Part shown: one piece after another, positions 1 through 64,000 of the stretch
How the letters are laid out: each line of letters opens with the position of its first letter
How positions within the stretch are numbered: the first letter of the stretch is position 1
NCBI GenBank assembly: GCA_964430355.1
Contig: CAYSFW010000005.1
Span: forward strand, 13,177-77,176
DNA length: 64,000 nucleotides
Reading direction: 5' to 3'
Source: an uncultured Thiotrichales bacterium
GTDB lineage: Bacteria > Pseudomonadota > Gammaproteobacteria > UWMA-0217
Notes under the pieces: model-generated
What the model was told of the DNA's origin: nothing
Database searches by the model: none
Seen by the model: only the letters and a program-made list of their open reading frames with translations
Translations under genes and position numbers: made by a program

Positions 1-1
1 G

Positions 2-946
2 GTCGAGTGGCTCGATGAGGCCAGCACACGCAGCACCGGCCTGCAGACCTGCCACCGCCGTGCGGCTAGCGCGCAAGGCTTGCTGGCGACGCTCGATGCG
101 CCGGGTGAGAATCTGGTCCACTGGTACGAGACGACCGGGCAGGGCTTTCACCTGCACGCCTCGCCTCTGGAAATCGCGCCCGTATTTCGGAAATACCTCG
201 ACCGACTTCCGGTCGGCTGGGTGTTCACGTCGGCAACGCTCGCCGTGGGTGAGGACTTCTCTCACTTCACGACGCGTTTGGGCATTGGCGAGGTGGTCAC
301 GCGGCGCTGGGACAGCCCGTTTGACTATGCCCACCATGCGTTGCTGTATCTGCCGGCCGGTCTGCCGAATCCTGACCACGCTGCTTACACGCAGGCTGTC
401 GTCGCGTGCGTGCAGCCGCTGATCGAAGCCAACCCCGGGGGGACGTTCCTCCTGTTCACGAGCTTCCGGGCGATGGAGATCGCCGCGAGCGAACTCGAGG
501 GCCGCATCGCGCGGCGCGTGCTCGTGCAGGGCACTGCGCCGCGTCACGAGCTGCTGACGCTGTTCAGGGAAGCAGGTGACGCGGTGCTGTTGGGCACCAG
601 CAGCTTCTGGGAGGGAGTGGATGTGCGCGGGAGGGCGCTCTCCTGCGTGGTCATCGACAAACTGCCCTTTGCTGCCCCGGGTGATCCCGTGCTTGAGGCG
701 CGCAGTGCAGCCCTGCGCGCGCAGGGGCGCAACCCATTCATCGACCATCAAGTGCCGCAGGCCGTCATTGCGCTCAAGCAGGGCGCGGGCCGGCTGATCC
801 GCGACGTCGAGGATCGCGGTGTGCTGGTGTTGTGCGATCCGCGTGTCACCAGCCGGTCCTACGGCCGGTACTTCCTCGACAGCCTGCCGCCCATGCCCGT
901 CACGCGCGACGGCGCGGAGGCGGAAGCCTTCTTACGCAGCCTGTAA
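2..946 (+). CDS. ATP-dependent DNA helicase, DinG/YoaA (Rad3) family, C-terminal fragment (5' end outside window)
   Basis: Helicase C-terminal motif VI-like 'QGAGRLIRDVEDRGVLVLCDPR'. The ORF runs open from the window edge in the 80..946 frame. Confidence 0.65.
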   Translation, partial: VEWLDEASTRSTGLQTCHRRAASAQGLLATLDAPGENLVHWYETTGQGFHLHASPLEIAPVFRKYLDRLPVGWVFTSATLAVGEDFSHFTTRLGIGEVVTRRWDSPFDYAHHALLYLPAGLPNPDHAAYTQAVVACVQPLIEANPGGTFLLFTSFRAMEIAASELEGRIARRVLVQGTAPRHELLTLFREAGDAVLLGTSSFWEGVDVRGRALSCVVIDKLPFAAPGDPVLEARSAALRAQGRNPFIDHQVPQAVIALKQGAGRLIRDVEDRGVLVLCDPRVTSRSYGRYFLDSLPPMPVTRDGAEAEAFLRSL

Positions 947-956
947 ACTTTACCGC

Positions 957-1640
957 ATGCGCCTGCTCGCCCTCGAAACCTCTACCGACGCCTGCTCCGC
1001 CGCGCTCTACCTCGATGGAGAGGTGACGGAGCGCTTCGCGATCGCGCCGCAGCGCCACGCCGCGCTGATCCTGCCAATGATCGACAGTCTGCTCCGTGAG
1101 GGCGGGCTGCGCCTGCCTGACATTGACGCGATCGCATTCGGTCGCGGACCCGGGTCGTTCACAGGCGTGCGCATCGGCACAGCCGCAGCACAGGGGTTAG
1201 CGCTCGCCACCGGATTGCCGCTGCTGCCGGTCTCTACGTTGGCCGCGCTGGCGCAGCAAGCCATGCAGGAAGCGAGTGCGGATGCGGTCGCGGCAGCGCT
1301 CGATGCCCGCATGGGCGAGGTCTATGCCGGGCTCTACCGGCGGGGTGAGAGCGGGCTAGCCGAAGCCGAGTGTGAGGAGTGCGTTTGCGCGCCGAGTGCC
1401 GCGCCGATGCCGGGGGGTGGGCTGTGGCTTGGTGCGGGCTCCGGCTGGCTTGCGTATGCGGATGCGCTCACTGAACGCTTTGGCGCGCGTCTCGCTGGCA
1501 CGCTGCCCGACTGTCATCCCCGCGCCGGTGCGGTAGCCCGTCTGGCTGCCGTTCGATTCGCGCGCGGAGAATGCGTGGATGTCGAAGCGGCTCAGCCCGT
1601 CTACTTGCGGGATCGGGTGGTACAGTCGCCTCGGGGATGA
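957..1640 (+). CDS. tsaB: tRNA threonylcarbamoyladenosine biosynthesis protein TsaB (YeaZ)
   Basis: N-terminus 'MRLLALETSTDACSAALY' and 'GPGSFTGVRIG' are typical of YeaZ/TsaB. Internal ATG at 957 within ORF 819..1640. Confidence 0.8.
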   Translation: MRLLALETSTDACSAALYLDGEVTERFAIAPQRHAALILPMIDSLLREGGLRLPDIDAIAFGRGPGSFTGVRIGTAAAQGLALATGLPLLPVSTLAALAQQAMQEASADAVAAALDARMGEVYAGLYRRGESGLAEAECEECVCAPSAAPMPGGGLWLGAGSGWLAYADALTERFGARLAGTLPDCHPRAGAVARLAAVRFARGECVDVEAAQPVYLRDRVVQSPRG

Positions 1641-1691
1641 GCAGAGCGGGGATACCCGTCGTCACGGGATTCACGATTTCGGCCCAGACGG

Positions 1692-2228
1692 TCAAGACGA
1701 CGACGCGAGCGCAGCCGGGGTGACGTAGGAAAACTTGAGTAGTTCGATGTCCCAGTTTTTCTCAGCGTCGATGCGGAGAATAGCGCAACTCGGGCCGCCA
1801 TGCGTGCGCGTGTTGCCCGCGGCACCCGGGTTGAGCACCCAAGGGGTCTGCTCCGTGTCCAGCACCTGGATGTGCGTATGCCCGTAGATGATCAGGCGTG
1901 CGTCACGGTAACTCTCGCGCAGCCGGTGGTGCGGCGGGTGGTTGCCGAAGCGATGGCCGTGTTCCACGCAGACCAGCCCCCCGGGCAGCGGGATGGCGGC
2001 CGCCTGGGGCAGCGTCTCGAGCCAGTCGTGCTCATCGTCTGACCACACATCGGGTCTGTCGTTGTTGCCCGCTACGGCGATGACCCGGCGCCCACGCTGC
2101 CCAAGTTGCCGTAGGACCTCTGCTTCGAACAGGTCGCCGGCGTGGATGATGAGGTCCGCGCCGGTGGCCGCGGACGCCACGCGGGGGTCGAGAAAGCGGT
2201 GCGTGTCGGAGAGGATGCAGACCCGCAT
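1692..2228 (-). CDS. metallophosphoesterase (YfcE-like phosphodiesterase)
   Basis: 'MRVCILSDTH', 'IIHAGDL', 'GHTH' calcineurin-like phosphoesterase motifs. Start taken at MRVCI. Confidence 0.7.
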   Translation of the reverse strand: MRVCILSDTHRFLDPRVASAATGADLIIHAGDLFEAEVLRQLGQRGRRVIAVAGNNDRPDVWSDDEHDWLETLPQAAAIPLPGGLVCVEHGHRFGNHPPHHRLRESYRDARLIIYGHTHIQVLDTEQTPWVLNPGAAGNTRTHGGPSCAILRIDAEKNWDIELLKFSYVTPAALASSS

Positions 2229-2749
2229 GGGCGTGTGTGCCGGGCCAGGGTCGTAGCGCTTCACGTCAGTTCCCCTGTGTCACGGTTGCCGTGAGCCCGA
2301 GTAACCGCAGGGGCTCTCACAAGAAGCGTGGAGCTACGGCGGCGACCGCCGTCGGCGGCCGTGGTATCGATGGGAGCGGGCAAGATGCGAGGCAACATGG
2401 CGTAATTATGGGGGGGTGAACCATCAACGCGCAAAGACAATGAGGATATCGGCGTACCCAGGTCAGCGGCAAGCGATCGCGGTGCGCTCGCAGAACGCTC
2501 AGCGGCCTGCGCAGGCATCGTGATCCCGAGCGCCCTGTTCCCATGTCCCCCTCAACCCACTTCCCCCGGCCACCTCCCAGAGACGAAGCGCTTGACGCTA
2601 CGCCGCTGGTTCGTGCAACAACGCCAGTAGGTGCGACGGCTTTCAGTCCTCACCTTTTTCCCGCTGGCAGGCAATCTTCGCCGTCCGCCGACAAGAGATC
2701 GGTCGATCGAGTGGAAGATCCGCCCAGTTCGATCTGCGCGCCTCTCCCG

Positions 2750-2810
2750 ACGTGTTCATAAATAAGCTGAAGTCATCAATCAAATATTCTTATGGGGGAA
2801 TAAGCGCATT
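2750..2810 (+). promoter_or_regulatory. AT-rich patch in the 700-nt sat upstream region (candidate promoter or leader)
   Basis: 'ttcataaataagctgaagtcatcaatcaaatattcttatg' stands out in a ~65% GC background, about 150-200 nt upstream of the sat ATG. No consensus -35/-10 could be assigned confidently. Confidence 0.25.
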
Positions 2811-2964
2811 CGACTTCACGCCTCAACCCGATTCAGCTACATTCCGTGCGTTTTTTCCGAGGGGGAGGACGTGCGCGTATCAGTCGCGTCTCGGCGGACC
2901 TCCAACACGCAGCACCGCATACCAGCCTGTTTTCGAGCCCGAAATCCTGTAGGAGGGATAATCA

Positions 2965-4155
2965 ATGATCAAGCCTCATGGATCAGACACCCTGAATCCA
3001 CTGTTTGTATATGACTCCGAGGAACATCATGCCCTTAGCCACGAAGCCGAGAGTCTGCCCTCGCTACTGCTGAATTCCGCGGCCGCTGCCAATGCAGTCA
3101 TGCTCGGCGCCGGCTACTTCAACCCGCTCACCGGCTACATGAATCTTGCCGATGCCATCAGCGTCGCCGAGAACCTCAAGACCACCGATGGTCTATTCTG
3201 GCCGACGCCGGTCCTCAACATGACCAACGACATCGACGCGGTGAAAGGTAAAAAACGCCTCGCGCTGCGCGATCCGAACGTCGAAGGGCACCCGGTCCTG
3301 GCGGTGATGGACGTCGAGGATGTCGAGGAGATCTCCGACGACGAGCTGAACCTGATCGCCGAGAACGTCTACGGCACGCTGGACATGGAGCACCCGGGCG
3401 TTGCCACGTTCATGAACAATGGCCGCTATGCCGTGTCCGGCAAGATCAAAGTCCTGAACTTCTCATACTTCCAGCAGGACTTCCCGGACACCTTCCGTAC
3501 CGCGGTCGAGATCCGCAACGAGATCCAAGAGCGCGGCTGGAAAAGGGTCGTCGCGTTCCAGACGCGCAACCCGATGCACCGGGCCCATGAGGAGCTGTGC
3601 CACATGGCGATGGAACGACTGCAAGCGGACGGTCTGGTGATCCACATGCTCCTAGGCAAGCTGAAAAAGGGTGACATCCCCGCGCCGGTGCGCGATGCCT
3701 GCATTCGCAAGATGGTTGAGCTGTACTTCAAGCCCAACAGCGTGATGGTCACCGGCTACGGTTTTGACATGCTCTACGCCGGTCCGCGTGAGGCCGTGCT
3801 GCACGCCGTATTCCGCCAGAACATGGGAGCGACGCACTTCATCATCGGGCGTGACCACGCGGGCGTGGGTGATTACTACGGTCCGTTCGACGCGCAGACC
3901 ATCTTTGAAACCAAGGTGCCCAGAGGTGCCCTCGCGATTGAGTTGTTCATGGCTGACAACACGGCCTGGTCGAAAAAGCTCGGACGCGTGGTCATGATGC
4001 GCGAGGCCCCAGACCACACCAAGGATGACTTCATTACGCTGTCCGGCACTAAGGTGCGCGAGATGCTTAGCCGCGGCGAAGCGCCGCCGCCCGAGTTCTC
4101 GCGTCCCGAAGTGGCCAAGATCCTGATGGACTACTACCAAAGCCTGGGCGGCTGA
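2965..4155 (+). CDS. sat: sulfate adenylyltransferase (ATP sulfurylase), homo-oligomeric dissimilatory/sulfur-oxidizer type
   Basis: 'QTRNPMHRAHE' and 'GRDHAGVG' ATP-sulfurylase signatures. Strong SD 'aggaggg' 6 nt upstream of the ATG. 396 aa. Confidence 0.9.
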   Translation: MIKPHGSDTLNPLFVYDSEEHHALSHEAESLPSLLLNSAAAANAVMLGAGYFNPLTGYMNLADAISVAENLKTTDGLFWPTPVLNMTNDIDAVKGKKRLALRDPNVEGHPVLAVMDVEDVEEISDDELNLIAENVYGTLDMEHPGVATFMNNGRYAVSGKIKVLNFSYFQQDFPDTFRTAVEIRNEIQERGWKRVVAFQTRNPMHRAHEELCHMAMERLQADGLVIHMLLGKLKKGDIPAPVRDACIRKMVELYFKPNSVMVTGYGFDMLYAGPREAVLHAVFRQNMGATHFIIGRDHAGVGDYYGPFDAQTIFETKVPRGALAIELFMADNTAWSKKLGRVVMMREAPDHTKDDFITLSGTKVREMLSRGEAPPPEFSRPEVAKILMDYYQSLGG

Positions 4156-4174
4156 TCTTCGTCACCTACTGACG

Positions 4175-4203
4175 CGAAGGGCCCGGTTTATCTGGGTCCT
4201 TCG
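4175..4203 (+). terminator. terminator-like hairpin between the convergent sat and hypothetical genes
   Basis: cgaagggcccgg-tttat-ctgggtccttcg forms a 12-bp stem with 2 G.U pairs. The U-tract is weak. Confidence 0.3.
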
Positions 4204-4411
4204 CTTATCGAGTAGCGAGGCGGATCGAGGATAATACGGTGACACCTAGCGGGGTGGGCGTCTTCGACGGAGCGACCACACCCGAGATTCAAGGATCGAT
4301 CGAAACTGCGTCGCCTGGCGCTTGAGCCGGTCGGTGTGCCGGGTATCTCGCCGAAAGTGCCCGCGCCGCGCTGAATCTCACGGCGGTTTTCCGCAACGTC
4401 GCGGCAAAACC

Positions 4412-5017
4412 TCAGCTGGATTGCGACGGCTTCTCCAGCCGCAGCAGTCTGGACTCGAAATCCCGTTTCATAGACAGAAAATCTTCTGGCGTCAGATACC
4501 TGCGGGCCTCGTCGATCGCCGAGTCGGCCAGCAGTCCGTAGGTCCTGGCTTCTTCGTGGCGCTGCTGACGGCTCAGGCAGATAGCCTTGGCGAGATGTCG
4601 CTCGGCGTTGACGCGGAGCTTTCGGCTGAGCGAGTCACAGAGCGTGCCGAGGTAGTTGTTCGCGAGAAATCGTGTGCCGAGGTGGCTGTGTTCTGGCGGT
4701 GTTCCGGTCGAGGTATCCGTGCCCCGCACTGCCTCACCGCTGGCCATCTCCTCGGCCGAGCGCTCGCAGTCAATGAGGAGGGGGGGCACACTGGCAAAGG
4801 GTGCTTTGTGCGCGTCCAGTGTCGCCGTGATGCTCGGAAATTCGATAAGGCGATTGTGTGCATCGTGCAGTCTCAGCCGTTGGCGCAATCTTTCATGAAA
4901 CAGGCGATGATACAGGTCCCAGATCGCTGCGATCAGGCTGCCCAGTTCCTGACGTGATCCAGGCAAGTCTTGCAAGTTTTGAGCGTGAGCGTGATGCTTT
5001 GGCTCAGTGATTGGCAT
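4412..5017 (-). CDS. hypothetical protein (201 aa), downstream of the Ehr-like operon
   Basis: Long ORF with no motif I recognise. It is separated from the upstream nuoB-like gene by about 620 nt. Confidence 0.4.
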   Translation of the reverse strand: MPITEPKHHAHAQNLQDLPGSRQELGSLIAAIWDLYHRLFHERLRQRLRLHDAHNRLIEFPSITATLDAHKAPFASVPPLLIDCERSAEEMASGEAVRGTDTSTGTPPEHSHLGTRFLANNYLGTLCDSLSRKLRVNAERHLAKAICLSRQQRHEEARTYGLLADSAIDEARRYLTPEDFLSMKRDFESRLLRLEKPSQSS

Positions 5018-5641
5018 TGCGATTCCTCCTTATGATGTCAGCAGGCTGGGTGGTTTGTGCCTCGGCCTCTCGGTATCGACCCATTTACCCTTGGGGACGC
5101 GGCGTCGGGCCGGTGGACGTTTCCCTCGGCGGGTAGGTTGCGGCATGGTCCGTGGCAAACGTCGTATCGGCGGATTTTTCCAAAACCTCAGGAAAAGCTG
5201 ACGGAATGGCCGTGCGGGCCGAGGGGGCGTTGCGTGGTGCTTGCTTCTCGTCTGCCAGCTCGAGCTGCTCCGTCGCCGTGCATAACAGTTCCATGGTTGC
5301 TTGGCTTTAACCCGGGTTTGGTCATCGCCGGTCCTGCGTAGCGGTCCCGGCATTCGATCAAGCGCGCTCCCTCATTGGTAGACCATCCGGGTGTCAACGG
5401 TGCGTTAAAAATCACTTGGCGAAGTTTGGGGCGGAGAAACTGCAGGGTTCGGAAAGAGCGAACCGTGTTCCTCCACGAGCCTCGTGAGGTGATTCAATAC
5501 GCAGCATTGGCAGTCCGCAGCGGGATTCCGAGGCACAATGGGGCGCTCAAATCGGCGGGCTTGTTATGCTGTGTTGCAGGCAGCGCAGATCGGGGTGCCC
5601 TCTGCGGCAGCAGGGGCCTCGCTCAGGGCTCTATGAATTCT

Positions 5642-6172
5642 TTATCGATCCTTACTGACCGCCGCGAGTATGCCCTGAAGAATTGCGATGGGGGCAGGTG
5701 GGCAACCCGGCACTTCGACGTCTACGGGAATCACATCCGAGACTTTCCCGCATGTCGCGTAGTTTTTTCCAAACAGGGCGCCAATTTCGCCCGTTCCGCA
5801 ACCGCAGTCACCCATGGCGACGACCCATTTCGGTTCGGGTGTCGCCTCGTAAGTGCGCTTGAGCGCGACTTCTAGGTTACGGGATACCGGCCCGGTGACT
5901 AAGAGCATGTCGGCGTGACGAGGACTAGCGGCGAACTTCACGCCCACGCCTTCGATGTTGTAGTGGGGTCCATTGAGGGCATGGATCTCCAGTTCGCAGC
6001 CGTTACAGGAGCCCGCGTCGACGTGGCGAATGGTAATGGCCTGACCGAAAATCTTGAGAATTTCTTCCTGCAGGGTTTGAACCCGAGTGCGCAGCGTCAG
6101 GTCAGGATTGGGAGGCGGTTCGGAAACAATCCCTGTAGAGAGAATTTTCTGCAGTATTCGTCGAGTCGCCAT
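5642..6172 (-). CDS. NuoB/HycG/HyfI-like small subunit of an energy-converting hydrogenase-related complex
   Basis: 'GSCNGCE', 'MGDCGCGTGE', 'GCPPAP' Fe-S ligand motifs. The ATG lies 1 nt after the stop of the upstream gene. Confidence 0.8.
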   Translation of the reverse strand: MATRRILQKILSTGIVSEPPPNPDLTLRTRVQTLQEEILKIFGQAITIRHVDAGSCNGCELEIHALNGPHYNIEGVGVKFAASPRHADMLLVTGPVSRNLEVALKRTYEATPEPKWVVAMGDCGCGTGEIGALFGKNYATCGKVSDVIPVDVEVPGCPPAPIAILQGILAAVSKDR

Positions 6173-6173
6173 G

Positions 6174-7724
6174 CTACAAATCCTGCCCGCTGTAGCTGAG
6201 GTTGAAAGACTTGTTGATGAGTGGGAAGTCCGGCACGATATTACCCAGGACCCCAACTTCCATCACGGGCCAGTTCTGCCACGAAGGGTCGTGCGGATGC
6301 GCATAATCCAGTCGCCCGTTCGCGCCGATTCGCACAGCAATGATCACGGGACCCCTCCAGCCCTCAACCCAACCCAAGCCCTCGCAGTGAGCGGCCGGCA
6401 CCGGCAGCGGCTGGAGGATTTCTCCTGTGGGTAGCTGCTTGAGGATTGCCCTTATCAGCCTCAGGGACTCGAAGACTTCCCCGAATCGTACCGCGGCGCG
6501 CGCTTGGACATCACCTTGACGTTCAAGCGTCATGTTGACATCCAGCTTGTCGTAGGGTGGATGCGGAAACTGAACGCGCAGATCCCAGGCTTGACTGCTG
6601 GCGCGGCCCGCTAGGCCAACCAACCCGAGGCGGGCGGCAAGCTCTGGTTGTACGATGCCGGAATGGGTGAATCGATCCTGCACACCGGCATGTTCGTCAT
6701 AAATCTCTTTGAGATCAGAGACTTCAGCTTCTATCCGGTCGCATAGCTCGACAAGCCGACCCGCCCCACCCTCCGGGATGTCGGACGCTACGCCGCCGGG
6801 TACGATTCGGTCAAACAAGTAGCGGTGACCAAATACTTCCGCGGACAATCTGAGCCAGTTTTCCTTGAGGCGCCAGAATTGCATGAAACCGAAAGACAAT
6901 GCCACGTCGTTGCCGAGGTAGCCGAGGTCGCCGAGGTGATTGGCGACACGCTCCATCTCGAGGAACAGCCCTCGCAACCATGAGGCACGTTCGGGCACTT
7001 GGCTGCCTGTCGCACTCTCCACCGCCATGCAATATGCCCAGGCGTAAGCGATGTGGGAATCGCCCGACACGCGGCCCGCGAGCTTGGCACCCAAACCAAG
7101 ATCGATACCGCGAAAGCGCTGTTCGATACCCTTGTGGGTGTAGCCCAAGCGCTCCTCGAGTTTGAGGATTCGATCGCCGATGATGGAAAAACGGAAATGG
7201 CCTGGCTCGATAGTCCCGGCGTGAATTGGCCCAACGGGTATCTCATGGACGCCATCGCCCTCGACCCGAATGAAAGGATAGGCATCCGTCTCGCTTGTGG
7301 GCGGCGTTGCCGGATCGAAGTCGACACGCAGCGGGTATACCATGCGGGGCCATGCGCCGTGACGCAACCACTTGCGGTCGTCGACTGCGCCATCTGCGCG
7401 AATGCCGAGGAGGTCGAACGTCGCGCGCTGCATACGATCCGCCTGTGGAAAGGTTGATGCGAGATCAGGGTAGACCGGCGTATTCCCATCGAGTGAACTC
7501 GTTGTCCAGATCAGGCCGACGCGGCAGAGAAATGCCACATGAATTGAAAAGCCACGGCCAAACTGCCGGTCGTCGGACCCCCAGAGGGCGAGCAAAGTGC
7601 CTCCCTCATCCCTTACACCCAAGGCAAAGGAGGGGAGACGATTGGGATCGAGCGAAAACCGCCATATGGTTCCCCACTGCTGAGGAATGAGGTTGAGGTC
7701 GATGCTTCCCATCTGATGTTCCAT
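6174..7724 (-). CDS. fused NuoC-NuoD / HycE-HyfG-like large subunit, without [NiFe]-binding cysteines
   Basis: 'PVGPIHAGTIEPGHFRF' large-subunit core. No DPCxxC at the C-terminus (ends ...NLSYSGQDL) and no N-terminal RxCGxC. Confidence 0.8.
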   Translation of the reverse strand: MEHQMGSIDLNLIPQQWGTIWRFSLDPNRLPSFALGVRDEGGTLLALWGSDDRQFGRGFSIHVAFLCRVGLIWTTSSLDGNTPVYPDLASTFPQADRMQRATFDLLGIRADGAVDDRKWLRHGAWPRMVYPLRVDFDPATPPTSETDAYPFIRVEGDGVHEIPVGPIHAGTIEPGHFRFSIIGDRILKLEERLGYTHKGIEQRFRGIDLGLGAKLAGRVSGDSHIAYAWAYCMAVESATGSQVPERASWLRGLFLEMERVANHLGDLGYLGNDVALSFGFMQFWRLKENWLRLSAEVFGHRYLFDRIVPGGVASDIPEGGAGRLVELCDRIEAEVSDLKEIYDEHAGVQDRFTHSGIVQPELAARLGLVGLAGRASSQAWDLRVQFPHPPYDKLDVNMTLERQGDVQARAAVRFGEVFESLRLIRAILKQLPTGEILQPLPVPAAHCEGLGWVEGWRGPVIIAVRIGANGRLDYAHPHDPSWQNWPVMEVGVLGNIVPDFPLINKSFNLSYSGQDL

Positions 7725-7725
7725 G

Positions 7726-9177
7726 TCAGCCCCCTAACAACTGCGCCGCTTGACGGTACCAGGTAGCCAGGTAGGGCGGAATGAACAACCCGAGCATCAG
7801 CACCAGGACCAAGTGCACGAAAACTGGAGTCAAGGCAGGCTGATGGGGCAATCGCGGGAGTTGCGTCTCACCAAAAACCATTGGCTGCACCTTGCCGAAA
7901 ATCGAGGCGAACGCAACACCTAGGGCGACGAGCAGAAACGGCGTCGCCCAAGGATGCTCGTGCATCGCGGTGGTAATGATCAGAAATTCACTCGCAAAGA
8001 CACCGAACGGAGGAATACCCAAAATGGCTACCGTGCCGAGCATGAGACCCCAGCCGATGGTCGGATTGGTCTTGATCAGGCCGCGGATACTCTCCATGCG
8101 CTGAGTGCCTGCGCTTTGGGTGGCGTGTCCCACCGCGAAAAAAATGGCCGATTTCGTCAAAGAATGCATCGTCATATGCAGCAGACCCGCGAAAGTTGCA
8201 ACCGCGCCGCCCATGCCAAAAGCAAAGGTGATCAGTCCCATGTGCTCGATCGACGAGTAGGCAAACATTCGCTTGATGTCCGTCTGGCGCTTGAGCAAAA
8301 AAGCTGCAACCACAACCGATAGCAGACCAAAACCCATCATCAGATTGCCTGCGATCTCGGTGTTGAGAGCACCGTCTACGAGCACCTTGGAACGCATGAC
8401 CGCATAGAGTGCTACGTTGAGTAGCAGCCCCGAAAGGACCGCGGATATCGGTGTCGGCCCCTCAGCGTGGGCATCCGGGAGCCAGTTGTGCAGGGGCGCC
8501 AACCCAACCTTCGTCCCGTATCCTACAAGCAGGAACACGAACGCCAGCTGCAGAACGGTAGGCTCAAGCTGACCCTTCACGCCGTTGAGGTGAGTCCACA
8601 GCAGAGCAGCCCCCCCCTCCCCGAGAACCTTTTCGGATGCAAAGTAGAGCAGGATGGTTCCGAACAAGGCGAGCGCGATGCCTACGCCACAAAGTATGAA
8701 GTACTTCCATGCAGCCTCCAGCGCCGCAGGGGTTCGGTAGATGGACACCAGCAACACCGTGGCGAGCGTCGCCGCCTCCATCGACACCCAAAGTATGCCC
8801 ATGTTGTTTGTGGTTAAAGCCAGCAGCATCATGCTGATGAAAATCTGATAGCTGGAATGATACAGGCGCAGTCGCCTGTCGTTGAGACGACCGTGCGCCT
8901 TCTCGATGCGCATGTAAGGCCGCGAGAACAGCGCAGTGGTAAACGCTACGAAAGCAGTCAATGAGACGAGGAACACGTTGAATGAGTCTATGAAGAACCA
9001 GCCCTCACCGACCATGACAGGACCGTTTTCGATGATTTTCTCGGTGAGTACGGCCGACGCGACAAATGTCAGAAAGCTTAATAACGCATTGATTTCCGGC
9101 GCGGAATCACGATTTCCCCACAGCGCCAAAAATATCCCCCCAGCCAACGGAAGCCCAATAACCCAGTAGATTTCCAT
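7726..9177 (-). CDS. NuoN/NuoM/HyfF-like proton-pumping antiporter subunit
   Basis: 483-aa polytopic membrane protein carrying a 'WLPDAH' (WLPxAH-type) antiporter-subunit motif. Confidence 0.8.
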   Translation of the reverse strand: MEIYWVIGLPLAGGIFLALWGNRDSAPEINALLSFLTFVASAVLTEKIIENGPVMVGEGWFFIDSFNVFLVSLTAFVAFTTALFSRPYMRIEKAHGRLNDRRLRLYHSSYQIFISMMLLALTTNNMGILWVSMEAATLATVLLVSIYRTPAALEAAWKYFILCGVGIALALFGTILLYFASEKVLGEGGAALLWTHLNGVKGQLEPTVLQLAFVFLLVGYGTKVGLAPLHNWLPDAHAEGPTPISAVLSGLLLNVALYAVMRSKVLVDGALNTEIAGNLMMGFGLLSVVVAAFLLKRQTDIKRMFAYSSIEHMGLITFAFGMGGAVATFAGLLHMTMHSLTKSAIFFAVGHATQSAGTQRMESIRGLIKTNPTIGWGLMLGTVAILGIPPFGVFASEFLIITTAMHEHPWATPFLLVALGVAFASIFGKVQPMVFGETQLPRLPHQPALTPVFVHLVLVLMLGLFIPPYLATWYRQAAQLLGG

Positions 9178-9180
9178 GGC

Positions 9181-9843
9181 TCAGTATTCCTTGAGTTTTT
9201 CCATGTGTTTCAGGTCGAGCGACTCGAACGTGTCGCGGATCTGGAAGAAGAATATGCCCAGCACGAAAACGCCAACGAGCACATCTAGCGCCACGCCCAG
9301 TTCGACGACCATAGGCATCCCGTAGGTCGCAGAAGTGGCCGCGAAAAAAAGCCCGTTTTCGATCGACAGAAAGCCGATCACCTGCGGAATCGCCTTGCTG
9401 CGCGTGATCATCATCAGGAACGAGAGCAGCACACTGGCCATGGCGATCCCAAGCGTAGAGCGCGTTATGGTTCCGGCAAACTGCACGATCGGTGCTGCAA
9501 GTTTGAACGCGAAGATCACCAGAGCGATGCCAATGAGCATCGTCGTCGGTATGTTTATCATCGGCTCCGTCTCGCGGCTCACGTTCAGTTTTTTGATGAT
9601 GCGGTAAAAAAACCACGGCATGGCAATGACTTTCAGGATCAGCGTCAATGCTGCTGAGTAATACAAATGGTGCTGATGCGTGGACCAGCCGACGATAGCG
9701 GTGGATAGGGCGAGCGCTGCGCCCTGCCAACCGAATAGCGTCACCAGCCCAACGATGCGACGTTGCGACAGCATTGCGAAAGAAATCAGCAGCAGAATAG
9801 CCGCTAGCAGATTGACGATCTGGAGGTGGAAACTCAGTTCCAT
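9181..9843 (-). CDS. HyfE-like small membrane subunit
   Basis: 220-aa hydrophobic protein placed between the NuoH-like and NuoN-like genes, as in hyf operons. Confidence 0.55.
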   Translation of the reverse strand: MELSFHLQIVNLLAAILLLISFAMLSQRRIVGLVTLFGWQGAALALSTAIVGWSTHQHHLYYSAALTLILKVIAMPWFFYRIIKKLNVSRETEPMINIPTTMLIGIALVIFAFKLAAPIVQFAGTITRSTLGIAMASVLLSFLMMITRSKAIPQVIGFLSIENGLFFAATSATYGMPMVVELGVALDVLVGVFVLGIFFFQIRDTFESLDLKHMEKLKEY

Positions 9844-9844
9844 T

Positions 9845-10789
9845 TCAAACCTCGAGGAGAAAATGCGTTAGCATGCCGAGCACGGCTAGCAGGAATGCCG
9901 TGCCGAGGAATTCAGGGGCACGGAACAGCCGCAGCTTGGCCAAAACGGCTTCGATCAGTGCCAGCGCAGCTCCGCCAATGATCATCTTCGACACAAGGGC
10001 GAGCATTGCCAAAGGGATGTCGGCCAGCTCACCCCGGGGCGCGATGCCCCATGGCACGAACAGCGCGATCCCCAATGTCGAATAGGTGAACAGTTTCAGC
10101 GCGACCGTCCACTCGAGAAGTGCGAGATGGCGGCCGGAATACTCAAGAATGGCAGCCTCGTGGATCATCGTTAGCTCCAAGTGTGTCGTGGGGTTGTCCA
10201 CCGGGATGCGAGCATTTTCCGCCACCGAGATCATCCAGAAGGACACGGCCGCAAACGCGAGGCTTGGATAGATGACAAATTGCTTGTGCGCAAGCGTCTC
10301 GACGATCGTGGGTAATTCCGTCGACGCCGATATGAGGCTGGCAGTGAAGAACACCATCAGCAATGCAGGTTCAGCCAAAAACGCGATGAGCATTTCGCGG
10401 CGTGCCCCGAGCGTTCCGAATGATGTTCCGATGTCCATCGCTGCAAGCGCAAGGAACATTCGCGCCAGCGCAAAAAGCCCAACGAGGGCGATAGCGTCGG
10501 CGGCAGGAGAAAATGGCAGATCGTTCGCAATGGTCGGGACGATGCCAGCCGCGAGTGCCATGCACGCAAATTTTACGTATGGGGCAAAACGGAACAGGGG
10601 CGAAGCGTCGTGCGCTATGACTGCATCCTTGTGAAACAGCTTGCGGAGAGTGCGGTAGGACTGCGTCAAGGGCGGCGGCGTACGCCCTTGGAGTAGTGCC
10701 CGGCATTGATTGACCCAGCCCATCAACAGCGGGGCCAGAGCAATAGCAATGAGTGTCTGAAATACTTGAAGGAGGATGCCGGTGGTCAT
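9845..10789 (-). CDS. NuoH/HycD/HyfC-like membrane subunit
   Basis: Polytopic protein in hycD/nuoH order. Start taken at MTTGILLQ. Confidence 0.7.
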   Translation of the reverse strand: MTTGILLQVFQTLIAIALAPLLMGWVNQCRALLQGRTPPPLTQSYRTLRKLFHKDAVIAHDASPLFRFAPYVKFACMALAAGIVPTIANDLPFSPAADAIALVGLFALARMFLALAAMDIGTSFGTLGARREMLIAFLAEPALLMVFFTASLISASTELPTIVETLAHKQFVIYPSLAFAAVSFWMISVAENARIPVDNPTTHLELTMIHEAAILEYSGRHLALLEWTVALKLFTYSTLGIALFVPWGIAPRGELADIPLAMLALVSKMIIGGAALALIEAVLAKLRLFRAPEFLGTAFLLAVLGMLTHFLLEV

Positions 10790-10793
10790 GCGT

Positions 10794-12806
10794 TCACCGT
10801 GAGACGAATGCAAGTAGGAACAGCAGCGTGGCAAAGCTGTAAATCAGATACCACTGGATGCGCCCATGTTGTAATCGACCGGCCAGCTCGGAAAGCGACT
10901 CAGCCAGTTTGGCGATCGGCAGGTAGATGAAAAACCAAATCTTGTCGAGTGATGCGCCTCTATAGCGGGGGTGGCGATCAAAGGGGTCGGGCCGCTCGCG
11001 CTCCACTTTCATGAACGGCTCAAAGATGTGCCGGATGGGTTGTCCAAAGCCTTCAGCAGTATCCTGCATACGCGCATCCTGCTCCGGGTATCCGCAATCC
11101 CAGGGATCACTGCGCCTGACACGACCGTGATAGAAATGCCGTACACCGAGGAAAGTCAACAGCAGCACGATCGCAACGACTGCGAGGAAAACCAAGGGGG
11201 CATAACTTGCGCGCTCGGCCGACACCGGTGCCAGCAGGATCCAGCTCGTGGTCTGGGGTAGGGTGTGCCCCGTCAGCAACCGGGCGACCGGATTCAGCCA
11301 GGAAATGACGACAGTGGGAAACAAGCCAAGCAGTACGCAGCCCGCCGCGAACCAGAGCATGCCTACACGCTCCCGCCAGCTTGCCTCGTGCGCGTGCCGC
11401 AGCGCGGGGTGTCTGGGCTGACCGAGAAAGATCACGCCGTAGAATTTCACCATCACATAGGCCGCCAGTGCCGCGGCCAGGATGACGGACGCTGTGGCGA
11501 CGGGAATGACCATGTTCAGATACGATTGGGACAGTCCAGGGGTCATGAGGAACGCCTGGAGCAGCAGCCATTCGGAGACGAAGCCGTTTAGCGGTGGTAG
11601 CCCGGCGATGGCAAAGATACCAATAAGAACGAGCCAAGCTGTCCATGGCATGGCGCGCATCAAGCCGCCAAGCTGCCCCATGCGGCGCTCGCCCGTGGCG
11701 TGCAGCACAGAGCCCGTGCCAACGAATAGCAGACTCTTGAAAAAGGCATGATTCAACGTGTGGTAGAGAAGCGCCGTCAAACTCAACGCCGCGAGCGTTC
11801 CTTTGCCGTCGGTGTGGAAGATGAGCGTCAGGCCCAGCGCGGCGATCAGAACGCCTATGTTCTCGATCGACGACCATGCCAGCAGCCGTTTCATGTCGGA
11901 TTGGACAGCCGCAAAAATCACACCGTAGAGGGCCGTGACCAGGCCCACCGTCAATGTCAATGTGCCCCACCAGGTGAGCTGCACGTTCAGGAGATCGAAC
12001 GTTACCCGCAGGAGGCCGTAGATCGCGGTCTTGAGCATGACCCCCGACATCAATGCCGAGACCGGCGAGGGTGCAGCTGGGTGCGCTTCCGGCAGCCAGA
12101 TGTGCAGTGGAACGAGACCGGCTTTCGCACCGAAACCAAACAGCGCGAGCAAGTACGCGATAGACGCCCAGAATGGCGAAAGCTCGGCAAACCGAATGTG
12201 TTCGAACGTGTAGGCGCCATGACCGCCCTGTAGAACACCAAAGCAGAGCAGGAGAGATACGGCACCGACGTGCGCGATCAGCAGATAAAGGAAGCCGGCC
12301 CGCCTGATTTCGGCGATTTGGTGATCGGATGTGACCAGGAAATACGACGACAACGCCATCAACTCCCATGAAACCATAAAGGCGTAGGCGTCATCGGCTA
12401 GCAAAACGAGGACCATGCCAGCCAGGAACAGGAAATACCAAGTGGACAGCAGTGCGAAAGGTTGATCCGCCATCGAGCGGAAGTACCCGTACCCGAAGAC
12501 CGTCGTGCCGAAGGCGGCCGCACCAAGCAAGGTCAGGAAGAAAGCGGAGAGCGCGTCCAGGCGTAAGTGAAACGGCAGCTCAGGCAACCCAAGGGGGAGC
12601 ACCAGTGTCGTCGCCGGACTCATCAGCCCGAGGACGCCAACGCTGGCGATGAAGAGCGCGCCAAGGCCCCCAAGCGGAAATATCAAACGTCTGGCCACAG
12701 TGATGCGCTGAGTCAAGACGGCGGTGGCCGCGAGGAGCAGCCAGAACAAGACGCCCAAGGCCGCGAGGTTTACCGTGCCCAATCCCAGAGACTGCATAGT
12801 TGCCAT
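10794..12806 (-). CDS. NuoL/HyfB-like antiporter subunit (first gene of the operon)
   Basis: 671 aa with 'WLPEAH' (WLPxAH-type) and 'ENIG' antiporter-subunit motifs. ATG at 12806; the tracked ORF begins at GTG 12809. Confidence 0.8.
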   Translation of the reverse strand: MATMQSLGLGTVNLAALGVLFWLLLAATAVLTQRITVARRLIFPLGGLGALFIASVGVLGLMSPATTLVLPLGLPELPFHLRLDALSAFFLTLLGAAAFGTTVFGYGYFRSMADQPFALLSTWYFLFLAGMVLVLLADDAYAFMVSWELMALSSYFLVTSDHQIAEIRRAGFLYLLIAHVGAVSLLLCFGVLQGGHGAYTFEHIRFAELSPFWASIAYLLALFGFGAKAGLVPLHIWLPEAHPAAPSPVSALMSGVMLKTAIYGLLRVTFDLLNVQLTWWGTLTLTVGLVTALYGVIFAAVQSDMKRLLAWSSIENIGVLIAALGLTLIFHTDGKGTLAALSLTALLYHTLNHAFFKSLLFVGTGSVLHATGERRMGQLGGLMRAMPWTAWLVLIGIFAIAGLPPLNGFVSEWLLLQAFLMTPGLSQSYLNMVIPVATASVILAAALAAYVMVKFYGVIFLGQPRHPALRHAHEASWRERVGMLWFAAGCVLLGLFPTVVISWLNPVARLLTGHTLPQTTSWILLAPVSAERASYAPLVFLAVVAIVLLLTFLGVRHFYHGRVRRSDPWDCGYPEQDARMQDTAEGFGQPIRHIFEPFMKVERERPDPFDRHPRYRGASLDKIWFFIYLPIAKLAESLSELAGRLQHGRIQWYLIYSFATLLFLLAFVSR

Positions 12807-12831
12807 CACTTCTGCTCGATCGCTTTGATTC

Positions 12832-12848
12832 GGTGGCTATTAGCCACC
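12832..12848. promoter_or_regulatory. 17-bp perfect palindrome GGTGGCTA-T-TAGCCACC, 26 nt upstream of the Ehr operon start codon
   Basis: Read directly from the sequence. Could be a regulator site or a 5'-UTR hairpin. Palindromes with 8-bp arms are expected several times by chance in 64 kb. Confidence 0.3.
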
Positions 12849-13085
12849 ACGCTTCCGTATCCGTCAGATGCTTGCAAAACCGCTAACTGTGTTGGGTCCA
12901 GCGGACCGGGAAAGTCCCTCCGCGGCCGGCGCAGCCATTCGGAGCTCGGCAAGCCTTGCACGCGATCGTGGTTATTGTATCCCCAGCGCAACGGTCCTGT
13001 CTGGGCCAGAGTCGCCTCGGTACACCTTGATCGCCCGCGTCTTGCATCACTGGGCTCAAGCGTCGCACGGGACCAATGACCTGCC

Positions 13086-14825
13086 CTAGGTGGACCCGGG
13101 TTGCGCGTGACTGCGGTGGCTGAACAGCGGACGCTCATGCTCCTCGACGCCGAGGCGGCGGTAGATGTCCTCCAGTGCCATGTCCTCGGTCGCGAAGATG
13201 TTCTCCTCACCGATGAGATCGCGCAGGTGCGTATTGCGCATGACCTCCAGGACCTGGCGCTTCAGTCCGCTCATCAGCAGCGTGATGCCGTTGCTGCGAA
13301 GCCGTTCGGTCAGGTGGTGCAGCACCTCTTCGCCGGAGGCGTCGAGCTGGTTGATGCCGTCGCCGACGATAAGCACGAACTTGGCATTCGGTTTATCCGC
13401 GACCGCAGTCAGAATCGAGTCTTCGAAGTACGAGACGTTGGCGAAGTAGAGTGAGCCGTCGAACCGGATAATGATGATGCGCGGATCGGTTGGCAGCGTC
13501 GGGTGCACGGCCAGGTCGCGCAGCGTGCCGTCGTTGAAGCGGCCGAGATGCGCTACCCGGGGTTTCATGGTGCGGTAGAGGAATAGACCGATGGCGAGCC
13601 CAGCGCCGACCAGGATCCCGTTGTCGAGGTGCGGGGCGAAGGCCAGCGTCGCAATGAAGGTGATGACCGATGCGATGCCGTCGTGCTTGCTCGCCTGCCA
13701 GGCGTGCTTGATCGCTTTGAAGTTCACCAGACCAATGACCGCCATCATGATCACGGCGGCCAACACCGCCTGGGGCAGGTGGTAGAGCAACGGCGTCAAG
13801 AACAGGAGCGTCAAGAGTACGAGCAGCGCCGTGAATACCGAGGACATCCCGGTCTTGGCGCCTGCATTCAGGTTCACCGCCGAGCGAGAGAACGATCCGG
13901 AGACTGGATAAGCCTGCGTGAAGCTGCCGACGATGTTGGCAAGCCCTTGCCCAACGAGCTCCTGATTGGGATCGATACGATCCCGGGTCTTGGCGGCCAT
14001 GGCCTTGGCGATCGAGATGGCCTCCATGAATCCGACCAGCGAGATGACAAAAGCCGAGGAGATCAACTGCATGATCACTGCCAGGTCAAAGGTCGGTAGC
14101 GCAAACGAGGGCAACCCCTTGGGGATGTCGCCCACCACGGCGCCGCCGAGCTGCTTGTAGCCGATCGCCCAGCTTACGGCGGTGGTCAAGGCAACGGCAA
14201 TGAGCACGCCGGGCAGTTTGGGTGCGAACCTCTTCAGGCCCCACATGATCGCAAAGGCCGCCACGCCGAACACCAACGTCAGCAGGTGGGTGTTTCCGAT
14301 CTGCTGCAGCACGCCCCAGATGTCGACCATGAAGTGCTCGCTGCGGCCCATCTTCACGCCAAAGATCTTCGACAGCTGCGACAGCCCGATGATGATCGCT
14401 GCGGCGTTGGTGAAGCCGACTATCACCGGGTGTGAGAGAAAGTTCACCACCACGCCAAGCCTGAACACGCCGAGCAGCAGTTGGATAATGCCGACCAGGA
14501 GCGCCAGCAGGATCGCGAGCGCAACGAACTGCTCGGAACCGGCTGCGGCGAGCGGCGCTAGCGCCGAGGCGGTCAACAGCGACACGACGGCAACCGGACC
14601 GGTCGCAAGCTGGTGCGACGAACCGAACATGGCCGCAACGGCGACGGGCAGGAAGGCGGCGTAAAGCCCATAGAACGCAGGCAGGCCAGCGAGCTGTGCA
14701 TAGGCCATTGACTGCGGGATTAGTACCAGCGCGACGGTGATGCCAGCGATCAGATCGCTGCGCACCGTTTCGGCGCGCAAGGGAAACCAGCGCAGGAATG
14801 GGATGAAGCGGGCAAGGTCGTTCAT
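13086..14825 (-). CDS. SulP-family sulfate permease with C-terminal STAS domain
   Basis: 'AYAQLAGLPAFYGLY' SulP signature, multiple transmembrane segments, and a C-terminal STAS domain ('IIIRFDGSLYFAN'). Confidence 0.85.
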   Translation of the reverse strand: MNDLARFIPFLRWFPLRAETVRSDLIAGITVALVLIPQSMAYAQLAGLPAFYGLYAAFLPVAVAAMFGSSHQLATGPVAVVSLLTASALAPLAAAGSEQFVALAILLALLVGIIQLLLGVFRLGVVVNFLSHPVIVGFTNAAAIIIGLSQLSKIFGVKMGRSEHFMVDIWGVLQQIGNTHLLTLVFGVAAFAIMWGLKRFAPKLPGVLIAVALTTAVSWAIGYKQLGGAVVGDIPKGLPSFALPTFDLAVIMQLISSAFVISLVGFMEAISIAKAMAAKTRDRIDPNQELVGQGLANIVGSFTQAYPVSGSFSRSAVNLNAGAKTGMSSVFTALLVLLTLLFLTPLLYHLPQAVLAAVIMMAVIGLVNFKAIKHAWQASKHDGIASVITFIATLAFAPHLDNGILVGAGLAIGLFLYRTMKPRVAHLGRFNDGTLRDLAVHPTLPTDPRIIIIRFDGSLYFANVSYFEDSILTAVADKPNAKFVLIVGDGINQLDASGEEVLHHLTERLRSNGITLLMSGLKRQVLEVMRNTHLRDLIGEENIFATEDMALEDIYRRLGVEEHERPLFSHRSHAQPGST

Positions 14826-14831
14826 GATGGC

Positions 14832-15212
14832 CTAAAGTTCTTTGGGTAAATCAGGATGGTCGGACGCCGCAACCAATGGGCACTCCAGCTTAGCCCACGG
14901 GTCGCCGCCGTCTGTAGCCCAGGCAGCGGGGCGCCCCACGACCACTGTCGTAACACACTCGTGCAGTCGCGCGTGTTCGACCACGTAACGGGCATCAAGC
15001 CCTTCGATGGGTGTCAGGTGGCACTGCACGCCACCCTCCTCGAGGGCGGCGAGTCTGGATTCAATAACCGACCAGTCGGTGCGGGCAGGATCGGCCAGCA
15101 CTTCGAGATCGGCATCCATGCGCCTGCAGAGCGCAGCGCCAACCGATAGCAGCCGATCCACGGGTGAGATCGGGCGCAAGGCGACGACGACTCGGCGTTT
15201 CACCGGTTTCAT
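14832..15212 (-). CDS. universal-stress-protein-like small protein, co-oriented immediately upstream of SulP
   Basis: 'RRVVVALRP...' and 'VVVGRPA...ECPLVAA' resemble the UspA fold pattern. Weak call. Confidence 0.4.
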   Translation of the reverse strand: MKPVKRRVVVALRPISPVDRLLSVGAALCRRMDADLEVLADPARTDWSVIESRLAALEEGGVQCHLTPIEGLDARYVVEHARLHECVTTVVVGRPAAWATDGGDPWAKLECPLVAASDHPDLPKEL

Positions 15213-15761
15213 GCCGACCGTGCAACCGGGGTCAGTCCAGCACGAACCGCCGCAGCGCCATCGAGTGTCGCGGGGACATGAAAGCACCCCGACGCAAGGC
15301 GGGTCTGCCCAGCCGCGATCGCTGAGGCATTGTACCCGGTGCGTCGAGGGGTCTGGGTGCGGAATGTCATGTTTGACCTATACGGCAAAGCAGTTTTGTC
15401 GATGGGACCGCCATTAGCAGTTTGCGTGCCAAGTAAGGGCACTGGCCTACATCATTGAAATGGCACATGGATGATGCCCAGCCATACCGGCTTCGTATTG
15501 CGATATGCAACATCCCTGTTACACTGCGCGACACTGGTCGGTCGCCGCATGAAACGAGTGGGCCAGAGGCGGCATCCATGGTAGCCGGGGATGGATCGTC
15601 ACCGGAGGGGCCGTCGGTGTTCAGGGGATTGGCACGTCAGCCCTGTGAGCCGCACCTCCAGCCGCGTGCATACGGGACCGTGCCGTGACTTTGCGTTTTC
15701 GTCGCGGCTACGCAGGTACTGGCCCAGCGACTGCGCCGGACGCTCGACGTTGCAGAAACCC

Positions 15762-17132
15762 ATGACCCAAGGATCACCCATGACCGGCCGACTACTTCTG
15801 GTCGACGCCGAGCGCGTCCCGCTCGACCGGCTCGAAAGCTCCCTGACTGCTGCAGGCCACAGGGTCACGGCGGTGCGCAGTGGCCGTCATGCCCTCGCGC
15901 TGATCGATACCGAGCCTTTCGACGTGGTGATCGCCGACTTGTCGGGTGAGGATCTGGACGGTATGCAGTTACTGCGGCGCTCCAAGGCGCTGCAGCCCGA
16001 CCTGGAGGTGATCCTGTTCGCGGCCAATGCCAGGCTGGAGGTGGCGGTGGAGGCCATGAGGGAAGGAGCTTTTCATTTCCTGGCAGGACCCGTCCAGCCC
16101 AATGCGGTGCGCGCCGCCGTCTCTGAGGCGTTGGAGCGCGTCCGCCGCAAACAGGAGCGGCAAGCCCTGCGCGCGCAACTGCGCGCGGTCGCCGGACAGA
16201 CCCGGGTCATCACGCGCGATGGCGGGATGCAGAAGCTCCTCGAGATGGCGCGCCAGGTAGCCCCGACTGGCTGCAACGTCCTCATCACGGGCGAGTCCGG
16301 CACCGGCAAAGAGCTGTTTGCCCGCTATCTGCACGAGCACGGTTGTTGCGGATCAGGCCCTTTCGTGGCGGTCAACTGCGGGGCATTCAATGAAGAACTG
16401 CTCGCCAACGAGCTATTCGGGCACGAAAAGGGCGCCTTCACGGGGGCCGTGGGCAAGACGGGCCTGCTGGTTGCCGCCAGCGGCGGCACCTTGTTTCTCG
16501 ATGAGGTCACCGAGATGTCGCCGGCGATGCAAGTCAAGCTACTTCGCGCGATCCAGGAGCGGGAGGTGTTGCCGCTGGGCTCCACCACCCCGGTCAAGGT
16601 CGACGTACGCTTCATCGCGGCCAGCAACCGAAACATGAAAGAGTGGGTTGCGGAGGGCCGCTTCCGGCAGGATCTGTATTTCCGAATCAATGTCGTCAAT
16701 CTGCACATTCCCCCACTCTCACAACGTCGTGAAGATATCCCCCTACTCGCGCAGCACTTCCTGGAGCGCGCCGCGCGGGTGATGGGCAAAGGCGTGCACG
16801 CGATAGCCGAGGACGCGCTCGCGCTGCTCTCAGCCTATGACTTTCCGGGCAATGTGAGAGAGCTGGAAAACATCATTGAGCGGGGCGTCGCCCTGTGTCT
16901 CGGCGACACGCTACAGGCCGCCCATCTGCCGGACGACCTGCGCGATCTCAGCATCCGCGCCTTCCGCCGACGCGATGGCCGCGTGGTCCCGCTCGAAGAG
17001 TGGGAACGCGAGTACATCTTGTGGGTGCTTGACCAGGCGCACGGTAACCAGACGCTCGCCGCGCAGATGCTCGGTATCGACCGCGTCTCGCTATGGCGCA
17101 AGCTCAAGCGCTACGATGGTGGGAGGGACTAG
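15762..17132 (+). CDS. sigma-54-dependent response regulator (NtrC family: receiver + AAA+ + HTH)
   Basis: 'ITGESGTGKE' Walker A and 'GAFTGA' sigma-54 interaction motif. N-terminal receiver domain ('DVVIADL') and C-terminal HTH. Confidence 0.85.
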   Translation: MTQGSPMTGRLLLVDAERVPLDRLESSLTAAGHRVTAVRSGRHALALIDTEPFDVVIADLSGEDLDGMQLLRRSKALQPDLEVILFAANARLEVAVEAMREGAFHFLAGPVQPNAVRAAVSEALERVRRKQERQALRAQLRAVAGQTRVITRDGGMQKLLEMARQVAPTGCNVLITGESGTGKELFARYLHEHGCCGSGPFVAVNCGAFNEELLANELFGHEKGAFTGAVGKTGLLVAASGGTLFLDEVTEMSPAMQVKLLRAIQEREVLPLGSTTPVKVDVRFIAASNRNMKEWVAEGRFRQDLYFRINVVNLHIPPLSQRREDIPLLAQHFLERAARVMGKGVHAIAEDALALLSAYDFPGNVRELENIIERGVALCLGDTLQAAHLPDDLRDLSIRAFRRRDGRVVPLEEWEREYILWVLDQAHGNQTLAAQMLGIDRVSLWRKLKRYDGGRD

Positions 17133-17389
17133 GGGCCATGCTGATGGAATGACTGATCGGGCGGAACGCTGCATCGCGAGGTGCTCGCTGCGTGTATGTC
17201 AACAGGATGTGTGTCGTCGCCGAGCCGTGTGCCAGGTGTTCCATCCCGTTCGTCCCAGCAGTCCGCGTTACCTTGGTTCGCAGGGTGCGACCCTGCCTCA
17301 CCCCGCCGCGCCCGCACGCCCGGCGCCTTCGATAGACCGCTTGGCCGGCTGGCATCCACCCGTGATAGTGATCGTCACAATCAAGGTTT

Positions 17390-17406
17390 ATATTGCAGTG
17401 CAATAT
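17390..17406. promoter_or_regulatory. AT-rich perfect palindrome ATATTGCA-G-TGCAATAT, 165 nt upstream of pat
   Basis: Read directly. It is preceded by GTGAT-A-GTGAT-CGTCAC. Unusual AT-rich symmetry in GC-rich DNA. Confidence 0.3.
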
Positions 17407-17569
17407 GTATGTCGGTGTTTGCCCCATTCGGCTCGAGGCCGGATGGATACCCGGCGGCAGGTAGTAAGCGGCCGATGGTTTCAATCGGCGCAGCAACCGG
17501 GCAATCGTGGCATAGGGTAACGCCACCGCGTGACGGGAAGCCGCCCCAAAACGTCTCAGGGACCTGTCT

Positions 17570-20248
17570 ATGACGACGCTAAATCTCGATTATCTGTTCC
17601 GTCCCAGCTCCGTGGCCTTGATCGGGGCATCGAACCGGCCGCGCAGTGTCGGCGCGGTGGTGATGCGCAACCTGCTAGCTGGCGGATTCTTGGGGCCGGT
17701 GATGCCCGTCAATCCTCGGCATCAGGCGGTTTCGGGCGTCTTGGCTTACCCCGAGGCCGGGGCGCTGCCTGTCGTGCCGGAGCTGGCCGTGATTGCCACG
17801 CCGCCGAAGAGTGTGCCCGGGCTGATCGATGAATTGGGCGCGCGCGGTACCCGAGCGGCCATCGTCATGACCGCGGCGCTCGGTCAGCACCGCGACGAGC
17901 AGGGCCGGACCATGCTGGAGCTCATGCTTGAGGCCGGGCGCCGGCACGGCGTGCGCATTCTCGGACCGAACTGCCTGGGGCTCATTGTGCCAGGGATCGG
18001 TCTGAATGCGAGCTTCTCTCACACCGGCATCCTGCCGGGCAGGATTGCGTTCCTGTCGCAGTCTGGCGCGCTGTGCACAACGGTGCTCGATTGGGCGAAG
18101 TCGCGCGGGATCGGGTTCTCGCACTTCGTTTCGCTCGGTGACAACGCCGATGTGGATTTCGGTGACCTGCTCGACTACCTCGGCTCCGACCCGAGTACCG
18201 AAGCGATCCTGCTCTACATCGAGTCCATCAAGGATGCGCGCAAGTTTATGTCGGCAGCGCGCGCCGCGGCGCGCAACAAGCCGGTGCTCGCGATCAAGTC
18301 AGGCCGGGTGGCCGAAGGCGCCAAGGCAGCAGCCTCGCACACCGGCGCACTGGCCGGCGCGGACGATGTGTATGACGCCGCCTTTGCCCGCGCGGGCATG
18401 CTACGGGTCTTTGAGATCGACGAGCTGTTCGACGCGGTGGAGACGCTGGCGCGGGCCCGGCCGCTGGCCGGCGACCGGCTGGCCATCCTTACCAACGGCG
18501 GGGGGCCAGGGGTGATGGCGGTCGACTACCTCATCTCGAGCGGGGGTCGACTGGCGGAGCTCAACGAAAGGACCATCGCCGCGCTTGATGCGGCATTGCC
18601 CGCCTCGTGGTCGCGCGCCAATCCGGTGGACATCATCGGGGATGCGCCGGATTCCCGGTATGCGGATGGGGTGCGCACGCTGCTGAAGTGCGAGCAGATC
18701 GACGCGCTGCTGGTGATGCACGCGCCGACTGCGATCGCGCCGAGTGAGGAATCGGCCAGGGCCGTGGTCGAGGCGGTCGCCGGCACGCGGCGCAACGTCC
18801 TCACCTGCTGGCTGGGGCAGCAGGGCGTGCAGCTGGCGCGCGACATTTTCCGGCAGGCCGGGATTCCCACCTACGACACGCCGGAGAGCGCGGTGCGCGC
18901 CTTCATGCACATGGTGCGTTACCGGCGCAATCAGGAACTGCTGATGGAGACGCCCGCATCCGTGCCGAGCGAATTCACGCCGGCCACGACCACGGCGCGG
19001 CTGGTGCTGGAGAATGCCATCGCGGAGGGCCGCGAGCAGCTCAGCGAGCCCGAGGCCAAGGCGGTGCTGGCGGCCTACGGCATTCCGGTGGTCGAGACGC
19101 ACATCGCCAGCACGCCGGAGTCGGCTGCGCACCTTGCGCTGGAAATCGGCTTTCCCGTGGCGCTCAAGATCCTCTCGCCGGACATCATCCACAAGTCCGA
19201 TGTCGGCGGCGTGGTGCTCGATCTCGAGGGCCCCGAGGACGTGGTGCGGGCGGCGCAGGGGATGCTCAACCGGGTGCGCGAAATCCACCCGGAGGCCAAG
19301 CTGCGAGGCTTTTCAATCCAGAAGATGGCGCGCCGGCCGGGTGCATACGAGTTGATCATTGGCGCGGCCACCGACCCGATTTTCGGACCCGTCTTGCTGT
19401 TCGGTCAGGGCGGGGTAGCCGTCGAGGTGATCAAGGACCGTGCCGTCGCGCTGCCACCCCTGAACATGAACCTCGCGCGCGAGCTCATTGGGCGCACGCG
19501 CGTCTCGCGTCTGTTGGCCGGGTACCGCGGACGGCCCGCCGCCGATCTCGATGCCGTCAAACTCACCCTGATTCAGGTTTCGCAGATTATCGTCGACCTG
19601 CCGGAGATCGTCGAACTCGACATCAACCCCTTGTTTGCCGACCACGAGGGCGTGCTCGCACTCGATGCACGCATCCGCGTGCAACCGGTGACGCGGCCGG
19701 GCGACGTGCGGCTGGCGATCCGCCCATACCCCAAACACCTCGAGGAGAAGGTGACGCTGCCCAACGGCAAGAAGCTGCTGATCCGGCCGATCCGGCCCGA
19801 GGACGAGCCGGCCCATCACGTGTTCATTTCCAAGCTAACGCCCGAGGACATCCGGTTCCGCTTCTTTGGCCTGCTGCGCGAGATTCCGCACTCGCAGATG
19901 GCGCGCTTTACGCAGATCGACTACGACCGCGAAATGGCCTTCATTGCCACCGCGCCAGATGAGCACGGACAGCCTGAGACCCTGGGCGTGGTGCGTACGG
20001 TCACTGATCCCGACAACGTTCGCACGGAGTTTGCGATCATCGTGCGTTCCGACTTCCAGGGTCAGAAGCTCGGTCGCGTGCTCATGGAAAAAATGATCCG
20101 CTACTGCCGGGAGCGCGGCACGCGGGAGATCTTCATGCTCACCCTGTTCGACAATCGGGCCATGCAGGCGCTCGCGGCACGCTTCGGCTTCGAGAGCCGG
20201 ATGTCCGACGACGGCGAGACCGTGGAGCTCAAGCTGCGGCTGGCTTGA
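17570..20248 (+). CDS. pat: protein lysine acetyltransferase Pat (NDP-forming acyl-CoA synthetase-like domains + C-terminal GNAT)
   Basis: CoA-binding N-terminus ('VALIGASNRPRSVG'), ATP-grasp region and a C-terminal GNAT ('FAIIVRSDFQGQKLGRVLM'). 892 aa. Confidence 0.85.
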   Translation: MTTLNLDYLFRPSSVALIGASNRPRSVGAVVMRNLLAGGFLGPVMPVNPRHQAVSGVLAYPEAGALPVVPELAVIATPPKSVPGLIDELGARGTRAAIVMTAALGQHRDEQGRTMLELMLEAGRRHGVRILGPNCLGLIVPGIGLNASFSHTGILPGRIAFLSQSGALCTTVLDWAKSRGIGFSHFVSLGDNADVDFGDLLDYLGSDPSTEAILLYIESIKDARKFMSAARAAARNKPVLAIKSGRVAEGAKAAASHTGALAGADDVYDAAFARAGMLRVFEIDELFDAVETLARARPLAGDRLAILTNGGGPGVMAVDYLISSGGRLAELNERTIAALDAALPASWSRANPVDIIGDAPDSRYADGVRTLLKCEQIDALLVMHAPTAIAPSEESARAVVEAVAGTRRNVLTCWLGQQGVQLARDIFRQAGIPTYDTPESAVRAFMHMVRYRRNQELLMETPASVPSEFTPATTTARLVLENAIAEGREQLSEPEAKAVLAAYGIPVVETHIASTPESAAHLALEIGFPVALKILSPDIIHKSDVGGVVLDLEGPEDVVRAAQGMLNRVREIHPEAKLRGFSIQKMARRPGAYELIIGAATDPIFGPVLLFGQGGVAVEVIKDRAVALPPLNMNLARELIGRTRVSRLLAGYRGRPAADLDAVKLTLIQVSQIIVDLPEIVELDINPLFADHEGVLALDARIRVQPVTRPGDVRLAIRPYPKHLEEKVTLPNGKKLLIRPIRPEDEPAHHVFISKLTPEDIRFRFFGLLREIPHSQMARFTQIDYDREMAFIATAPDEHGQPETLGVVRTVTDPDNVRTEFAIIVRSDFQGQKLGRVLMEKMIRYCRERGTREIFMLTLFDNRAMQALAARFGFESRMSDDGETVELKLRLA

Positions 20249-20266
20249 TCACGAACACCCGCAGCG

Positions 20267-20287
20267 AACGCCGCAAGAGCGGCGTTT
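20267..20287. terminator. bidirectional terminator-like hairpin between pat and the sel1 gene
   Basis: AACGCCGC-aaga-GCGGCGTT perfect 8-bp stem followed by TTT, 19 nt after the pat stop. Confidence 0.4.
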
Positions 20288-20338
20288 AGCTCATCCGCTA
20301 TTGCAAGCAGAACGCAGATGAGTCCACCGGCAACGCAA

Positions 20339-20920
20339 TCAGGGGGGTTCGAAGGCGGCCACGCGGCTCGTCGTGACCTCGGTGCTCATCCCGGCACGGC
20401 GCTTGAGCTCTGCCAGCACTGCCTCGCTGTCGCGCTGCATCGCCGATACCCTGTCCCTCTCGGCCTGTGCTTCGAGTAGCGCTCGGGCCTGTGTCTGCCA
20501 CTCCAGGAATTGAGCGGAGTGATGATTATGGAGATGCGCTCGGCGATGCTGGGTAAACCACTCGTGTGCGCGCTTTGCATCAGCAGGGACACCTTCGCCC
20601 TTGAGGTACATCATGCCGAGCTCATACTGCGAGGCGCGATCGCCACCCTTGGCGGCCATTTCGTACCAGCGCATAGCTTCGGCAGCGTCGTAGGGAACAC
20701 CGCTGGCGTAGTGGTAGACCGTCCCGAGATTGTAAGCGGCGTTGACATCACCTTGCTGCGCCCAGTGTTTCCACAACTTGATGGCGCTGGCCGAATCACC
20801 CTTGTAGTAGTGTTGCGCGGCCCGATACAGATCCTCGTCGAACGTCTCCTGCGCGACCAGCGCGATGGGGCTGACACCAATCATCAAGGCGGTTGCCAAT
20901 GCGAGTTTGCGTGCTGTCAT
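20339..20920 (-). CDS. Sel1-repeat (TPR-like) periplasmic protein
   Basis: Signal peptide, then repeated 'A..YNLG..Y..G.GVP.D..EA..W' Sel1 units. Confidence 0.7.
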   Translation of the reverse strand: MTARKLALATALMIGVSPIALVAQETFDEDLYRAAQHYYKGDSASAIKLWKHWAQQGDVNAAYNLGTVYHYASGVPYDAAEAMRWYEMAAKGGDRASQYELGMMYLKGEGVPADAKRAHEWFTQHRRAHLHNHHSAQFLEWQTQARALLEAQAERDRVSAMQRDSEAVLAELKRRAGMSTEVTTSRVAAFEPP

Positions 20921-21059
20921 GGTGCGCTCCGCGGTAATGGATGCGTCATCATAGCCATGCGCAAGGGCCGGAAGAATGAGACAAATCGACGCGCGACAAA
21001 CCGTCGCACCTGGGGCACGGCAGCGGGAACACCGGGTTGGGGGCGAAGGATGGCGCAAG

Positions 21060-21278
21060 CTAGAGCCCCAGCAGCCATTGAATCACACCCTTCGCTGCGA
21101 AGCCGAGGATGCCAAAGGCCAGCACGAAAAACAGCACGAAGGTGCCGAACCGTCCTGCTTTGGACGCCTTGGCCAAGTCCCAGATGATGTAGAGCATGAG
21201 CAGGATGAAGCCGCCAATGCCGTAGGTCAGGCCAAAATCGGCGATTTGCGCCTCGGTGAGTCCGAACAGGGGTTGCAT
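21060..21278 (-). CDS. small membrane protein (DUF2788-like)
   Basis: 72-aa ORF with two hydrophobic helices. Confidence 0.45.
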   Translation of the reverse strand: MQPLFGLTEAQIADFGLTYGIGGFILLMLYIIWDLAKASKAGRFGTFVLFFVLAFGILGFAAKGVIQWLLGL

Positions 21279-21293
21279 GGGGCCGATTCCGTA

Positions 21294-22082
21294 TCAGCTG
21301 CGCCGCGGTAGGGACGAGGCGTCCACCAGATCGCGATAGGCGTGCCAGGTCGCATGGCCGACAACGGGGATGATGACGATGAACCCGAGCATGAGCGTGG
21401 CCAGCCCGATGACGGTCGCGAGCATGATGATCACCGCCCAGAGCGCGAGCGCAAAGGGGTTCTCGGCGACGGCGCGCAGGCTGGTCTCCACGGCGGTCAG
21501 GAGCGAGACGTCGCGGTCGAGCAGCAACGGCGCCGAGACCACGGAGGCGGCAAACACCAGCGATGCCATGACACCACCCAGCGTCATCCAGATCGGAAAC
21601 AGGTGCGAGCCCTCCGACAGCACGACATGCCGCACGAAGTCGTCGAAGCCCGTGATGGAATCCTGCACGAACAGGGCAACCAGCACGGCCGAGATCAGTA
21701 CCCAGAGGGTGGCGACCAGGGCCAGCGCGAGTCCGAGCCACACCAGGTGACACGCGCCGCAGCGCCAGGCCGCGATCACGTGGTCCCAGTGCGGCCGTTC
21801 GCCGAGTTCGCGGCGACGGCTCAGCTCGTACAGCCCGGTGGCGAGTATCGGCCCGATAAGCAGAAACCCCGAGACCGCGCCAGGCAGCAAGTACCAGACG
21901 ACCAAGGCCACGGTGACGATGACTTGTCCGCCGACGGCCAGCAGCAGGCCATGTACGACACTCGGCCAGCCGATGCACAGCAGGTCGAGCCACCCAGCGC
22001 GCAGCCACCGCAAGGGTTGCAGCAACGAGACGCTGCGCACGCTGGGCAAGGCTGTTTCGGCGATCGGTTCCAGTGCTGGCAT
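21294..22082 (-). CDS. integral membrane protein (DUF2189-like)
   Basis: 262 aa with several transmembrane segments. No catalytic motif recognised. Confidence 0.5.
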   Translation of the reverse strand: MPALEPIAETALPSVRSVSLLQPLRWLRAGWLDLLCIGWPSVVHGLLLAVGGQVIVTVALVVWYLLPGAVSGFLLIGPILATGLYELSRRRELGERPHWDHVIAAWRCGACHLVWLGLALALVATLWVLISAVLVALFVQDSITGFDDFVRHVVLSEGSHLFPIWMTLGGVMASLVFAASVVSAPLLLDRDVSLLTAVETSLRAVAENPFALALWAVIIMLATVIGLATLMLGFIVIIPVVGHATWHAYRDLVDASSLPRRS

Positions 22083-22190
22083 GGTCCTGCGCCCGTGGCG
22101 TCGGGCAACGAGATGGGCGTTGTCGGAGTATAGCGACGAACGCCCTGGGTAGTGGGTCGCTACGCGTCGCGAGACGGGTACAAGGCGCCG

Positions 22191-23564
22191 CTACTCGGCC
22201 TCGTGTTGCCTGGCGGGTGGGTAGATTCGGCTTCGGGCCAGGTGGAGCAGCCTGAGCTGACCGCCGGGTTCACTCTTGCAGGCCCGCGGCAAGCATCGTT
22301 TGATCAGGTCAGCGCGGTGCTGGAATACGACCTCGTCGCAGTAATCGCCGCCCAAAGCCGCAGCGCGCTCGATCGACCGCGCGAGCGCCTCTCGATCCGC
22401 ATGCAAGCGGATGACTCGCTTCGCCAGCGCGTCGGCGTCGCCGCGGGGGGCCAGCATCGCCTCACCGTCCCCCTGCAGCAGGTCGCGCGGATAGGGACTG
22501 TCGTAACCGAGCAGCGGGGTGCCGGCCATCAGGCTCTCTATAAGGCAGCGCGGTGACTCGGGCGTATGGTGACAGAACAGAAACATATCGGCATCGCGTA
22601 AGTGATCGAGCAGGGTCGCGCGATCGCTGACGTGTCCCGGAAAGCTCACCGCCGCGCCGAGGCCGAGCCGCTGCACCTCCGCGCGCGCGTCCTCAAGCAG
22701 TGGGCCGTCACCCAGCCATTGCGCGCGGAACGCCACGCCGGCCTCGCGCAAACGGGCGAGCACGCGGATCCAGTCGAAGGGCCCTTTCATTGCCACGACC
22801 CGACCGGCGTACGCGATGCGCAGCGGCTCATGGCGGCGCAGTCGGGCGATCTTGGCGGCCAGGGCGTCGGGCGTGATGCGATCCTCGGCCTTGAGATGGA
22901 TGTCATGCACCAGATGGGGTGATCCGTTCCAGCGTGCGTAGAAATCATACGTGTCGCGACCGTGGAACAGCCCGAGCGCGGCGCGCTGGATGATGTAGCG
23001 TTCGAGCCGGAACATCAGGGGCGATCTGAAGAGCCGGTTGCGCGTCCACTGATAAGCGCGGCGCAGTCCCGCAAAGTCCAGGTGTTCCCGGCAAGTCACA
23101 GCGTGTTCGACACGGTCGGTCCACACGGCGAACGCTCGGCGTTGCGAAATCGCTTCAAGTGCGGCAACCGATGCCCAGTCGCCGATCAGGCCACCGACGG
23201 CGAAGCACAGATACTCAGATCTCGCGATCTGCAGGGCCAGCAGGCGGCGTGTCGCTGGCAGCGTCGGGATGAAAGTGCGGGTCTGGTAGGCCCAGGGCAA
23301 CGGCACGCATTCGATGCGCTCGTGTGCCCCGATGTGCGCCACGGGCAGATAAGTGCTGGTCGAACCCGGCCCGCGACGAGTGTGCGTGCCAGCGTCGAGG
23401 GGCGCTGCGACGATGACTTTGCGGAAGTGCCGCGCCCACAGATCGAGCCCGTTGCACGCTTGCGCCTCGAACAGAAGCTCCCCGCCGGCAGCGCGACGGA
23501 ATGGCACGGGCAGGACCAGCAGTATCGAGTCTCGCTCGAAGGCGTTCATGTGCAACCTTGTCAT
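22191..23564 (-). CDS. glycosyltransferase, GT4-like (GT-B fold)
   Basis: 'ESPRCLIESLMAGTPLLG' matches the E-X7-E GT4 motif region. Confidence 0.7.
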   Translation of the reverse strand: MTRLHMNAFERDSILLVLPVPFRRAAGGELLFEAQACNGLDLWARHFRKVIVAAPLDAGTHTRRGPGSTSTYLPVAHIGAHERIECVPLPWAYQTRTFIPTLPATRRLLALQIARSEYLCFAVGGLIGDWASVAALEAISQRRAFAVWTDRVEHAVTCREHLDFAGLRRAYQWTRNRLFRSPLMFRLERYIIQRAALGLFHGRDTYDFYARWNGSPHLVHDIHLKAEDRITPDALAAKIARLRRHEPLRIAYAGRVVAMKGPFDWIRVLARLREAGVAFRAQWLGDGPLLEDARAEVQRLGLGAAVSFPGHVSDRATLLDHLRDADMFLFCHHTPESPRCLIESLMAGTPLLGYDSPYPRDLLQGDGEAMLAPRGDADALAKRVIRLHADREALARSIERAAALGGDYCDEVVFQHRADLIKRCLPRACKSEPGGQLRLLHLARSRIYPPARQHEAE

Positions 23565-24111
23565 TCGTCGCCGGCTCCGGTTGATCGATGCGCTGAATCA
23601 CCCACCGCGACACCCGTGTTGCGCTGTCGGTGATACGCGCCACGCCGCGCGAGCCAAGCCTGATCGGCTTGGCTCTGACTCCATGGCCGCGCGACCGCGA
23701 GGCAGCGCTTTGCTGCCTCGCGATTGGACAAGGTTAGGGCGTAATTGTTTCGATTAGTTCTCGTTTTGAGTGAAAGAAACAATTGTTAACTGTTGTTATG
23801 CTGTGTTTTGTTGCTGTCGGTGGGGCGTGGCAGCGGGTCGGCGACCGGAACGTGATGGGGCGGTGAGGCCGCGGTCAAGGTGGCCGGTCTCGGTGCCGGT
23901 GGGCACGGCCGCGCTGCGAGCGCGCAAGATCTAGAACGCGACGCGGTCTACCTTAAGAAACACTGATGAATTTCTCTGTTGCCCCAAGGGAGGGGTAAGC
24001 ATGCAAGGGAAAGTCCGTTGATTCAGCAAGTTGCCGTCTCCCCCGCTAGCGCGGGGAGGAAGCGAAATGGTCAGAATTTGCTTCGTTGGGCAACAGCGAC
24101 GGCTCGGGCTG

Positions 24112-24567
24112 TCATTTGCGCGGGCCGGGCGGGGACTGGATCTGGTAGGCTTGATGGCAGGCCACGCAGCGGCCGAGCGTCTCGCCGAGTTGCGCCAGGG
24201 TGTGTTGCGTATCCCCGAGCGTGTCTGCATCGAGCGCGATGCGGTCGAAATCGGCGTGTACCGAGAATCCGAGATTGCGGAACTCGGGCGGGAGTTGCCG
24301 CTTGAGTGACTCCGGCACTTCGTGCGTCATCGCTGCCCCCAGCGATTTCGCGGTCGCGGCGACGGACTTGAAGTCGCCTTTCGCGAGCGCCTGGGTCATC
24401 CGTTGCAGGCCGGCGAGGAAGGCGCGCATTTCGGCGAGCACATGGGCTCGATCGGTCGCGCTGAGGGTGATGACCGTGCGCTTGTCGGCTAGTTCCGCAG
24501 GGTGATCCGGAGCGGCTACCGCAGGCAGGGCGTGGATCAGGAGCAGGGATGCAATCAGCGTTCGCAT
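24112..24567 (-). CDS. cytochrome c' (class II cytochrome c)
   Basis: Signal peptide, about 130-aa helical body and a single C-terminal CxxCH ('CVACH') heme motif, which is the class II topology. Confidence 0.6.
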   Translation of the reverse strand: MRTLIASLLLIHALPAVAAPDHPAELADKRTVITLSATDRAHVLAEMRAFLAGLQRMTQALAKGDFKSVAATAKSLGAAMTHEVPESLKRQLPPEFRNLGFSVHADFDRIALDADTLGDTQHTLAQLGETLGRCVACHQAYQIQSPPGPRK

Positions 24568-24571
24568 GGCG

Positions 24572-25525
24572 TCAGTCTCCGTTTTCGATGCGTTGCCACG
24601 AGTTTTCATTGAGCTGGACTTCGTAGGCCGCCCAGCGCGAAAACTCCGCGCGGGTGGCGATCCCGCTGTCGCGGCGACGCAGCCCTGCCACGACCCGGTA
24701 GATCACCGTGCCACCGTCAGGCTCGTTGTCGCCCGATTCGTCGATCACCCGTCGAATCTCCCACTCGTCACCGTACTTGCCGTTGCTGTAGTAGTGGCCG
24801 AGCCGGATCGAGCGCGGATGCAGTGTTTCGCGGGTGTGCCGGTGCATCGCGATGTCGTAGATGCGCAGCAGATCCTGTTCGCTGACGTCGACGAAGGAGC
24901 CGATCTCGCTGAGGGCGTAGACGAAATCCGCGTGGCTGATCGCGGGCTCGCTCGTGGGTTCGGCCTCTGGCGCCCGCAGGCGCGGCTTGAGCGCGGCCGG
25001 ATAGCGCCGCCAGGCAAGCGGGTAGTTGAACGCGATGGCGACGACGAGCAGGACGATGAGGTTCTCCAAGACGGGCGTGAGCACAAACCCGTATCCGAGG
25101 GACTGGATCTGTGGTCCGCCCACGGCCGCGACGAGCGCAGTGCCTCCGCCGGGCGGATGGATGCAACGCAGGTAGTGCATCGCACCAATGCTGAGCCCGA
25201 CCGCAAGCGCCCCGGCCAGCGCGGGCTCTGCGACCGTCTTCGCGCAGGTCACACCGATCAGTGCGGCGATGAGGTGCCCCCCGGCGAGCGGCCAGGGTTG
25301 CGAAAACGGGCCGTGCGGGGCGGCGAAGAGCAGGACCGCGCTCGCACCCATGGAGGCGACGACCAGCATAGCGCCGGTGTCGCCCACGAACGCGCGGGCC
25401 ACCCAGAACGTGGCCAGTATGCCGATGAACCCGCCGAGTGCCGAGAGCGAGCGCTCCGTGTGACTGACAGGCGCCCCGGCCACGCCGAGCCACTGCACGA
25501 GCCGGGCGGCGATGGGGTGGTTCAA
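24572..25525 (-). CDS. HPP-family membrane protein with a cytoplasmic C-terminal extension
   Basis: Four hydrophobic segments including the 'HPPGGG' family motif, then a ~110-aa soluble C-terminal domain. The stop lies 4 nt before the cytochrome c' start. Confidence 0.6.
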   Translation of the reverse strand: MNHPIAARLVQWLGVAGAPVSHTERSLSALGGFIGILATFWVARAFVGDTGAMLVVASMGASAVLLFAAPHGPFSQPWPLAGGHLIAALIGVTCAKTVAEPALAGALAVGLSIGAMHYLRCIHPPGGGTALVAAVGGPQIQSLGYGFVLTPVLENLIVLLVVAIAFNYPLAWRRYPAALKPRLRAPEAEPTSEPAISHADFVYALSEIGSFVDVSEQDLLRIYDIAMHRHTRETLHPRSIRLGHYYSNGKYGDEWEIRRVIDESGDNEPDGGTVIYRVVAGLRRRDSGIATRAEFSRWAAYEVQLNENSWQRIENGD

Positions 25526-25834
25526 TGCGCGATTCCGGTAGCGAGCGCGGGACGTTCGTCAGCCTGGCCGTACCCGCCAGCTGCCACACACACGTTCGGG
25601 ATTCTTCGCTCAGTCATGGCCTTGCGCACCGAAGCAGGGGTTCACTCGTCATTAGGGGCGCGCTGACTATTGCACCCGGAATGCCTGAGAGCAAGCTAGG
25701 GCCCGCACCACCTCGCGGCGGTTACTTCGGCGAAGCACGAATGAAACGCCCGCTCCCTTGGGGCGAGGGGCAGGCGAGAGAGAGGGAACGGGTCGCTCAG
25801 CATGGCCCTCGCGTGCTGGCCGGCGACGGCCGAG

Positions 25835-26230
25835 TCAGCGCCTGACATCGGCCCCAAACGTCCAGAAGTGGTTGGCGGAGAAGTTCCAGAGCAGCACGAG
25901 CGCAGTGGTGATCGCCTGCGCCAACAGGTAATAAATCCCCAACCTCACGGCCAACACCTCCATGCCAAGCGCGTTGAGGACGAAGCCGACGCCAGCGACC
26001 GCAAGAAACCGGGTCAGCGCAACCCGGTGCTCGGCCTGCGATCGGTAGTTCCAGCGATAGTTGAGCGCGTAGTTGACCAGTGCGCCGGCGATCGCACCCA
26101 GGCTCGACCCCGCCACCGGCCCCATACCGAGCACGTCCACGCCCAGCGCGAGCACCGCAAAGTGACACAGCGTGCCGAGGACGCCGAACGCGGCGAAGGT
26201 CAGGAAATGTCGAACCGTGCTGGCCACGTC
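25835..26230 (-). CDS. GtrA-family polysaccharide biosynthesis membrane protein
   Basis: 'LVNYALNYRWNYR' and 'NFSANHFWTF' are typical of GtrA. Start uncertain, possibly a GTG. Confidence 0.55.
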   Translation of the reverse strand, partial: DVASTVRHFLTFAAFGVLGTLCHFAVLALGVDVLGMGPVAGSSLGAIAGALVNYALNYRWNYRSQAEHRVALTRFLAVAGVGFVLNALGMEVLAVRLGIYYLLAQAITTALVLLWNFSANHFWTFGADVRR

Positions 26231-26317
26231 GGGTGTGCCTATGCCGTGATCCCGTCGCGGACGGGATCCGCCGGTGGCAACGCGGGTTGCCCGGTGCACC
26301 GGCTACAATCGTCGTGC

Positions 26318-27340
26318 ATGATGACCACCGAGCATCCCCTCATGTCCGCAAGCCCCGCATCCGCCCAGTCCACCGCGCCGGCACAGCCCGAACTGAGCCT
26401 CGTTGCGCCGGCCTACCGTGAGTCCGCCCACCTTGCCACATTCGTGAGCGAGGTTGAACGACAACTCGCGCCGTGCGGCGTGGACTTTGAGCTGATCGTC
26501 GTAGACGACGGCAGCCCGGACGACACCTTCGAGGTTCTCACCCGGCTGGCTGCCCGGCGCCCGTGGCTGCGTGGGTTGCGGCTGTCGCGCAATTTCGGCA
26601 AGGAGGCGGCGCTGCACGCGGGCCTGGCCGAAGCGCGCGGCCGCGCAGTGGTCACGCTGGATGCCGACCTCCAGCATCCACTCGCGCTCGTACCGGCCAT
26701 GCTCGAGGCCTGGCGGAGGGGTGCTGAGGTTGTGCACGCCGTCAAGACCGAACGCGCCGCGCACGGGCGGGCCTACTCGCTCGCGGCCAACGCCTTCACC
26801 GCGTTGTTGTCGCGCTTGTCCGGCGTCGCCCTGCGTGATGCGTCGGACTACAAGCTGCTCGACCGCGGGGTGGTGGACATCCTGGTGCGCGACCTGCCCG
26901 AGCGGGAAAGGTTCTTTCGCGGACTGGCGCAGTGGGTCGGCTTCCGGCAAGTGGAGATCCCGTTCGACGTCGCACCCGGCACGCGGGACGAGCGGCGCTG
27001 GACGCTGCAGGGCCTGGTCAAGCTCGCGGTATCGGCCCTTGTCTCCTTCACCAACCTGCCGATGCAGCTCGTGACGTTGTTTGGTTTTATCACCCTGCTG
27101 CTGTCAATCGGACTCGGTGGCGAGGCCCTGGTCTCGTGGGTGCGAGGCGAGGCCGTCGCGGGCTTTCTCACCATCATTTCCGTCCTGCTCATCCTCGGCA
27201 GCTTCATCATGATCAGCCTCGGCATCATCGGCGTCTACATCGCCAAGATCTACGAGGAGGTGAAACGCCGGCCGATGTTCATCGTGCACCGGCGGCTGCC
27301 GGGCGGCGACGAGGTTGCCGGGGGGCGTGATGGTGACTGA
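26318..27340 (+). CDS. GT2 polyprenyl-phosphate glycosyltransferase (DPM1/ArnC/GtrB-like)
   Basis: 'LIVVDDGSPDDT', 'TLDADLQHP', and two C-terminal transmembrane segments. The tracked ORF 25802.. is an upstream run-on; the real ATG is at 26318. Confidence 0.8.
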   Translation: MMTTEHPLMSASPASAQSTAPAQPELSLVAPAYRESAHLATFVSEVERQLAPCGVDFELIVVDDGSPDDTFEVLTRLAARRPWLRGLRLSRNFGKEAALHAGLAEARGRAVVTLDADLQHPLALVPAMLEAWRRGAEVVHAVKTERAAHGRAYSLAANAFTALLSRLSGVALRDASDYKLLDRGVVDILVRDLPERERFFRGLAQWVGFRQVEIPFDVAPGTRDERRWTLQGLVKLAVSALVSFTNLPMQLVTLFGFITLLLSIGLGGEALVSWVRGEAVAGFLTIISVLLILGSFIMISLGIIGVYIAKIYEEVKRRPMFIVHRRLPGGDEVAGGRDGD

Positions 27341-27463
27341 CGCGGTACCCGGACCTTGGGGTATCGCACGGGGGAACCGTCCGGCATGGGTGGGTACGGC
27401 GGAAGCGAGCCTATGCCGAGCGGCATGGCGCGAAGGCAAGGGGTGTGCCCGCAGACGCTGCGC

Positions 27464-28057
27464 TCACGGTGCGGCTGGCCTCGCGGTGGTTGAAGCCGCG
27501 TCCGTACCGTGCAGCGTGAGGTCGAAGGCGAGGGGTCGCCCCCCGGGGTCGTGCAGCTGCAACTCCACGCGCCGGTTGATCGCGTGGGCGGTCGCGGGCT
27601 CACCTGCGGGGAGCGGCAACGCCGCGCCGATCGGCGCGGCGATCAGGCGCTCACGACCGATGCCTCTCTCAACGAGCGACTCCACAACGAACGAGGTTCG
27701 GCGCCGGGCGAGGTAAAGGTTGTATTCGTTGCTGCCACGGGGGTCGGTGAAGCCCTGGATGCCAAGCTTGAGCTCCGGGTACGCACGCAGCACGGCGACG
27801 ACGCGATCTAGCCGCGCGGCTTCCGTGGGCTGGAGCTCGGCGCGGTCGTAGGCGAAGTACACCGCCGGTTCCCAGGGCAGACCTGCTGCCGTCGGACGAC
27901 CGCTGATGACCGGTTTCTCGTCGACGAGGGTGACGACCTGCGGCTTGCAAATGTGCTGATCATACTCAGCGTAGAGCGCCTCGGTGGTGGCGCAGCCTAG
28001 CAGCGCGGCGGTGCCGGCCAAGGCGAACGCTAGTTCCAGTTTGATCGTGGGCTTCAT
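27464..28057 (-). CDS. OmpA/Pal-like peptidoglycan-binding lipoprotein
   Basis: Lipobox 'LLGCAT' and OmpA_C-like 'TDPRGSNEYNLYLARRR'. Confidence 0.8.
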   Translation of the reverse strand: MKPTIKLELAFALAGTAALLGCATTEALYAEYDQHICKPQVVTLVDEKPVISGRPTAAGLPWEPAVYFAYDRAELQPTEAARLDRVVAVLRAYPELKLGIQGFTDPRGSNEYNLYLARRRTSFVVESLVERGIGRERLIAAPIGAALPLPAGEPATAHAINRRVELQLHDPGGRPLAFDLTLHGTDAASTTARPAAP

Positions 28058-28154
28058 TCGTCACTCCCTTCGTACAGCCTGGCCCATCTCGCGCACATTG
28101 CCCGGGCTCGATAGGGCGCGGTATTCGACGAAAGCCGGTCGCCGCCGCGGGCGG

Positions 28155-31100
28155 TCAGTGCGCATCGCTCAGCCATCCGAGCAGGTCCTCGTCGAACTTG
28201 AATTGGAAATCGAGCTGGAAGCCACGGGCGTTGTAGCCCTGCGGGTCGAGCTCGCGATCGCGGAACCCGGCGAGGTTGTAGGCCGACCCAACCCGCAGGT
28301 TGCGGTTGAGCAGGTAATGCACGCCAAAGCCCGCCGCGTGTCGCAGCGACTTGCCGCCATCGGTGGCAAGCAAACCCGCACGCAGGTCGATATCCCAGCG
28401 GCGGTCGACGTCCCAGGTGACGCGCCCGTCAAGGAGCCACGCATCGCCTGTCGTCTCGAGGCCATCGGCGAGTTCGCTGGTGACGTGCTTGTGGCCCAGG
28501 CGGCCGAAGAGCGTCAGCGCCGAGCTTAGTTCGTAGTTGTGGTGCGTGGCGAACAGGTGCACATGGCGCTTGTTGGCGTCCATGCCGAAAAACTCCTCGA
28601 TCCACTTGTACATCACCAGCAGGTGGTAGCGGTTGTCGAGCTTGGGGCGGCGGGTGACGCCGATGGCGAGTTCGCTGCGGTATTTGCGCGCGCCTTCGTC
28701 CGGGACCTGCAAGGTGAGCTGCTCGCGCACCATGCCGCTCCAGTCGCGGTCGAGCCGGGTGGCGAAGCTGCCGCGCACGCCGTAGTAGTCGCTCGCATCG
28801 GCCTGTCGAGTCTCGATCTGTGCGGTAAGGCGGCGGTTGGGGTCGCGCGCATCCTTGATGGCGATTGAGGTGGCCACGCCGTCGGCTAGCTCCGCGCTGC
28901 CCTTGCCCTCGGTGCGCAGGGTGTCGACGACCTCTACGCGCGGGACGACGGTAAGGTTGGGCACCGGCTCGAAATTGCCGCGCACCCCGTTGGCGGTGGC
29001 GAAGTCGCGGCCGTCCGTCACGCCGCGCACGCGGTATTCGCTGTAAAGCTGGGTACCCGGCAGCAGATCGGTCTTCACCCCGGCGGAGAGCGTCCGGCGG
29101 GATTCGGTGTCGCTGACTCCTGCAACGCCGGCCAGGCTGTCGATGTGCTCGAAATCCGCGTAGACGGACGCCTTCGGCAGCACCTTGACCTCGCCGGAGA
29201 GCAGCACGCGCTTGCGTTCGGCGTCGGCGAAGGCCCGCTCGAACTCCACCCCGACCGTGCCCTGGCGCCCCAGCAGCTCAAAGCCCTTGCTCACGCCGAG
29301 CACGAACGTGGAGAAGTGCTCGCGCTCCTCCTTGTGCTCCTGCGCGATCTGGCGCACGCCGACGCGCAGCTTCACGCCGGCCTTCGGCAGCGTGGTGTCG
29401 ATCAGCGCGCCGACGGCACTGCGGCTGTCTCGCTCGCCGCTGAGTGCGCGGCTGTGCGTGCCCTCGACGGTAAGTATCTGTCGCTCGTTGAGGCGTTGGC
29501 TGTGGGCGAGGCGCGCCTCCTCGCGACCGGCGAGCACGCCACTCCCGGGGTTATTGAAACCGGCTTCGGCGCGTGCGGCCTTGACCTGGGTACGGGCATC
29601 GGCGTTCCAGCGTTGTTCGAGCTGGACATCCCAGGCCTTGCCCTCGCTGCCATTGGTGTCCTGCGTCATGCGCCCGACGCTCGCCGCGATGCGGGTGCGG
29701 TCATCATCACTGCGATACTCGACGAAGCTGCCGGTGAGCTTGCTGCCTTCGGTGGGATGGGCGTTGTTGGTGTGACTTACGCCGGCCGTGAGGCCCTTGC
29801 AAATGCGCTGCACGAGGCGCCAGCCGGTCACGGTGTAGGGCGCGCCTTTGCCAGCGAGGTCGTAGGTCACGCGCAGGAACATCGGATTGCGTTCCTCGTC
29901 GAAGGCCGGGATGGTGCGGAAGAAGGTCAGATTGCCGGTCAGGTGGTCGAGTTGATAGTCGCCGAAGCGCGTGAGCGTTTCGGCGGACAGGATGAGACCC
30001 GGGTTGTCGCGCCCGCGCACGATCAACTCGATGACCTCGCTGTTCTGCACGATCGGCGCCCGAGACAGGCGGTAGAACATCGCCGTGCCGTTGCCCCGCA
30101 GCTCCTCGGTGAAGCGCAACGCCTCGGTTTCTGCCCGGAGTGCCTGAAGGCGCGTGCCGCCCGTGTCGAACAGGGCATTGGCGCCGGTCAGTGTGTACTG
30201 GGTGCGCGCGACGTTGGAGAGCGGCGTCTGGGCATCGGTGAGGAAGTCGCCCCACATCAGGCTGTGCTTGCCGCGTTCGAGCTTGGCGTAGAGCTTGCTG
30301 CGGCTCTGTGCCTCGTAGCCGCGTACCGAGGCGTCACCGAGGATGGGGTAGGTCTCGGCCGGATCGATGTCGCGCAGGAGGGTCTCCTCGCCGCGCTTGT
30401 CGGTATCGTAGGAGAGGGTGAGGTGCAAGTCGCCGCGCACGCGGCCTTTCATGAACACCGCGCTGCGGCCCTGCGCCCGCGTGCCGTCGGCGAGCCCCTC
30501 GCGCTGGCGGGTCGGCGCCTCGATGCGGGTATCGAGCGCGTTCCGGCGCACAGTACCGTCGACGACGCCGATGGCGACGAGCGGTCGCATCGGCGCAACC
30601 TGGGTGAGGCGGACCTCCTCCCGCAGCCTGCCCTCGGCGGCGCGGATCGTGAGCTGCCCGGTGAACTCCGAGCTTCGCAGGTGCACGGTGCGCTCGCCGC
30701 CGCGGATGCGGATCTGATGGCCAGGCTCGCGGTCCTGGATGTCGGGCTCGACCCACTGGCCGTCGCTCGCCTGGAGCGTTACGAAGTAAACGCCGTGCGC
30801 CGGCTGGCCGAAGCGGTCGAGCAGCCGCACGCGCACCGGCAGGGTGGAGCGCCCGCCATCGGCCTCCAGCGTGTCGCGCTCGGGCTTGAGTTCGATGCGC
30901 TCGGCCACGCCCGGCCGGCGCAGCGCGCGCTGTGTGAGCACGCGGCGGTTGCCGAAGGGGTCCGTCGCCACGACCTCGACCGCGTTTTCGCCTTCGCGCA
31001 GATTGACGCCGTACCACGCGAGGACCTGGGCCTGCTCGGCCTTATTCACGATCTGCTCGCCGAGTTGGCTTCTCGGGACTTCCTCGCCGTTGACGGTGAG

Positions 31101-34100
31101 CCTTGGTTCGATGTTCGCTGGCAGCACGATCATCAAGCGGCCATCGTCGCTGAGCTCGCCAGGTGGCCATAGCCATTCCGCGGCCTTGGCCTGCGCGCGG
31201 GTCACGCTTTTCACGATCTCGCTCGCCTTGGGCGGTTGCGGTTCGGGCGGCTCGCGCGTGTTGGCCGGCTGGGGCGATGGTGCGGACGGCCGGGCATCGG
31301 GTGGGCGTGGCGCCGTCTGCGCCTGCCGTGGGTCGCGCTGACTGCGCGAGCCGTTGAGGATGCCTTGGGACAGGTCGCCATCGGCTGACCCCACTGTGCC
31401 CAGCCGGTTCCGGTCGCGTTGGGTCCGATCTCCAGCCAAGTTGGCGCCGGGTTCCGGCGCGAGGCGCGCTGCCTCATCCAGCGCCCAGGCGCCGTTGAGC
31501 AGGGCGTTGCGGGCTTTAATCTGGGCCAGCACACGGTCGACCTGGTCGGACGGGGGGCAGGCTGCGGCGAAATCGGCGCGGTGGAACTCGCCGGGCACGA
31601 GGTCGAGCAACCGGCTGTCACCATCGGCCAAATGGCGGTTGCCGAGTGGCTTCAGGCGCAGCCCTTCGATCAGGGTCAAGGGGTCCACCTTGATCGCGTG
31701 CAGGCCCGGCTTGAGTCCGTAGAGGCTGTATTGGCCGTGCTCGTCGGTGATGGCGAAGCTGCCGTTTTCCAGATACAGCTTCACCCCGCCGATCGGCCAC
31801 TCGCCACGGCTCTGGATGCGGTTGCAGTCCGCATCGAGATACACCTTGCCGAAGACGATGGCGTTGTCGGAGAGGACACCCTCTGGCCGTACCTGGACTT
31901 TGACGCGCGCCTCGGTCGAGCGCAGCGTGCGGTCGGACGCGGTGCGGCCCTCGGCGCTCGCGCGGTTCAACCCGTCGCCGTCCACTGCACCGGCGCTGGT
32001 GCGCAGCGCATAGCTGACAGTAGTCCGCGCGCCGGGGGCCAGGGTGCCGAGCGCGAACTCGAGTTCCGGCGTGAACCGTAGTGGACCGTCTATGGGTTTA
32101 CCGTCCCAGCGCGCGGAGCGCTCGACGTACTTGAAGCCGTAAGGTGGCTGGTCGCGCAGCCGTACGTCACGCAGCGCTTGAGTACTGCGGTTGCTCACCA
32201 CGACCTCGTAGGCCACGACGTCGGCCAGCCCCACAGCCGGTCGCGAGGCGCGCTTCTCCACCGTGAGGTTGCCGGTCACCGCGGGGTCGAGCGGCACGTC
32301 GATGCGCGGCAGGTCGCCATCCGCATCGAGCTGGAACACGCTGCTCGCGCCGCCGCCCGGTGGACCATCGCGCCCGTAGGAATACGCGCCGACTTGGCGT
32401 CCAAACTGCGCGCGCAGGGCATCCGGCGCGACGGTCGAGGGGAAGTCGTGGGAGGGTGGTGGCTCGACACGCAGGTAGTAGGCGCCGCTGCCGAGGCGGG
32501 GGAAGCGGAACTGACCGTCGGCGCGGGTGGTTGACGCGGCGCTCTCCGCTTCCCCCGCGTCGGGGTCGTGCGCCGGGGCACCGTCCGCGGTGTGGAAATA
32601 CACTGTGGCGCCGGCGACCGGCTGACCGCTCTGACTGTCGAACACCGTGCCGAGCGGATCCACGACGGCCGCGTCGAGCAACACCGGGCCAAGGCGGGAC
32701 TCGCGGAAGGTCACGCGCAGGGTATCGTTGCCGCGGGTCAGCAGCACGCAGGCGCCGTCCGGGGTTGCCGTGTAGCTCGGCAGGGGTGTGGCATCCGGCG
32801 CGAGGCGGGCGGCGCGGGCCGGACAGACGCTGCCATTGCCGCGCAGGCGGTCACTGGTGACGACGGGCTCGATGCTGCGGTAGACGCCCGAAAAGGGCTG
32901 GGTCTCGAGCATCACCACGTCGATCCAGTCGCCGGTTCCGGTCGATTCCAGCCGCACACGGATCACGGTCGGCTTGCCGTCCGCCCATTGGGCGATGGGT
33001 CGGAAGCTCTCCATCTGGACCTCGATGTAGATGCCGTCGCGCAGCGCGTTGTAGGTTGTCTCACCGGAGGCGATGCGGTACTGGCGTGCGTCTTCGAAGT
33101 CCGCGTCGCGCCAGAAGTCGGGGGCAGCTGTCGTGCGGCGCAGCGCTGCGACAGGCTGAAGGAAGCGGATCTTCGCCGTCGGTGGTGGTCCGTTGACCGC
33201 GTTGCACACCGGGTTGCTCTGGAACTCGGCCCGTCCGTCGCCGTCGAGGTCCGCCTCGGCCACGCTCTGCAGTCGTTCGTCCGCGTACGGCGCACGGTCG
33301 ACGCGCATGGCCCAGGCAAGCGCACCGCTCTGGTTGGGGCGCAGGTGTTCGGGCGGGACCAGCAGGCCAATGCGTGCCAGACGGTCCGTGCCGTTCCATT
33401 GCGCCAGTGTGTGCCAGACGTCGGCAGGGTCCTGGCTGCGGTGCACGAGGGTCACCCCCTGCACCGGCGCATGGCGGAAGAACGACGGCTGAGGCTTGAG
33501 CAGGGCGGCGTAGGGCGACAGCGTGGCCGTCACCAGCGCGCCCTGTCGGGCTGCGCCGTCTACCAGGATCACGCGCGGTGGCGGCGGGCGGTCGCCAATG
33601 TTCGTGAACTCCAGCGTGTAGCGCAGCTCCGCACCGCGCTCGAGCGGAAATTCGCAGGGCGAGGAAGCGGTCAGCTTGAGGTCCAGGAAGGCCGTGTCGG
33701 CGAGCAGGCTCGCGGTATCCGTGACCTCGGCTAGGGCCTCTGCGTGCGCCTGTGATTGCGCAGTGAGCCGCAACGCAAGCCGGTGGCTGGCGCCCGCGCT
33801 GCCCGGCACCGTCCCCGTGACCACCAGATCCAGCGCGCCGCCCGGTGGCAGGGGGGCAGTCTGGCTGACGCGAGGTTCCCCGGGATCGGCCACGCCGTTG
33901 CCATTTCGATCCTCGATGACCCGAATGTCGAGAAAATCGGCGTCGTCGCCGGTCAGGTTGGCCGCGGTGAGCTGGAAGCTGTCCGCGACATTGCCCGTGT
34001 TGACCAGCCGGTGGCCTAGGTTGACCGTCTGCCCGGCGCGCACGTTCAGCGTACGCGGGTTGTGCAGCGCGACCGCGAAGCCCTGGCCAACGACGACCGA

Positions 34101-34376
34101 AGCGATGTTGGAAACCACGCGCACCGCCTTGCCGGCCTCCTCGTCGAAATACGTCGCCTCGGCGACGTTGATGATCTGCGTGCCGGCCGGTGTCGCCGCC
34201 AGGACGCGGAGCGGGAGTAGCACGAGGGACAGAAACGCGCAGAGCACCCAGAGCCAGCAGGCTTTGGGCGCTCGGGAAATGCGGACGTTCCGGTCCGCGA
34301 TGTTCACCGTCCCTGGTTGCAATGCTCCTCCCGTGCCGGTTTCGACCGCGGGTTTGGCTGGCCGCCGGAGAACCAC
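28155..34376 (-). CDS. giant (about 2070 aa) DUF11-repeat surface protein with carboxypeptidase-regulatory-like domain and C-terminal beta-barrel-like region
   Basis: N-terminal 'TPAGTQIINVAEATYFDEEAG' DUF11 signature shared with the next gene. 'GATVYFHTADG' CarbPepD_reg-like motif. The last ~750 aa show alternating amphipathic beta-strand periodicity. Start may be an internal GTG. Confidence 0.7.
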   Translation of the reverse strand: MVLRRPAKPAVETGTGGALQPGTVNIADRNVRISRAPKACWLWVLCAFLSLVLLPLRVLAATPAGTQIINVAEATYFDEEAGKAVRVVSNIASVVVGQGFAVALHNPRTLNVRAGQTVNLGHRLVNTGNVADSFQLTAANLTGDDADFLDIRVIEDRNGNGVADPGEPRVSQTAPLPPGGALDLVVTGTVPGSAGASHRLALRLTAQSQAHAEALAEVTDTASLLADTAFLDLKLTASSPCEFPLERGAELRYTLEFTNIGDRPPPPRVILVDGAARQGALVTATLSPYAALLKPQPSFFRHAPVQGVTLVHRSQDPADVWHTLAQWNGTDRLARIGLLVPPEHLRPNQSGALAWAMRVDRAPYADERLQSVAEADLDGDGRAEFQSNPVCNAVNGPPPTAKIRFLQPVAALRRTTAAPDFWRDADFEDARQYRIASGETTYNALRDGIYIEVQMESFRPIAQWADGKPTVIRVRLESTGTGDWIDVVMLETQPFSGVYRSIEPVVTSDRLRGNGSVCPARAARLAPDATPLPSYTATPDGACVLLTRGNDTLRVTFRESRLGPVLLDAAVVDPLGTVFDSQSGQPVAGATVYFHTADGAPAHDPDAGEAESAASTTRADGQFRFPRLGSGAYYLRVEPPPSHDFPSTVAPDALRAQFGRQVGAYSYGRDGPPGGGASSVFQLDADGDLPRIDVPLDPAVTGNLTVEKRASRPAVGLADVVAYEVVVSNRSTQALRDVRLRDQPPYGFKYVERSARWDGKPIDGPLRFTPELEFALGTLAPGARTTVSYALRTSAGAVDGDGLNRASAEGRTASDRTLRSTEARVKVQVRPEGVLSDNAIVFGKVYLDADCNRIQSRGEWPIGGVKLYLENGSFAITDEHGQYSLYGLKPGLHAIKVDPLTLIEGLRLKPLGNRHLADGDSRLLDLVPGEFHRADFAAACPPSDQVDRVLAQIKARNALLNGAWALDEAARLAPEPGANLAGDRTQRDRNRLGTVGSADGDLSQGILNGSRSQRDPRQAQTAPRPPDARPSAPSPQPANTREPPEPQPPKASEIVKSVTRAQAKAAEWLWPPGELSDDGRLMIVLPANIEPRLTVNGEEVPRSQLGEQIVNKAEQAQVLAWYGVNLREGENAVEVVATDPFGNRRVLTQRALRRPGVAERIELKPERDTLEADGGRSTLPVRVRLLDRFGQPAHGVYFVTLQASDGQWVEPDIQDREPGHQIRIRGGERTVHLRSSEFTGQLTIRAAEGRLREEVRLTQVAPMRPLVAIGVVDGTVRRNALDTRIEAPTRQREGLADGTRAQGRSAVFMKGRVRGDLHLTLSYDTDKRGEETLLRDIDPAETYPILGDASVRGYEAQSRSKLYAKLERGKHSLMWGDFLTDAQTPLSNVARTQYTLTGANALFDTGGTRLQALRAETEALRFTEELRGNGTAMFYRLSRAPIVQNSEVIELIVRGRDNPGLILSAETLTRFGDYQLDHLTGNLTFFRTIPAFDEERNPMFLRVTYDLAGKGAPYTVTGWRLVQRICKGLTAGVSHTNNAHPTEGSKLTGSFVEYRSDDDRTRIAASVGRMTQDTNGSEGKAWDVQLEQRWNADARTQVKAARAEAGFNNPGSGVLAGREEARLAHSQRLNERQILTVEGTHSRALSGERDSRSAVGALIDTTLPKAGVKLRVGVRQIAQEHKEEREHFSTFVLGVSKGFELLGRQGTVGVEFERAFADAERKRVLLSGEVKVLPKASVYADFEHIDSLAGVAGVSDTESRRTLSAGVKTDLLPGTQLYSEYRVRGVTDGRDFATANGVRGNFEPVPNLTVVPRVEVVDTLRTEGKGSAELADGVATSIAIKDARDPNRRLTAQIETRQADASDYYGVRGSFATRLDRDWSGMVREQLTLQVPDEGARKYRSELAIGVTRRPKLDNRYHLLVMYKWIEEFFGMDANKRHVHLFATHHNYELSSALTLFGRLGHKHVTSELADGLETTGDAWLLDGRVTWDVDRRWDIDLRAGLLATDGGKSLRHAAGFGVHYLLNRNLRVGSAYNLAGFRDRELDPQGYNARGFQLDFQFKFDEDLLGWLSDAH

Positions 34377-34571
34377 CGCAGTGGCCGTTTCCGCACTGAC
34401 CTGTCGGGCCTGAGTCGCCCGCTCTTTTGTTGGCCGCCTGTATGGCGATGTGTTCTCGCCGCGTCTTGCCGGTCATCACGCCGGTGGCATGACGGAAGCG
34501 CCGCGGGCATCCGCGCCAATCCGTCTCACCGGCCGGTCGCCGTTCCCTTGCCGATTCCGAGTGCGGCGTGC

Positions 34572-37496
34572 CTACTGCACACGTACACAGAACGCACCGG
34601 TCGCTTCGTCCCCGGCAGCCACGTCGCCTGCCGAGAAGGTGACGTTGGATCCCGACACACTGCCCTTGTCCGCATCGGCCGCGTCAGTCACCGCAGCGAG
34701 GGTGCAGCCGAGGTGTTCGCAGTACCGGAGCCTGCCGGCTTCGAGGGTGGTGAAGGCCGGCGCCTGGTCCTGGATCGTCACGTTCCTCGCGACGGTAGCC
34801 CCTTCGTTAACGGCCCGAAGCTGCCAAACGATGCACTCGTCCGGCTTGACCCGGGTCGATGGCATCTCGCTGAAGCTCGTTGCCGTGCAGGCGCAGGTGG
34901 CATCGACGGCGGCCTTCTTGTAGAGCCGAACCTGGCTGGTGATGACCTCGCTCAGGTCGGCCACGCTCGAGGCGCCGCAGCTGTCAGAATCTGCGTCGGT
35001 GGCACTGACCGTGCTGGTGTCGACCAGACCGGCCGTCGCGCTGGAGGGTGCAAATACACGCAGCTTCATGGGTAGCGAGTAACCCGGCGGCAGGGTAATG
35101 GTCGGTCCCGCACCGAGAGTCACCGCCACGGCTGCACCGCTGCCGTTGAGCGCATACACGGTGCTGCCCCCGCTGAGCGTCGACCAGGGCGCGAGCGTGG
35201 TCATCCCGGCGTTGGTGTAGAGCTCGAGCTGGCCAGCCCAGCTCTGCGAGCTTCCGAGCGTGAGGCCGAAGGTCTGCGGCTTGTTGCCGGCGTTGGTCAG
35301 GGTGTGCAGGTAGTCTACCGTGCCACCCGGCTGGATCTGGTTCTGCCCCGGCGGAGTCAGGGCGACCGAGCACAGGCCGGCGACATCCACCGCATCGTGC
35401 ACCACGTCGCTCGCACCGGTTGCGGAGGACACGGCGCGGAAGAACAGCAGGTAGTCGTTGTCCCCGTCGGCGTTGCCGTCCACTGTGCTGTTGCCGTTCG
35501 CGAGCGCGAGCACCGGGTCATTGGGGATCCTGACCTCGGCCTTCAGCCACATGACCGCGCCGCCGGGCAGCACGGGCGTGCTGGTGATCGCGGCGTTGGT
35601 TGCAGCGATGTCGAAGCTGCCATTGCCGTCGCTGTCGATGCCATGGTGGCGGAATATGACCTGCCAGCCGGCGTGCAGCGCCCCGAGCGTCGTACCGTCC
35701 CAACTACCGCCTGCATACAGCGCGTAGGCATCAGGACTACCCGCCTCGTTGGCGACGTAGAGGTCGAAGGTCACGGTGGCACCGACGTTACCGGTCTGGG
35801 TCTGGGTCGGGTTGCCGGCGCTGTAGGCGTGGATGTCCGTGCCCGTGCCGAGGCCGGTGGCGGTGTTGGCAATATCGACCGCCGTGCCGGCGATGCTCGT
35901 CAGAACCTCGAGAACGGTGTCGCTCGCGGGTGTGGCAGCGGGATCACCGGCGGACGTTGCCTTGGCCGTGGCAACGAAGGGCCCGGCCCCGCTTGCGCCG
36001 GAGGGCAGCTTGGCCTTGATCACCAGCGAGTAGCTCGCGCCCGGCGCGACCGGTCCCGTGTCGACCACGCCATCACCGTTGGTATCCGTGAGCTGGACCG
36101 CTCCTGTTGAGTCCCACACCGAGAACATAGTCCCAGCCGGGAATGCCACTGCACCACCGGGCACCGTGCCACTGCCCACGTAACTCGCGCCCGCATCGTT
36201 GCTCACGGTGATGTTGAAGGTATCGTTTCCGTTTGCGCCGTTCACGACAACGTGACTGAACAACACGAAGGCGCCCGCCGACGCGGTGTCGACGATCTGC
36301 TCGTCGTCCAGCGTCGCGTCGTCGTCGCCGCCGTTGTTCACGCCGGCGCCGGCGTTGGTGCCGGTGTCCCGGAACGTCAAACCGAAGGCGGAGGTCAGCG
36401 GAACGATGACCTTGTTTGAGCGGGTCGCGGGGGTGTTGGTGCCATCAGCGTAAGCGACGTTAGCGATGACGTCATCGGCGATCTGGCCGTTGCCGTTGCG
36501 ATCGAGGGCGGTGCTCGTGGGCGAGTAGCTCACGGTAAAGCTCATTGTCACGGTGTTGTTGGGAGGTAGCGCGGCGTCCGTGCCGGTCACCGTGTAAAAC
36601 CCGGAAGTCGTCAAAGCGCCGTCACCGTCTACGTCCTTGCCGAGCGTCGCCTCGCTGGTGGTAGAGCCGGAAACGGCGGGCAGGGTGTCGCCGTTGCCCA
36701 CGAGCAGACCGGAGGCACTTGCCGAGGAGAACGTCGTGCCGACCGGCACCCAGTCGAGGATTTCGACGTCGGTGGCGGTCTGTCCGCCCACGTTCTTGAC
36801 CGTCACGGTGTAGGTGACGGTGTGCGCGGCCGTGTCGTGCGTCGCGCTCTTCGTGACCACCAGTACGGGGCCGTTGGTCACGGTGACCACCCCTTGTACG
36901 GCGCCCTCGGCGGCGTCCAGGCCGTTGCCCGTGGAGAGATCATCCACGGTGATGTGCGTCGAAGAGACAGCGAGGTTGACGGCGATGACCTGGCTCGCCG
37001 AGGCCGTGCCGGGGACTTCTGCCGCGACGACGACGCTTTCCCGTTGGGAGGCCAGCACGGTCAGGGCGCCGGTGATCTGCGGCTCACCCGGGTCCGGCTG
37101 GCCGTTGCCGTTGAGGTCGTGGTAGATCGCGAGCGACGAAGCATCCTGGTTGTCGCCATAGGTGCCAGTGCCGACGTTGCTGGCGGTCAAGGTGTAGCTG
37201 TCGGTCGCGTTGCCGGTGTTGCTGAGCACGAAGGGCAGGTAGACGGTCTGGCCCGGTGCGGCCTCCAGCGCCACATCGCGTTCGATGGTCGCAGCGTAGA
37301 CCTCGGCAACCGTAACGATGGCCTCGTTGGACTGCGCGGAGTAGGTGTTGCCAGCCTCGTCCTGGTAAGTCACGGTGGCCAGGTTCTTGATCTGGGTGCC
37401 CGCCGGGGTCATGCCCCAGGCAACGCCCGCGACCAGCAGGGCGAGCAGGGCAGCGCCCCTGCACAGCCACGGTTTTGTCCTCTTGCGCGTGTTCAC
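34572..37496 (-). CDS. DUF11-repeat secreted/surface protein (974 aa)
   Basis: Signal peptide followed by 'TPAGTQIKNLATVTYQDEAGN', then multiple T/V/G-rich Ig-like repeats ('VTYTVTVKNVGG'). Confidence 0.7.
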   Translation of the reverse strand: MNTRKRTKPWLCRGAALLALLVAGVAWGMTPAGTQIKNLATVTYQDEAGNTYSAQSNEAIVTVAEVYAATIERDVALEAAPGQTVYLPFVLSNTGNATDSYTLTASNVGTGTYGDNQDASSLAIYHDLNGNGQPDPGEPQITGALTVLASQRESVVVAAEVPGTASASQVIAVNLAVSSTHITVDDLSTGNGLDAAEGAVQGVVTVTNGPVLVVTKSATHDTAAHTVTYTVTVKNVGGQTATDVEILDWVPVGTTFSSASASGLLVGNGDTLPAVSGSTTSEATLGKDVDGDGALTTSGFYTVTGTDAALPPNNTVTMSFTVSYSPTSTALDRNGNGQIADDVIANVAYADGTNTPATRSNKVIVPLTSAFGLTFRDTGTNAGAGVNNGGDDDATLDDEQIVDTASAGAFVLFSHVVVNGANGNDTFNITVSNDAGASYVGSGTVPGGAVAFPAGTMFSVWDSTGAVQLTDTNGDGVVDTGPVAPGASYSLVIKAKLPSGASGAGPFVATAKATSAGDPAATPASDTVLEVLTSIAGTAVDIANTATGLGTGTDIHAYSAGNPTQTQTGNVGATVTFDLYVANEAGSPDAYALYAGGSWDGTTLGALHAGWQVIFRHHGIDSDGNGSFDIAATNAAITSTPVLPGGAVMWLKAEVRIPNDPVLALANGNSTVDGNADGDNDYLLFFRAVSSATGASDVVHDAVDVAGLCSVALTPPGQNQIQPGGTVDYLHTLTNAGNKPQTFGLTLGSSQSWAGQLELYTNAGMTTLAPWSTLSGGSTVYALNGSGAAVAVTLGAGPTITLPPGYSLPMKLRVFAPSSATAGLVDTSTVSATDADSDSCGASSVADLSEVITSQVRLYKKAAVDATCACTATSFSEMPSTRVKPDECIVWQLRAVNEGATVARNVTIQDQAPAFTTLEAGRLRYCEHLGCTLAAVTDAADADKGSVSGSNVTFSAGDVAAGDEATGAFCVRVQ

Positions 37497-37571
37497 TGCG
37501 TGACGCTCCCTTTCGTCGGTTCAGCCCGGCCCGTCTTGTCGCGGGCCTCGTGGGTAATGGTGGTGGAGGAT

Positions 37572-38069
37572 CTAGTCGACCTTGACCCGGTAGCGAAACC
37601 GCTTTTCAGCGCCTGCGGCCAGTGCTCCACCCAGCCGCCAGCGCAGGTGGGTGTATTCCTCGGGTGGGACGACGTAGGTCTCCTCACGGCCGTTGGGCAA
37701 CCGGCGCACGCGTTTGACCGGCTCGGGTTCGAAGGTCTTGCCGCCGTCGATGCTGACCAAGACCTCACGGGCGCCCTCTGGCCTCGCCGAGCCAGGAACG
37801 AACTGCGTCTTGGCGGGTACGGGGCCCGTGACCTCGATACCGTTCAGCGCCTGCTTGCCGGCGTTGCGGTACACCAACTGGTACTCGAGCACATCGCCCG
37901 GCACGACGGCCGCACCGGGCTTGAGCGTCTCCTTGCCGTCCTTGTCGCGCTTGACGACAAAGGCATCCATGCGGCTTTCCAGCGGCGCGGCAGCGAGCGG
38001 CTGGACGGCGAGTAGTGCCAGACAGAGCAACACTGCGAACCGGACGAGGCAATGTCCTGTGATTTCCAT
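37572..38069 (-). CDS. small secreted single-DUF11-domain protein (166 aa)
   Basis: Signal peptide and 'VLEYQLVYRNAGKQALNGIEVTGPVP' DUF11 core. First gene of the three-gene DUF11 locus. Confidence 0.6.
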   Translation of the reverse strand: MEITGHCLVRFAVLLCLALLAVQPLAAAPLESRMDAFVVKRDKDGKETLKPGAAVVPGDVLEYQLVYRNAGKQALNGIEVTGPVPAKTQFVPGSARPEGAREVLVSIDGGKTFEPEPVKRVRRLPNGREETYVVPPEEYTHLRWRLGGALAAGAEKRFRYRVKVD

Positions 38070-38500
38070 GTCTCTCCCCTTGCAATCCGTCGCTTGGCAG
38101 GCGCTGGTTAAGCGCGTGCGCAGTTCGAACATCAAACACCTGGCCGGATTTTAGGCGCCCGACCCAGTCGGTTCGGCGACACAGCGCACAGCCGGCCCGC
38201 TATCGAAAGGGACGTTCACACAATAATTGAGCAACCTGGGGAATCGGGATTCGCTCGGCACACAGCGAACCTAGGGCTTGCGGCGAGCGGGAGTGCGCTG
38301 CACAAGACGAGTATCAGCGGGGTGGACACGGTAGAGAGGCGGAGCCGTCGCAGAGGCTTCCTCGCAAAACCGTGAAGTCCGACTAAACTCGAAACAATTA
38401 TTTTCATCGTGTGGCTGGTGTTGTTTCCGCGTGTGGGAACGGTGTCGCGGCTCACGCCGCGTCGTGTTGTGTATCGATGGATTTCCGAGGGAGGTGGGCC

Positions 38501-39331
38501 ATGAGCAAACGGGCGCTTTGCATCGGCATTAATGACTATCCAGGCACCGCGAACGATCTCGCCGGTTGCGTGAATGACGCGCGCGACTGGGCGGATGTGC
38601 TGGATAAGCGGGGGTTCTCCGTCACGACGCTGCTCGACGGCGCCGCGACCAAGGCGGGTATGGTCGCGGCGATCCAGGATCTGATCGGTAGTGCAGTGCG
38701 GGGCGACAGCCTCGTGATCACCTATTCCGGTCACGGCACCTTCGTGCCCGATGCCAGCGGCGACGAGCCCGACGGGCAGGATGAGGGCCTGTGCCCCTAT
38801 GACATCGGCCAAGGCGCAGTGCTGCTCGATGACGAGATCCACGCGTTATTTGCCGCCCGCGGCCCGGGCGTGAAGATCGTGCTGATCTCGGACAGCTGCC
38901 ACTCGGGCACCGTTATCCGCTGGGGCGGACCCGATCCGGACAGCGATGCGCCCCGTGCGCGGTTTCTGCCGCCCGCTGCCTGGATGCCGGCGGAGCGCCT
39001 GCCGAGGAGTGCCTCGGGCGGTAGCCTAACGCGGGTACATCCCGGGCGCCCGGTGCAGAGCGCCTGGACCAACGCGCTGTCACTCGGGGAGGGTGATCTG
39101 CTCATGGCCGGCTGCCGGGATACCGAGTACAGCTACGACGCGCGCTTTGCGGGCCGCCCGAACGGGGCGTTCACCTACTACGCGCTGAAGACCCTCAGGA
39201 CGCTGCCAGCCGGTGCGACCTACGGCAATTGGTACACCGCCATCCGCAACTACCTGCCGGCGGCCAGTTACCCGCAAACGCCGCAGATCCTGGGCGGCAA
39301 GGCGCAGCGGCGCTTCAAGGTCCTGGCGTAA
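38501..39331 (+). CDS. caspase-like peptidase, MEROPS C14 (metacaspase/orthocaspase)
   Basis: 'ALCIGINDYPG...LAGCVNDA', catalytic His in 'YSGHG' and catalytic Cys in 'DSCHSG'. Confidence 0.8.
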   Translation: MSKRALCIGINDYPGTANDLAGCVNDARDWADVLDKRGFSVTTLLDGAATKAGMVAAIQDLIGSAVRGDSLVITYSGHGTFVPDASGDEPDGQDEGLCPYDIGQGAVLLDDEIHALFAARGPGVKIVLISDSCHSGTVIRWGGPDPDSDAPRARFLPPAAWMPAERLPRSASGGSLTRVHPGRPVQSAWTNALSLGEGDLLMAGCRDTEYSYDARFAGRPNGAFTYYALKTLRTLPAGATYGNWYTAIRNYLPAASYPQTPQILGGKAQRRFKVLA

Positions 39332-39470
39332 GCACCAGCCGGCAGTGCGTCCGTCCCGCACCGGGCGGACCCGTACCTGGCCCCTCTGCCGCGGGTGACG
39401 CGGCGGGTCCCGTGGGGGCCAGTAGGCTCTGTGGCCGGATCACAGATCGATAGACCCATCGGAACCTCGA

Positions 39471-42400
39471 ATGGCAACAACACGTTCCCCCGTCCGCTTG
39501 CAAATCCAGGGCGTTGCCCTCGCGGCCGGGACGCTGCCCAGCCTTCTGCAGGCGGGAAGCCGCTCGGTGAGCGACGCGGACAATCGATTCCTCCCGCCTG
39601 GCTTCGTGCAATCCACACAGGCCTATGACCTGTCGCGCTCAGCGCGCGCGACGGTGGTGCAGGCAGCACACCCCGACGTAGAGCCCGACGCAGTCCTGTC
39701 GCTCGAGCTCGAGGAGGGCGTCACCGTCTTCGTGCGTGCGGATCAGTTCCGTGAGGACCTCGAGCGCAGCGACCCGGATGCCATTCGCGACGGCGAGGTG
39801 ATCCTCGACGAGGCGGTGCGCGATCGCGGCGTGAGCCAGCGCGGGCTGTTCGGCGACGTCGTCAGGCATGTGTTCGTGCTCAAGCTGGGCACTGATGAGA
39901 TCATCGCCGACGCGAAGGCGCAGCTCCTGGAATGGCTCGGTGAGCAGGCCGGCGCGGAGCTCGGCCGCCTGGGTGTCTCCTGGTGGGGCACCAAGGCGCT
40001 AATGTGGGCGATCGAACGCCAGCTCGGCCACGAGCCTGGCCTGTACCGATGGGGAGATGACGGAGCCTTGCGGGAGCGCCTCACCGAGGGGGACGCACGG
40101 CTCGCGCAGGCGGCGCAGCAGGGGCCGCTGCTCGTGTTCATCCACGGCACGGGCTCGAGTGCGGCAGGGAGCTTTGGTGATCTGCGCAGTGCGGACGCCG
40201 CCGCCGACTGGCGCGCGCTCGAGGCCCGGTATGGCGACCGGATCTATGCCTTCGAGCATCGCACCTTGTCGGAAAGCCCTGTGGAGAACGCGCTTGCCTT
40301 GGCGCGCGTGTTGCCCGCTGGGGCGCGCCTGCATCTCGTCACGCACTCCCGCGGTGGGCTGGTGGGCGACTTGCTGGGCCTCGACGGGCTGGATGCGGAA
40401 GCGCTGCAGGGTTTCAAGCGCCGGAAGCTGGGTGATCCCGAGCTCGATGCCGAGCTGGAGCGCGCCGATGCGGCGGACCGGGAGCGCCTGCGCGAGCTCG
40501 CGGCGGTGCTCGCGCTGCGCCGGTTCCACATCGAGCGGTACGTGCGCGTGGCCTGTCCGGCACGCGGCACGCGGCTGGCGAGCGCCAATTTCGACGTGTT
40601 CATGTCGGGTTTGCTGTCGCTGATTGGCCTGGTGCCGACGCTGGCAGGAAGCCCGTTCTACGCCGCGTTCAAGCGTGTGGTGCTGGAGGTGGCGCGCAAC
40701 CGAACCCGGCCCGAGTGCGTCCCGGGTATCGAGGCGATGTTGCCGGACGCACCACTCGGACGGCTGCTGCTCGCGGCGCGGCCCGTCAAGGATCTACGGC
40801 TAGCAGTGATCGCGGGCGACATCGAGGGCGGGGGGCTCCTCAAGCGGCTCGGTGTGCTGTTCACGGACTACGTGTTTTTCGACGCGGTCAACAACGACCT
40901 CGTGGTCGACACCGACTCGATGTATGCCGGCCTTGCGCGGCCTGGCGCCGCCCGCCAACGCTTCGAGCAGGGCGCGGACGTGAGCCACTTCCGCTACTTC
41001 GCCAACCGCGGCTCGCGCGCGGCGCTACGCCAGTGGCTCACGGCCCCGGAGCCCGATGCGCTGGCCGAATTCGAACCGCTGGCGCCGGGCTTCGACGAGC
41101 CGAAGGTCGGCGCGGAGCCGGTCGCGGGCGCGCCCGCCCGCGGCGGCGCGGCCGACCGGCCGATCGTCGTGCTGCTCCCCGGGATCATGGGCTCCCACCT
41201 CACCGCCGACGGCGGCCGGGACCGCATCTGGTTCGACCCGCTCGACATCGCCGCGGGCAAGATCGAGCGGCTGCGCTGGGGCTCAGGCGGCATCGCGGCC
41301 GAGCGCCCGTTCGACCTGTTCTACGGCGATCTGATGCGGTACCTGGCCAGGTCGCAGCGCGTGGAACCGTTCGCCTACGACTGGCGCCAGCCGCTCGAGG
41401 TGCTCGGCGAGGCGCTGGCGGCGCGCGTGCGGGACTGGCTTGCTCAGACCGCCCAGCCCATCCGCTTCCTCGCCCACAACATGGGCGGTCTGGTGGTGCG
41501 GGCGATGATCGCGCGGCATCCCGACCTCTGGGATGAGGTCATGGCCCGCGACGGCGCGCGGTTCGTGATGCTCGGCACCCCCAACCGCGGCTCGCATAGG
41601 ATGGTCGAGACGCTGCTCGGCAAGTCCGAGCTAATCCGGCGGCTCGCGCGCATCGATCTCGGGCATAGCCTGCACCTGCAGGAGCTGCTGGACCTCGTCG
41701 CGGCGTTTCCGGGCGCGCTGCAGCTCCTGCCGCAGCCCGGCTTCGTGGACGAATCGGGCGAGGCCGGGGCGGACTACTATGCCGAACCGGTGTGGCACGA
41801 ACTCAAGGCGGCGTGCCGCGACCTGTGGTTTGGGGACCGCGTTGCCGCCACGCCGGCGCAGGCGGCCCTCGACGCAGTGCACGCCCAGTGGGACGAGCCG
41901 AATTTCAAGGCTGCTCGCCTGCCCGAGCGCCACCGGCAGCGCACGATCTATGTTTATGGGATGGCTGACAACACGCCCTGCGGTCTCTCCCGTCGCGGTG
42001 GCGTGGTGAAGATGCTCGGCACCCCACGAGGCGATGGCGCGGTGACCTGGAAGTCTGGCGCGCTCGAGGGCGTCGGGGCGTACTACTACATGCCTGTGCC
42101 ACACGGCGAATTGCCGGACACGCCGGCCTACTTCCCCGCGCTCGAGGCACTGCTCGAGCGCGGTGCGACTGACGCTCTGCCGACCGCGGCACCCACCCTG
42201 CGCGGTGTCGCACCGGTTCGGTCCTACGACGCCGGACCGACACCGTATCCCACCGCCGAGGAGGTCGCGCGCGGCCTGCTCGACGCCCGTCCGCGCACGC
42301 GCGCGCGCCGGCGGGCCGTGCCCACCCTGGCCGTGCAGTGCACGGCGATGGATCTGCGCTGCGTCACGCAGCCGATCATGGTCGGACACTACGAGCAGGA

Positions 42401-45215
42401 CACCATCGCGGGCGCCGAGGCGCTGATCGACCGCGAGCTCGTCAATCACGAGCTGACTCTGCGCAAACACCTGGGGCTCTATCCCGAGGCCATTGGCACG
42501 GCCACTGTCGTGCTGCAGGCTCGCAACGAGCAGGAGCAGCGTCGGGGGAGTTACCGCGGCGCGGTGGTGATCGGGTTGGGCAAGCTCGGTGAGCTGACCG
42601 GCGCGGGCCTCACCGAGGCGGTGCGCACCGGGACGCTGCGCTACCTGCTACAACTCACCGACATCCGGGCCGGGCGCGGCGAGGCGCACGATGCGGACAT
42701 CTGCCTCGCGAGCCTACTGGTGGGCTCCAATTCCACGACGAACCTCACCATTGAGGATTCCGTCAGCGCCATCGTGCGCGGGGTGCTGGAGGCCAACCGC
42801 CAGTTCGTGGAGACCATGACGCCGGCATCACCCACGCCGCCACGCGTCACGCGCCTGCAATTCGTGGAAATCTTCCTCGAGAACGCGATCGCTGCAGCCA
42901 AGGCCATCCGTACGCTGGCTGCCCAGATCAACGAGCGCGACAGTGCGCGCTACGGTATGCGCGTGGAGGCCGCAAGCGAGCTCTGTCAGGGCGACGGCAT
43001 GCGCCAGCGTCTGGACGTGGGCGGGGTGCAGTCGTTTTGGCCGCGGCTGATCATTGCCGATGCCGATCGCGAGCCCGACGACGAGACCCCGCGCGACGCC
43101 CAACAGCCGGCCACGCGGCTGCGTTTCGTCTTCCTCGGCCAGCGGGCCAGGGCCGAGATGGTGGTGCATCAACGCCAGCCAGGGCTCGTGGAAAAACTCG
43201 TCGACAAGTCGGTGAACCAGCCGCGGTTTCGCAAGGAGCTGTCGCGCTCGCTGTTCCAGCTCATGGTGCCCAACGACTTCAAGGACGCCGCGCGGCAGGT
43301 CGAGCGCATGATGCTGGTGGTCGATGGCTACACCGCCAACCTGCCCTGGGAGCTGATGCTGGCCGATGACCAACCGCTCGCCGTCCAGACCGCGTTGGTG
43401 CGCCAGCTTCGCTCGACGCGGTTCCGTCAGCGCGTCCGCACCACCCTGGATGCGCTCGCCTATGTAGTGGGCAACCCCTCAACGCAGGGCTTTGCCGCCA
43501 GCTTTCCCCGCGCCTCGCGCGACCCGGAGCCGCTCGCCGGCGCCGAGGAGGAGGCCTGCGCGGTGCGCAGCCTGCTTGCCCAGCAGGGCTTTCAGGTCAC
43601 CGAGGCGATTGGCAGGGATCAGGAGGCGCTCGACGTCATTAACAAGCTCTACCTGCAGCCGTATCGCATCATCCACATCGCCGCGCATGGCGTGTACGCA
43701 GAGCCCGACGGCCACGGTCTCGCGCGCAGCGGCGTGGTGCTCTCCGATGGCCTGCTGCTCGGCGCTGCGGAGATCGGACAGATGGAGGTGGTGCCCGATC
43801 TCGTGTTCCTCAACTGCTGCCACCTCGGCAAAACGGACACCTTGCCAGTGGCGTTCAACCGGCTGGCCTACAGTGTGGCGCGCGAGCTTATCGAGATCGG
43901 CGTGCGCGCCGTGGTGGTGGCCGGCTGGGCGGTGGATGACCAGGCCGCGCGCCTGTTCGCGGAGACCTTCTACGGCGCGCTGATCGGCGGCGACCGGCCC
44001 TTTGGCGAGGCGGTGTTCACGGCGCGCAAGAAGGTTTATGAGCGTTATCCGGAGAGCAATACCTGGGGCGCCTACCAGGCTTATGGCGACCCGGGATTCC
44101 TCATCCGTCCGGGTGTGGTGCGGGCGAACGGCGGCGCATCCGCCGCCTGGCAGCCGGTGACCATTGAGGAGCTGATCGAGCGGCTGACGGCGGCGCGCAA
44201 TGACATCCGGCGCATGGCCAAAGCACTCGATACGCGCGAGGCCCGGCGGCGGGCCGCCGAGTGTGGGCGCCTGCTCAAGGCTTGCCCGGCGCGCTGGTTG
44301 TCGGCGCCGTCGGTTAACGCGGAGCTCGGCCGATACTTCGCCGAGCTCGGCCCAGCCTATTTCGGCAAGGCGCGCAGGCATCTGGAACAGGCCGTTCAGG
44401 CCGAAGACCGGCTGGCCCGGGTACCCATCACCGCGCTCGAGCTACTCGCGAACCTGGAGGCGCGACAAGGCGAGATCGACGCCGATCTGCCGCTCGTCGA
44501 TCGTGCGATCCAGCGTCTCCTCGCCCTCGTGGAAGGGACGGGCGCCGGCACCGTCAATCCGGAGCGTTGCGCGTTGCTCGGCAGCGCCTACAAGCGGCGC
44601 GCGGTCGTGCTCGCGCGCGGCGAGGCGGGCGCGAACGGCTCGCGCAAGCTGCGCGGGCAGGTCAGTGAGGCGTTGAGCGCCAGCATCACGTGGTACCAGC
44701 GTGCCGAGGGCGCGCCTGGCGAGGGTAACTTCCGGCCTTACCATGCGCTCAACCGTCTGGCGCTGCAGGCCGTGGTTGATTTCGAGCGGCCGGAGGTGGA
44801 CGGCGATCGGGTCGCGCTGGCGCGATTTTGCGCTGAGGCGGCGACTGAGCGCTTCCGCCGTGAGCCCAATTTCTGGGATGCGATCGGCGTCGCCGATGCC
44901 CAACTCACCCAAAGCCTGCTCGACCGGACGCTGGAAGACCCGGGTGCGCCCGGCGATCTCGCGCTCGAGACGGTGCGGCGTGCCTATCGGGAAGGGCTCG
45001 TGGGCACCCTCGTCCAGCCGAAGCATCTCGATTCGGTCGTCGCGCAGATCCGTCAGATAGCCGAGCTGTACCGCGCACTCGTGAAGTTCGCGCAGCGCGA
45101 CCGGCGCGAGGCCGCACAGCGCACGGCGCTGAGACTCGACACGCTGGCCGGTGATCTGGCTCCTCGGGTCGCTCAACCGCCGTTGCTGGCAGAGTCGCAG
45201 GACGCGGAACGTTGA
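39471..45215 (+). CDS. 1914-aa multidomain protein: unknown N-terminal domain + two lipase-like alpha/beta-hydrolase domains + CHAT (caspase-like) protease + helical/TPR-like C-terminus
   Basis: Hydrolase 1 '[11 protein letters not shown]...[10 protein letters not shown]' (intact GxSxG). Hydrolase 2 '[11 protein letters not shown]...[10 protein letters not shown]' (Asn in the nucleophile position). CHAT 'RIIHIAAHG' plus '[10 protein letters not shown]'. Confidence 0.8.
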
Positions 45216-45308
45216 GGTGGGGCAGCCGCCGTGGCGAAGCCGTGCGCCGGTTGATGCGCTGCCTAGGATTTGGGTTCGCGATGTCCGCAGAGATGGCGAA
45301 GCTCGTCT

Positions 45309-45330
45309 GCCCTCGCGGGCCCGCGAGGGC
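45309..45330 (+). other. perfect 22-bp GC palindrome/hairpin between the CHAT gene and the GH19 gene
   Basis: GCCCTCGCGG-GC-CCGCGAGGGC. It lies 94 nt after the CHAT gene stop and 46 nt before the GH19 GTG. No U-tract. Confidence 0.35.
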
Positions 45331-45375
45331 CGCAGATCCCGTTCGTTGATCTCATCGCTGTCGGAGGAGGATGAC

Positions 45376-46041
45376 GTGCAGTTCGATCGCAAGCAGTTTT
45401 TCGATGCCTACCGGGGCGTGTTTGGTCGGCTCAGCCAGAAGCAGGTGGTGGGTCTGGGCTTTCTGCTCGAGTCGCTGGAGGCGGACGCTCGCGTCACCGA
45501 CCTACGCTGGATGGCCTACATGCTCGCCACCGTGAAACACGAATGCGCCGACACCTGGCGGCCGATCGAGGAATACGGCAAGGGCAGGGACTGGCCCTAC
45601 GGGAAGCGGGTCAAGGTGCAAAGGCCGGACGGCAGCAGCGCGTTCGTCGCCTACTACGGGCGGGGCTACGTGCAACTGACCTGGCCCGAGAATTACTCAC
45701 GGCTCGGCCAGGCGCTCGGCCTGGGCGAAACACTCGCGCTCTATCCCGAGCGCGCGCTCGAGCCGCAGATCGCCTACCGCATCATGTCCTACGGGATGCG
45801 GCGTGGTGCGTTCACCGCGAGGAAACTCGCCGACTACATCAACGATGCCGACTGTGACTACAAGAACGCCCGCCGCATCATCAACGGCCTGGATCAGGCA
45901 AGCCTGATCCAGGGCTACGCCGAGAATTTTGAGCGTTTCCTCGGCTTGAGCCGCATCGATGCGCCTCCGCGCAGCCCCTACGTACCGGTGCTCAAGCCGC
46001 GGGGGCTCGATCTGCCGGAGCCGGAGCCCGAGACCGATTGA
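45376..46041 (+). CDS. GH19-like peptidoglycan hydrolase (COG3179 'predicted chitinase'/phage-type lysozyme), no signal peptide
   Basis: 'ATVKHECAD' and 'YYGRGYVQLTWPENY' GH19 catalytic signatures. GTG start with a strong SD GGAGGAGG 5 nt upstream. Confidence 0.7.
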   Translation: MQFDRKQFFDAYRGVFGRLSQKQVVGLGFLLESLEADARVTDLRWMAYMLATVKHECADTWRPIEEYGKGRDWPYGKRVKVQRPDGSSAFVAYYGRGYVQLTWPENYSRLGQALGLGETLALYPERALEPQIAYRIMSYGMRRGAFTARKLADYINDADCDYKNARRIINGLDQASLIQGYAENFERFLGLSRIDAPPRSPYVPVLKPRGLDLPEPEPETD

Positions 46042-46303
46042 GTGTGTGCCCGGCGCGTAACTGCCGGCGGGCAGTCGATCCACCGCGTAGGGCTCTGCCG
46101 CAAACGCACCGGGCTCGGTGAGCTGGGCAGCTACAGCTTCCTGCCAAACCGTGCGTGGAGCGCCCACGGGGGCGCTTCCATGCTCAACAGGAAAATCCCG
46201 ATTCATTCGTTGCCCCTCGACGCGAAGGGTAGCGAGGGGACTCATTCAGGGCATCCAAAGGCATCGCGTGGCCAGCGCCGTCCCCACCACGACGAGGGAT
46301 TTT

Positions 46304-47536
46304 TCAAAGCAGGGCTGATTCGATCTTCCCGCGCAGCCGCTCGATGCGGCGCAGGGTTTGCGGGGAGCGATCCAGACGCGCACCGAGCGAGAGCGCTGTA
46401 GCGTAGTCCTTAAGGTGATGCTCGTGGTATTTCGCGAGGTGCTCCAGCGAGGTCTGACAGCCCTCGGCTGCGAGCCGGTGCCAGATCGCAACGGCGGCTC
46501 GCCAGTCACCCGCGCGACGGTGCAAGCGCGCGAGCAGGCCAAGGGCGCGTGCATCGAGTGCCTGCGCGCGGCTGGCGAGCAAGGAACGAGCGCGTTCCGG
46601 GTCACTGCCGCTGATCCAGGACGCAAGGGCGTGCAGATCGAGATCGGGGTGCGTGGGGGCTCTGCAGGCGTGACCCAAGGCAACGTGAGACGCCGCCAGC
46701 GACACAAGATCCTCGCAGTTGTGCTGGGTGACCTGCACGAGCCGATCTATAGCACCGAGGTTCAACCAATCGAACCAGGCCTGCGGCACTTCGGACCCCG
46801 GCAGATCGTCACGGCGGCGGTAGCCGAGCAGGCGGGCTTCGACGCTCGTCAATCGACAGTCGGGCCAGCTCGCGGCAAACAGCCTGCGCATTGGGTGCAG
46901 CAGGTCGAGATGCCCGAGTGCGGGTAGGGGATCGCGCAGGCCGTGCATGCGCAAGCGCGTGGCGAGCAGCGGGGCATCGAAGCTCCGACCGTTGTAGGTC
47001 ACGAGGTGGTCCGCTGGTTCGAGCGCGCTGGTGAGCTCGGCGAGCAGGGTGGCCTCACCGACGAAGCGGGTGAGCAGCCATTGCGTGACCCGCAGCCGTT
47101 CGCCTCGCACGCGCGCCAGCCCGACAAGGAAGGCGAGGGTGCCGCTGCCGCCGCTGAGTCCCGTGGTTTCGGTGTCGAGGTAGACGTGTTGCTCGGGCTT
47201 GATGTCTGGCCCGCCCGGCAGCGGCACGGGATGCCGGAGGTTGGCCAGCGGGATCCCGCCCCGCTGACTGTCGAGCGGAACGTCGCGTTCAATGCGAATG
47301 AGACCGTCGGCGATGAGTTCACCACCCGCGCGCGCGGCGAGTTCCGCGGATGTCGCACGCGCCGTGCTGGCGGGCGCAAGGCCGCGGGCGCGCGCGCCCG
47401 ACAGTCGGGCGAGCCGGTCGCGGAGGGTGCTCGTGGGGTTGCCGCTGGCCTGCGCATCGGGCGGGGATGCGCCCGGCGCCGGCGGTCGCGCGCCGGCCTG
47501 CCTTTGTAGCTCAGCGAGTCTATCGCGCAGGTTCAT
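46304..47536 (-). CDS. YprB/MrfB-like RNase H-fold exonuclease with C-terminal TPR
   Basis: 'VYLDTETTGLS' and 'LVTYNGRSFD' DEDD/RNaseH-like exonuclease motifs. Overlaps the upstream helicase stop. Confidence 0.7.
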   Translation of the reverse strand: MNLRDRLAELQRQAGARPPAPGASPPDAQASGNPTSTLRDRLARLSGARARGLAPASTARATSAELAARAGGELIADGLIRIERDVPLDSQRGGIPLANLRHPVPLPGGPDIKPEQHVYLDTETTGLSGGSGTLAFLVGLARVRGERLRVTQWLLTRFVGEATLLAELTSALEPADHLVTYNGRSFDAPLLATRLRMHGLRDPLPALGHLDLLHPMRRLFAASWPDCRLTSVEARLLGYRRRDDLPGSEVPQAWFDWLNLGAIDRLVQVTQHNCEDLVSLAASHVALGHACRAPTHPDLDLHALASWISGSDPERARSLLASRAQALDARALGLLARLHRRAGDWRAAVAIWHRLAAEGCQTSLEHLAKYHEHHLKDYATALSLGARLDRSPQTLRRIERLRGKIESALL

Positions 47537-49953
47537 GGCGTTGGCGTCGCGTCGGTCAGCAGGCCCAGCACGGTGAGTGCTGCGGCCCTCGGCGAGTAGC
47601 CACGGTCGGCATCCGAGGCGAGGATGGGGCCGATGCAGCTGGGGCAGCCGTCCTCGCACTCGCAGCGCTCGATGAGGCGCAGGGCGTCCATGACGATGCG
47701 GGCACGCTGTTCGTACAGCGGCTCGCTGAGGCCGATGCCGCCGGGATAGTTGTCGTAGAGGAACAGCGTCGGCACGAACTGTGCGAGCGCCGCGGGATCG
47801 ACGGCTTGCCCGTCCATACCTCGCATCTGCCCGCGCCCTTGGCTGCCAGTAGTCGCGAACCAGGTCGCGTTACCGTCGCCCACGGCGCGGCCCAGATCCC
47901 GGGGTTCGGCGAGCATGCGCATCGCGGCGACGTGGTGCATGGCATAGGCCGCGCCGAGAAAGCCGTCGAGTGCCTGCTGCCGACTGGGGAAGGCGCAGTC
48001 GAGCGCGCCGGGCTCGACCTGCCACCACACCGCGGTGGTGTGCATCTCCTGGTCGGGCAGGTGGATGTCGCCGTAGCCGATGTTCTCGTGGGTGTAGTAA
48101 CGGATCTTCTTGTACCCGGCGATGCGGCGCACGAGATGCACCTCGCCGTGCGCGCTTGCCTGCGTCGCCCCGGGGACATGTGCGAAGGACTCGAGGATCT
48201 TGAGCTTCGTGTAGTCGATGGCGTCGGTGTAGTAGTCGGCGCGGGTGCGGGTGACGAAGGCCTTGCGCCCGGTCCAGTCGAGCCGTTCCACCTGCCAGGG
48301 TTGGGCCTGGATCATGTAGATTGCGCCTTCGTAGAGCGTCATCGGTGCGGCGCTGTAGTCCACCTCGGCGATGATCTTCTGCTGGCCGTCCGTCGTGTCC
48401 ATCACCACGAAATTCCCCTCGGCGACGGAACGCAGGCTGACGGCATTGGCTGGATAGCTGTCCGCCGACCAGTGCCACTGGGCACCCTCGCGGTGCAGCA
48501 CGCCAGCTTCCTCAAGATAGGCCAGCAGGTCCGGGAGGCTCGGGGCGTTGCCGAAGCGCTCGCCGTCGCGGAACGGCAGTTCGAAGGCCGCGCAGCGCAC
48601 GTGGTCGAGCAGGATCAGGAGTTGATCCGGGTCGATGCGTGCCGTCTCCGGCGAGGCGCCGAGGAAGAACTCCGGGTTGCGTACGATGTACTGATCGAGC
48701 GGCTGCGAGGTGGCGACCAGTACGCCGAGCGACGTGCGCTGCCTTCGCCCCGCGCGGCCCAGGCGCTGCCAGGTCGCCGCGATGGTGCCGGGATAGCCGT
48801 TCAACACGCAGACATCGAGCGCGCCGATGTCCACCCCGAGTTCGAGCGCGGAGGTGCTCACCACGCAGTCGATCTGACCCTCGCGCAGCTTGCGTTCCAT
48901 CGCACGGCGCTCGGTCGGCAGGTACCCGCCCCGGTAGGCGGCGATGCGGGCCGGCTTGCGGGGGTCGTGGTCGAACACGTCCTTCAGGTACTTCGTCAGC
49001 ACCTCGACCATCAGCCGCGACTGGGCGAACAGGATGCTTTGCAGGCCGAGCTTGACCGCCAGGCGGGCGATGCGCGTGGTCTGCGAGCGGGCCGAGGCGC
49101 GGATGCCGAGATCGGGATTGATCACCGGCGGGTTCCACAGCAGCAGGTGCTTCGCGCCCTGCGGCGCGCCGCTCTCGGTGATCGCGCGCACCGGGGCCTC
49201 GATGAGGCGGCTCGCGAGTTCCGCCGGGTTGGCAATCGTTGCCGAACACAGGATGAATTGCGGGGAGGTGCCGTAGAACCGGCAAATGCGCTGCAAGCGC
49301 CGCAGCACGTTCGCCACGTGGGCGCCGAACACGCCGCGGTAGGTGTGCATCTCGTCAATCACCACGTAACACAGCGACTCGAAGAACTGCGCCCACTTGG
49401 TGTGGTGCGGCAGGATGCCCTGATGCAGCATGTCCGGGTTGGAGACCACGATATCGCCGCGGGTGCGCACCGCCTTGCGCGCATCGCCCGGGGTGTCGCC
49501 GTCGAAGGTAAAGGCGCGCACGCCGAGGCGGCCCGCCTCATTGAGCTCGAGCAACTCGGCGACCTGATCCTGCGCGAGCGCCTTGGTGGGAAACAGGTAC
49601 AGCGCCTTGGCCTGCTCGCGCATCGCGGCCTGCAGCACGGGCAGGTTGTAGCAGAGCGTCTTGCCTGAGGCCGTGGGGGTGACGATGACGACGTGCTCGC
49701 CGCCGTGCACGGCCTCCCACGCCTGGGCCTGGTGTGAGTAGAGCCGGGCGATGCCGCGTGCCTGCAACGCCCCGGCGAGCCGGTCGTCCAGGTCCGCCGG
49801 GAGGGGCGCGAACCGTGCGGCGCGCGCCGGAATCTGCAGTTCACCCGTGATATGCGACTTGTATTTCTTACGCAGACGATCGGCCAGCTCTGCAACGGGG
49901 TCTGACGGGCCCTCGGCGACGGTGCGCAGCGCTGCGGTCATGGCGTTCTCCAT
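47533..49953 (-). CDS. DEAD/DEAH-box helicase with C-terminal DUF1998 zinc domain (MrfA/YprA-like)
   Basis: 'TPTASGKT' Walker A, 'VIDEMH' box and C-terminal 'CECEDGCPSC' zinc cluster. Start taken at MENAM. Confidence 0.85.
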   Translation of the reverse strand: MENAMTAALRTVAEGPSDPVAELADRLRKKYKSHITGELQIPARAARFAPLPADLDDRLAGALQARGIARLYSHQAQAWEAVHGGEHVVIVTPTASGKTLCYNLPVLQAAMREQAKALYLFPTKALAQDQVAELLELNEAGRLGVRAFTFDGDTPGDARKAVRTRGDIVVSNPDMLHQGILPHHTKWAQFFESLCYVVIDEMHTYRGVFGAHVANVLRRLQRICRFYGTSPQFILCSATIANPAELASRLIEAPVRAITESGAPQGAKHLLLWNPPVINPDLGIRASARSQTTRIARLAVKLGLQSILFAQSRLMVEVLTKYLKDVFDHDPRKPARIAAYRGGYLPTERRAMERKLREGQIDCVVSTSALELGVDIGALDVCVLNGYPGTIAATWQRLGRAGRRQRTSLGVLVATSQPLDQYIVRNPEFFLGASPETARIDPDQLLILLDHVRCAAFELPFRDGERFGNAPSLPDLLAYLEEAGVLHREGAQWHWSADSYPANAVSLRSVAEGNFVVMDTTDGQQKIIAEVDYSAAPMTLYEGAIYMIQAQPWQVERLDWTGRKAFVTRTRADYYTDAIDYTKLKILESFAHVPGATQASAHGEVHLVRRIAGYKKIRYYTHENIGYGDIHLPDQEMHTTAVWWQVEPGALDCAFPSRQQALDGFLGAAYAMHHVAAMRMLAEPRDLGRAVGDGNATWFATTGSQGRGQMRGMDGQAVDPAALAQFVPTLFLYDNYPGGIGLSEPLYEQRARIVMDALRLIERCECEDGCPSCIGPILASDADRGYSPRAAALTVLGLLTDATPTP

Positions 49954-49986
49954 TCGTTCTCCTGCTAGACTATAGAGAACGAATGG
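49950..49986. promoter_or_regulatory. 37-bp element: 12-bp perfect inverted repeat CCATTCGTTCTC-N13-GAGAACGAATGG spanning the divergent mrfA/lexA starts
   Basis: Read directly. It contains GTTC/GAAC half-sites and an adjacent GAAC-N7-GAAC direct repeat (49977-49991). It overlaps the mrfA ATG and ends 14 nt before the lexA ATG. Confidence 0.5.
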
Positions 49987-49999
49987 AGAACGGGCAACC

Positions 50000-50602
50000 A
50001 TGCAACTGACGCGGCGGCAACGCGAAATCCTCGACTGGCTGCGGGCTCACGCCGACGCCTTCGCGCAGCCGCCCACGCTGGATGAACTCTGTCAGGCGCT
50101 GGGGATGGCCTCGCGCGGCTCCCTGCACAAGCATATCCAGGCGCTGGTGGAGGCGGGGCTCGTCGAACCGCTGGAGGGCAAGCGGCGCGGCGTGCGGCTG
50201 CGGGAGGAGAGCGATGCACCAGAGCCCGGGATTCCGCTCCTTGGGAGCATCGCCGCAGGGCGGCCCATCGAAGCGGTTCCGCAGCCCGTTTATATGCCGG
50301 TGCCGCCGGAGCTTCTGACCGGGGGTGACTGTTACGTGCTCAAGGTGCGCGGGGATTCGATGATCGACGAGGGCATCCTCGACGGTGACTGGGTGGTGAT
50401 CGAACGACGCGATCACGCGCGCAACGGCGAGATCGTCGTTGCCCTCGTGCGCGAGGCCGAGGCCACCCTCAAGCGCATCGAGCAGCGGCCGGGCGAGGTG
50501 CTGCTGCACGCGGCAAACCCGGCGATGCCGACGCTGCGCTACCACCCGGACGAAGTCCGCATCCAGGGCGTGCTGGTCGGCTTGATGCGCCGCTACCGAT
50601 GA
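50000..50602 (+). CDS. lexA: LexA repressor
   Basis: Winged-HTH N-terminus, 'AAG' cleavage site, 'GDSM' Ser nucleophile and 'ATLKR' Lys. Confidence 0.9.
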   Translation: MQLTRRQREILDWLRAHADAFAQPPTLDELCQALGMASRGSLHKHIQALVEAGLVEPLEGKRRGVRLREESDAPEPGIPLLGSIAAGRPIEAVPQPVYMPVPPELLTGGDCYVLKVRGDSMIDEGILDGDWVVIERRDHARNGEIVVALVREAEATLKRIEQRPGEVLLHAANPAMPTLRYHPDEVRIQGVLVGLMRRYR

Positions 50603-50651
50603 AGGCAGCATTTTGCGCGCGCGGTACTCTCGGTTGGCAACCACTGGCCGT

Positions 50652-51242
50652 ATGATCGCAGGTCCCACGCAAACCCGGGCGATTGACGCCATGCCGCTGT
50701 CCGACCTCTATCTCGATCTCAAGGATCTGCTGTTCCCGACCCGGGTCGAGCAGGTGTCGCCACGCTCCGAAGGGCAATTCGTCCGCGGCATCAACCTCGG
50801 CGGCGACGCAGTCACCATCGACGGCCTCCGCTGGGAGGGCTACCGGCAGGCCCTCGGCAACGGCTTGGCCACCCCCGGTGCCACTGCCGCGCGGACGTCC
50901 GTCAAGCCCGAGCCCTACCTGGGCGGGGATCTGCGACGCATGTTCAATACCGTCGTCTACCGCCCGCGAACGCTCGATCTGTCGGTCAGCCTTGGCAACG
51001 GCGCGTACAAAGTCTACCTGTGGGTCATGGAAAACCACCAATCCGGCTGGCACGGCATGGAGCTGCGCATCGACGGCAAGCCGGTTGATCGTGAAATCGG
51101 CCGTCTGCCGCTGGGCGGCTGGAAGAATTACGGACCCTATCCCGCTGAGGTGGGCGGCGGTGAGCTTTCCATCACGCTCGACACCGGCAGCGACCAGGTC
51201 GACGCGCACCTGATGGGCCTGAGCATCTACCGCATGCGCTGA
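50652..51242 (+). CDS. hypothetical protein, apparently co-transcribed with lexA
   Basis: ORF opens 11 nt after the lexA stop at a TTG (50613). ATG candidates at 50652 and 50691. No recognisable motif. Confidence 0.4.
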   Translation: MIAGPTQTRAIDAMPLSDLYLDLKDLLFPTRVEQVSPRSEGQFVRGINLGGDAVTIDGLRWEGYRQALGNGLATPGATAARTSVKPEPYLGGDLRRMFNTVVYRPRTLDLSVSLGNGAYKVYLWVMENHQSGWHGMELRIDGKPVDREIGRLPLGGWKNYGPYPAEVGGGELSITLDTGSDQVDAHLMGLSIYRMR

Positions 51243-51353
51243 GTCATTCCGCACATGGAGGAATTGGCGTCACGCTTCTCGCCATCCACACAGACCTTAC
51301 GGCGGCGCAGCGCTGGCAACCCGTCGCCACGCTGGGTACAATCGGCGACTCAC

Positions 51354-51441
51354 GGAGAGGTGGCTGAGCGGTCGAAAGCGGCGGTCTTGAAAACCGTTGA
51401 AGGGCAACCTTCCGGGGGTTCGAATCCCTCCCTCTCCGCCA
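51354..51441 (+). tRNA. tRNA-Ser (anticodon UGA), CCA encoded
   Basis: GGAGAGG acceptor stem pairs with CCTCTCC+G+CCA. Anticodon loop cTTGAaa. Long variable arm and GTTCGAATCC T-loop. Confidence 0.9.
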
Positions 51442-51934
51442 TCGAATCAACGGGTTGCGGGCTCTTTGGCGTGAAGCTGTGAGAGTGCGCGACTCGTGTC
51501 CCAGACACCCCTTCCATACCCACTGATGCCCTGGGCCCACCGCAGCAGCCTGTAGAACAAGCTGCGCGGTCGAATCGCGAGTTCGCTAACGCCTTCATCC
51601 CCGTACGGGCCGCTCAGGCCACACCGCTGCCGGTTTCGGCCAGCGCGATTGTGACGACGGGCAGCGTCGGCGCGTCACAAACTGAATGTCGTCGTCTACC
51701 GCCCGGGCGGCGCCCACCTCTATCCTTGAATCGCGATCGTGACTGACAAGCTGCCCGATGCGCCGGGTTGCTCCCCTGGGGTGTCCGGGCGTGCACAGGG
51801 ACCTGAACGACGGGCTGCGAACGGCGGGGCGTCAACGCCAGAGGGCGCACTACCACGCGGGAGCATGGGGGCGTACGTCGATGCGCTGTCCGCGTAACTT
51901 ACGCCATAGAAACCACGAAAATGAGGGGGGTCAG

Positions 51935-52495
51935 ATGCGAAAAAACCACTTTGCTGTGCGTGGAGGTCGTTGTTTCCCCGGCGGGCGTTGGCGGGCCTGG
52001 TTGCTCGCGATGTTCGCGACACTGATGGTGGGAGGTCCCGCCCAGGCGGCCATTCCGGATGCGCTCGAACCCTTGGTGGTCGAGGCGCCGTTCAGCGTCA
52101 CCGGCCGGGTTTTCGACCTGACTGACGCATTCCAGCGTGCCGCCGTGGAGAACAAGCCCGTGTTCATCTACCTCGGCGCCAAGGACTGTTCCTCGTGCGC
52201 CGCGTACTCGAATTTCCTCGAACTCAACGCGAGCCTGCTCAAGCCGAGCTTCGAACGGCTCGTCGTCGTTGACATCCGCACCCGCATGGGTGGCCTGCCG
52301 ATGGTGTTCAAGATCGGCGAGAAACGCTACTCGTTCGAGGCGTTCAAGCGCCTCGTAGGCGACCAGAACAAGTTTCTGACGTTTCCGTATTTCTGGCTGG
52401 TCGGCCCCGACCTCAAGCAACTCCGCCAGCTGCCGATGGGCGCCTTCGAGGAGACGCGTGTTGAGCGCCACATCGAGCTCATGCGCGTTCCCTGA
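51935..52495 (+). CDS. periplasmic thioredoxin-fold protein (CxxC)
   Basis: Signal peptide, 'LGAKDCSSCAAY' CxxC, SD gagggggg upstream. The long overlapping antisense ORF 51899..52750 is considered spurious. Confidence 0.55.
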   Translation: MRKNHFAVRGGRCFPGGRWRAWLLAMFATLMVGGPAQAAIPDALEPLVVEAPFSVTGRVFDLTDAFQRAAVENKPVFIYLGAKDCSSCAAYSNFLELNASLLKPSFERLVVVDIRTRMGGLPMVFKIGEKRYSFEAFKRLVGDQNKFLTFPYFWLVGPDLKQLRQLPMGAFEETRVERHIELMRVP

Positions 52496-52959
52496 CCGCG
52501 AGTCAAACGGATACCGCTGAACCGGTGCATTGGGGCGTTTGCCGAACGCTGTCGTCTCACCGCACCACAGAGCGCCAGCCGAGAGGCTCGACGAAGGGAT
52601 CGAAATCCCGGTCGCTACACAGCGGCGGCAGTCCATCTTCGGTTCAGCGGGTTGCGATGAGGGTGTCGAGGGTCTTTCTGACCGCCGCGCCGCGCGCGCA
52701 TAGCGTTCGGTCGTTTCTGGCAACCTGAAGCGCGGTGTATTCACCGCCAAGGCTAGAGACTTCCAATGCCGCGACCAGCCTTTTGGCCGCGTTGGGGAAA
52801 CACGGATTGAGCCCCTTGTATGTTGCAGGGGTGAGGAAGAAGTTGCGCTGATTCAGCAGATGACCACTCACCCGAACCCTGTCCCCCGCAAGCGGGGGAC
52901 ACGGATTGACTGGATCGCTGTCACCCCAACTCGCGGTCAGGGTGACACTGCGGGGTCGC

Positions 52960-53820
52960 TCAGTGCAGCAGCGCGAACATCTTGCGACGGTAGGTAGCAA
53001 CGGCCGGGTCGTCGCCGAGCATGTCGAAGAGCTTGAGCAGCGTCTTGCGGGCGAGGTCGTCCTTGAAGGAGCGTGCGCGCTGCATCAGGGTCAGCAGGTT
53101 GTCCATCGCGCCGGTGTAGTCGCCTTCAACGATTCGCGCAACGGCAAGGTTGTATAGCGCCTGATAGTCCTTCGGGTCGGCGGCTACGGCGGCCTCCAAC
53201 TCGGCGGTTTCAGGCAGCGCGCTCGCTTCGCGGTAGAACTCGAGCTGTGCGAGCAATCCGGCGACTTCCGCCGAGGTTCGCGCCGATTCCGGCAGTGCGT
53301 TGAGAATGCCCTCGGCGCGCTCGGTCTGGCCCTGCTCGGCGAGCAGCCGCGCCAGATCGAGCGCAATCGGCGCCCGTTGCGGGTCCATGGCATGGGCCTG
53401 TTCCAGCAACGCGAGTGCCCGGCTGACGTCGCCAGTCTCGAGTGCCTGCAGCGCGGACTGGTGCACGCGGTCGGATTCGCGGACGATGTGCCGTTCGAGC
53501 AGTGCGCGGATCGTCCCTTCGCCCTGTGCGCCCACGAACTCGTCGACGACCTGTCCGTTGCGGAACACCTTGACGGTCGGCAGGCTGCGCACGCCGTACT
53601 GCTGGGCGAGCTGCTGCTGTTCGTCGGAGTTCACCTTGGCGACGATGAACTGTCCCTGGTACTCGTTGGCGAGTTTCTCCAGCAACGGCATCAGCATCCG
53701 GCAGGGTGCGCACCAGGCGGCCCAGAAGTCAACCAGCACCGGCCGCGACTGCGATCCGCGCAGCACGACTTCGGCAAAGTTCTGGGCGGTGACGGTGATC
53801 ACGTAAGGGGATTCGCTCAT
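52960..53820 (-). CDS. thioredoxin-domain + TPR chaperone (CnoX/YbbN family)
   Basis: 'FWAAWCAPCRML' thioredoxin motif followed by a TPR-like C-terminus. Confidence 0.8.
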   Translation of the reverse strand: MSESPYVITVTAQNFAEVVLRGSQSRPVLVDFWAAWCAPCRMLMPLLEKLANEYQGQFIVAKVNSDEQQQLAQQYGVRSLPTVKVFRNGQVVDEFVGAQGEGTIRALLERHIVRESDRVHQSALQALETGDVSRALALLEQAHAMDPQRAPIALDLARLLAEQGQTERAEGILNALPESARTSAEVAGLLAQLEFYREASALPETAELEAAVAADPKDYQALYNLAVARIVEGDYTGAMDNLLTLMQRARSFKDDLARKTLLKLFDMLGDDPAVATYRRKMFALLH

Positions 53821-53993
53821 GAGTGGATTCCTTATCGTCGCAATTGAATTGTGCGTTTATGGTGGTCGGGGGTTGGGTTTTCAACCCACGGTCGGGCGCA
53901 TCCGTGGCCGGGGTGGTACAGCACTGCGGTCGTACGTCACTTGCTCCTTGCCGTGTTGTTCCCTCCCGTTTCCCTTCACGGTACGTCTAGGGT

Positions 53994-56900
53994 TTATTCC
54001 CAGACGCTCGATCCGTCGGCGATTCCCTCGCACGGCTGCCACGTCCCGGTGTGCGTGAACAGCAGGCCTGCCTCGAGTTCCTGCCGCGGCCAGATGCGGC
54101 GGACGCCGGCGGCATAGAGCCCGAGCTGGGCTCGATACTGTTGTGCGATGGCAGCCAACCGCTGGGGGTCGGACTCGCGGTGGGTCTTGTAGTCGATAAG
54201 CAGGATGTGCCGCGGGGTGACCACCAGGCGGTCGATCACGCCGTAAACCATGCGCTCATCTACCCGATAGACGATCGGCAGCTCGTTGTAGGCCACGGCG
54301 CCGGGTTCCAGCCGAAACGCCCGCGGGAATGCTGCGAGCGCGTGCCGGGCCTCCTCCAGCCACTCACGCAAGTCCGGGTCGTCGGCCCCAACGCCGAGGT
54401 CGCCGCCGATGCGGGCCAGCAGTTCCTCATCGCGCCAACGTGGTGCCGGGCGGGACAGATGATCCAGAAAGGCGTGGATGGCCTGGCCGCGCACGCGGCC
54501 ATCCTCATCCTCGGTGACCGCGCTGCTCGCAGCGGCGCTTGGCACCGCGGCCCGGCTGGGCGTGACGGAGCGGGGGTGCTGGCCCGCCGGAAACGGCTTA
54601 TCGAGTCCTATGGGGGCGACGGTTGGCGGCTCGACAGCGTCTGCGCTGGCACAGGGGGTGACTGTCGGGATTGTACCCGACTGCATCGCCCAGGCCTTGG
54701 CGAAATCCAAGCCCTCGCCCTGGAGCGCAAGGCGCAGGCGGCCGTAAAGCGTCGACCCAATCTTCGTTTGCCGGTTCCCAGCGGCGCTCAGCACCAGCAT
54801 CTGGCGCGCGCGGGTCAGGGCGACGTAGAGCAGGTTCGCGGATTCCCGCGCCTGCAGACGCGCAATCTCGGCCTGCAAGCCGTCGGAGTATGCGTCCCGA
54901 TGCTCCTTCTTCTGCAGAAGAAGGAAGGTCGTAGGCCGGGGCTCGGTGGCTGGCCACAATACCAGCGCATCGCCCCCACGGGCGGGTTTGTCCTGCTGCG
55001 CGCCCAGGCCGGCGTAGAAGATCACTGGCGCCTCCAGGCCCTTGGCCGCGTGGATGGTGAGGATCTCCACGGGCGCGGCGTCGTGCTCCGGCACGGGCTC
55101 AGAAGGACTGTCCTCATCGCTGCCTTCGAGGTCGGTCAGCCGCTCGAGAAAGCGCTCGAGGCTCGGGTAGCGTCCGCTGTCCAGTTCGAGCGCCAACTCC
55201 ACCAGTCGCTGCAGATTGGCGCCCACCTGGGCGCGCTGCCAGGGTTGCACGGCCGCGCGATAGCGCGCGAGCACGTCGCCTTCGTGGAAGACGCGGTCGA
55301 GCAGGTCGTGCAGGGGGAGAGTGGCGGTGAGCTTGCGCCAGTGCTTGAGCCAGTGCGCCGCGCGCGCCAGCGGGTGATCGGTGGCAAGGTCGGGCGCGAG
55401 CCGCAGGAGCGCGTCATACCAGCGCCGGTGGTTGCTGATCGGCTGCGCGAGCCGGGCGAGGTCGTCGTCTCCCGCGGCGAAGAGCGGTGAACGCAGCACC
55501 TGCGCAAGGGCGAGGTTGTCGTGCGGGGTGGCGAGCACGGTGAGCAGCGCCCGCACGTCGCGCACCTCGAGCCGTTGCAGCAGTCCGCCGCGCCGCGTGC
55601 CGCGAAAAGGGATATGTGCCGCGCGCAGGGCCGCCTCGATCGCCTCCGCATGGGTGCGCTGGCGCAGCAGGATCTTGATGTCGCCGTAGCGAATGGGGCG
55701 CTCTGCGCCGGGCTCGCCGATGCACCAACCCGAGGTGACGAGCGCCTGAATGCGCGCTGCGATCAGGCTGGCCTCGGCGGCCTGGGCGCGCCGTGGGGTG
55801 GGGCGGGGTGTGGTGAGCGGGTTGCGCAGCGTCCCTGTGTCTTGAGCCTCTTTGGGGGCATCGTCCTCGTCGATGGTGGCCACCGGCAGGCACTCCACGC
55901 GACCCCACAGCGCGGTCTTGTGCGTGCCGTGGTGATGAAACGCGGTAATTTGCTCGATAAACCCCGGGGCGATGAACACACGGTTCACGGCATTGATGAT
56001 CGCGGGTGCCGAGCGTCGCGACTGATCGAGCGACGCCCGCGCACTGCCGAGGTGCTTCTCCAGCCATTCGGCGGCGGCCTCCTGCAGTTCCGGGTTGGCG
56101 CGGCGGAAGCCGTAGATCGACTGTTTGGCATCGCCGACCAGGAACACGCTGCGCTGGCGGTCCGAGGCGGCGGCGAATTCCTCGAGCAGTGGCAGGAGCA
56201 GCCGCCACTGCGTGGGGTTGGTGTCCTGGAATTCATCGATGAGCAGATGCTCGATCTGGCGGTCGAGTTTGTACTGTACCCAGTGGCAGTCGTCGGCACG
56301 GTTCAGCAGCCGGTAGGCAAGCCATTCGAGGTCGGCGAAGTCGAGCTGACGGCGCTGGCGCTTGATGTGCTGGAAGAGTTCGAGGTAGCGCGCCCCGGCG
56401 AGATACCAGGCGCGGTTGACCGCGACCGCGCGTTGCCGACGGAGCTGGTCGCGCAGCGCGAGCATCTCCTCACCCAGTGCTTGGTGCTGGTCGAGGAGCC
56501 GCCGTGCGCGATCGGGTCCGAGGGCCTTGTCGAGCGTTTTGCTCGGCTTCGGGTCCTTGCGCAGCGTGCCTTCCTGGGTGAGGAAGGCAGCGGCAGCGCC
56601 CTCGAGCAGCAAGACCGGATCGTCGTGACCTAAAACGCGCTTGAGCTTTGCGGCGTTGCTACGCAGCGTGTTGCTGTTGCGCTCGTCCCCGAGCAACTCG
56701 GCGTATGCGCGGAGTTCCTCCCGCTTGCCGACGTCGAAGAAACGTGCGGCGTAGTCGATGGTGGGATCGACGTCGAACTGGCGCTGCATCGCACTGGTCG
56801 CGGCGGCGACCGGATCACGCTCACCCTCCGTATAGGCCCACCAGTCCGCCCGGTGTGCGAGGAACTGCTTTAGCACCTCCCGCGTGCCGACGAGTCCACC

Positions 56901-57431
56901 GCACGTGTCGAACAGCGTGGACAACGCGTGAGCGAGGGGACTCTCCTGTGCGGCAGTCGCTTCGGCAAACAGCGTATCGAGCGCCGCATCGCTCTGCTCC
57001 TGATGCGATTCGAGCAGCTCAAAGCCGGGGGGGACGCCCGCCTCGAGCGGGAAACGCGCGAGCAAGTCCTGGCAGAAGGCATGGAAGGTGCTGATGCGCG
57101 GCGGAAAATCCGCCCACAGCAAGGTCTCGTACAGACTGCGCGCCCGGCTGCGCAGCGAGGCATCCGCGGCGCAGCCGATCTGCTGCAGCGCCGCATCCAG
57201 TTCCGCATCGTCCGCGAGCGCCCACATCCTGAGCCGGTCGAGCAGCCGCTCGCGCATCTCCCCGGCCGCCTTGCGGGTGAAGGTGATGGCCAGCAGCGAA
57301 CCGGGGTCCGCGCCGTCGAGCAGCAGGCGCAGGATGCGGGAGACGAGCAGCCAGGTCTTGCCCGTGCCCGCGGAGGCGAAAACGGTGCAGGAGCGCTGCG
57401 GCGACAAGGCGGCGGATGGGACTGCGGTCAT
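53994..57431 (-). CDS. AddA-like UvrD-family helicase with C-terminal RecB-type PD-(D/E)XK nuclease
   Basis: 'ASAGTGKTWLL' Walker A, UvrD motifs, and C-terminal 'GVIDRLVV...LLIDYKT' nuclease motif. No addB-like gene is adjacent. Confidence 0.8.
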   Translation of the reverse strand: MTAVPSAALSPQRSCTVFASAGTGKTWLLVSRILRLLLDGADPGSLLAITFTRKAAGEMRERLLDRLRMWALADDAELDAALQQIGCAADASLRSRARSLYETLLWADFPPRISTFHAFCQDLLARFPLEAGVPPGFELLESHQEQSDAALDTLFAEATAAQESPLAHALSTLFDTCGGLVGTREVLKQFLAHRADWWAYTEGERDPVAAATSAMQRQFDVDPTIDYAARFFDVGKREELRAYAELLGDERNSNTLRSNAAKLKRVLGHDDPVLLLEGAAAAFLTQEGTLRKDPKPSKTLDKALGPDRARRLLDQHQALGEEMLALRDQLRRQRAVAVNRAWYLAGARYLELFQHIKRQRRQLDFADLEWLAYRLLNRADDCHWVQYKLDRQIEHLLIDEFQDTNPTQWRLLLPLLEEFAAASDRQRSVFLVGDAKQSIYGFRRANPELQEAAAEWLEKHLGSARASLDQSRRSAPAIINAVNRVFIAPGFIEQITAFHHHGTHKTALWGRVECLPVATIDEDDAPKEAQDTGTLRNPLTTPRPTPRRAQAAEASLIAARIQALVTSGWCIGEPGAERPIRYGDIKILLRQRTHAEAIEAALRAAHIPFRGTRRGGLLQRLEVRDVRALLTVLATPHDNLALAQVLRSPLFAAGDDDLARLAQPISNHRRWYDALLRLAPDLATDHPLARAAHWLKHWRKLTATLPLHDLLDRVFHEGDVLARYRAAVQPWQRAQVGANLQRLVELALELDSGRYPSLERFLERLTDLEGSDEDSPSEPVPEHDAAPVEILTIHAAKGLEAPVIFYAGLGAQQDKPARGGDALVLWPATEPRPTTFLLLQKKEHRDAYSDGLQAEIARLQARESANLLYVALTRARQMLVLSAAGNRQTKIGSTLYGRLRLALQGEGLDFAKAWAMQSGTIPTVTPCASADAVEPPTVAPIGLDKPFPAGQHPRSVTPSRAAVPSAAASSAVTEDEDGRVRGQAIHAFLDHLSRPAPRWRDEELLARIGGDLGVGADDPDLREWLEEARHALAAFPRAFRLEPGAVAYNELPIVYRVDERMVYGVIDRLVVTPRHILLIDYKTHRESDPQRLAAIAQQYRAQLGLYAAGVRRIWPRQELEAGLLFTHTGTWQPCEGIADGSSVWE

Positions 57432-57911
57432 GCCAGTTCGGGATTGGAAATTTGCCAAAGCCTAACAAGCCGGACGCCCGGTGGTCGAATCGTTGGGGTG
57501 CGTTCGAGGGGCTGCCGCGCGTAGTTTGGTGTGCTCGCGCGGTAGGGTCACGTGGCCTGTGATGTCACACCGCGCGTACGGCCAACGTGCAGGTCTTGGA
57601 AGCGCACGAGCTGTTCGCGCTAAGCGCTTGAACAGGCTATGCTTCAAGCCAGAGACTACGGTTGCTCGCGGGCCGACCATCGAGTGTGCAAGGCGTGTTT
57701 CGAATCGCATGGCCGCAAGCGATGACTGTCGGTGTGTGGAGCGCCATCCGTGGGTGGGCTGGCGCTGATTCGGCAACGGGCATCGGTGGTCCGTCGCGAA
57801 CGGACGACGGCGCTCGTTGATGTGTCCGCCAGCGACTGGATGTTTGAGTTTTGACCCGAATCGGTGCGAATCACCGGTTTGCATTTTCCCGTCCAACTGT
57901 CAGGAGTGTTC

Positions 57912-58238
57912 ATGAAAGCCATCATCAGAAAATCCGATGCCGCCGAGCCGTTCACCTTCGTCTTCGAGGACGACGGCAAGACGGTGATCCGCAGCGAGAA
58001 CTACAAAGAAAAGCGAGCCGCCGTGAACGGCGTGGAATCGGTGAAGAAGAACTGCGACAACGACGCCCGCTATGAGCTGAAAACGGCCAGCAATGGCAAG
58101 TTCTTCTTCAACCTGAAGGCGTCGAACGGGCAGGTGCTGGGTACGAGCCCGATGTACGCCACCGAGGCCGATCGCGCTGCGGCGATCGCGGCGCTGAAGG
58201 GCGCGGCCAACGCAGAGGTCGAGGACACCACCGGCTAG
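57912..58238 (+). CDS. YegP/DUF1508 (UPF0339) tandem-repeat protein
   Basis: Two ~50-aa repeats ('FEDDGKTVIRSENY', 'NLKASNGQVLGTSPMY'). SD 'aggag' upstream. Confidence 0.65.
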   Translation: MKAIIRKSDAAEPFTFVFEDDGKTVIRSENYKEKRAAVNGVESVKKNCDNDARYELKTASNGKFFFNLKASNGQVLGTSPMYATEADRAAAIAALKGAANAEVEDTTG

Positions 58239-58406
58239 CCGGGCGCGAACTGCAAGCCCGCGCGGATGACCGCGGTCTCGTCGCCGCGGCCCGCGTCGAA
58301 TCCGTGAACAATCGCCGCGCGCCGATGAGTTCCCGCTCCGACGGTCTGGACACGTCCGCGAGGTGGAGCCGCGCCGTGACTCACGCCCCCCGCGCGAGGT
58401 GTCGAA

Positions 58407-59741
<1,335 letters not shown>

Positions 59742-59795
59742 GACGTGAATTCCTTGTTTCGCGTGGTGTTCAGGCTTCTCGCCCGGGCTTGGGGT

Positions 59796-60917
59796 TCAGG
59801 ACGGCTCAGCCTTTTCCGGCGCTTCGACCATCGGCAGCGCGCTGCCGTCCTCATCGAACAGCCGCAGTGCCTCGGTGTGCATGCCGAGCTGCAGTTCGGA
59901 ACCGGGGCCAAACTCATGCCGGCCAGGCAGTCGTGCGACGATCGGGCTGTCGATACCGGGCAGCCGCAGGTGCACGAGGCTTTCGTGGCCGAGGAATTCC
60001 GCGTACTCGACCACGCCAAAGAAACCCGTGTTCACGGTCGCGACACACAGGCTCTCCGGCCGCACGCCGAGCGTGAGCTGCTGGCCCTCGTGCAACAGCG
60101 GCGCAAAGCGCGGCTCGAGCGCAAGGCTGGTGAGCGACTGCGTGCCGAGTTTCAGCGCAGGTTTGGGCAGCCGGGTGAATTCGAAGGGCAGGAGGTTCAT
60201 CGGCGGGCTGCCGATGAACGAAGCGACGAACGTGTTGCACGGGCGCTCGTAGAGCTCGCGCGGACTTGCGACCTGCTGCAGGCGCCCTTGGTGCAATACC
60301 GCGACCCGTTGCCCCAGGGTCATGGCCTCCACCTGATCGTGGGTGACATAGATCATCGTCGTGCCGGTGCGCCGCTGCAGGTCGGCGATCTCGGTGCGCA
60401 CCTGGCCGCGCAGCTTGGCGTCGAGGTTGGATAGCGGCTCATCGAGCAGGAACACCGACGGCTCGCGCACCAGGGCCCGGCCCATCGCCACGCGCTGGCG
60501 CTGACCGCCGGACAACTGCCGGGGCAGGCGGTCGAGCAGGGCGCCCAGCTCGAGCATCTCCGCCACCCGCGCCACGCGCCGCGCGATCTCGGCCGGGGCC
60601 ATCCGCCGCATGCGCAGCGGAAAGTCGAGATTCTCGCGGACGGTCATCGTGGGGTAGAGCGCGTAGTCCTGAAACACCATCGCGACGTTGCGCGCCTGCG
60701 GCGAAAGGTCGTTGACCACGGCATCGCCGATGCGGATCGTGCCCGAGGAGATCGACTCCAGCCCGGCGAGCATCCGCAGCAGCGTGGACTTGCCACACCC
60801 CGAGGGGCCGACGATGACCATCAGCTCACCGTCGGCGATCTCCAGCGACACCTCGTGTACCGCCGTCGCGCCTCCGGGGAACGTCTTGGACACACGCTTG
60901 AAAACGACCCTCGCCAT
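59796..60917 (-). CDS. sugar ABC transporter ATP-binding protein (MalK/UgpC/MsiK-like)
   Basis: 'GPSGCGKST' Walker A, 'LSGGQRQR' signature, Walker B 'LLDEP' and a C-terminal TOBE-like domain. Confidence 0.9.
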   Translation of the reverse strand: MARVVFKRVSKTFPGGATAVHEVSLEIADGELMVIVGPSGCGKSTLLRMLAGLESISSGTIRIGDAVVNDLSPQARNVAMVFQDYALYPTMTVRENLDFPLRMRRMAPAEIARRVARVAEMLELGALLDRLPRQLSGGQRQRVAMGRALVREPSVFLLDEPLSNLDAKLRGQVRTEIADLQRRTGTTMIYVTHDQVEAMTLGQRVAVLHQGRLQQVASPRELYERPCNTFVASFIGSPPMNLLPFEFTRLPKPALKLGTQSLTSLALEPRFAPLLHEGQQLTLGVRPESLCVATVNTGFFGVVEYAEFLGHESLVHLRLPGIDSPIVARLPGRHEFGPGSELQLGMHTEALRLFDEDGSALPMVEAPEKAEPS

Positions 60918-60920
60918 GCG

Positions 60921-62954
60921 TCAGCCGTCCTTCCAGAAATCCTCGCGCGCGAGCATCGGCAGCGCGCGCTGGATGATCGGGTCGGATTCGAAGTAGCGCT
61001 GCACGCTGCGCTGTGCGAGGTGATTCGCTAGCGCGAGGAACAGCATCGCCTGATCCAGCGCCAGGTACTTGTAAGCGACCTGACCGGAACGAGGGTCCAC
61101 CGCGTCGTAGAAGCCGTATTCGCCGTAGATCGGGTAGCGCCGCGCCAGCTCGCGCAGGTTGCGCGTGGCCTCCTCGGGCAGGGATGCGATCGCGAGCGCA
61201 GCCGCATGTGGCGTGACCGCGCCCGGCTTGTAGCCCTTGGCGCCGAGGGCCTTGACGCCGAACTCGCTGTAATCATCGCCTGCGGGCGTGGCGCTCGGCG
61301 ACAGGCCCCACACCGGATAACCGAGCTCGTCCCGCGCGAAATCGCGCTGCACACGAGCGTGGATTTCGCCGTTGCGCCCCAGGCTGTGCGGCGCGTGGCG
61401 GCGCTCGTCGAGCACCAGCGCCGGCATCAGCGCCTCGAACATGCTGCCGCCCCAGGATGGTATGTAGCGCTCGTTGCCGTAGCGATAAAGCCCGCCGACG
61501 ACCTCGTGGCCAGCGACCTTGTGCAGCACCTTGCCCTGGGGCCGCTGCGTCTGCCAGCCGTACGACGGGGGAAAACTGCGCACCATGCGGTACCAGTGCT
61601 CCTCGGGCACGTCGCCCTTGCCAATGGCGATCACGCTGCCGAGGCGCGCCTCGGTGAACAACAGTCCATAGTGATACTCCGCGTAGCCCGGCAGGTGGAC
61701 ATAGAACCCGTGGGACATGAGCTGCTCGACGGGGTCGTAGAAAAACCCGTAGTCCTCGCGCTCGATCAGCCGGGTGATGCGCTCAGCGAGCGCCGAAAAC
61801 GCCTGCCTCGTGACGATGAGCCCGGCGGTGAGCCACGCCGAATCGACGAACGAGATGAAGTGGCTGCTGTGTTCGAGCGATGTGGTGTCGTAGTAGTTGT
61901 AAAAAAAGCCGCGGTAGGTATCGAGCCGCTCCAGGGTGTCGAGCAGCTGGCGAATGCGCGCCGTGGCGGCCTCGCTGTCGATGAAGCCGAGATCGCGCGC
62001 GGCCGCTACCGCCATCAGGTACAGCCCAATGTTGGTGACGTTGGTGTAATCGCCGATGCGCGAGGCCTCGAGCGCGGTGGACGAGTCGCCGAAGCGGATC
62101 GTATCGAGCGGCAGGCCGTTCTCGCGATCGCGCAAGCTGTCGAGCCCCCGCCAGGTATCGCGGGCGACGCGCAGCAGAAAGGCGCGGTCCTCGGCGGGGA
62201 GGCTCGCGGGATCGACGAGCAATTTCTGTGGCCAGTCGATCAGCCGCTTCTGCAGCAGGGCGCGCGCGGCCTGCTTGCCGCCCGCGGCCTCTTCCCAAGC
62301 CTTTTTGCGCACCGGTTCGAGCCGCTCGTGAACGCTCGGTCCGGGTTGGCCCGTCTTGACCAGCATGACCTCATCCACACAGTAAGCCCCTTCGCGCACC
62401 GGGGAACGCCGGGACTGGAAGGTGAACACGAGCGCCGTGAGCGGCTTGCGCTCGCGCAGTCCGGTCATCTGGTTCAAGGGCACAGAGATTTGCTGCCAGT
62501 CGCCGGTGATACCATCGACGACGACGCTGCCGCGCTCGAATGCACCGTCGATCTCCGGATCAGGCCGCTGTAGTTCCAGCCGAAAGCGTGGGGCAAAGCC
62601 GATGGTCTCGTCACCGCGTACCCAGAAGCTCAGGTGATCGAATTCGCTGGCGTCGATCTGCGCGAGGTGCGCCCGATAGCCCATCTGCGCAGGGCGCGGA
62701 TCGACGAACCGGTAGTGCAGGTGCAGGGACTTACCGGGCGCTGGCCGCCGGGGTGCGCAGCTCAACACCGCGCGCATCCGGTTGCCTTGCCGGACCGGCC
62801 AGCCTTGCCAGCTCTCGCCGAGGTCGTCGGCAATCGCGCCGTCCGTGAGCCCTGCATAGTCGAGTAGCGGCTTGGTCCGCTGCGACTCCCCGGCGGGTGC
62901 CACGGGCAGCGCGAGCAGGGCGAGCAGGAATGGGACGCTGGGTGGCAATCGCAT
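60921..62954 (-). CDS. periplasmic glucoamylase-like (alpha/alpha)6-barrel glycoside hydrolase (GH15/GH144/DUF3131-like; family uncertain)
   Basis: Signal peptide, N-terminal beta-rich region, then a helical repeat region rich in Trp/Tyr. Adjacent to a GH1 gene and a sugar ABC ATPase gene. Confidence 0.45.
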   Translation of the reverse strand: MRLPPSVPFLLALLALPVAPAGESQRTKPLLDYAGLTDGAIADDLGESWQGWPVRQGNRMRAVLSCAPRRPAPGKSLHLHYRFVDPRPAQMGYRAHLAQIDASEFDHLSFWVRGDETIGFAPRFRLELQRPDPEIDGAFERGSVVVDGITGDWQQISVPLNQMTGLRERKPLTALVFTFQSRRSPVREGAYCVDEVMLVKTGQPGPSVHERLEPVRKKAWEEAAGGKQAARALLQKRLIDWPQKLLVDPASLPAEDRAFLLRVARDTWRGLDSLRDRENGLPLDTIRFGDSSTALEASRIGDYTNVTNIGLYLMAVAAARDLGFIDSEAATARIRQLLDTLERLDTYRGFFYNYYDTTSLEHSSHFISFVDSAWLTAGLIVTRQAFSALAERITRLIEREDYGFFYDPVEQLMSHGFYVHLPGYAEYHYGLLFTEARLGSVIAIGKGDVPEEHWYRMVRSFPPSYGWQTQRPQGKVLHKVAGHEVVGGLYRYGNERYIPSWGGSMFEALMPALVLDERRHAPHSLGRNGEIHARVQRDFARDELGYPVWGLSPSATPAGDDYSEFGVKALGAKGYKPGAVTPHAAALAIASLPEEATRNLRELARRYPIYGEYGFYDAVDPRSGQVAYKYLALDQAMLFLALANHLAQRSVQRYFESDPIIQRALPMLAREDFWKDG

Positions 62955-63181
62955 GGCTTTGGTGTAGTACGGGGGCGGTCGGGGTGGCGAGACGCTATCG
63001 TACACAGGATGGTTGATCTTGAGCCGCTTCGGAGCCGCGGACGAACGACGACCCCAACGGGTACGGGGCATCGCACGGCCGCGAGGTCGGCCCGTTTTGA
63101 GCGCTTGGAAACGTTGCTTGACGGCTAGTACGCAAAGTTTACCTTCATCCGACTGCCGAAATCAGTGCATCGCACGCGTGC

Positions 63182-64000
63182 TCAACGCAGTCCCAGACCC
63201 TGATTCACCTTTGCGCTGCGCCGGCGGACCCAACGCCAGAATGTCCCGCCCGGGTACGCTTCGCCCGTCACGATGTAGCGCAAGAGATTCACGTTGAACA
63301 GTGCGGCCGCCTGCTGGTGGCGGCTCCTACGATTGCCGCAGAACAAGATCACATCCCCGTGGCGCAGGACGAGCTCGTCGTCGGGGAGCAGCGTCTCCTC
63401 CAGACCGCGCTGCAGCAGCAGCGGCAGGCAGCCGATGCGCCTTTGTGCCGGACCCGGCTCACGTTGCAGGTGGGCCAGTTGCACCGGGATGCCGGCGGCG
63501 GTGAGTTGCGTGACGGAGGCCGCCATCTCCTCGCTGATCTGCAGGTCCCACAGTTCGGGGACTGTGTCTCCCACCACGGCGCTGATGCGGCTGATCAGTT
63601 CGTTCGCCCATTCGTTGCTGTGGTGACGGGAGAGAAGGAAAAAGCGCGAGAGCAGGGGCGTGGTGAGCTGTTCCAGAAACTCGTGGGCGAGGATGTGGCT
63701 GGGCTGCATGGTGATGTCGGCGCCAAAGCTGTCGAACAGGGCGTCGTGCGCACGCAGGTTCTTGCGCAGCACGACGAACAGGTCGGGCTTGAGTTCGCGC
63801 GCGGTCATCACGATGGAGAGATTGTCGATGTCACGGTTCGTGCCGGCGACGATCCCCACGGCATCCTCGATGCCGGCTGCGCGCAAGGTGGCCGCATCGG
63901 TCCCCTTGCCGATGATGCAGTCGGGGCACTTGGTGAGCGCGGGGTCGGCTTCGACGATCACGATCTCCATGCCTTCCTTCGTTAGGTTGGCCACCACTGC
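63182..64000 (-). CDS. potassium channel/TrkA-family protein, C-terminal RCK (TrkA-N/TrkA-C) region; 5' end outside window
   Basis: 'MEIVIVEADP', 'VIVGAGR'-like Rossmann segment and 'GIEDAVGIVAGTNRD'. The ORF runs off the window end. Confidence 0.55.
   Translation of the reverse strand, partial: AVVANLTKEGMEIVIVEADPALTKCPDCIIGKGTDAATLRAAGIEDAVGIVAGTNRDIDNLSIVMTARELKPDLFVVLRKNLRAHDALFDSFGADITMQPSHILAHEFLEQLTTPLLSRFFLLSRHHSNEWANELISRISAVVGDTVPELWDLQISEEMAASVTQLTAAGIPVQLAHLQREPGPAQRRIGCLPLLLQRGLEETLLPDDELVLRHGDVILFCGNRRSRHQQAAALFNVNLLRYIVTGEAYPGGTFWRWVRRRSAKVNQGLGLR

Follow-up and report, generated by a model that had tools for sequence, protein, structure and literature searches.

A six-gene Ehr operon without [NiFe] ligands, probably sharing a sigma-54-controlled unit with a SulP anion transporter gene

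The 64 kb window, the whole stretch of DNA that was analysed, carries six contiguous minus-strand genes (12806..5642 by gene calls; Table 1) arranged like hyfB-C-E-F-G-I. They encode a six-subunit relative of hydrogenase-4 and formate hydrogenlyase-2, almost certainly a typical energy-converting-hydrogenase-related (Ehr) complex. The original prediction had proposed this gene order, which is borne out by the families recovered with Pfam (PF00361 twice, PF00146, PF00329 with PF00346, and PF01058) and NCBIfam, where EhrA and EhrD pass the cut-offs of the 'hydrogenase 4 subunit B' (HyfB; 877.6 bits, cut-off 667) and 'hydrogenase 4 subunit F' (HyfF; 863.1 bits, cut-off 543) models, and EhrC, EhrL and EhrS give HyfE, NuoD and NuoB matches that all lie below cut-off. 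A 204-aa ORF from 6256 was rejected as EhrS, being an over-extension of the 176-aa gene.

Table 1. Features of the ehr operon and of the genes and promoter-like site upstream of it.
Feature	Position	Strand	Details
EhrS, NuoB/HycG/MbhJ-like small subunit	5642..6172	-	176 aa; PF01058, 3e-27
EhrL, fused NuoC + NuoD/HycE-like large subunit	6174..7724	-	516 aa; PF00329 + PF00346
EhrD, HyfF/NuoN-M-like antiporter-type subunit	7726..9177	-	483 aa; PF00361, 7.3e-54
EhrC, HyfE-like membrane subunit	9181..9843	-	220 aa; NCBIfam 'hydrogenase 4 membrane subunit', 2.1e-25
EhrB, HyfC/HycD/NuoH-like subunit	9845..10789	-	314 aa; PF00146, 1.9e-30; gene call
EhrA, HyfB/NuoL-like antiporter-type subunit	10794..12806	-	670 aa; PF00361, 2.8e-52
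SulP/SLC26 anion transporter + STAS domain	13086..14825	-	579 aa; PF00916, 4.9e-114, + PF01740
Small conserved protein, first gene of unit	14832..15212	-	~126 aa from ATG
Sigma-54 (-24/-12) promoter-like site TGGCACGCAAACTGCT	15416..15431	-	5' of small gene, SulP and ehr
Sigma-54-dependent response regulator, NtrC/ZraR/AtoC type	15780..17132	+	450 aa; divergent; Response_reg + Sigma54_activat + HTH_8

The Ehr family is large, with thousands of homologues. Across 80 species-level related loci, the majority from one group of Betaproteobacteria and with Thiobacillus-like sulfur oxidisers as hosts, the subunits are 57-92% identical (64-86% for EhrB in 70 loci and for EhrC in 71) and the gene order is invariant. 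Because of this identity and order, together with the retained replacement motifs of EhrL described below, the ehr genes appear to be under purifying selection, with no sign of decay.

The membrane arm is comprised of two antiporter-like subunits bearing charged residues, a NuoH-like subunit and a HyfE-like subunit, and is apparently complete for ion translocation. EhrA contains the motifs WELMAL, GAKAGLVPLHIWLPEAH, MLKTAIY, FFKSLLF and FVSEW, which we take to hold, in that order, the TM5 Glu, TM7 Lys, TM8 Lys, TM11 Lys and TM12 Glu. EhrD, aligned with MbsH (6u8y_H, 2.9e-38) and MbhH (9e-31), keeps a Glu, presumably that of TM5, and Lys residues, presumably those of TM7 and TM11; the TM8 Lys is replaced by Asn and the TM12 Lys by Glu.

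The best solved relative of EhrL is HycE of E. coli (7z0s_E, E = 1.3e-62), and a residue-by-residue alignment places 'RVSGDSHIAY' opposite 'RVCGICGFAH' and 'NLSYSG' opposite 'DPCYSC', with all four [NiFe] Cys replaced (RVSGDS for RxCGxC and NLSYSG for DPCxxC). The ligand loss claimed in the original prediction is thus confirmed, and its own caveat of displaced cysteines is answered by the four scattered Cys of EhrL, none of which lies at or near a ligand position. EhrL terminates one residue past the final Asp, and a C-terminal maturation peptide is absent from it as from 80 of 80 relatives. A [NiFe] centre cannot be bound without these ligands, and the complex is accordingly not a hydrogenase. 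Database labels (for example 'Ni,Fe-hydrogenase III large subunit', 'hydrogenase 4 subunit B/F') speak for a genuine [NiFe] hydrogenase or formate hydrogenlyase-2 with displaced ligands, but this reading, together with that of a decaying relic, is refuted at the sequence level and retains a negligible probability: the ligands and processing peptide are missing, no hyp, fdhF or hycB/hyfA gene was found in the window, and the conservation seen in thousands of homologues excludes decay.

The former metal pocket is instead remodelled and conserved (Ser220-Gly-Asp222-Ser223, Asp273 and Ser510...Gly513). RVSGD[ST] occurs in 73 of the 80 related loci and NKSFNLSYSGxDL in every one, and the replacement motifs are kept in representatives down to ~33% identity. 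Asp222 and Asp273 are clade-specific in the alignment, the latter aligning with the coupling Asp of complex I (Nqo4 Asp139, equivalent to E. coli NuoCD D325), and Gly221 and Ile172 occupy the positions of the quinone-binding Tyr87 and His38. The beta1-beta2 loop is of the hydrogenase type (GPxHAGxIEPGHF), nearly all hydrogenase-type residues surrounding the pocket are kept, and no Zn-site motif is recognisable in EhrL.

EhrS keeps the CxxC...GDC...GCPP pattern when aligned with MbhJ (3.2e-36) and HycG (2.4e-30), its four Cys (CxxC, GxC, GCPP) recur in 78 of 79 related loci, and it is confidently predicted to retain one proximal [4Fe-4S] cluster. These Fe-S ligands were anticipated by the original prediction, as was the lack of a ferredoxin-type (NuoI/HycF-like) gene and of formate dehydrogenase, and all of this stands: Pfam finds no Fer4 domain in the operon or its flanks, no ORF of more than 50 codons in the window contains CxxCxxCxxxC, and no formate dehydrogenase or hyp gene was found among the window's larger ORFs. 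The conserved cluster implies electron transfer, and the complex may be a minimal complex-I-like enzyme that acts as a stand-alone redox-driven ion pump. The cluster would receive electrons directly from a soluble donor of low potential (a ferredoxin, flavodoxin or docking dehydrogenase) and pass them to an acceptor in the remodelled pocket (a quinone or other small molecule), which would drive proton pumping, the SulP adjacency being regulatory or incidental. The cluster ligands are kept in distant members as well, protonation of the complex I counterpart of Asp273 changes during quinone chemistry, distant lineages carry the six genes as an autonomous unit, and a redox partner is expected in the literature (PMC6349859, PMC4136832). 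However, no partner gene recurs beside the operon across ~90 loci, the quinone-binding residues are substituted, the NuoI-like carrier of two connecting clusters is absent, and the window holds no ferredoxin-type gene; we regard such a pump as a serious but doubtful possibility.

Rather improbable is a non-redox Mrp-like cation/proton antiporter for pH or Na+ homeostasis, with the hydrophilic cap retained solely as a structural or regulatory lid. The charged residues of the antiporter-like subunits, the lack of an electron-input module and the acidic pocket (Glu173, Asp222, Asp273) in place of the catalytic metal site would suit this role, yet the complex lacks the small subunits of MrpE/F/G type that true Mrp and MBH sodium modules have, and the strict conservation of the cluster Cys and pocket residues exceeds the needs of a lid.

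Upstream, SulP and ehrA share a strand and are separated, stop to start, by 276 nt, in which no terminator-like site was found on the minus strand; a weak sigma-70-like site in this spacer makes separate ehr transcription possible. The small conserved gene, which sits 5' of SulP in ~30 related loci, has no Pfam or NCBIfam match, and its sole match in a PDB profile search, to UspA, is not significant (E = 0.14); its public gene call starts later and yields 95 aa. The promoter-like site has one mismatch to TGGCAC-N5-TTGCW, as one of 3 such sites on both strands of the whole window, and of 31 related loci, 21 have TGGCACG-N4-CTGC[AT] ahead of the small gene's orthologue. The divergent regulator matches NCBIfam ZraR (1e-113, below its cut-off). 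The context counts are based on 58 species-level relatives' loci for which 3 kb or more is available upstream, and in 27 of these a homologous regulator, histidine kinase or both are encoded within 4 kb of the ehr operon. The ehr operon probably shares a sigma-54-controlled unit with the SulP transporter and, beyond the original prediction, we infer that this unit extends upstream to SulP and the small gene behind the sigma-54 promoter. SulP is itself probably cation-coupled, to judge from its best solved relative, the H+/sulfate symporter AtSULTR4;1 (7lhv, 1.4e-106; BicA 8.7e-33), and from the conservation of residues equivalent to Gln112, Tyr116, Ser392, Arg393 and Glu347, which have binding-site and proton-sensing roles in that protein (PMC8298490).

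Among the same 58 loci, an anion transporter lies within 1.5 kb of the ehr operon in 45, a carbonic anhydrase in 18, and one or both in 51. These neighbours are non-orthologous: there are two SulP subfamilies of ~35% mutual identity, TauE and SbtA-type (PF05982, 4.5e-115) transporters, and gamma-type (CcmM-type, 1.5e-36) and LCIB-like carbonic anhydrases. One locus (L083) carries a convergent SulP-gamma-carbonic anhydrase pair downstream of the operon. Of 51 loci, 17 have cbbQ/cbbO no more than 7 kb from the operon, adjoined in one (L086) by a RuBisCO small-subunit gene. Part of this synteny may be inherited rather than selected, given the betaproteobacterial bias of the 80 loci. In four distant members with long flanks (L088, L089, L092 and L094; 45-51% identity) the six-gene operon is bare, with no transporter, carbonic anhydrase or RuBisCO gene near it, and its core function therefore cannot depend on those neighbours.

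As SulP is far nearer to a sulfate symporter than to BicA, and TauE belongs to a family of sulfite exporters, a sulfur oxyanion could be what is transported, and Ehr might energise or balance sulfate or sulfite export (or uptake) through SulP or TauE in sulfur oxidisers. TauE/SafE-family transporters replace SulP in 4 loci, an ATP sulfurylase gene (sat) lies 1.5 kb downstream of the operon in this window, and the hosts are Thiobacillus-like. We nonetheless consider this role unlikely: sat is near the operon in 0 of 80 related loci, the genes that do recur, for carbonic anhydrases, an SbtA-type bicarbonate transporter and RuBisCO, play no part in sulfate transport, and anion selectivity is not readable from SULTR binding-site residues (PMC8298490).

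The reading tentatively preferred here is that of an ion-translocating module supporting the uptake of an anion, probably inorganic carbon. The NtrC-type regulator would switch on the sigma-54 promoter, and the small gene, the cation-coupled SulP and the six ehr genes would be expressed together. The Ehr complex would act in energy coupling, translocating H+ (or Na+) and drawing for this either on the redox state of its one cluster or on the proton-motive force, and would feed or balance the ion circuit of the neighbouring transporter, most likely serving HCO3-/CO2 acquisition for RuBisCO. This role is proposed because of the genes around the operon in related autotrophs, and is weakened by this window, in which no carbonic anhydrase, cbbQ/O or RuBisCO gene was found; it also names no donor or acceptor for the electron transfer that the cluster implies.

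Ehr complexes have been reported from Geobacter, Nitrospira and Acidithiobacillus and form a recognised kind. They lie near group 4f, miss the CxxC motifs and have a function still unsolved (PMC10284858, PMC6349859); composition and missing motifs match here, supporting the identification made in the original prediction (also PMC7894505). The Geobacter sulfurreducens complex (EhrA/B/C/D/L/S, GSU0739-45; PMC7894505), likened by description, shares the NuoL-, NuoH-, HyfE- and NuoN-like, large and small subunits and lacks [NiFe] CxxC motifs and a NuoI-type subunit, whereas the present operon lies behind a SulP gene and a sigma-54 promoter. Its reported rise on formate (PMC7894505) points away from a role in carbon uptake. 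Independent-lineage support for that role comes from Acidithiobacillus ferrooxidans, a chemolithoautotroph whose hyfBCEFGI cluster (AFE2149-54; catalytic subunit 'non-hydrogenase' by HydDB; PMC7735108) has, by description, the same six-gene order and adjoins cbbM-cbbQ-cbbO (AFE_2155-57) by locus-tag numbering, a parallel to the nearby cbbQ/O of the Thiobacillus relatives. It differs in its class (Acidithiobacillia), its form II RuBisCO neighbour and the lack of a reported adjacent SulP, a can2-sulP pair lying elsewhere. A Hyf-like cluster without HyfA has also been described in a sulfur oxidiser (PMC4136832).

E. coli hydrogenase-4/FHL-2 (HyfABCDEFGHIJ) shares the order B-C-E-F-G-I and the two models that pass cut-off, and FHL-1 provides the closest solved large subunit (HycE, 7Z0S). 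Missing here are HyfA and HyfH (the ferredoxin-type subunits), HyfD and HyfJ and, relative to hydrogenase-4 and FHL-1, the four Ni-Fe Cys, the processing peptide and formate dehydrogenase. Complex I shares NuoB, C, D, H and L/M/N homologues, the N2-type cluster and the coupling Asp, but NuoI, NuoEFG, NuoA and NuoJ have no counterpart here, and EhrL differs in its quinone-site residues and hydrogenase-type loop. Pyrococcus MBS and MBH (6U8Y, 6CFW) offer the best solved relatives of EhrD (MbsH/MbhH) and, in MbhJ, of EhrS, and MBS shows that non-hydrogenase activity is possible within this superfamily; both have, unlike the complex here, an Mrp sodium module and a NuoI-like subunit with two clusters. 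Cyanobacterial NDH-1MS (CupA) and DAB (DabAB) afford a 'works like' comparison only, drawn from synteny. In the part of the literature considered, autotrophs use their complex-I-type antiporter subunits for taking up inorganic carbon, NDH-1MS and DAB2 being precedent for antiporter-like modules that drive CO2 hydration, and the relatives' loci likewise hold carbonic anhydrase, bicarbonate-transporter and RuBisCO genes; unlike them, the ehr operon has no CupA or DabA (PF10070) homologue.

On the downstream side, the non-coding gap and 201-aa gene of the original prediction are present, the gap measuring 624 nt (5018-5641) and the ORF matching no family, but both are private to this lineage and lie outside the Ehr system.

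Complexes of the energy-converting-hydrogenase-related (Ehr) type stand at the evolutionary junction of membrane hydrogenases and complex I, and to our knowledge none has been assigned a substrate, a partner or a phenotype. The window encodes one such complex in six tightly packed genes, ehrA-B-C-D-L-S, all on the minus strand (see table). Their order and coordinates had been read correctly from the start, with one correction: EhrS begins at the ATG at 6172, not at the TTG at 6256. The gene limits are those of public gene calls on identical DNA (loci L081 and L082), which agree with our own ORF list, and a GC3-aware caller was also used. Pfam places PF00361 twice, PF00146, PF00329 with PF00346, and PF01058 on the operon proteins, and NCBIfam recognizes hydrogenase 4 subunit B (877.6 bits, curated cut-off 667) and subunit F (863.1 bits, curated cut-off 543); its HyfE, NuoD and NuoB models match below their cut-offs. 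The third-position GC of the ehr genes (0.62-0.73) is lower than that of neighbouring genes (0.78-0.87), and the GC content of the window drops to 0.55-0.59 across 6-12 kb, a pattern that horizontal transfer into the lineage or another regime of codon usage may explain.

Features of the window and of related loci carrying Ehr operons (positions are those of the window unless a locus, L, is named)
Feature	Position	Strand	Basis or remark
ehrA (HyfB/NuoL-like)	12806..10794	-	ORF list and public gene calls; Pfam/NCBIfam
ehrB (HyfC/NuoH-like)	10789..9845	-	ORF list and public gene calls; Pfam
ehrC (HyfE-like)	9843..9181	-	ORF list and public gene calls; NCBIfam below cut-off
ehrD (HyfF/NuoN-like)	9177..7726	-	ORF list and public gene calls; Pfam/NCBIfam
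ehrL (fused NuoC-NuoD/HycE-like)	7724..6174	-	ORF list and public gene calls; Pfam
EhrL Asp222	7058-7060	-	specific to Cys-less clade
EhrL Asp273	6905-6907	-	specific to Cys-less clade; Gly in nearest Cys-bearing relatives
ehrS (NuoB/HycG-like)	6172..5642	-	ORF list and public gene calls; Pfam
EhrS Cys-Gly-Cys	5807-5812		extra Cys
SulP/STAS transporter	14825..13086	-	Sulfate_transp core and STAS (Pfam); directly upstream of ehrA
Small conserved gene	15212..14832	-	same strand, upstream of SulP
Sigma-54 promoter-like site TGGCACGCAAACTGCT	15431..15416	-	spacer before small gene; one consensus mismatch
Sigma-54-dependent response regulator	15780..17132	+	divergent gene; gene calls, NCBIfam
Pat-type protein acetyltransferase	17570-20248	+	NDP-forming acyl-CoA synthetase domains and GNAT; after the response regulator
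Gap after ehrS	5018-5641		624 nt, non-coding; only in contigs of own lineage
201-aa ORF	4412-5017	-	only in contigs of own lineage
sat (ATP sulfurylase)	2965-4155	+	1.5 kb downstream of operon
2073-aa repeat protein	28155-34376	-	DUF11, SdrD-B, CarboxypepD_reg
974-aa repeat protein	34572-37496	-	DUF11, SdrD-B, CarboxypepD_reg
Caspase-like peptidase C14	38411-39331	+	
1914-aa protein	39471-45215	+	CHAT, TPR-S, DUF7379
tRNA	51354-51438		Rfam
SbtA-like gene	L031 3774-4667	+	after ehrS
SbtA-type transporter near Ehr operon, LCIB-like carbonic anhydrase directly upstream	L064 569-1507; 2863-4008	-; +	
Small RHH_9 genes	L083 3017-3220; L086 13574-13774; L088 3610-3807 and 13117-13302; L094 4591-4830		PF19839

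The same architecture has already been named in the literature. GSU0739-45 of Geobacter sulfurreducens encodes an 'Ech-hydrogenase-related (Ehr) complex' whose subunit list (EhrA-1, EhrC, EhrL, EhrS) matches the window operon, whose role 'has never been investigated' and whose abundance is higher on formate (PMC7894505). Complexes of this kind, related closely to group 4f yet devoid of CxxC motifs, have been reported in Nitrospira, Margulisbacteria and Saganbacteria, where their function is unknown and formate dehydrogenase partners are speculative (PMC10284858, PMC6349859). The window operon fits the definition given there, group 4 large- and small-subunit homologues devoid of the Ni-Fe cysteines, and encodes NuoL/N (Mrp antiporter-like), NuoH and HyfE membrane subunits alongside. 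A Hyf-like complex without HyfA has been described in the sulfur oxidizer strain Hiromi 1 (PMC4136832), and the six-gene cluster AFE2149-54 of A. ferrooxidans, later named hyfBCEFGI and placed in HydDB among 'non-hydrogenase catalytic subunit sequences', went undetected in H2-grown cells (PMC7735108). The initial reading as an Ehr-type complex is supported, since this architecture already bears the name and is seen in sulfur and iron oxidizers. The window operon is an ordinary member of a recognized, functionally unsolved family, so the finding as written holds no surprise for a specialist.

Among solved structures, the large subunit EhrL is closest to E. coli HycE (7z0s_E, E = 1.3e-62). When the two are aligned, the RVCGICGFAH of HycE pairs with RVSGDSHIAY and its DPCYSC with NLSYSG, so that all four Ni-Fe cysteines are replaced and the RxCGxCxxxH and DPCxxCxxH/R motifs of group 4 [NiFe]-hydrogenases (Hyf/Hyc/Ech/Mbh) are missing. 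Displaced ligands are ruled out as well, because EhrL holds only four scattered cysteines, none near the ligand columns, and the ligand loss originally claimed thus stands up to comparison with HycE. EhrL lacks the C-terminal extension of the Hyc/Hyf type and, like all 80 of its relatives examined, ends one residue past the final Asp, leaving a maturation protease nothing to remove. Conservation extends to the replacement motifs, with RVSGD[ST] in 73 of 80 species-level loci and NKSFNLSYSGxDL in every one. At the sequence level these features exclude both a genuine hydrogenase and the decaying remnant of one, and the alignments show an operon under strong constraint whose large subunit is not that of a hydrogenase.

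Among 86 full-length representatives (down to ~33% identity), the Ser-Gly-Asp/Ser-Tyr-Ser-Gly pattern is common to 57, and 16 carry the cysteines. When alignment columns are compared, the Cys-less group and the Cys-bearing sequences nearest to it have almost every other conserved residue in common, including GPxHAGxIEPGHFRF, E236, R251, E256, E258, R259, H263, D266 and R301, and differ at Asp222, Asp273, Pro480, Ser510 and Gly513. The conserved replacement motifs, together with clade-specific residues in otherwise shared columns, show a pocket remodelled into an acidic, hydroxyl-rich site beside the cluster, rather than degenerated. In the alignment Asp273 pairs with Asp139 of Nqo4 from Thermus complex I and, by constant offsets, probably occupies the position of E. 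coli NuoCD D325, the protonation state of which changes during quinone chemistry (PMC11627005). This is the only such equivalent present, as Gly221 and Ile172 stand where the quinone site has Tyr87 and His38 (T. thermophilus Nqo4 numbering), and the NuoI and NuoEFG subunits of respiratory complex I are likewise lacking. An acidic pocket specific to the clade, with an Asp where complex I has its coupling Asp, offers a handle on how chemistry is coupled to ion pumping in this machine family.

The small subunit EhrS aligns with MbhJ (3.2e-36) and HycG (2.4e-30), its CxxC, GxC (GDC) and GCPP cysteines being in register, and these ligands are present in 78 of 79 related loci. The Fe-S ligands attributed to the NuoB-like subunit are borne out, and the four-Cys arrangement of the proximal [4Fe-4S] cluster of group 4 hydrogenases is present; the alignments show that the complex should hold one [4Fe-4S] cluster. 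An extra Cys two residues past the third ligand (GDCGC), which 59 of 79 relatives and several distant members also have, is absent from the aligned HycG, MbhJ and NuoB. Pfam and the public gene calls reveal no ferredoxin (Fer4) domain in any protein of the operon or its flanks, and the 2x[4Fe-4S] subunit of the NuoI/HycF/EchF type that belongs to group 4 hydrogenases is absent from the operon, the window and all related loci inspected. A six-frame scan of the 64 kb window for CxxCxxCxxxC returned a single occurrence, within a 50-codon ORF, and none in longer ORFs, while Pfam scans of the other large window ORFs found no hyp, formate dehydrogenase or ferredoxin genes. The original prediction, which also held that no HyfA/HyfH-type ferredoxin gene and no formate dehydrogenase gene lie in or beside the operon and called for a search for a separate electron-input module, is confirmed in every part as an observation and supported in its interpretation.

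In the membrane arm, alignment of EhrD to MbsH and MbhH shows that it keeps a Glu, which we take to lie on TM5, and Lys residues, which we take to lie on TM7 and TM11; Asn replaces the TM8 Lys of both proteins, and Glu replaces the TM12 Lys. The EhrA sequence shows the matching Glu, Lys, Lys, Lys and Glu, assigned to helices on the same assumption, and the NuoH-like subunit EhrB retains the ELxxxxxxxxEYSG loop. The retention of these residues argues for a working machine with an apparently intact ion-translocating arm. The Mrp-type sodium module (MbsA-C/D-G) and NuoI-like MbsN of the MBS/MBX sulfane reductases are absent among the six genes.

Ehr complexes are widespread, with members in Thiobacillus, Gallionellaceae, Acidithiobacillus, Geobacter, Nitrospira and candidate phyla. 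A search with EhrL gave eight thousand candidates at E <= 1e-20 in a 90%-clustered database, the best 120 being 68-75% identical apart from the sequence of the window itself (100%), and 6,781 relatives at E <= 0.001, with and without the Ni-Fe cysteines, in a 50%-clustered library of 1.84 billion representatives. The six-gene order is invariant in 80 species-level loci, whose products are 57-92% identical to those of the window. These loci come from Thiobacillus (T. thioparus DSM 505 and MAGs of T. denitrificans among them), Parasulfuritortus, Gallionellaceae and 'Hydrogenophilales', and one group of Betaproteobacteria supplies most of them. In a crude neighbour-joining tree of 87 representatives, built with no labelled 4f references, 15 of 16 Cys-bearing sequences cluster together among Cys-less ones, a topology compatible with loss as well as gain of the Ni-Fe site.

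Upstream of ehrA lies a putative transcription unit in which a small conserved gene and a SulP/STAS transporter gene follow a sigma-54 promoter-like site. It is one of only three sites this close to the consensus in 128 kb of searched strand, and in 21 of 31 relatives the same TGGCACG-N4-CTGC[AT] box precedes the orthologue of the small gene. Between the transporter gene and ehrA, the operon strand presents no terminator-like site and only a weak sigma-70-like match, and the spacer folds no better than its shuffles (z = -0.62). The small gene product gave only an insignificant UspA match (E = 0.14) in a profile search against the PDB. At the position of the window's Pat-type acetyltransferase, next to the regulator, relatives carry a HAMP histidine kinase, and the sigma-54 promoter and two-component system adjoin the operon where the window-type arrangement occurs. 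Small ribbon-helix-helix genes (RHH_9), none of which was seen in the window, recur beside the Ehr operons of close and distant relatives and may encode a dedicated Ehr regulator.

The transporter has the features of cation-coupled SulP/SLC26 proteins, with the core and STAS domains, the binding-site residues Gln112, Tyr116, Ser392 and Arg393, and the proton-sensing Glu347 on TM8 (alignment to AtSULTR4;1). It is closest to the H+/sulfate symporter AtSULTR4;1 (1.4e-106; BicA, 8.7e-33) and looks more like a sulfate carrier than BicA, the binding-site residues not revealing which anion is carried (PMC8298490). This resemblance favours a role of the complex in supporting sulfur-oxyanion transport, a reading that is nevertheless distinctly unlikely, for the sat gene, which fits a sulfur-oxidizing host, is unlinked to the operon in all 80 relatives and is thereby also rejected as part of the Ehr system.

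Neighbourhoods were counted in 58 related species-level loci in which the operon is complete and no less than 3 kb of sequence lies upstream of it. An anion transporter gene lies within 1.5 kb in 45 of these, a carbonic anhydrase gene in 18, and one or both in 51. The window-type SulP stands alone in 28 loci and with a gamma-carbonic anhydrase in 2; a second SulP subfamily (about 35% identical) is paired with gamma-carbonic anhydrase in 8 and alone in 2; a SulP of uncertain subfamily is alone in 3 and so paired in 1; a TauE-family transporter with gamma-carbonic anhydrase occurs in 4, gamma-carbonic anhydrase alone in 2, and an SbtA-type bicarbonate transporter (PF05982, 4.5e-115) with an LCIB-like carbonic anhydrase in 1, leaving 7 without either partner. 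The operon partners are not one inherited gene. The gamma-carbonic anhydrase, found beside the operon in 17 relatives, has the CcmM N-domain as its top NCBIfam match (1.5e-36), and the single LCIB-like enzyme (locus L064) is a weak Pfam match (26 bits, cut-off 25). In one relative (L083) the SulP-gamma-carbonic anhydrase pair is convergent downstream of the operon, not upstream. Genes for the RuBisCO activase, cbbQ/cbbO, occur no more than 7 kb away in 17 of 51 loci, in one case (L086) next to a RuBisCO small-subunit gene, and by consecutive locus tags the Cys-less hyfBCEFGI of A. ferrooxidans (AFE2149-54) adjoins cbbM-cbbQ-cbbO (AFE_2155-57).

Tentatively, a sigma-54 two-component switch would drive the ehr genes together with the gene of a cation-coupled anion transporter, and the Ehr complex would act as an ion-translocating coupling module for that transport, the process served being most plausibly inorganic-carbon acquisition. 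How far genomic context can carry this proposal is limited by several observations. Four more distantly related loci with long flanks (L088, L089, L092, L094; 45-51% identity) hold a bare six-gene operon among neighbours unrelated to transport or carbon fixation, so that the core activity of Ehr does not require such partners; the 64 kb window has no carbonic anhydrase or RuBisCO-related gene; and the sulfate-like SulP, the dominance of one group of Betaproteobacteria among the loci and the Fe-S cluster weigh in the same way. The conserved cluster calls for electron transfer, of which the synteny model gives no account. A stand-alone minimal redox pump with a donor and an acceptor of its own is a somewhat doubtful alternative, and a non-redox antiporter is very unlikely.

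Extended beyond the window, the coupling proposal would make Ehr the energy-coupling core of a previously unrecognized inorganic-carbon concentrating system in autotrophic Betaproteobacteria that are Thiobacillus-like or related to these, and perhaps also in Acidithiobacillus. A sigma-54 two-component switch would control its interchangeable partners, both transporters (SulP, TauE, SbtA) and carbonic anhydrases (gamma, LCIB-like). This is unlikely as it stands, and in the literature searched no paper was found that connects Ehr with carbon uptake. If true, complex-I-type antiporter machinery would have been recruited independently a third time, cyanobacterial NDH-1MS and DAB being the other two cases, and the Ehr family would gain its first physiological role; Pfam did not find the CO2-hydrating subunits of those systems (DabA PF10070, CupA/CupB) in the operon proteins. 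T. thioparus, T. denitrificans and Parasulfuritortus are culturable chemolithoautotrophs in which the operon keeps company with genes for anion transporters, carbonic anhydrases and RuBisCO, and this conserved context, in which a sigma-54 promoter also figures, makes Ehr function testable.

Downstream of ehrS, the gap of 620 nt and the 201-aa gene of the first description are both present, the gap measuring 624 nt. It yields no family, Rfam or repeat signal beyond trivial repeats, no match in relatives and no terminator-like site on the operon strand. A hidden ferredoxin gene was rejected, the 107-aa ORF in the gap being Arg/Pro-rich, devoid of a coding-type GC pattern and without CxxCxxCxxxC, as was a structured RNA or regulatory element in the gap or spacer, Rfam giving only a tRNA elsewhere in the window. 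The 201-aa gene, being lineage-only and without a family match, was rejected as an Ehr partner, and neither gap nor gene belongs to the Ehr system. Elsewhere in the window, a caspase-like peptidase C14 gene followed by that of a 1914-aa CHAT/TPR-S protein resembles a protease-based defence or cell-death module, and the two large repeat proteins are probably surface adhesins.

What the first reader, a model, noticed from the sequence alone, without database searches (positions are those of the whole stretch)
27464..38069. Four-gene envelope locus: three DUF11-repeat proteins of increasing size plus an OmpA-like lipoprotein; the largest has a C-terminal beta-barrel-like region
Seen: co-oriented genes of 166 aa (single DUF11), 974 aa and ~2070 aa. 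The two large proteins share an N-terminal motif TPAGTQI-N-A-ATY-DEAG after a signal peptide. The last ~750 aa of the largest show alternating hydrophobic/polar beta-strand periodicity with aromatic girdle residues and end '...FQLDFQFKF'. The locus terminates with a Pal/OmpA lipoprotein. Inference: small subunit plus large adhesin-like protein plus outer-membrane-embedded giant component plus peptidoglycan anchor. This resembles the logic of a fimbrial or usher-type or novel fibre-assembly system, but fits none of the classical chaperone-usher, autotransporter or two-partner secretion (TPS) systems.
Basis: partly seen in the sequence, partly recalled or inferred. Interest (0 to 1): 0.7.

Follow-up and report, generated by a model that had tools for sequence, protein, structure and literature searches.

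The report
Split-domain surface fibre with barrel anchor
This conserved gene cluster seems to build a cell-surface fibre whose proteins join head-to-tail, each one supplying the missing strands of its neighbour's unfinished domain. The fibre is rooted in the outer membrane by an unusually large barrel, and I found no description of such a system for two-membrane bacteria in the literature I could search.

Summary

The new point concerns the shared N-terminal motif of B and C. It is the missing last two strands, including the isopeptide Asn, of a CLIPPER (DUF11) domain. B ends in a CLIPPER domain that stops just before those strands and keeps an invariant Lys and Asp. Two related MAGs carry a natural B-C fusion that joins the halves seamlessly. 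AlphaFold docks donor onto acceptor with confidence (pLDDT 86-97, pTM 0.78).

The best reading is a modular fibre, probably locked by isopeptide bonds. C is the base and barrel anchor, B the extension, D a peptidoglycan tether, and A an acceptor-like cap or chaperone. All of this is computational. Covalency, surface exposure and the export route are inferred.

The parts
37572..38069 (-). Gene A: 165-aa secreted protein with a signal peptide (aa 1-27). It has a single CLIPPER/DUF11-like domain that ends after the 'RFRYRVKVD' strand, and no donor motif. It is acceptor-like, but the catalytic Lys and Asp are not conserved across homologues. Proposed role: distal cap or periplasmic donor-strand chaperone.
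   Evidence: TIGR01451 36.6 bits. Alignment of 48 homologues. Weak match to the acceptor HMM, 22.4 bits. Present upstream of B-C in 47 of 49 loci.
34572..37496 (-). Gene B: 974-aa multi-domain Ig-like extension subunit carrying both a donor and an acceptor.
   Evidence: 263 homologues at E<=1e-10, named only 'hypothetical', 'DUF11 domain-containing' or 'beta strand repeat-containing'.
37305..37412 (-). B donor: mature N-terminus MTPAGTQIKNLATVTYQDEAGNTYSAQSNEAIVTVA, aa 29-64. Asn38 is at 37383..37385. It corresponds to the last two strands of a CLIPPER domain.
   Evidence: Asn present in 68 of 68 scorable B/E donors. AlphaFold pLDDT 86-97 when tethered to the acceptor.
36381..36884 (-). B internal complete CLIPPER domain (aa ~205-372) with its own Lys216, Asp248 and Asn346. 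It shows what the complete domain looks like in the same protein.
   Evidence: Pfam DUF11 37.5 bits. Residues located.
34575..34949 (-). B acceptor: C-terminal CLIPPER domain (aa 850-974) that stops at the stop codon before the Asn-bearing strand. Lys860 is at 34917..34919 and Asp910 at 34767..34769. It also has a conserved Cys pair.
   Evidence: Pfam DUF11 profile positions 10-84 of 114 only. The family HMM of the complete domain is matched only to about position 85 of 136, with Asn at 103. Lys and Asp are invariant in 28 sequences from several phyla and in 61 B homologues.
28155..34376 (-). Gene C: base protein of about 2055-2073 aa. Order of parts: signal peptide, donor strands, Ig-like stalk, Pro-rich linker, Big-like domains, giant C-terminal beta-barrel, short conserved tail.
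34089..34196 (-). C donor: ATPAGTQIINVAEATYFDEEAGKAVRVVSNIASVVV, aa 61-96. Asn70 is at 34167..34169.
   Evidence: Asn in 47 of 48 scorable C donors. In L038 and L043 this segment follows B's acceptor directly in one ORF.
31872..32279 (-). C internal complete CLIPPER domain (aa 700-835; Lys708, Asp742, Asn804), flanked by CarboxypepD_reg (32463..32651) and SdrD_B (31686..31844) domains.
31227..31340 (-). Pro-rich low-complexity linker in C (aa ~1013-1050) between the stalk and the barrel-proximal domains.
   Evidence: Read directly from the sequence.
28194..30293 (-). Predicted outer-membrane beta-barrel of C (aa ~1362-2061). DSSP lists about 32 long strands from aa 1498 to 2061, plus shorter strands before them that could be further barrel strands or a plug.
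28158..28193 (-). Conserved periplasmic tail after the last barrel strand (DEDLLGWLSDAH; family consensus KFDEDLFxWL). This is where OmpA domains are fused in Bacteroidota homologues.
   Evidence: Consensus. Fusions in L063 and L080.
27464..28057 (-). Gene D: OmpA-family lipoprotein (lipobox Cys22 at 27992..27994; OmpA domain aa 67-162). Proposed peptidoglycan tether for the barrel. It is an accessory component.

Best explanation
The locus encodes a modular surface fibre for a two-membrane bacterium. It is assembled by trans-complementation of a split CLIPPER (DUF11, CnaA-like isopeptide) domain.

Proposed steps:

1. All four proteins are exported by Sec.
2. The C-terminal ~700 aa of C fold into a very large outer-membrane beta-barrel that roots the structure. 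D, and in some lineages an OmpA domain fused to C, ties the barrel's periplasmic tail to peptidoglycan.
3. The mature N-terminus of C is a two-strand 'donor'. It completes the truncated C-terminal 'acceptor' CLIPPER domain of B.
4. B carries the same donor at its own N-terminus. It can therefore be extended by another B, by the paralogue E, or by a large acceptor-only 'tip' protein (E and tip proteins are seen in relatives), or be capped by A.
5. The invariant acceptor Lys860 and Asp910 and the donor Asn38/Asn70 most likely form a spontaneous intermolecular isopeptide bond. That would make it a natural SpyTag/SpyCatcher-like lock.

Status of each step:
- Supported by sequence and by structure or profile prediction: gene content, synteny, the truncated acceptor, the donor's identity as the missing strands, conservation of the triad, the cis fusion, the predicted docking and the predicted barrel.
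- Inferred: covalent bond formation, stoichiometry (a defined C-B-A chain versus a B polymer) and surface location.
- Speculative: export of folded, ligated Ig domains through the giant barrel.
- A's role as cap or chaperone is the weakest part.
For: 1. The acceptor is truncated.
- B's last domain matches Pfam DUF11 only over profile positions 10-84 of 114 and then meets the stop codon.
- Against an HMM of the family's own complete internal CLIPPER domain (136 positions, Asn at 103), B acceptors end at a median of position 85. The E paralogues end at position 92 with 1 residue left before the stop.

2. The donor is the missing piece.
- 118 of 120 donors map to HMM positions >=95, against 51% of shuffled or reversed controls.
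- Appending the B or C donor raises B's DUF11 score from 26.1 to 34.7 or 33.2 bits and extends coverage to positions 101-103. Four control peptides give 27.5-29.0 bits.

3. The catalytic triad is conserved across the split.
- Lys, Asp and Asn are invariant in 28 acceptor+donor pairs from several phyla and in 61 B homologues.
- Asn is present in 68 of 68 B/E donors and 47 of 48 C donors.

4. There is a natural fusion.
- In two Burkholderiales MAGs (L038, L043), B and C form one ORF. The acceptor runs straight into the donor with no signal peptide ('...LYFCVKIDP|VAAGSTVSNQASS...').
- Pfam DUF11 covers positions 10-114 of 114 across the junction.

5. AlphaFold2 supports docking. The construct was B29-82 joined to B827-974, with 60 full-length homologues as a paired alignment.
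- Donor pLDDT is 86/97/96/88, the linker 46-56 and the acceptor 94-98.
- pTM is 0.78, about equal to the fraction of the chain in donor plus acceptor.

6. The module is general. At least 29 related loci also encode large proteins that end in the same truncated acceptor (Lys and Asp >=85% conserved) but have no donor.

7. The barrel is supported.

8. The peptidoglycan link is supported by OmpA lying adjacent in 28 of 69 loci, and fused after the barrel tail in L063 and L080.

9. CLIPPER domains are experimentally shown to form Lys-Asn isopeptide bonds catalysed by Asp (bioRxiv 10.1101/2025.04.25.650565). Donor-strand exchange locked by intermolecular isopeptides has precedents in archaeal threads (PMC9715654) and C. 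perfringens BsaA (10.1101/2024.11.04.621531).
Against: - Nothing here is experimental.
- The AlphaFold construct tethers donor and acceptor in one chain. Coordinates are not returned, so the Lys-Asn distance was not checked.
- The profile-score gain over controls is modest, about 5-6 bits.
- Foldseek found no significant match for the permuted chimera.
- The B-C fusion is seen in two closely related MAGs, so probably reflects one event. No further fusion was found among 168 proteins fetched in the C-barrel family searches.
- For A, appending a donor did not beat the controls clearly (29.3-32.3 vs 26.8-28.2 bits), and A lacks conserved Lys and Asp.
- No export route or energy source for B and A is identified.
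- The extracellular location of C's N-terminal stalk is assumed by analogy with autotransporters.
- The OmpA partner is missing from more than half of the loci.
Confidence: 0.55

Rival explanations
1. These are independent adhesins with no trans-complementation. C is a giant autotransporter-like outer-membrane adhesin, and B and A are separate secreted DUF11 proteins. The N-terminal strands simply belong to each protein's own first domain or fold back in cis. B's last domain is a stable, naturally shorter Ig-like variant.
Against: This does not explain why Lys and Asp stay invariant in a domain that has no Asn strand, while an invariant Asn sits at the mature N-terminus of the partner. It does not explain why the B-C fusion joins exactly these two pieces into a full-length DUF11 match. 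It does not explain why acceptor-only and donor-bearing proteins co-occur in one cluster across phyla.
Confidence: 0.15
2. The shared N-terminal motif is a sorting or secretion signal. The barrel of C would recognise it, as the TPS domain is recognised by TpsB or pilin N-terminal extensions by an usher. C would then be the dedicated translocon for B, without strand donation.
For: The motif lies at the extreme mature N-terminus of the exported proteins. The barrel is very large and belongs to no known family. The genes are tightly linked.
Against: The presumed transporter C carries the same motif. The acceptor-only tip proteins and A lack it yet sit in the same clusters. The motif matches the terminal strands of CLIPPER domains and is found in cis after the acceptor in the fusions. 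No POTRA, usher or TPS domains were detected.
Confidence: 0.1
3. The proteins form an envelope scaffold rather than a fibre. C plus D would be an outer-membrane-to-peptidoglycan tether or S-layer-like coat, comparable to Deinococcus SlpA or OmpM, with the Ig-like region periplasmic or lying on the surface. B and A would be accessory layer proteins.
Against: OmpA linkage is absent in most loci. CLIPPER, SdrD_B and CarboxypepD_reg-type domains are typical of the stalks of surface fibrillar adhesins. This reading does not conflict with split-domain ligation; it only changes where the product sits.
Confidence: 0.1

Closest known systems
Chaperone-usher pili (Fim/Pap)
   Same: Subunits have an incomplete Ig-like fold that is completed by an N-terminal extension of the neighbouring subunit. 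There is an outer-membrane barrel at the base. Tip-type (acceptor-only), shaft-type (donor plus acceptor) and terminator/anchor-type (donor-only) components sit in one operon.
   Different: No PapD-like chaperone and no usher family match. Subunits are 900-2500 aa multi-domain proteins, not ~150-aa pilins. The donor supplies two strands and carries an Asn positioned for a covalent lock. The barrel is fused to the terminator subunit and is predicted to have about 32 or more strands, against 24.
Sortase-assembled Gram-positive pili (SpaA, RrgB, BcpA)
   Different: No LPXTG and no sortase was seen among the window genes scanned. The predicted link is autocatalytic within a split domain. The host has two membranes, and the base is a beta-barrel rather than a cell-wall-linked pilin.
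Archaeal thread filaments (Saci_0406) and C. perfringens BsaA
   Same: Donor-strand complementation between subunits reinforced by intermolecular isopeptide bonds ('exchange and lock'). Sources: PMC9715654; 10.1101/2024.11.04.621531.
   Different: The folds are unrelated (TasA-like or thread subunit versus CLIPPER). These are small single-domain subunits. The hosts are archaeal or Gram-positive. There is no outer-membrane barrel component.
SpyTag/SpyCatcher and other engineered split isopeptide domains
   Same: A Lys/acid-bearing truncated Ig-like domain plus a short strand that carries the partner residue and ligates spontaneously.
   Different: Those are laboratory splits of a CnaB2 domain (Lys-Asp). 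Here the split would be natural, in a CnaA-like CLIPPER domain (Lys-Asn), and used for assembly in vivo.
Type V secretion: autotransporters and intimin/invasin
   Same: A single polypeptide combines an outer-membrane barrel with a long Ig-like passenger. Both barrel termini are periplasmic. Some have peptidoglycan-binding partners.
   Different: No Autotransporter or intimin barrel family match. The barrel is about three times larger than the 12-strand type V barrels. The passenger is extended by other proteins.
Giant outer-membrane barrels (LptD 26 strands, SlpA 30, SprA 36)
   Different: No sequence-family relationship was detected, and the partners and context differ.

Membership tests
CLIPPER / DUF11 (PF01345) isopeptide domain | Match to the family profile above the curated cut-off | tested here: met
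   B 37.5 bits and C 32.8 bits against a cut-off of 24.6. A reaches 19.8 bits on Pfam but 36.6 bits on TIGR01451 (cut-off 24). B's C-terminal domain alone scores 26.1 bits.
CLIPPER / DUF11 (PF01345) isopeptide domain | Lys (first strand), Asp and Asn (penultimate strand) triad within one domain | tested here: met
   Internal domains have B K216/D248/N346 and C K708/D742/N804. In the terminal domain of B, the Lys and Asp are present but the Asn strand is absent from the chain and is found at the N-termini of B and C. That makes it a split version.
CLIPPER / DUF11 (PF01345) isopeptide domain | An isopeptide bond actually forms | not testable with these tools
   Needs mass spectrometry or a structure.
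Chaperone-usher pilus system | PapD-like periplasmic chaperone and usher (PF00577) barrel | tested here: not met
Chaperone-usher pilus system | Subunit fold completed by the N-terminal strand of the next subunit | tested here: inconclusive
   The analogous logic is supported by prediction, but in a non-homologous domain and without experimental proof.
Type V autotransporter / two-partner secretion | 12-strand autotransporter beta-domain, intimin-type barrel, or TpsB with POTRA plus a TPS domain | tested here: not met
   No matches. The barrel is predicted to have about 32 or more strands.
Sortase-dependent pili | LPXTG sorting signal and a sortase gene | tested here: not met
   No LPXTG in A-D; the single loose regex hit, LPKAG in C, does not fit it. 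No sortase among the neighbouring genes scanned.
OmpA-family peptidoglycan-binding lipoprotein (gene D) | OmpA_C-like domain and a lipobox | tested here: met
   PF00691 scores 52.6 bits against a cut-off of 27.2. The lipobox is LLGC with Cys22.
Pal (TIGR02802 equivalog) | Score above the equivalog cut-off | tested here: not met
   66.6 bits against a cut-off of 125.35. D is OmpA-family, not Pal proper.
Outer-membrane beta-barrel (C-terminal region of C) | Closed transmembrane barrel fold | tested here: met

The most novel reading that the evidence does not exclude
This would be a previously unrecognised class of surface fibre in two-membrane bacteria, independent of sortase, usher and chaperone. 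It would be present in thousands of genomes from at least seven phyla. A naturally split CLIPPER domain would act as an intrinsic tag-and-catcher pair that covalently ligates base, extension and interchangeable tip proteins. A new family of giant (about 32 strands or more) outer-membrane barrels would both anchor the fibre and let folded, cross-linked Ig domains out. A would serve as a reverse-polarity chaperone that offers a groove to the donor strand.
Probability: 0.35. Interest if true: 0.88.

Novelty: new variant of a known kind. Interest (0 to 1): 0.78.

Why it matters
- It would add an assembly route for surface fibres in Gram-negative-type bacteria beyond the chaperone-usher, type IV, curli, type V and conjugative classes. 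The route combines donor-strand complementation with a self-made covalent lock.
- It would assign a role to a large set of proteins annotated only as 'DUF11' or 'hypothetical', and to a barrel family with about 2,600 representatives at 50% identity that Pfam and NCBIfam do not model.
- It would supply natural, orthogonal peptide/domain ligation pairs for protein engineering.
- The hypothesis is directly testable with two small recombinant pieces and three point mutants. Cultured carriers exist, including Granulosicoccus antarcticus, Thiothrix lacustris, Leucothrix pacifica, Alcanivorax jadensis and Vreelandella aquamarina.

Tried and rejected
- PDB sequence searches with C, with the acceptor+donor chimera and with its profile found nothing significant.
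- Alignments made of separate acceptor-only and donor-only fragments were misaligned by MAFFT and dropped.
- The afdb50 fold library was unavailable.
- Scoring donor peptides against the complete-domain HMM separates them from controls by mapping position, not by score (3.2 vs 1.2 bits mean).
- The chimera test for A as an acceptor did not beat the controls.
- I considered a 'donors equal acceptors' bookkeeping argument: C and B as donors, B and A as acceptors in the window. It was weakened once extra acceptor-only proteins turned up in relatives.
- A search for more B-C fusions among 168 proteins fetched in the C-barrel family searches found none.
- Promoter and terminator scans of the locus were uninformative.
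- Seven literature searches found no description of this system. The library does not cover most subscription journals.
- The source organism could not be named. The four proteins are singleton 90% clusters without names.


Full report
**What is there**

Four co-oriented genes lie on the minus strand between 27464 and 38135.

| Gene | Coordinates | Size | Notes |
|---|---|---|---|
| B | 34572..37496 | 974 aa | |
| C | 28155..34376 | 2073-aa ORF | Public gene calls use a 2055-aa start |
| D | 27464..28057 | 197 aa | |

- The gaps between genes are 75, about 195-250, and 97 nt.
- The flanking genes are unrelated and differently oriented. Upstream is a divergent caspase-like peptidase plus a 1914-aa CHAT/TPR-S protein. 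Downstream is a convergent family-2 glycosyltransferase.
- A, B and C each have one significant DUF11/TIGR01451 match.
- C also has CarboxypepD_reg and SdrD_B domains.
- D has an OmpA domain and a lipobox (LLGC, Cys22). It scores below the Pal equivalog cut-off.
- A, B and C have signal-peptide-like N-termini.
- DUF11 has recently been renamed CLIPPER. A crystal structure (9IFR) shows it to be a CnaA-like domain with an intramolecular Lys-Asn isopeptide bond catalysed by Asp. It is typical of the stalks of fibrillar adhesins (bioRxiv 10.1101/2025.04.25.650565).

**The barrel**

- The last 831 residues of C have only 23 word-index homologues, at 43% identity or less. None is named informatively. 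Some carry weak porin or OMP-barrel Pfam hits.
- An AlphaFold2 model built with 19 of them has mean pLDDT 77 and pTM 0.66. It is almost entirely beta-hairpins.
- DSSP lists about 32 long strands between model residues 256 and 819, and shorter strands before them.
- Pfam and NCBIfam have no model for this region. No usher, autotransporter, TpsB or TonB-receptor family was reported.
- An exhaustive profile search finds 2,581 representatives (50% identity clusters) at E<=1e-30. Most of those listed are ~2000-aa proteins with the barrel at the C-terminus.
- After the last strand comes a conserved tail (KFDEDLFxWL in the family, DEDLLGWLSDAH here).

**Synteny**

- Hosts include Thiothrix and Thiolinea, Granulosicoccaceae, many Burkholderiales, Verrucomicrobiota, Nitrospirota, Bacteroidota, Gemmatimonadota and Entotheonella.
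- I searched the window's four proteins against ORFs of 82 fetched loci and tallied the gene order.
  - A then B lie upstream of C in 45 of 49 loci with enough upstream sequence.
  - In 2 more loci, B and C are one ORF with A upstream.
  - OmpA is adjacent in 28 of 69 loci and fused to the end of C in 2 of 69. The two fusions are the Bacteroidota loci L063 and L080, where the barrel tail is followed by a linker and OmpA domains.
  - 24 of 69 loci have a second B-like gene ('E') after D. The window does not.
- A-B-C is therefore the conserved core and D an accessory. The second refutation condition, no synteny, is not met either.

**The N-terminal motif is a detached piece of a CLIPPER domain**

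The motif (B: MTPAGTQIKNLATVTYQDEAGNTYSAQSNEAIVTVA; C: ATPAGTQIINVAEATYFDEEAGKAVRVVSNIASVVV) begins 1-4 residues after the predicted signal-peptidase site. This holds in essentially all B, C and E homologues. It resembles the end of the complete internal CLIPPER domains of the same proteins (B '...VIANVAYADGTNTPATRSNKVIVPL', C '...GLNRASAEG...').

B, E and A all end at their stop codon immediately after the strand that normally precedes that segment ('...GAFCVRVQ*', '...RFRYRVKVD*').

Quantitatively:

| Sequence scored against Pfam DUF11 | Score (bits) | Profile positions covered |
|---|---|---|
| B's last domain alone | 26.1 | 10-84 of 114 |
| B's last domain + B donor | 34.7 | to 101 |
| B's last domain + C donor | 33.2 | to 103 |
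| B's last domain + control peptide (reversed, shuffled, unrelated, or the next segment of B) | 27.5-29.0 | 85-108 |

I also built an HMM from 76 domain matches to the complete internal CLIPPER domain of C homologues (136 positions, Asn at 103).
- B acceptors match positions 12-85.
- E acceptors match positions 14-92, with one residue to spare before the stop.
- 118 of 120 donors map to positions >=95, against 51% of controls.
- Raw donor scores are too low to be significant by themselves.

Conservation:
- In an alignment of 28 acceptor+donor pairs from several phyla, the invariant columns include the first-strand Lys, the Asp of the 'v.D..P' motif and the donor Asn.
- The same holds for 61 full-length B homologues.
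- The donor Asn is present in 68 of 68 scorable B/E donors and 47 of 48 scorable C donors.
- In the window these residues are B Lys860 and Asp910, B Asn38 and C Asn70.

**A natural fusion**

- In two Burkholderiales MAGs from different assemblies (L038, L043), B and C form a single ORF.
- B's acceptor runs directly into C's donor, with no stop, spacer or signal peptide: '...AVLYFCVKIDP|VAAGSTVSNQASSTG...SNTVSATVG'.
- Pfam DUF11 then covers profile positions 10-114 of 114 across the junction, although at scores near the cut-off (24.1 and 21.3 bits).
- The two sequences are close relatives, so this is probably one evolutionary event.
- No further fusion was found among 168 proteins fetched in the C-barrel family searches.

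**Structure prediction of the complemented domain**

- I therefore joined two exact pieces of B, donor aa 29-82 and acceptor aa 827-974, in that order. Sixty full-length homologues then align collinearly and keep donor and acceptor paired.
- AlphaFold2 gives mean pLDDT 85.9 and pTM 0.78.
  - The donor (residues 1-40) has pLDDT 86/97/96/88 and forms strands.
  - The intervening 40 residues are disordered (pLDDT 46-56).
  - The acceptor has pLDDT 94-98.
- A pTM of 0.78 for a chain in which 20% is disordered implies that donor and acceptor are placed as one rigid unit.
- Foldseek found nothing significant, as expected for a permuted chain.

**Generality of the module**

- An HMM of the truncated acceptor finds, in at least 29 related loci, a further large neighbouring protein (900-2500 aa, with a signal peptide and a varied N-terminal region).
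- These proteins end in the same stop-truncated acceptor. Lys and Asp are at least 85% conserved.
- They have no donor motif. They look like interchangeable distal 'tip' proteins.
- In the window, only B (114 bits, terminal) and A (22 bits, partial) match.
- A aligns to the acceptor, including its last strands. It has a family-specific insertion (SiDGG.tFe..P..R...vP..eY..lRW) and does not conserve the Lys or Asp.
- A could be a non-covalent cap of the free distal donor. Alternatively it could be a periplasmic chaperone that shelters donor strands before ligation. The data do not decide.

**How it most likely works**

1. Sec exports all the proteins.
2. BAM inserts C's giant barrel. Its periplasmic tail is tied to peptidoglycan by D, or by a fused OmpA domain in some lineages.
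3. C's N-terminal donor completes B's C-terminal acceptor.
4. B's own donor is taken by another acceptor: B, E, a tip protein, or A.
5. The Lys/Asp/Asn triad then forms an isopeptide bond, as in intact CLIPPER domains.

The B-C fusion shows that one B per C is a functional arrangement. A defined C-B-(cap) chain is therefore at least as likely as a long B homopolymer.

Surface exposure of the stalk, and passage of folded and possibly already ligated Ig domains through the very wide barrel, would rationalise the barrel's size. Both remain speculative.

I put about 0.55 on the overall model. Given trans-complementation, I put about 0.75 on covalency and about 0.75 on surface location.

**Comparison with known systems**

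- The assembly logic is that of chaperone-usher pili: tip, shaft and terminator defined by who has a groove and who has a donor strand. Neither chaperone nor usher is present, and the subunits are unrelated.
- The chemistry is that of Gram-positive pilins. There is no sortase or LPXTG.
- The combination 'strand exchange then isopeptide lock' is known from archaeal threads and C. perfringens BsaA, in other folds and other envelope types.
- Engineered SpyTag/SpyCatcher is the closest functional analogue of the split.
- The barrel-plus-passenger layout recalls type V secretion, but the barrel is about three times larger and unrelated by sequence.
- The CLIPPER survey paper treats only intramolecular bonds.
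- Seven full-text searches found no description of this gene cluster or of a split CLIPPER domain. Subscription-only literature is not covered.
- Database names for homologues are 'hypothetical', 'DUF11 domain-containing' or 'beta strand repeat-containing'.

**Verdict**

- I classify the system as a new variant of known kinds (strand-complemented, isopeptide-locked fibres; barrel-anchored adhesins).
- The stronger reading, a new class of fibre system in two-membrane bacteria, remains open at about 0.35.

Noticed in passing
Related loci, e.g. L027:13613-19744, L029:13211-19753, L037:13808-21259, L063:13806-20030, L003:15752-20443, L005:15441-20759: Large neighbouring genes (900-2500 aa) end in the same stop-truncated CLIPPER acceptor domain, with conserved Lys and Asp, but have no N-terminal donor motif. 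Their N-terminal regions vary. They are candidate interchangeable tip proteins. None lies within the 64-kb window.
   Followed up: partly
Related loci, e.g. L003:13104-15752, L007:13018-15681, L024:3172-5868: A second B-like gene ('E', about 890 aa, with both donor and acceptor) follows the OmpA gene in Thiothrix, Thiolinea and Granulosicoccaceae (24 of 69 loci). It is absent from the window, where a convergent glycosyltransferase follows D.
   Followed up: partly
window 38411-45215 (+): Divergently transcribed from gene A are a caspase-like Peptidase_C14 protein (306 aa) and a 1914-aa protein with DUF7379, an LCAT-like hydrolase region, CHAT and TPR-S domains. The caspase matches a PADLOC 'caspase' model and the giant protein matches none. 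This is probably a separate protease or defence-type pair.
   Followed up: partly
window 46304-50001 (-): An RNase_H_2-superfamily protein overlaps or adjoins a DEAD/Helicase_C/MrfA-Zn-binding helicase. The helicase scores strongly against the PADLOC BrxHI and SngC models.
   Followed up: no
window 6174-12809 (-): A cluster of complex-I/Mrp-like subunits (a fused 30-kDa + 49-kDa subunit, two Proton_antipo_M proteins and NADHdh) lies in a stretch of lower G+C, 55-60% against about 67% elsewhere.
   Followed up: no
window 31227-31340 (-), inside gene C: A Pro-rich low-complexity spacer of about 40 residues (…PRPPDARPSAPSPQPANTREPPEPQPPK…) separates the Ig-like stalk from the barrel-proximal domains.
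   Followed up: no
window 34575-34949 (-), B acceptor domain: Two Cys residues inside the acceptor domain are invariant in B homologues (columns C19 and C39 of alignment A3, 'D..C…PG.C'). This suggests a disulfide-stapled loop inserted between the Lys strand and the core, which the internal CLIPPER domains lack.
   Followed up: no
window 24566-27340 (+): A family-2 glycosyltransferase (512 aa) is convergent on gene D. A public gene call on the same contig shows a GtrA-like protein nearby. This may be a surface-glycan modification module, and any link to the fibre locus is untested.
   Followed up: no

Follow-up and report, generated by a model that had tools for sequence, protein, structure and literature searches.

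Gene content of the locus

Three co-oriented genes lie on the + strand, to which all coordinates below refer, in the 64,000-nucleotide stretch of Thiotrichales DNA that was analysed (the window). Gene 1 (38501..39331) encodes a stand-alone metacaspase-like (orthocaspase) protease of 276 aa. Gene 2 (39471..45215) encodes a multidomain giant of 1914 aa that comprises an N-terminal domain, two hydrolases, a macro-like domain, a CHAT protease domain and a TPR-S region. Gene 3 (45376..46041) encodes a GH19 endolysin-type peptidoglycan hydrolase of 221 aa, adjoining the conserved module and standing outside it. An earlier sequence-only reading of the window had described the same three ORFs, and their positions and orientation were confirmed. 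Chance ORFs were ruled out, the giant protein having more than 1300 full-length homologues at ~50% identity.

The ATG start of gene 1 is preceded by GGGAGGTGGG. Its product matches Pfam Peptidase_C14 (E = 9e-25) and carries the motifs YSGHG and DSCHSG with the catalytic pair His78 and Cys133, which upholds its first assignment as a C14 caspase-like peptidase. It also matches the PADLOC model 'caspase' (2.6e-14), and its nearest solved structures are GSU0716 (PDB, 5e-34) and metacaspases. Both motifs are kept in all of the 57 aligned adjacent caspases (the window and 56 loci). Asp131 lies two residues before Cys133, as in Arg/Lys-specific metacaspases, and the cleavage preference of gene 1 is probably for Arg/Lys.

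Domain organisation of the giant protein

The N-terminal domain (residues 1-215; 39471..40115) is an alpha+beta domain modelled with mostly good confidence. It is conserved (~35-50% column conservation among 74 homologues), and no Pfam match was found for it even at an E-value of 5. It is followed by hydrolase 1 (residues ~216-540; 40116..41090), a DUF7379 alpha/beta-hydrolase (Pfam E = 3e-29) whose nucleophile, Ser293, lies within an invariant HSRGG motif and whose Asp476 and His506 are also invariant; Ser is present in 72 of the 74 homologues, Asp and His in all 74. A large helical insertion in this domain holds the hydrophobic stretch 370-395, which is the hydropathy maximum of the whole gene 2 product, and no evident signal peptide or membrane-spanning segment was detected in that product.

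Hydrolase 2 (residues ~560-900; 41148..42170) is an LCAT/LPLA2-like alpha/beta-hydrolase, recognised from a sub-threshold Pfam LCAT/DUF676 match (residues 630-716), a match to LPLA2 4x90 (PDB profile) and Foldseek matches to LPLA2 (3e-6) and LCAT. The position of its nucleophile Ser, residue 670, is occupied by Ser in 65/74 homologues, by Gly in 8/74 and by Asn in the window (AHNMGG; codon AAC, 41478..41480). Asp855 and His878 are retained there, and hydrolase 2 is, on this Ser-to-Asn replacement, predicted to be catalytically dead in the window. The initial description of gene 2, which listed two lipase-like domains and a CHAT domain, thus holds for the domains named, except that it had overlooked both the loss of this nucleophile and the macro-like domain. 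In the predicted structure, the N-terminal half is most similar in fold to LPLA2/LCAT and to bacterial family I lipases. The term 'lipase' is used here for this fold and for a weak profile likeness, and these domains could instead act on a different ester or on a peptide.

The hydrolase half is joined to the protease half by a linker (residues 922-950; 42234..42320) that is Arg/Lys-rich, poorly conserved and predicted to be disordered, with a pLDDT below 50 for residues 922-945. Stand-alone homologues made of the macro-like, CHAT and TPR-S parts (P0252, P0258 and P0266) begin exactly at this linker, so the two halves of gene 2 are separable. In the linker alignment, the basic linker is alike in loci with and without a caspase, and cleavage by the caspase at this site therefore gains no support.

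Beyond the linker, structure prediction gives a macro-domain-like alpha/beta fold (residues 951-1175; 42321..42995) for which no sequence-family match was found. The next segment (residues 1179-1255; 43005..43235) is strongly conserved and has a pLDDT below 50; it contains the near-invariant GQRARAE (1223-1229) and may serve as a site of processing or regulation. The CHAT protease domain (residues 1256-1540; 43236..44090; Pfam E = 1e-31) resembles that of SAVED-CHAT. Its catalytic residues, His1406 and Cys1449-Cys1450, are invariant, as are the motifs HIAAHG and FLNCCHLG across the 74 homologues; the catalytic residues of hydrolase 1 and of CHAT are each retained in 72 to 74 of them. The C-terminal region (residues ~1565-1900; 44163..45170) is all-helical and includes a Pfam TPR-S match (1632-1765, E = 4e-13). 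This region and the N-terminal ~200 residues are among the least conserved parts of gene 2, the sensor-like ends evolving faster than the enzymatic cores.

Conservation and distribution of the caspase-giant pair

Homologues of the giant protein were found in at least 546 species-level genomes. The family occurs in roughly 0.3% of species genomes and is patchy across phyla; such a spread, at 40-57% identity, fits horizontal spread. Of the 74 loci whose flanks are long enough to judge, 57 have a caspase gene immediately upstream of the giant gene and in the same orientation, at gaps of 27-478 nt, and the loci with the pair belong to Burkholderiales, Rhodocyclales, Thiotrichales, Cyanobium/Synechococcus, Desulfobacteraceae and Gemmatimonadales. 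Pairwise distances between giants and between caspases are strongly correlated (r = 0.88 for the 41 loci with the main caspase type), and none of 2000 permutations attained the overall correlation, which owes part of its strength to shared organismal ancestry. In another clade, the same slot is filled by a second caspase lineage, ~34% identical and with an intact dyad. The two genes are thus co-inherited, and the adjacency, the correlated distances and the slot-sharing second lineage back the proposal, made at first sight of the window, that the caspase and the CHAT-lipase giant act together. As judged from these comparisons of sequences, they form a cassette of two genes that many bacteria have retained as a pair.

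Two clades retain the giant without an adjacent caspase. Since whole clades do so, the role of the caspase seems to be downstream amplification and not obligatory activation. All-against-all clustering of the ORFs of the loci revealed no conserved neighbour besides the caspase; TIR, cyclase and CD-NTase genes were each absent as conserved neighbours. With no signal-generating enzyme among them, any nucleotide sensing by the macro-like domain would lack a partner. The giant protein matches no PADLOC model, and in the literature searched we found no experiment on any member of its family.

The neighbouring GH19 gene

The GTG start of gene 3 is found 6 nt after GGAGGAGG. The product belongs to PHROG endolysin family 181 (E = 1e-25), aligns with GH19 chitinases of the PDB with both catalytic Glu matched, and is 42-47% identical to phage GH19 endolysins (307 phage records); its Pfam GH19 match is below threshold (E = 0.002). 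No hydrophobic N-terminus was found. The identification of gene 3 as a signal-less GH19 hydrolase with its own Shine-Dalgarno sequence is therefore upheld. Its closest named cellular homologues are from Acidobacteriota and Gemmatimonadota. Cellular homologues number more than 3500; many are solitary among housekeeping genes or fused to cell-wall-binding domains, and GH19 homologues elsewhere have housekeeping surroundings with no CHAT protein.

The GH19 gene is not conserved with the pair. A GH19 homologue was found in 1 of 80 giant loci (L054), as a distant GH19-like ORF 4 kb upstream, and never downstream. In 68 loci, the immediate downstream neighbours of the giant are unrelated and mostly housekeeping, with no cell-wall hydrolase among their 25 most frequent Pfam families. 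The giant-GH19 order recurs in a single relative, whose DNA is ~90% identical and which is thus too close to be informative. Genes 2 and 3 are separated by 160 nt with a GC-rich hairpin, which, together with the separate Shine-Dalgarno sequence, suggests that gene 3 is expressed separately. These data suggest that gene 3 is an endolysin-derived cell-wall hydrolase, adjacent to the pair in the lineage of the window only. At another locus (L084), an unrelated PF11860 muramidase is encoded upstream in divergent orientation.

Interpretation

We give an even chance to the reading that the caspase and the giant together make up a self-contained module for suicide or defence, built from sensor, protease and lipase, in which the caspase is accessory; within this same evenly weighted reading, the gene 2 product would be one cytoplasmic polypeptide with an N-terminal effector half, made of the N-terminal domain and the two hydrolases, and a C-terminal regulatory protease half, made of the macro-like, CHAT and TPR-S parts. 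Of the two hydrolases, the first keeps its catalytic residues throughout. A trigger (a phage component, damage or a nucleotide-type signal) would be sensed by the TPR-S repeat, perhaps jointly with the macro-like domain, and the CHAT protease would be switched on. CHAT would then process its own polypeptide and/or cleave and activate the adjacent caspase, as SAVED-CHAT does with PCaspase. The lipase-like half might attack membrane lipids, the caspase, probably Arg/Lys-specific, might degrade proteins, and growth arrest or cell death would follow. The trigger, the order of cleavage, the lipids attacked and the outcome, be it death or defence, are all inferred.

The sequence-only reading had favoured lysis by all three genes, in which the caspase or CHAT activates the lipase, the inner membrane is breached and the GH19 enzyme reaches the cell wall, and it had named a trio not conserved at homologous loci as evidence against this. 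The genes are indeed adjacent and co-oriented, the GH19 enzyme is signal-less and of endolysin type, the close relative has an identical gene order, and an unrelated peptidoglycan hydrolase occurs nearby in two loci (L084 and L054). However, the single GH19 homologue in 80 loci, the downstream neighbours whose most frequent families include no cell-wall hydrolase, the solitary homologues elsewhere and the hairpin-bearing gap all weigh against a third component, and the order-sharing relative is uninformative; we regard this reading as highly improbable. That gene 3 is instead left over from the lysis cassette of a prophage or tailocin, in a region that is a degraded mobile element and abuts the pair by chance, is less far-fetched and still rather unlikely. 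The identity to phage endolysins and the closest named homologues in other phyla point that way, whereas near gene 3 we detected neither holin- nor spanin-like ORFs, nor an integrase, a flanking repeat or a further PHROG match. The GC content is not atypical, and the many cellular homologues also argue against it.

A physiological role with no phage defence is the alternative that we take most seriously, although we still hold it to be unlikely. The pair would serve lipid remodelling or protein processing, membrane turnover under stress or starvation, or developmental or programmed death in floc or filament formers, and the proteases, with the same limited likelihood, would be maturation or regulatory devices. 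The sequence-only reading had asked whether the locus sits in defence islands; housekeeping genes predominate in the variable flanks, both in the window and at 80 other loci, with no recognisable defence island or prophage and no hallmarks of mobile elements or defence islands, and the giant family is absent from viral contigs. The hosts are enriched in aggregate- and filament-forming genera (Accumulibacter, Zoogloea, Thiothrix, Cyanobium), and LCAT/LPLA2-type enzymes belong to lipid metabolism. However, the patchy and rare occurrence is unlike that of a core function, the caspase, CHAT, TPR-S and macro-like domains are all typical of conflict systems, and evolution is quicker at the sensor-like ends than in the cores.

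Comparison with known systems

The caspase-giant cassette is best read as related to known caspase/CHAT conflict systems. In bacterial gasdermin systems and with CBASS phospholipase effectors (CapV-type), a protease or a signal frees an effector that damages membranes and kills the cell under infection. The mechanism proposed for the cassette would share this logic, with an LCAT- or family-I-lipase-like effector, fused to its presumed regulator, in place of a gasdermin or a patatin. Gene 3, for its part, resembles phage GH19 endolysins (PHROG 181; Acinetobacter and Rhizobium phages) in the identity level given above, in its two catalytic Glu residues and in having no signal peptide; it differs in being solitary, and its surroundings contain neither a holin nor a spanin nor any other phage gene.

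In the type III-B CRISPR-CBASS hybrid of Haliangium ochraceum, SAVED-CHAT activates PCaspase by cleaving it, and the activated PCaspase goes on to cut many proteins, leading to abortive infection (Steens et al., 10.1101/2023.06.23.546230). There as here, a sensor-bearing CHAT protease is encoded beside a separate small caspase-like protease. The cassette, however, lacks a SAVED domain, Cas10, a CD-NTase and a CRISPR array and stands alone among housekeeping genes; its sensor candidates are the C-terminal TPR-S region and the macro-like domain, and its CHAT is fused to ~940 residues of lipase-like hydrolases. Craspase, from type III-E CRISPR, combines gRAMP/Cas7-11 with TPR-CHAT (Csx29), a protease inactive until sensing (PMC9729208). 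Like gene 2, Csx29 has TPR repeats and a CHAT protease in one polypeptide (PMC9729208), with the TPR at the N-terminus instead of the C-terminal TPR-S family repeats of gene 2. The cassette lacks gRAMP and the Csx30/31 substrate genes; a partner caspase, the hydrolases and the macro-like domain are features that it has in addition.

A pairing of alpha/beta-hydrolase and caspase is recurrent in the MoxR-vWA (VMAP) ternary conflict systems, which were predicted computationally (Kaur, Burroughs, Iyer, Aravind; PMC7159879). MoxR, vWA and VMAP are not conserved neighbours of the cassette, whose hydrolases are fused to CHAT and whose second caspase has a gene of its own. In type IV Thoeris (TIR and a caspase-like protease), the effector is, once activated, a promiscuous Arg-specific executioner (Rousset et al., 10.1101/2024.10.24.620036). 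The cassette has no TIR gene; it shares with this system a bacterial caspase-family protease, with the metacaspase-type Asp of gene 1 two residues before the catalytic Cys, and pairs that protease with CHAT and lipase-like domains.

A caspase gene adjoins the giant-protein gene in most loci

Three co-oriented ORFs lie at 38.5-46.0 kb of the window, whose GC content is about 66%, and searches against Pfam, PHROG, PDB and PADLOC bore out the domain and gene description that the sequence-only reading had given of all three. Gene 1 (38501-39331, plus strand, 276 aa) begins with an ATG that has GGGAGGTGGG just 5' of it. It scores 88 bits (E 9e-25) on the Peptidase_C14 profile (PF00656), for which the cut-off is 21.4, over profile positions 2-225 of 233, and its nearest solved structures in the PDB are GSU0716 and metacaspases. 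The dyad consists of His78 in YSGHG and Cys133 in DSCHSG, with a metacaspase-type Asp131 two residues N-terminal to the catalytic Cys, the one visible pointer to a putative Arg/Lys-specific proteolytic activity. The dyad motifs are kept in all 57 adjacent-caspase sequences aligned (the window and 56 loci). Judged by fold-domain score and catalytic dyad, gene 1 is thus a member of the Peptidase C14 family.

The giant protein encoded by gene 2 belongs to a large family, with more than 1300 full-length homologues of 1900-2100 aa at about 50% identity and about 1500 clusters at 50% identity. In a scan of one genome per species, relatives were found in at least 546 species. We retained 80 loci for comparison, drawn from Burkholderiales, Rhodocyclales (Accumulibacter, Aromatoleum, Zoogloea), Thiotrichales and Chromatiaceae, and also from Cyanobium/Synechococcus, Desulfobacteraceae, Gemmatimonadales and Devosia. 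Cultured bacteria that carry the genes include Aromatoleum tolulyticum ATCC 51758, Variovorax sp. CF079 and Piscinibacter sp. XHJ-5. Among the 74 loci whose sequence extends 1.1 kb or more upstream, 57 have a caspase gene directly upstream of the giant gene and co-oriented with it, at a gap of 27-478 nt. When 4911 ORFs from 81 loci were clustered all against all, this caspase was the only conserved neighbour to emerge. The caspase and the giant protein therefore very probably form a conserved pair, to which the GH19 gene is unrelated.

The adjacent caspases fall into two lineages, 44 sharing 50-70% identity with gene 1 and 13 sharing about 34%, with each lineage accompanying certain clades of the giant protein. 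For the main lineage, caspase and giant-protein distances, taken pair by pair, are correlated (r = 0.88); for the overall correlation, none of 2000 permutations exceeded the observed value. The loci devoid of an adjacent caspase group into two clades, one Rhizobacter/Piscinibacter-like and the other from Thiothrix, where the upstream genes are unrelated to it (an HNH plus a glycine-zipper protein, a SIR2_2 protein, an aldolase).

The more divergent caspase occupies the upstream slot (about 7000-7900 in locus coordinates) in one Burkholderiales clade, with an intact dyad, at loci L015, L025, L027, L031, L040, L045, L056, L061, L065, L072 and others; from sequence comparison, this looks like an in-place replacement of the partner protease. 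A second, larger protein (640-940 aa), made of a caspase domain with a long extension, is encoded downstream of the giant gene in Cyanobium/Synechococcus loci and in one Desulfobacteraceae locus. It is found on the plus strand in L002 (15507-17441), L005 (14178-16190), L006 (15586-17664) and L064 (14186-16273), and on the minus strand in L024 (16870-19701). The TPR-S profile, which describes the C-terminal repeats of the giant protein, is also matched by 3 of the 68 downstream neighbours scanned, and TPR-S therefore seems to be recurrent with caspase-fold proteases.

Anatomy of the giant protein

Gene 2 (39471-45215, plus strand) encodes 1914 aa, with Pfam matches to DUF7379, LCAT/DUF676 (weak), CHAT (E 1e-31) and TPR-S (E 4e-13). 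Its structure was modelled as two pieces, residues 1-945 (pLDDT 77) and 946-1914 (pLDDT 76), with 31 homologues in each alignment. The protein opens with a modelled alpha+beta domain devoid of any family match (residues 1-215), followed by two alpha/beta-hydrolase domains. Hydrolase 1 (DUF7379, residues ~216-540) carries the nucleophile-Ser/Asp/His triad of alpha/beta-hydrolase lipases, namely Ser293 (in HS293RGG), Asp476 and His506, whose residues are kept in 72-74 of 74 homologues (72 for the Ser). Its helical insertion is the site of the most hydrophobic stretch of the giant protein according to hydropathy. The nearest folds to the N-terminal half, which comprises both hydrolases, are lysosomal phospholipase A2 (LPLA2), LCAT and Pseudomonas/Burkholderia lipases (Foldseek 3e-6 to 3e-4), and LPLA2 was also matched in a profile search with gene 2. 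The modelled hydrolase half would therefore be LPLA2/LCAT- and family I lipase-like, with a putative lipid substrate.

The triad is incomplete in hydrolase 2 of the window (residues ~560-900), where residue 670, the expected nucleophile Ser, is an Asn (AHNMGG; codon AAC, 41478-41480). At this position 65 of 74 homologues have Ser and 8 have Gly, the latter mostly from Cyanobium/Synechococcus. Because of these substitutions, hydrolase 2 is probably inactive in the window and dispensable in some lineages; in certain lineages it looks as though one of the hydrolase pair is on its way to becoming a pseudo-enzyme.

A disordered, Arg/Lys-rich linker (residues 922-950) precedes the C-terminal half. 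In three stand-alone homologues of this half (P0252, P0258 and P0266), the initial Met falls exactly at the linker, and the two halves of the giant protein are therefore separable modules. These proteins (loci L089 and L090; ~960-1010 aa) comprise only the macro-like, CHAT and TPR-S regions, and neither a lipase nor a caspase gene was seen beside them on their short contigs. The linker was also considered as a caspase-dependent cleavage site. It contains on average 6.5 basic residues at caspase loci vs. 6.1 at caspase-less ones, so that the comparison does not discriminate and lends the candidate no support.

Residues 951-1175 are predicted to adopt a macro-like fold, equally close to the non-catalytic N-domain of leucyl aminopeptidases, and gave no match in a Pfam search to E 5. 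The following region (1179-1255), which includes a near-invariant GQRARAE (1223-1229), is strongly conserved and poorly modelled; like the linker, this motif is a candidate site of self-cleavage. The CHAT domain (PF12770) is above threshold and has its His/Cys dyad. The all-helical TPR-S repeat makes up the C-terminal 350 residues, and its fold resembles the regulatory TPR of ASK1 and the peptide-sensing TPRs of Rap proteins. Conservation is among the lowest of the whole protein at the TPR-S end and in the N-terminal ~200 residues. We also searched for different N-terminal effectors swapped onto the CHAT-TPR-S core and rejected this idea, the 150 best representatives showing the same architecture or being stand-alone C-terminal halves.

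The adjoining GH19 gene

Gene 3 (45376-46041, plus strand, 221 aa) has a GTG start at 45376, six bases 3' of GGAGGAGG, and no hydrophobic stretch at its N-terminus. Its Pfam GH19 match is sub-threshold (18.4 vs. a cut-off of 25.5 bits). It matches PHROG endolysin family 181 (E 1e-25) and shares 42-47% identity with GH19 endolysins in 307 phage records. An alignment with GH19 chitinase C in the PDB (4e-5) places both catalytic Glu, in the HE motif and the second Glu. On these matches, gene 3 is of the GH19/endolysin type with two catalytic Glu.

The sequence-only reading had made gene 3 the third member of a trio that would carry out programmed lysis or anti-phage defence. By its own criterion, conservation of the three genes among homologous loci, this trio is refuted: tblastn of gene 3 against the 80 loci returned a single weak match, 4 kb upstream. 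Of the three genes, those for the caspase and the giant protein stand as a pair. Only a contig that is ~90% identical in DNA repeats the giant-GH19-exonuclease order. Elsewhere, the GH19 homologues (more than 3500) are surrounded by housekeeping genes; most are solitary proteins of ~200 aa and some are fused to PG_binding_1 or SH3. With gene 3 not conserved beside the pair, a final lysis step by GH19 is unsupported and the three-gene lysis model is very unlikely; the candidate is therefore narrowed to two genes. That gene 3 belongs to a prophage lysis cassette, which had also been envisaged, did not hold either: no holin-like small hydrophobic ORF was found within 45100-46450, no integrase and no att-like or flanking repeat around the cassette, and no lysis or structural PHROG match among the neighbours tested. 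The adjoining exonuclease gave one weak PHROG match, to a phage DNA-polymerase exonuclease family. A prophage remnant, which would concern gene 3 only and be compatible with a two-gene system, is thus improbable for want of supporting neighbours.

The 160-nt gap between genes 2 and 3 contains a perfect GC-rich hairpin, GCCCTCGCG GGCC CGCGAGGGC (45310-45331). It has no T-tract, the gap region folds no better than shuffled sequence, and neither the scans for promoters and terminators nor the folding of intergenic RNA exceeded chance; the hairpin might mark a transcript boundary. The only other cell-wall hydrolase seen directly beside a family member is a single case, a PF11860 muramidase with PG_binding_1 (8911-9726, minus strand) located divergently just upstream of the giant gene P0060 in locus L084. 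This locus has no adjacent caspase, and the muramidase family is distinct from the GH19 of the window.

Genomic setting

On both sides, the window encodes chromosomal housekeeping functions (ATP sulfurylase, glycosyltransferases, a sulfate permease, a sigma-54 regulator, a complex-I/Mrp-like cluster). According to Pfam summaries, methyltransferases, molybdopterin oxidoreductases and various unrelated genes lie directly downstream of the giant gene in 68 loci, and the upstream genes in 73 loci are equally varied (gyrA, FtsH, QueC, RlpA and others). Near giant genes, a SIR2_2 protein (L011) and HNH proteins are only sporadic. The defence-island location that the sequence-only reading had proposed to check was therefore rejected, as these neighbours and three annotated contigs are mostly housekeeping. 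No relative of the giant family occurs in the viral contigs of IMG/VR, and we also rejected a viral origin. Taken with the housekeeping flanks and the lack of integrase, holin or repeats, this absence indicates that the cassette is not part of a prophage or of any recognisable defence island.

Comparison with known systems

Caspase-family proteases have recently been recognised as executioners of bacterial immunity, in Craspase, SAVED-CHAT/PCaspase, type IV Thoeris and gasdermin systems. To our knowledge, all of these need separate sensing machinery.

Against PADLOC-DB 2.0, neither gene 2 nor gene 3 had a match and gene 1 matched nothing more specific than the generic 'caspase' model, so that the three genes carry the signature proteins of no known anti-phage system. 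A close likeness is with SAVED-CHAT, which cleaves and activates PCaspase, leading to abortive infection (10.1101/2023.06.23.546230). Here too a separate caspase adjoins a CHAT protein, gene 1 being the putative CHAT substrate. In contrast, the known system has a SAVED-fused CHAT and a Cas10/CD-NTase in the locus, whereas gene 2 has no SAVED match in Pfam and, with the caspase as sole conserved neighbour, no Cas10/CD-NTase gene is conserved. In the window, the cassette instead has DUF11 surface proteins and a helicase with an exonuclease as neighbours. Craspase (type III-E, TPR-CHAT/Csx29) involves gRAMP/Cas7-11 and a CRISPR array, whereas no Cas match was found for gene 2 in PADLOC or among conserved neighbours.

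Kaur et al. reported that caspase domains in predicted conflict systems are always accompanied by a neighbouring alpha/beta-hydrolase (PMC7159879). The cassette shares with their MoxR-vWA-VMAP systems the association of a caspase-superfamily peptidase with an alpha/beta-hydrolase, present here as a fusion plus an adjoining gene. The frame is different, since MoxR, vWA and VMAP are absent from the window flanks and from the recurrent neighbours (68 downstream, 73 upstream). Executioner caspases of the type IV Thoeris kind are Arg-specific and promiscuous (10.1101/2024.10.24.620036). Each part of the cassette is of a kind already known from prokaryotic conflict systems. The novelty lies in the fusion of lipase-like effectors to a self-contained CHAT-caspase pair, an architecture of which searches of the literature on DUF7379, or on CHAT with lipase or phospholipase in defence, gave no description; the CHAT-caspase and lipase combination had been predicted in part by comparative genomics.

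Possible function of the pair

The cassette has two proteases of the caspase superfamily, each with an intact dyad, and one serine hydrolase of lipase-like fold that is always intact, the CHAT protease being fused to sensor-type domains. The two genes are co-inherited, and the giant gene is retained without the caspase in some clades. A trigger could be sensed by TPR-S, possibly together with the macro-like domain, and sensing would activate CHAT. By analogy with SAVED-CHAT and PCaspase, CHAT would then process itself and/or activate the caspase, and the lipase-like half would damage the membrane while the caspase degrades proteins in parallel. We place the caspase downstream, as an amplifier, because caspase-less clades keep the giant protein.

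That the pair is conserved and also serves in cell death or defence we consider about an even call. We put forward more tentatively the specific form of a free-standing death machine, in which sensor, CHAT initiator and lipase executioner, united in one polypeptide, would drive the neighbouring executioner caspase. The sensor would here be TPR-S and/or the macro-like domain, the latter binding an ADP-ribose-type ligand, and a two-tier caspase cascade would be combined with membrane lipolysis, with no need for a CRISPR, CBASS or TIR signal generator. A physiological role unrelated to conflict would fit the housekeeping flanks and the aggregate-forming lifestyles of the hosts; we regard it as unlikely, as it fits poorly with the patchy cross-phylum distribution and with the domain repertoire.

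If the death-machine reading is true, the cassette would be a compact, self-contained version of a CHAT-to-caspase pair linked to a lipase-type effector, and its relatives in the genomes of those 546 or more species would constitute a new and widespread family of systems for anti-phage defence or programmed cell death. The cassette is frequent enough among wastewater, freshwater and soil bacteria, with carriers such as Accumulibacter, Zoogloea, Thiothrix, Cyanobium and many Burkholderiales, to bear on how phages and hosts interact, or on the physiology of cell death, in these communities.

Other features of the window

Directly upstream of the cassette, two other giant proteins (2073 and 974 aa; 28155-34376 and 34572-37496, minus strand) contain DUF11, CarboxypepD_reg and SdrD_B repeats and are probably cell-surface or adhesin proteins. 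Downstream, a convergent MrfA/MrfB-like pair (46304-47659 and 47533-50001, minus strand) associates a DEAD/DEAH helicase with an RNase_H_2-superfamily exonuclease. The helicase has a C-terminal MrfA Zn-binding domain, matches TIGR03817 at E 1e-195, yet under its cut-off, and also matches the BrxH and DruE helicase models in PADLOC. From this likeness, the pair would be a DNA-repair or defence helicase-nuclease. As listed, the two ORFs overlap by 127 nt, and the exonuclease start is therefore probably further in.

Farther downstream, the ORFs at 50469-51254 and 51899-52750 had neither Pfam nor PHROG matches, and the only tRNA of the window, a tRNA-Ser with anticodon TGA (51354-51441, plus strand), is located 5 kb downstream of gene 3. 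They are followed on the minus strand by a thioredoxin fused to TPR repeats (52960-53820) and an AddA-like UvrD helicase with a C-terminal PD-(D/E)XK nuclease (53994-57458). At the other end, the region 6000-12800 has a GC content of 0.55-0.59 vs. ~0.66, and encodes complex-I/Mrp-antiporter-like subunits (a 49-kDa/30-kDa fusion, two Proton_antipo_M, NADHdh) in a cluster whose predicted proteins resemble the hydrogenase-4 or Mrp type.
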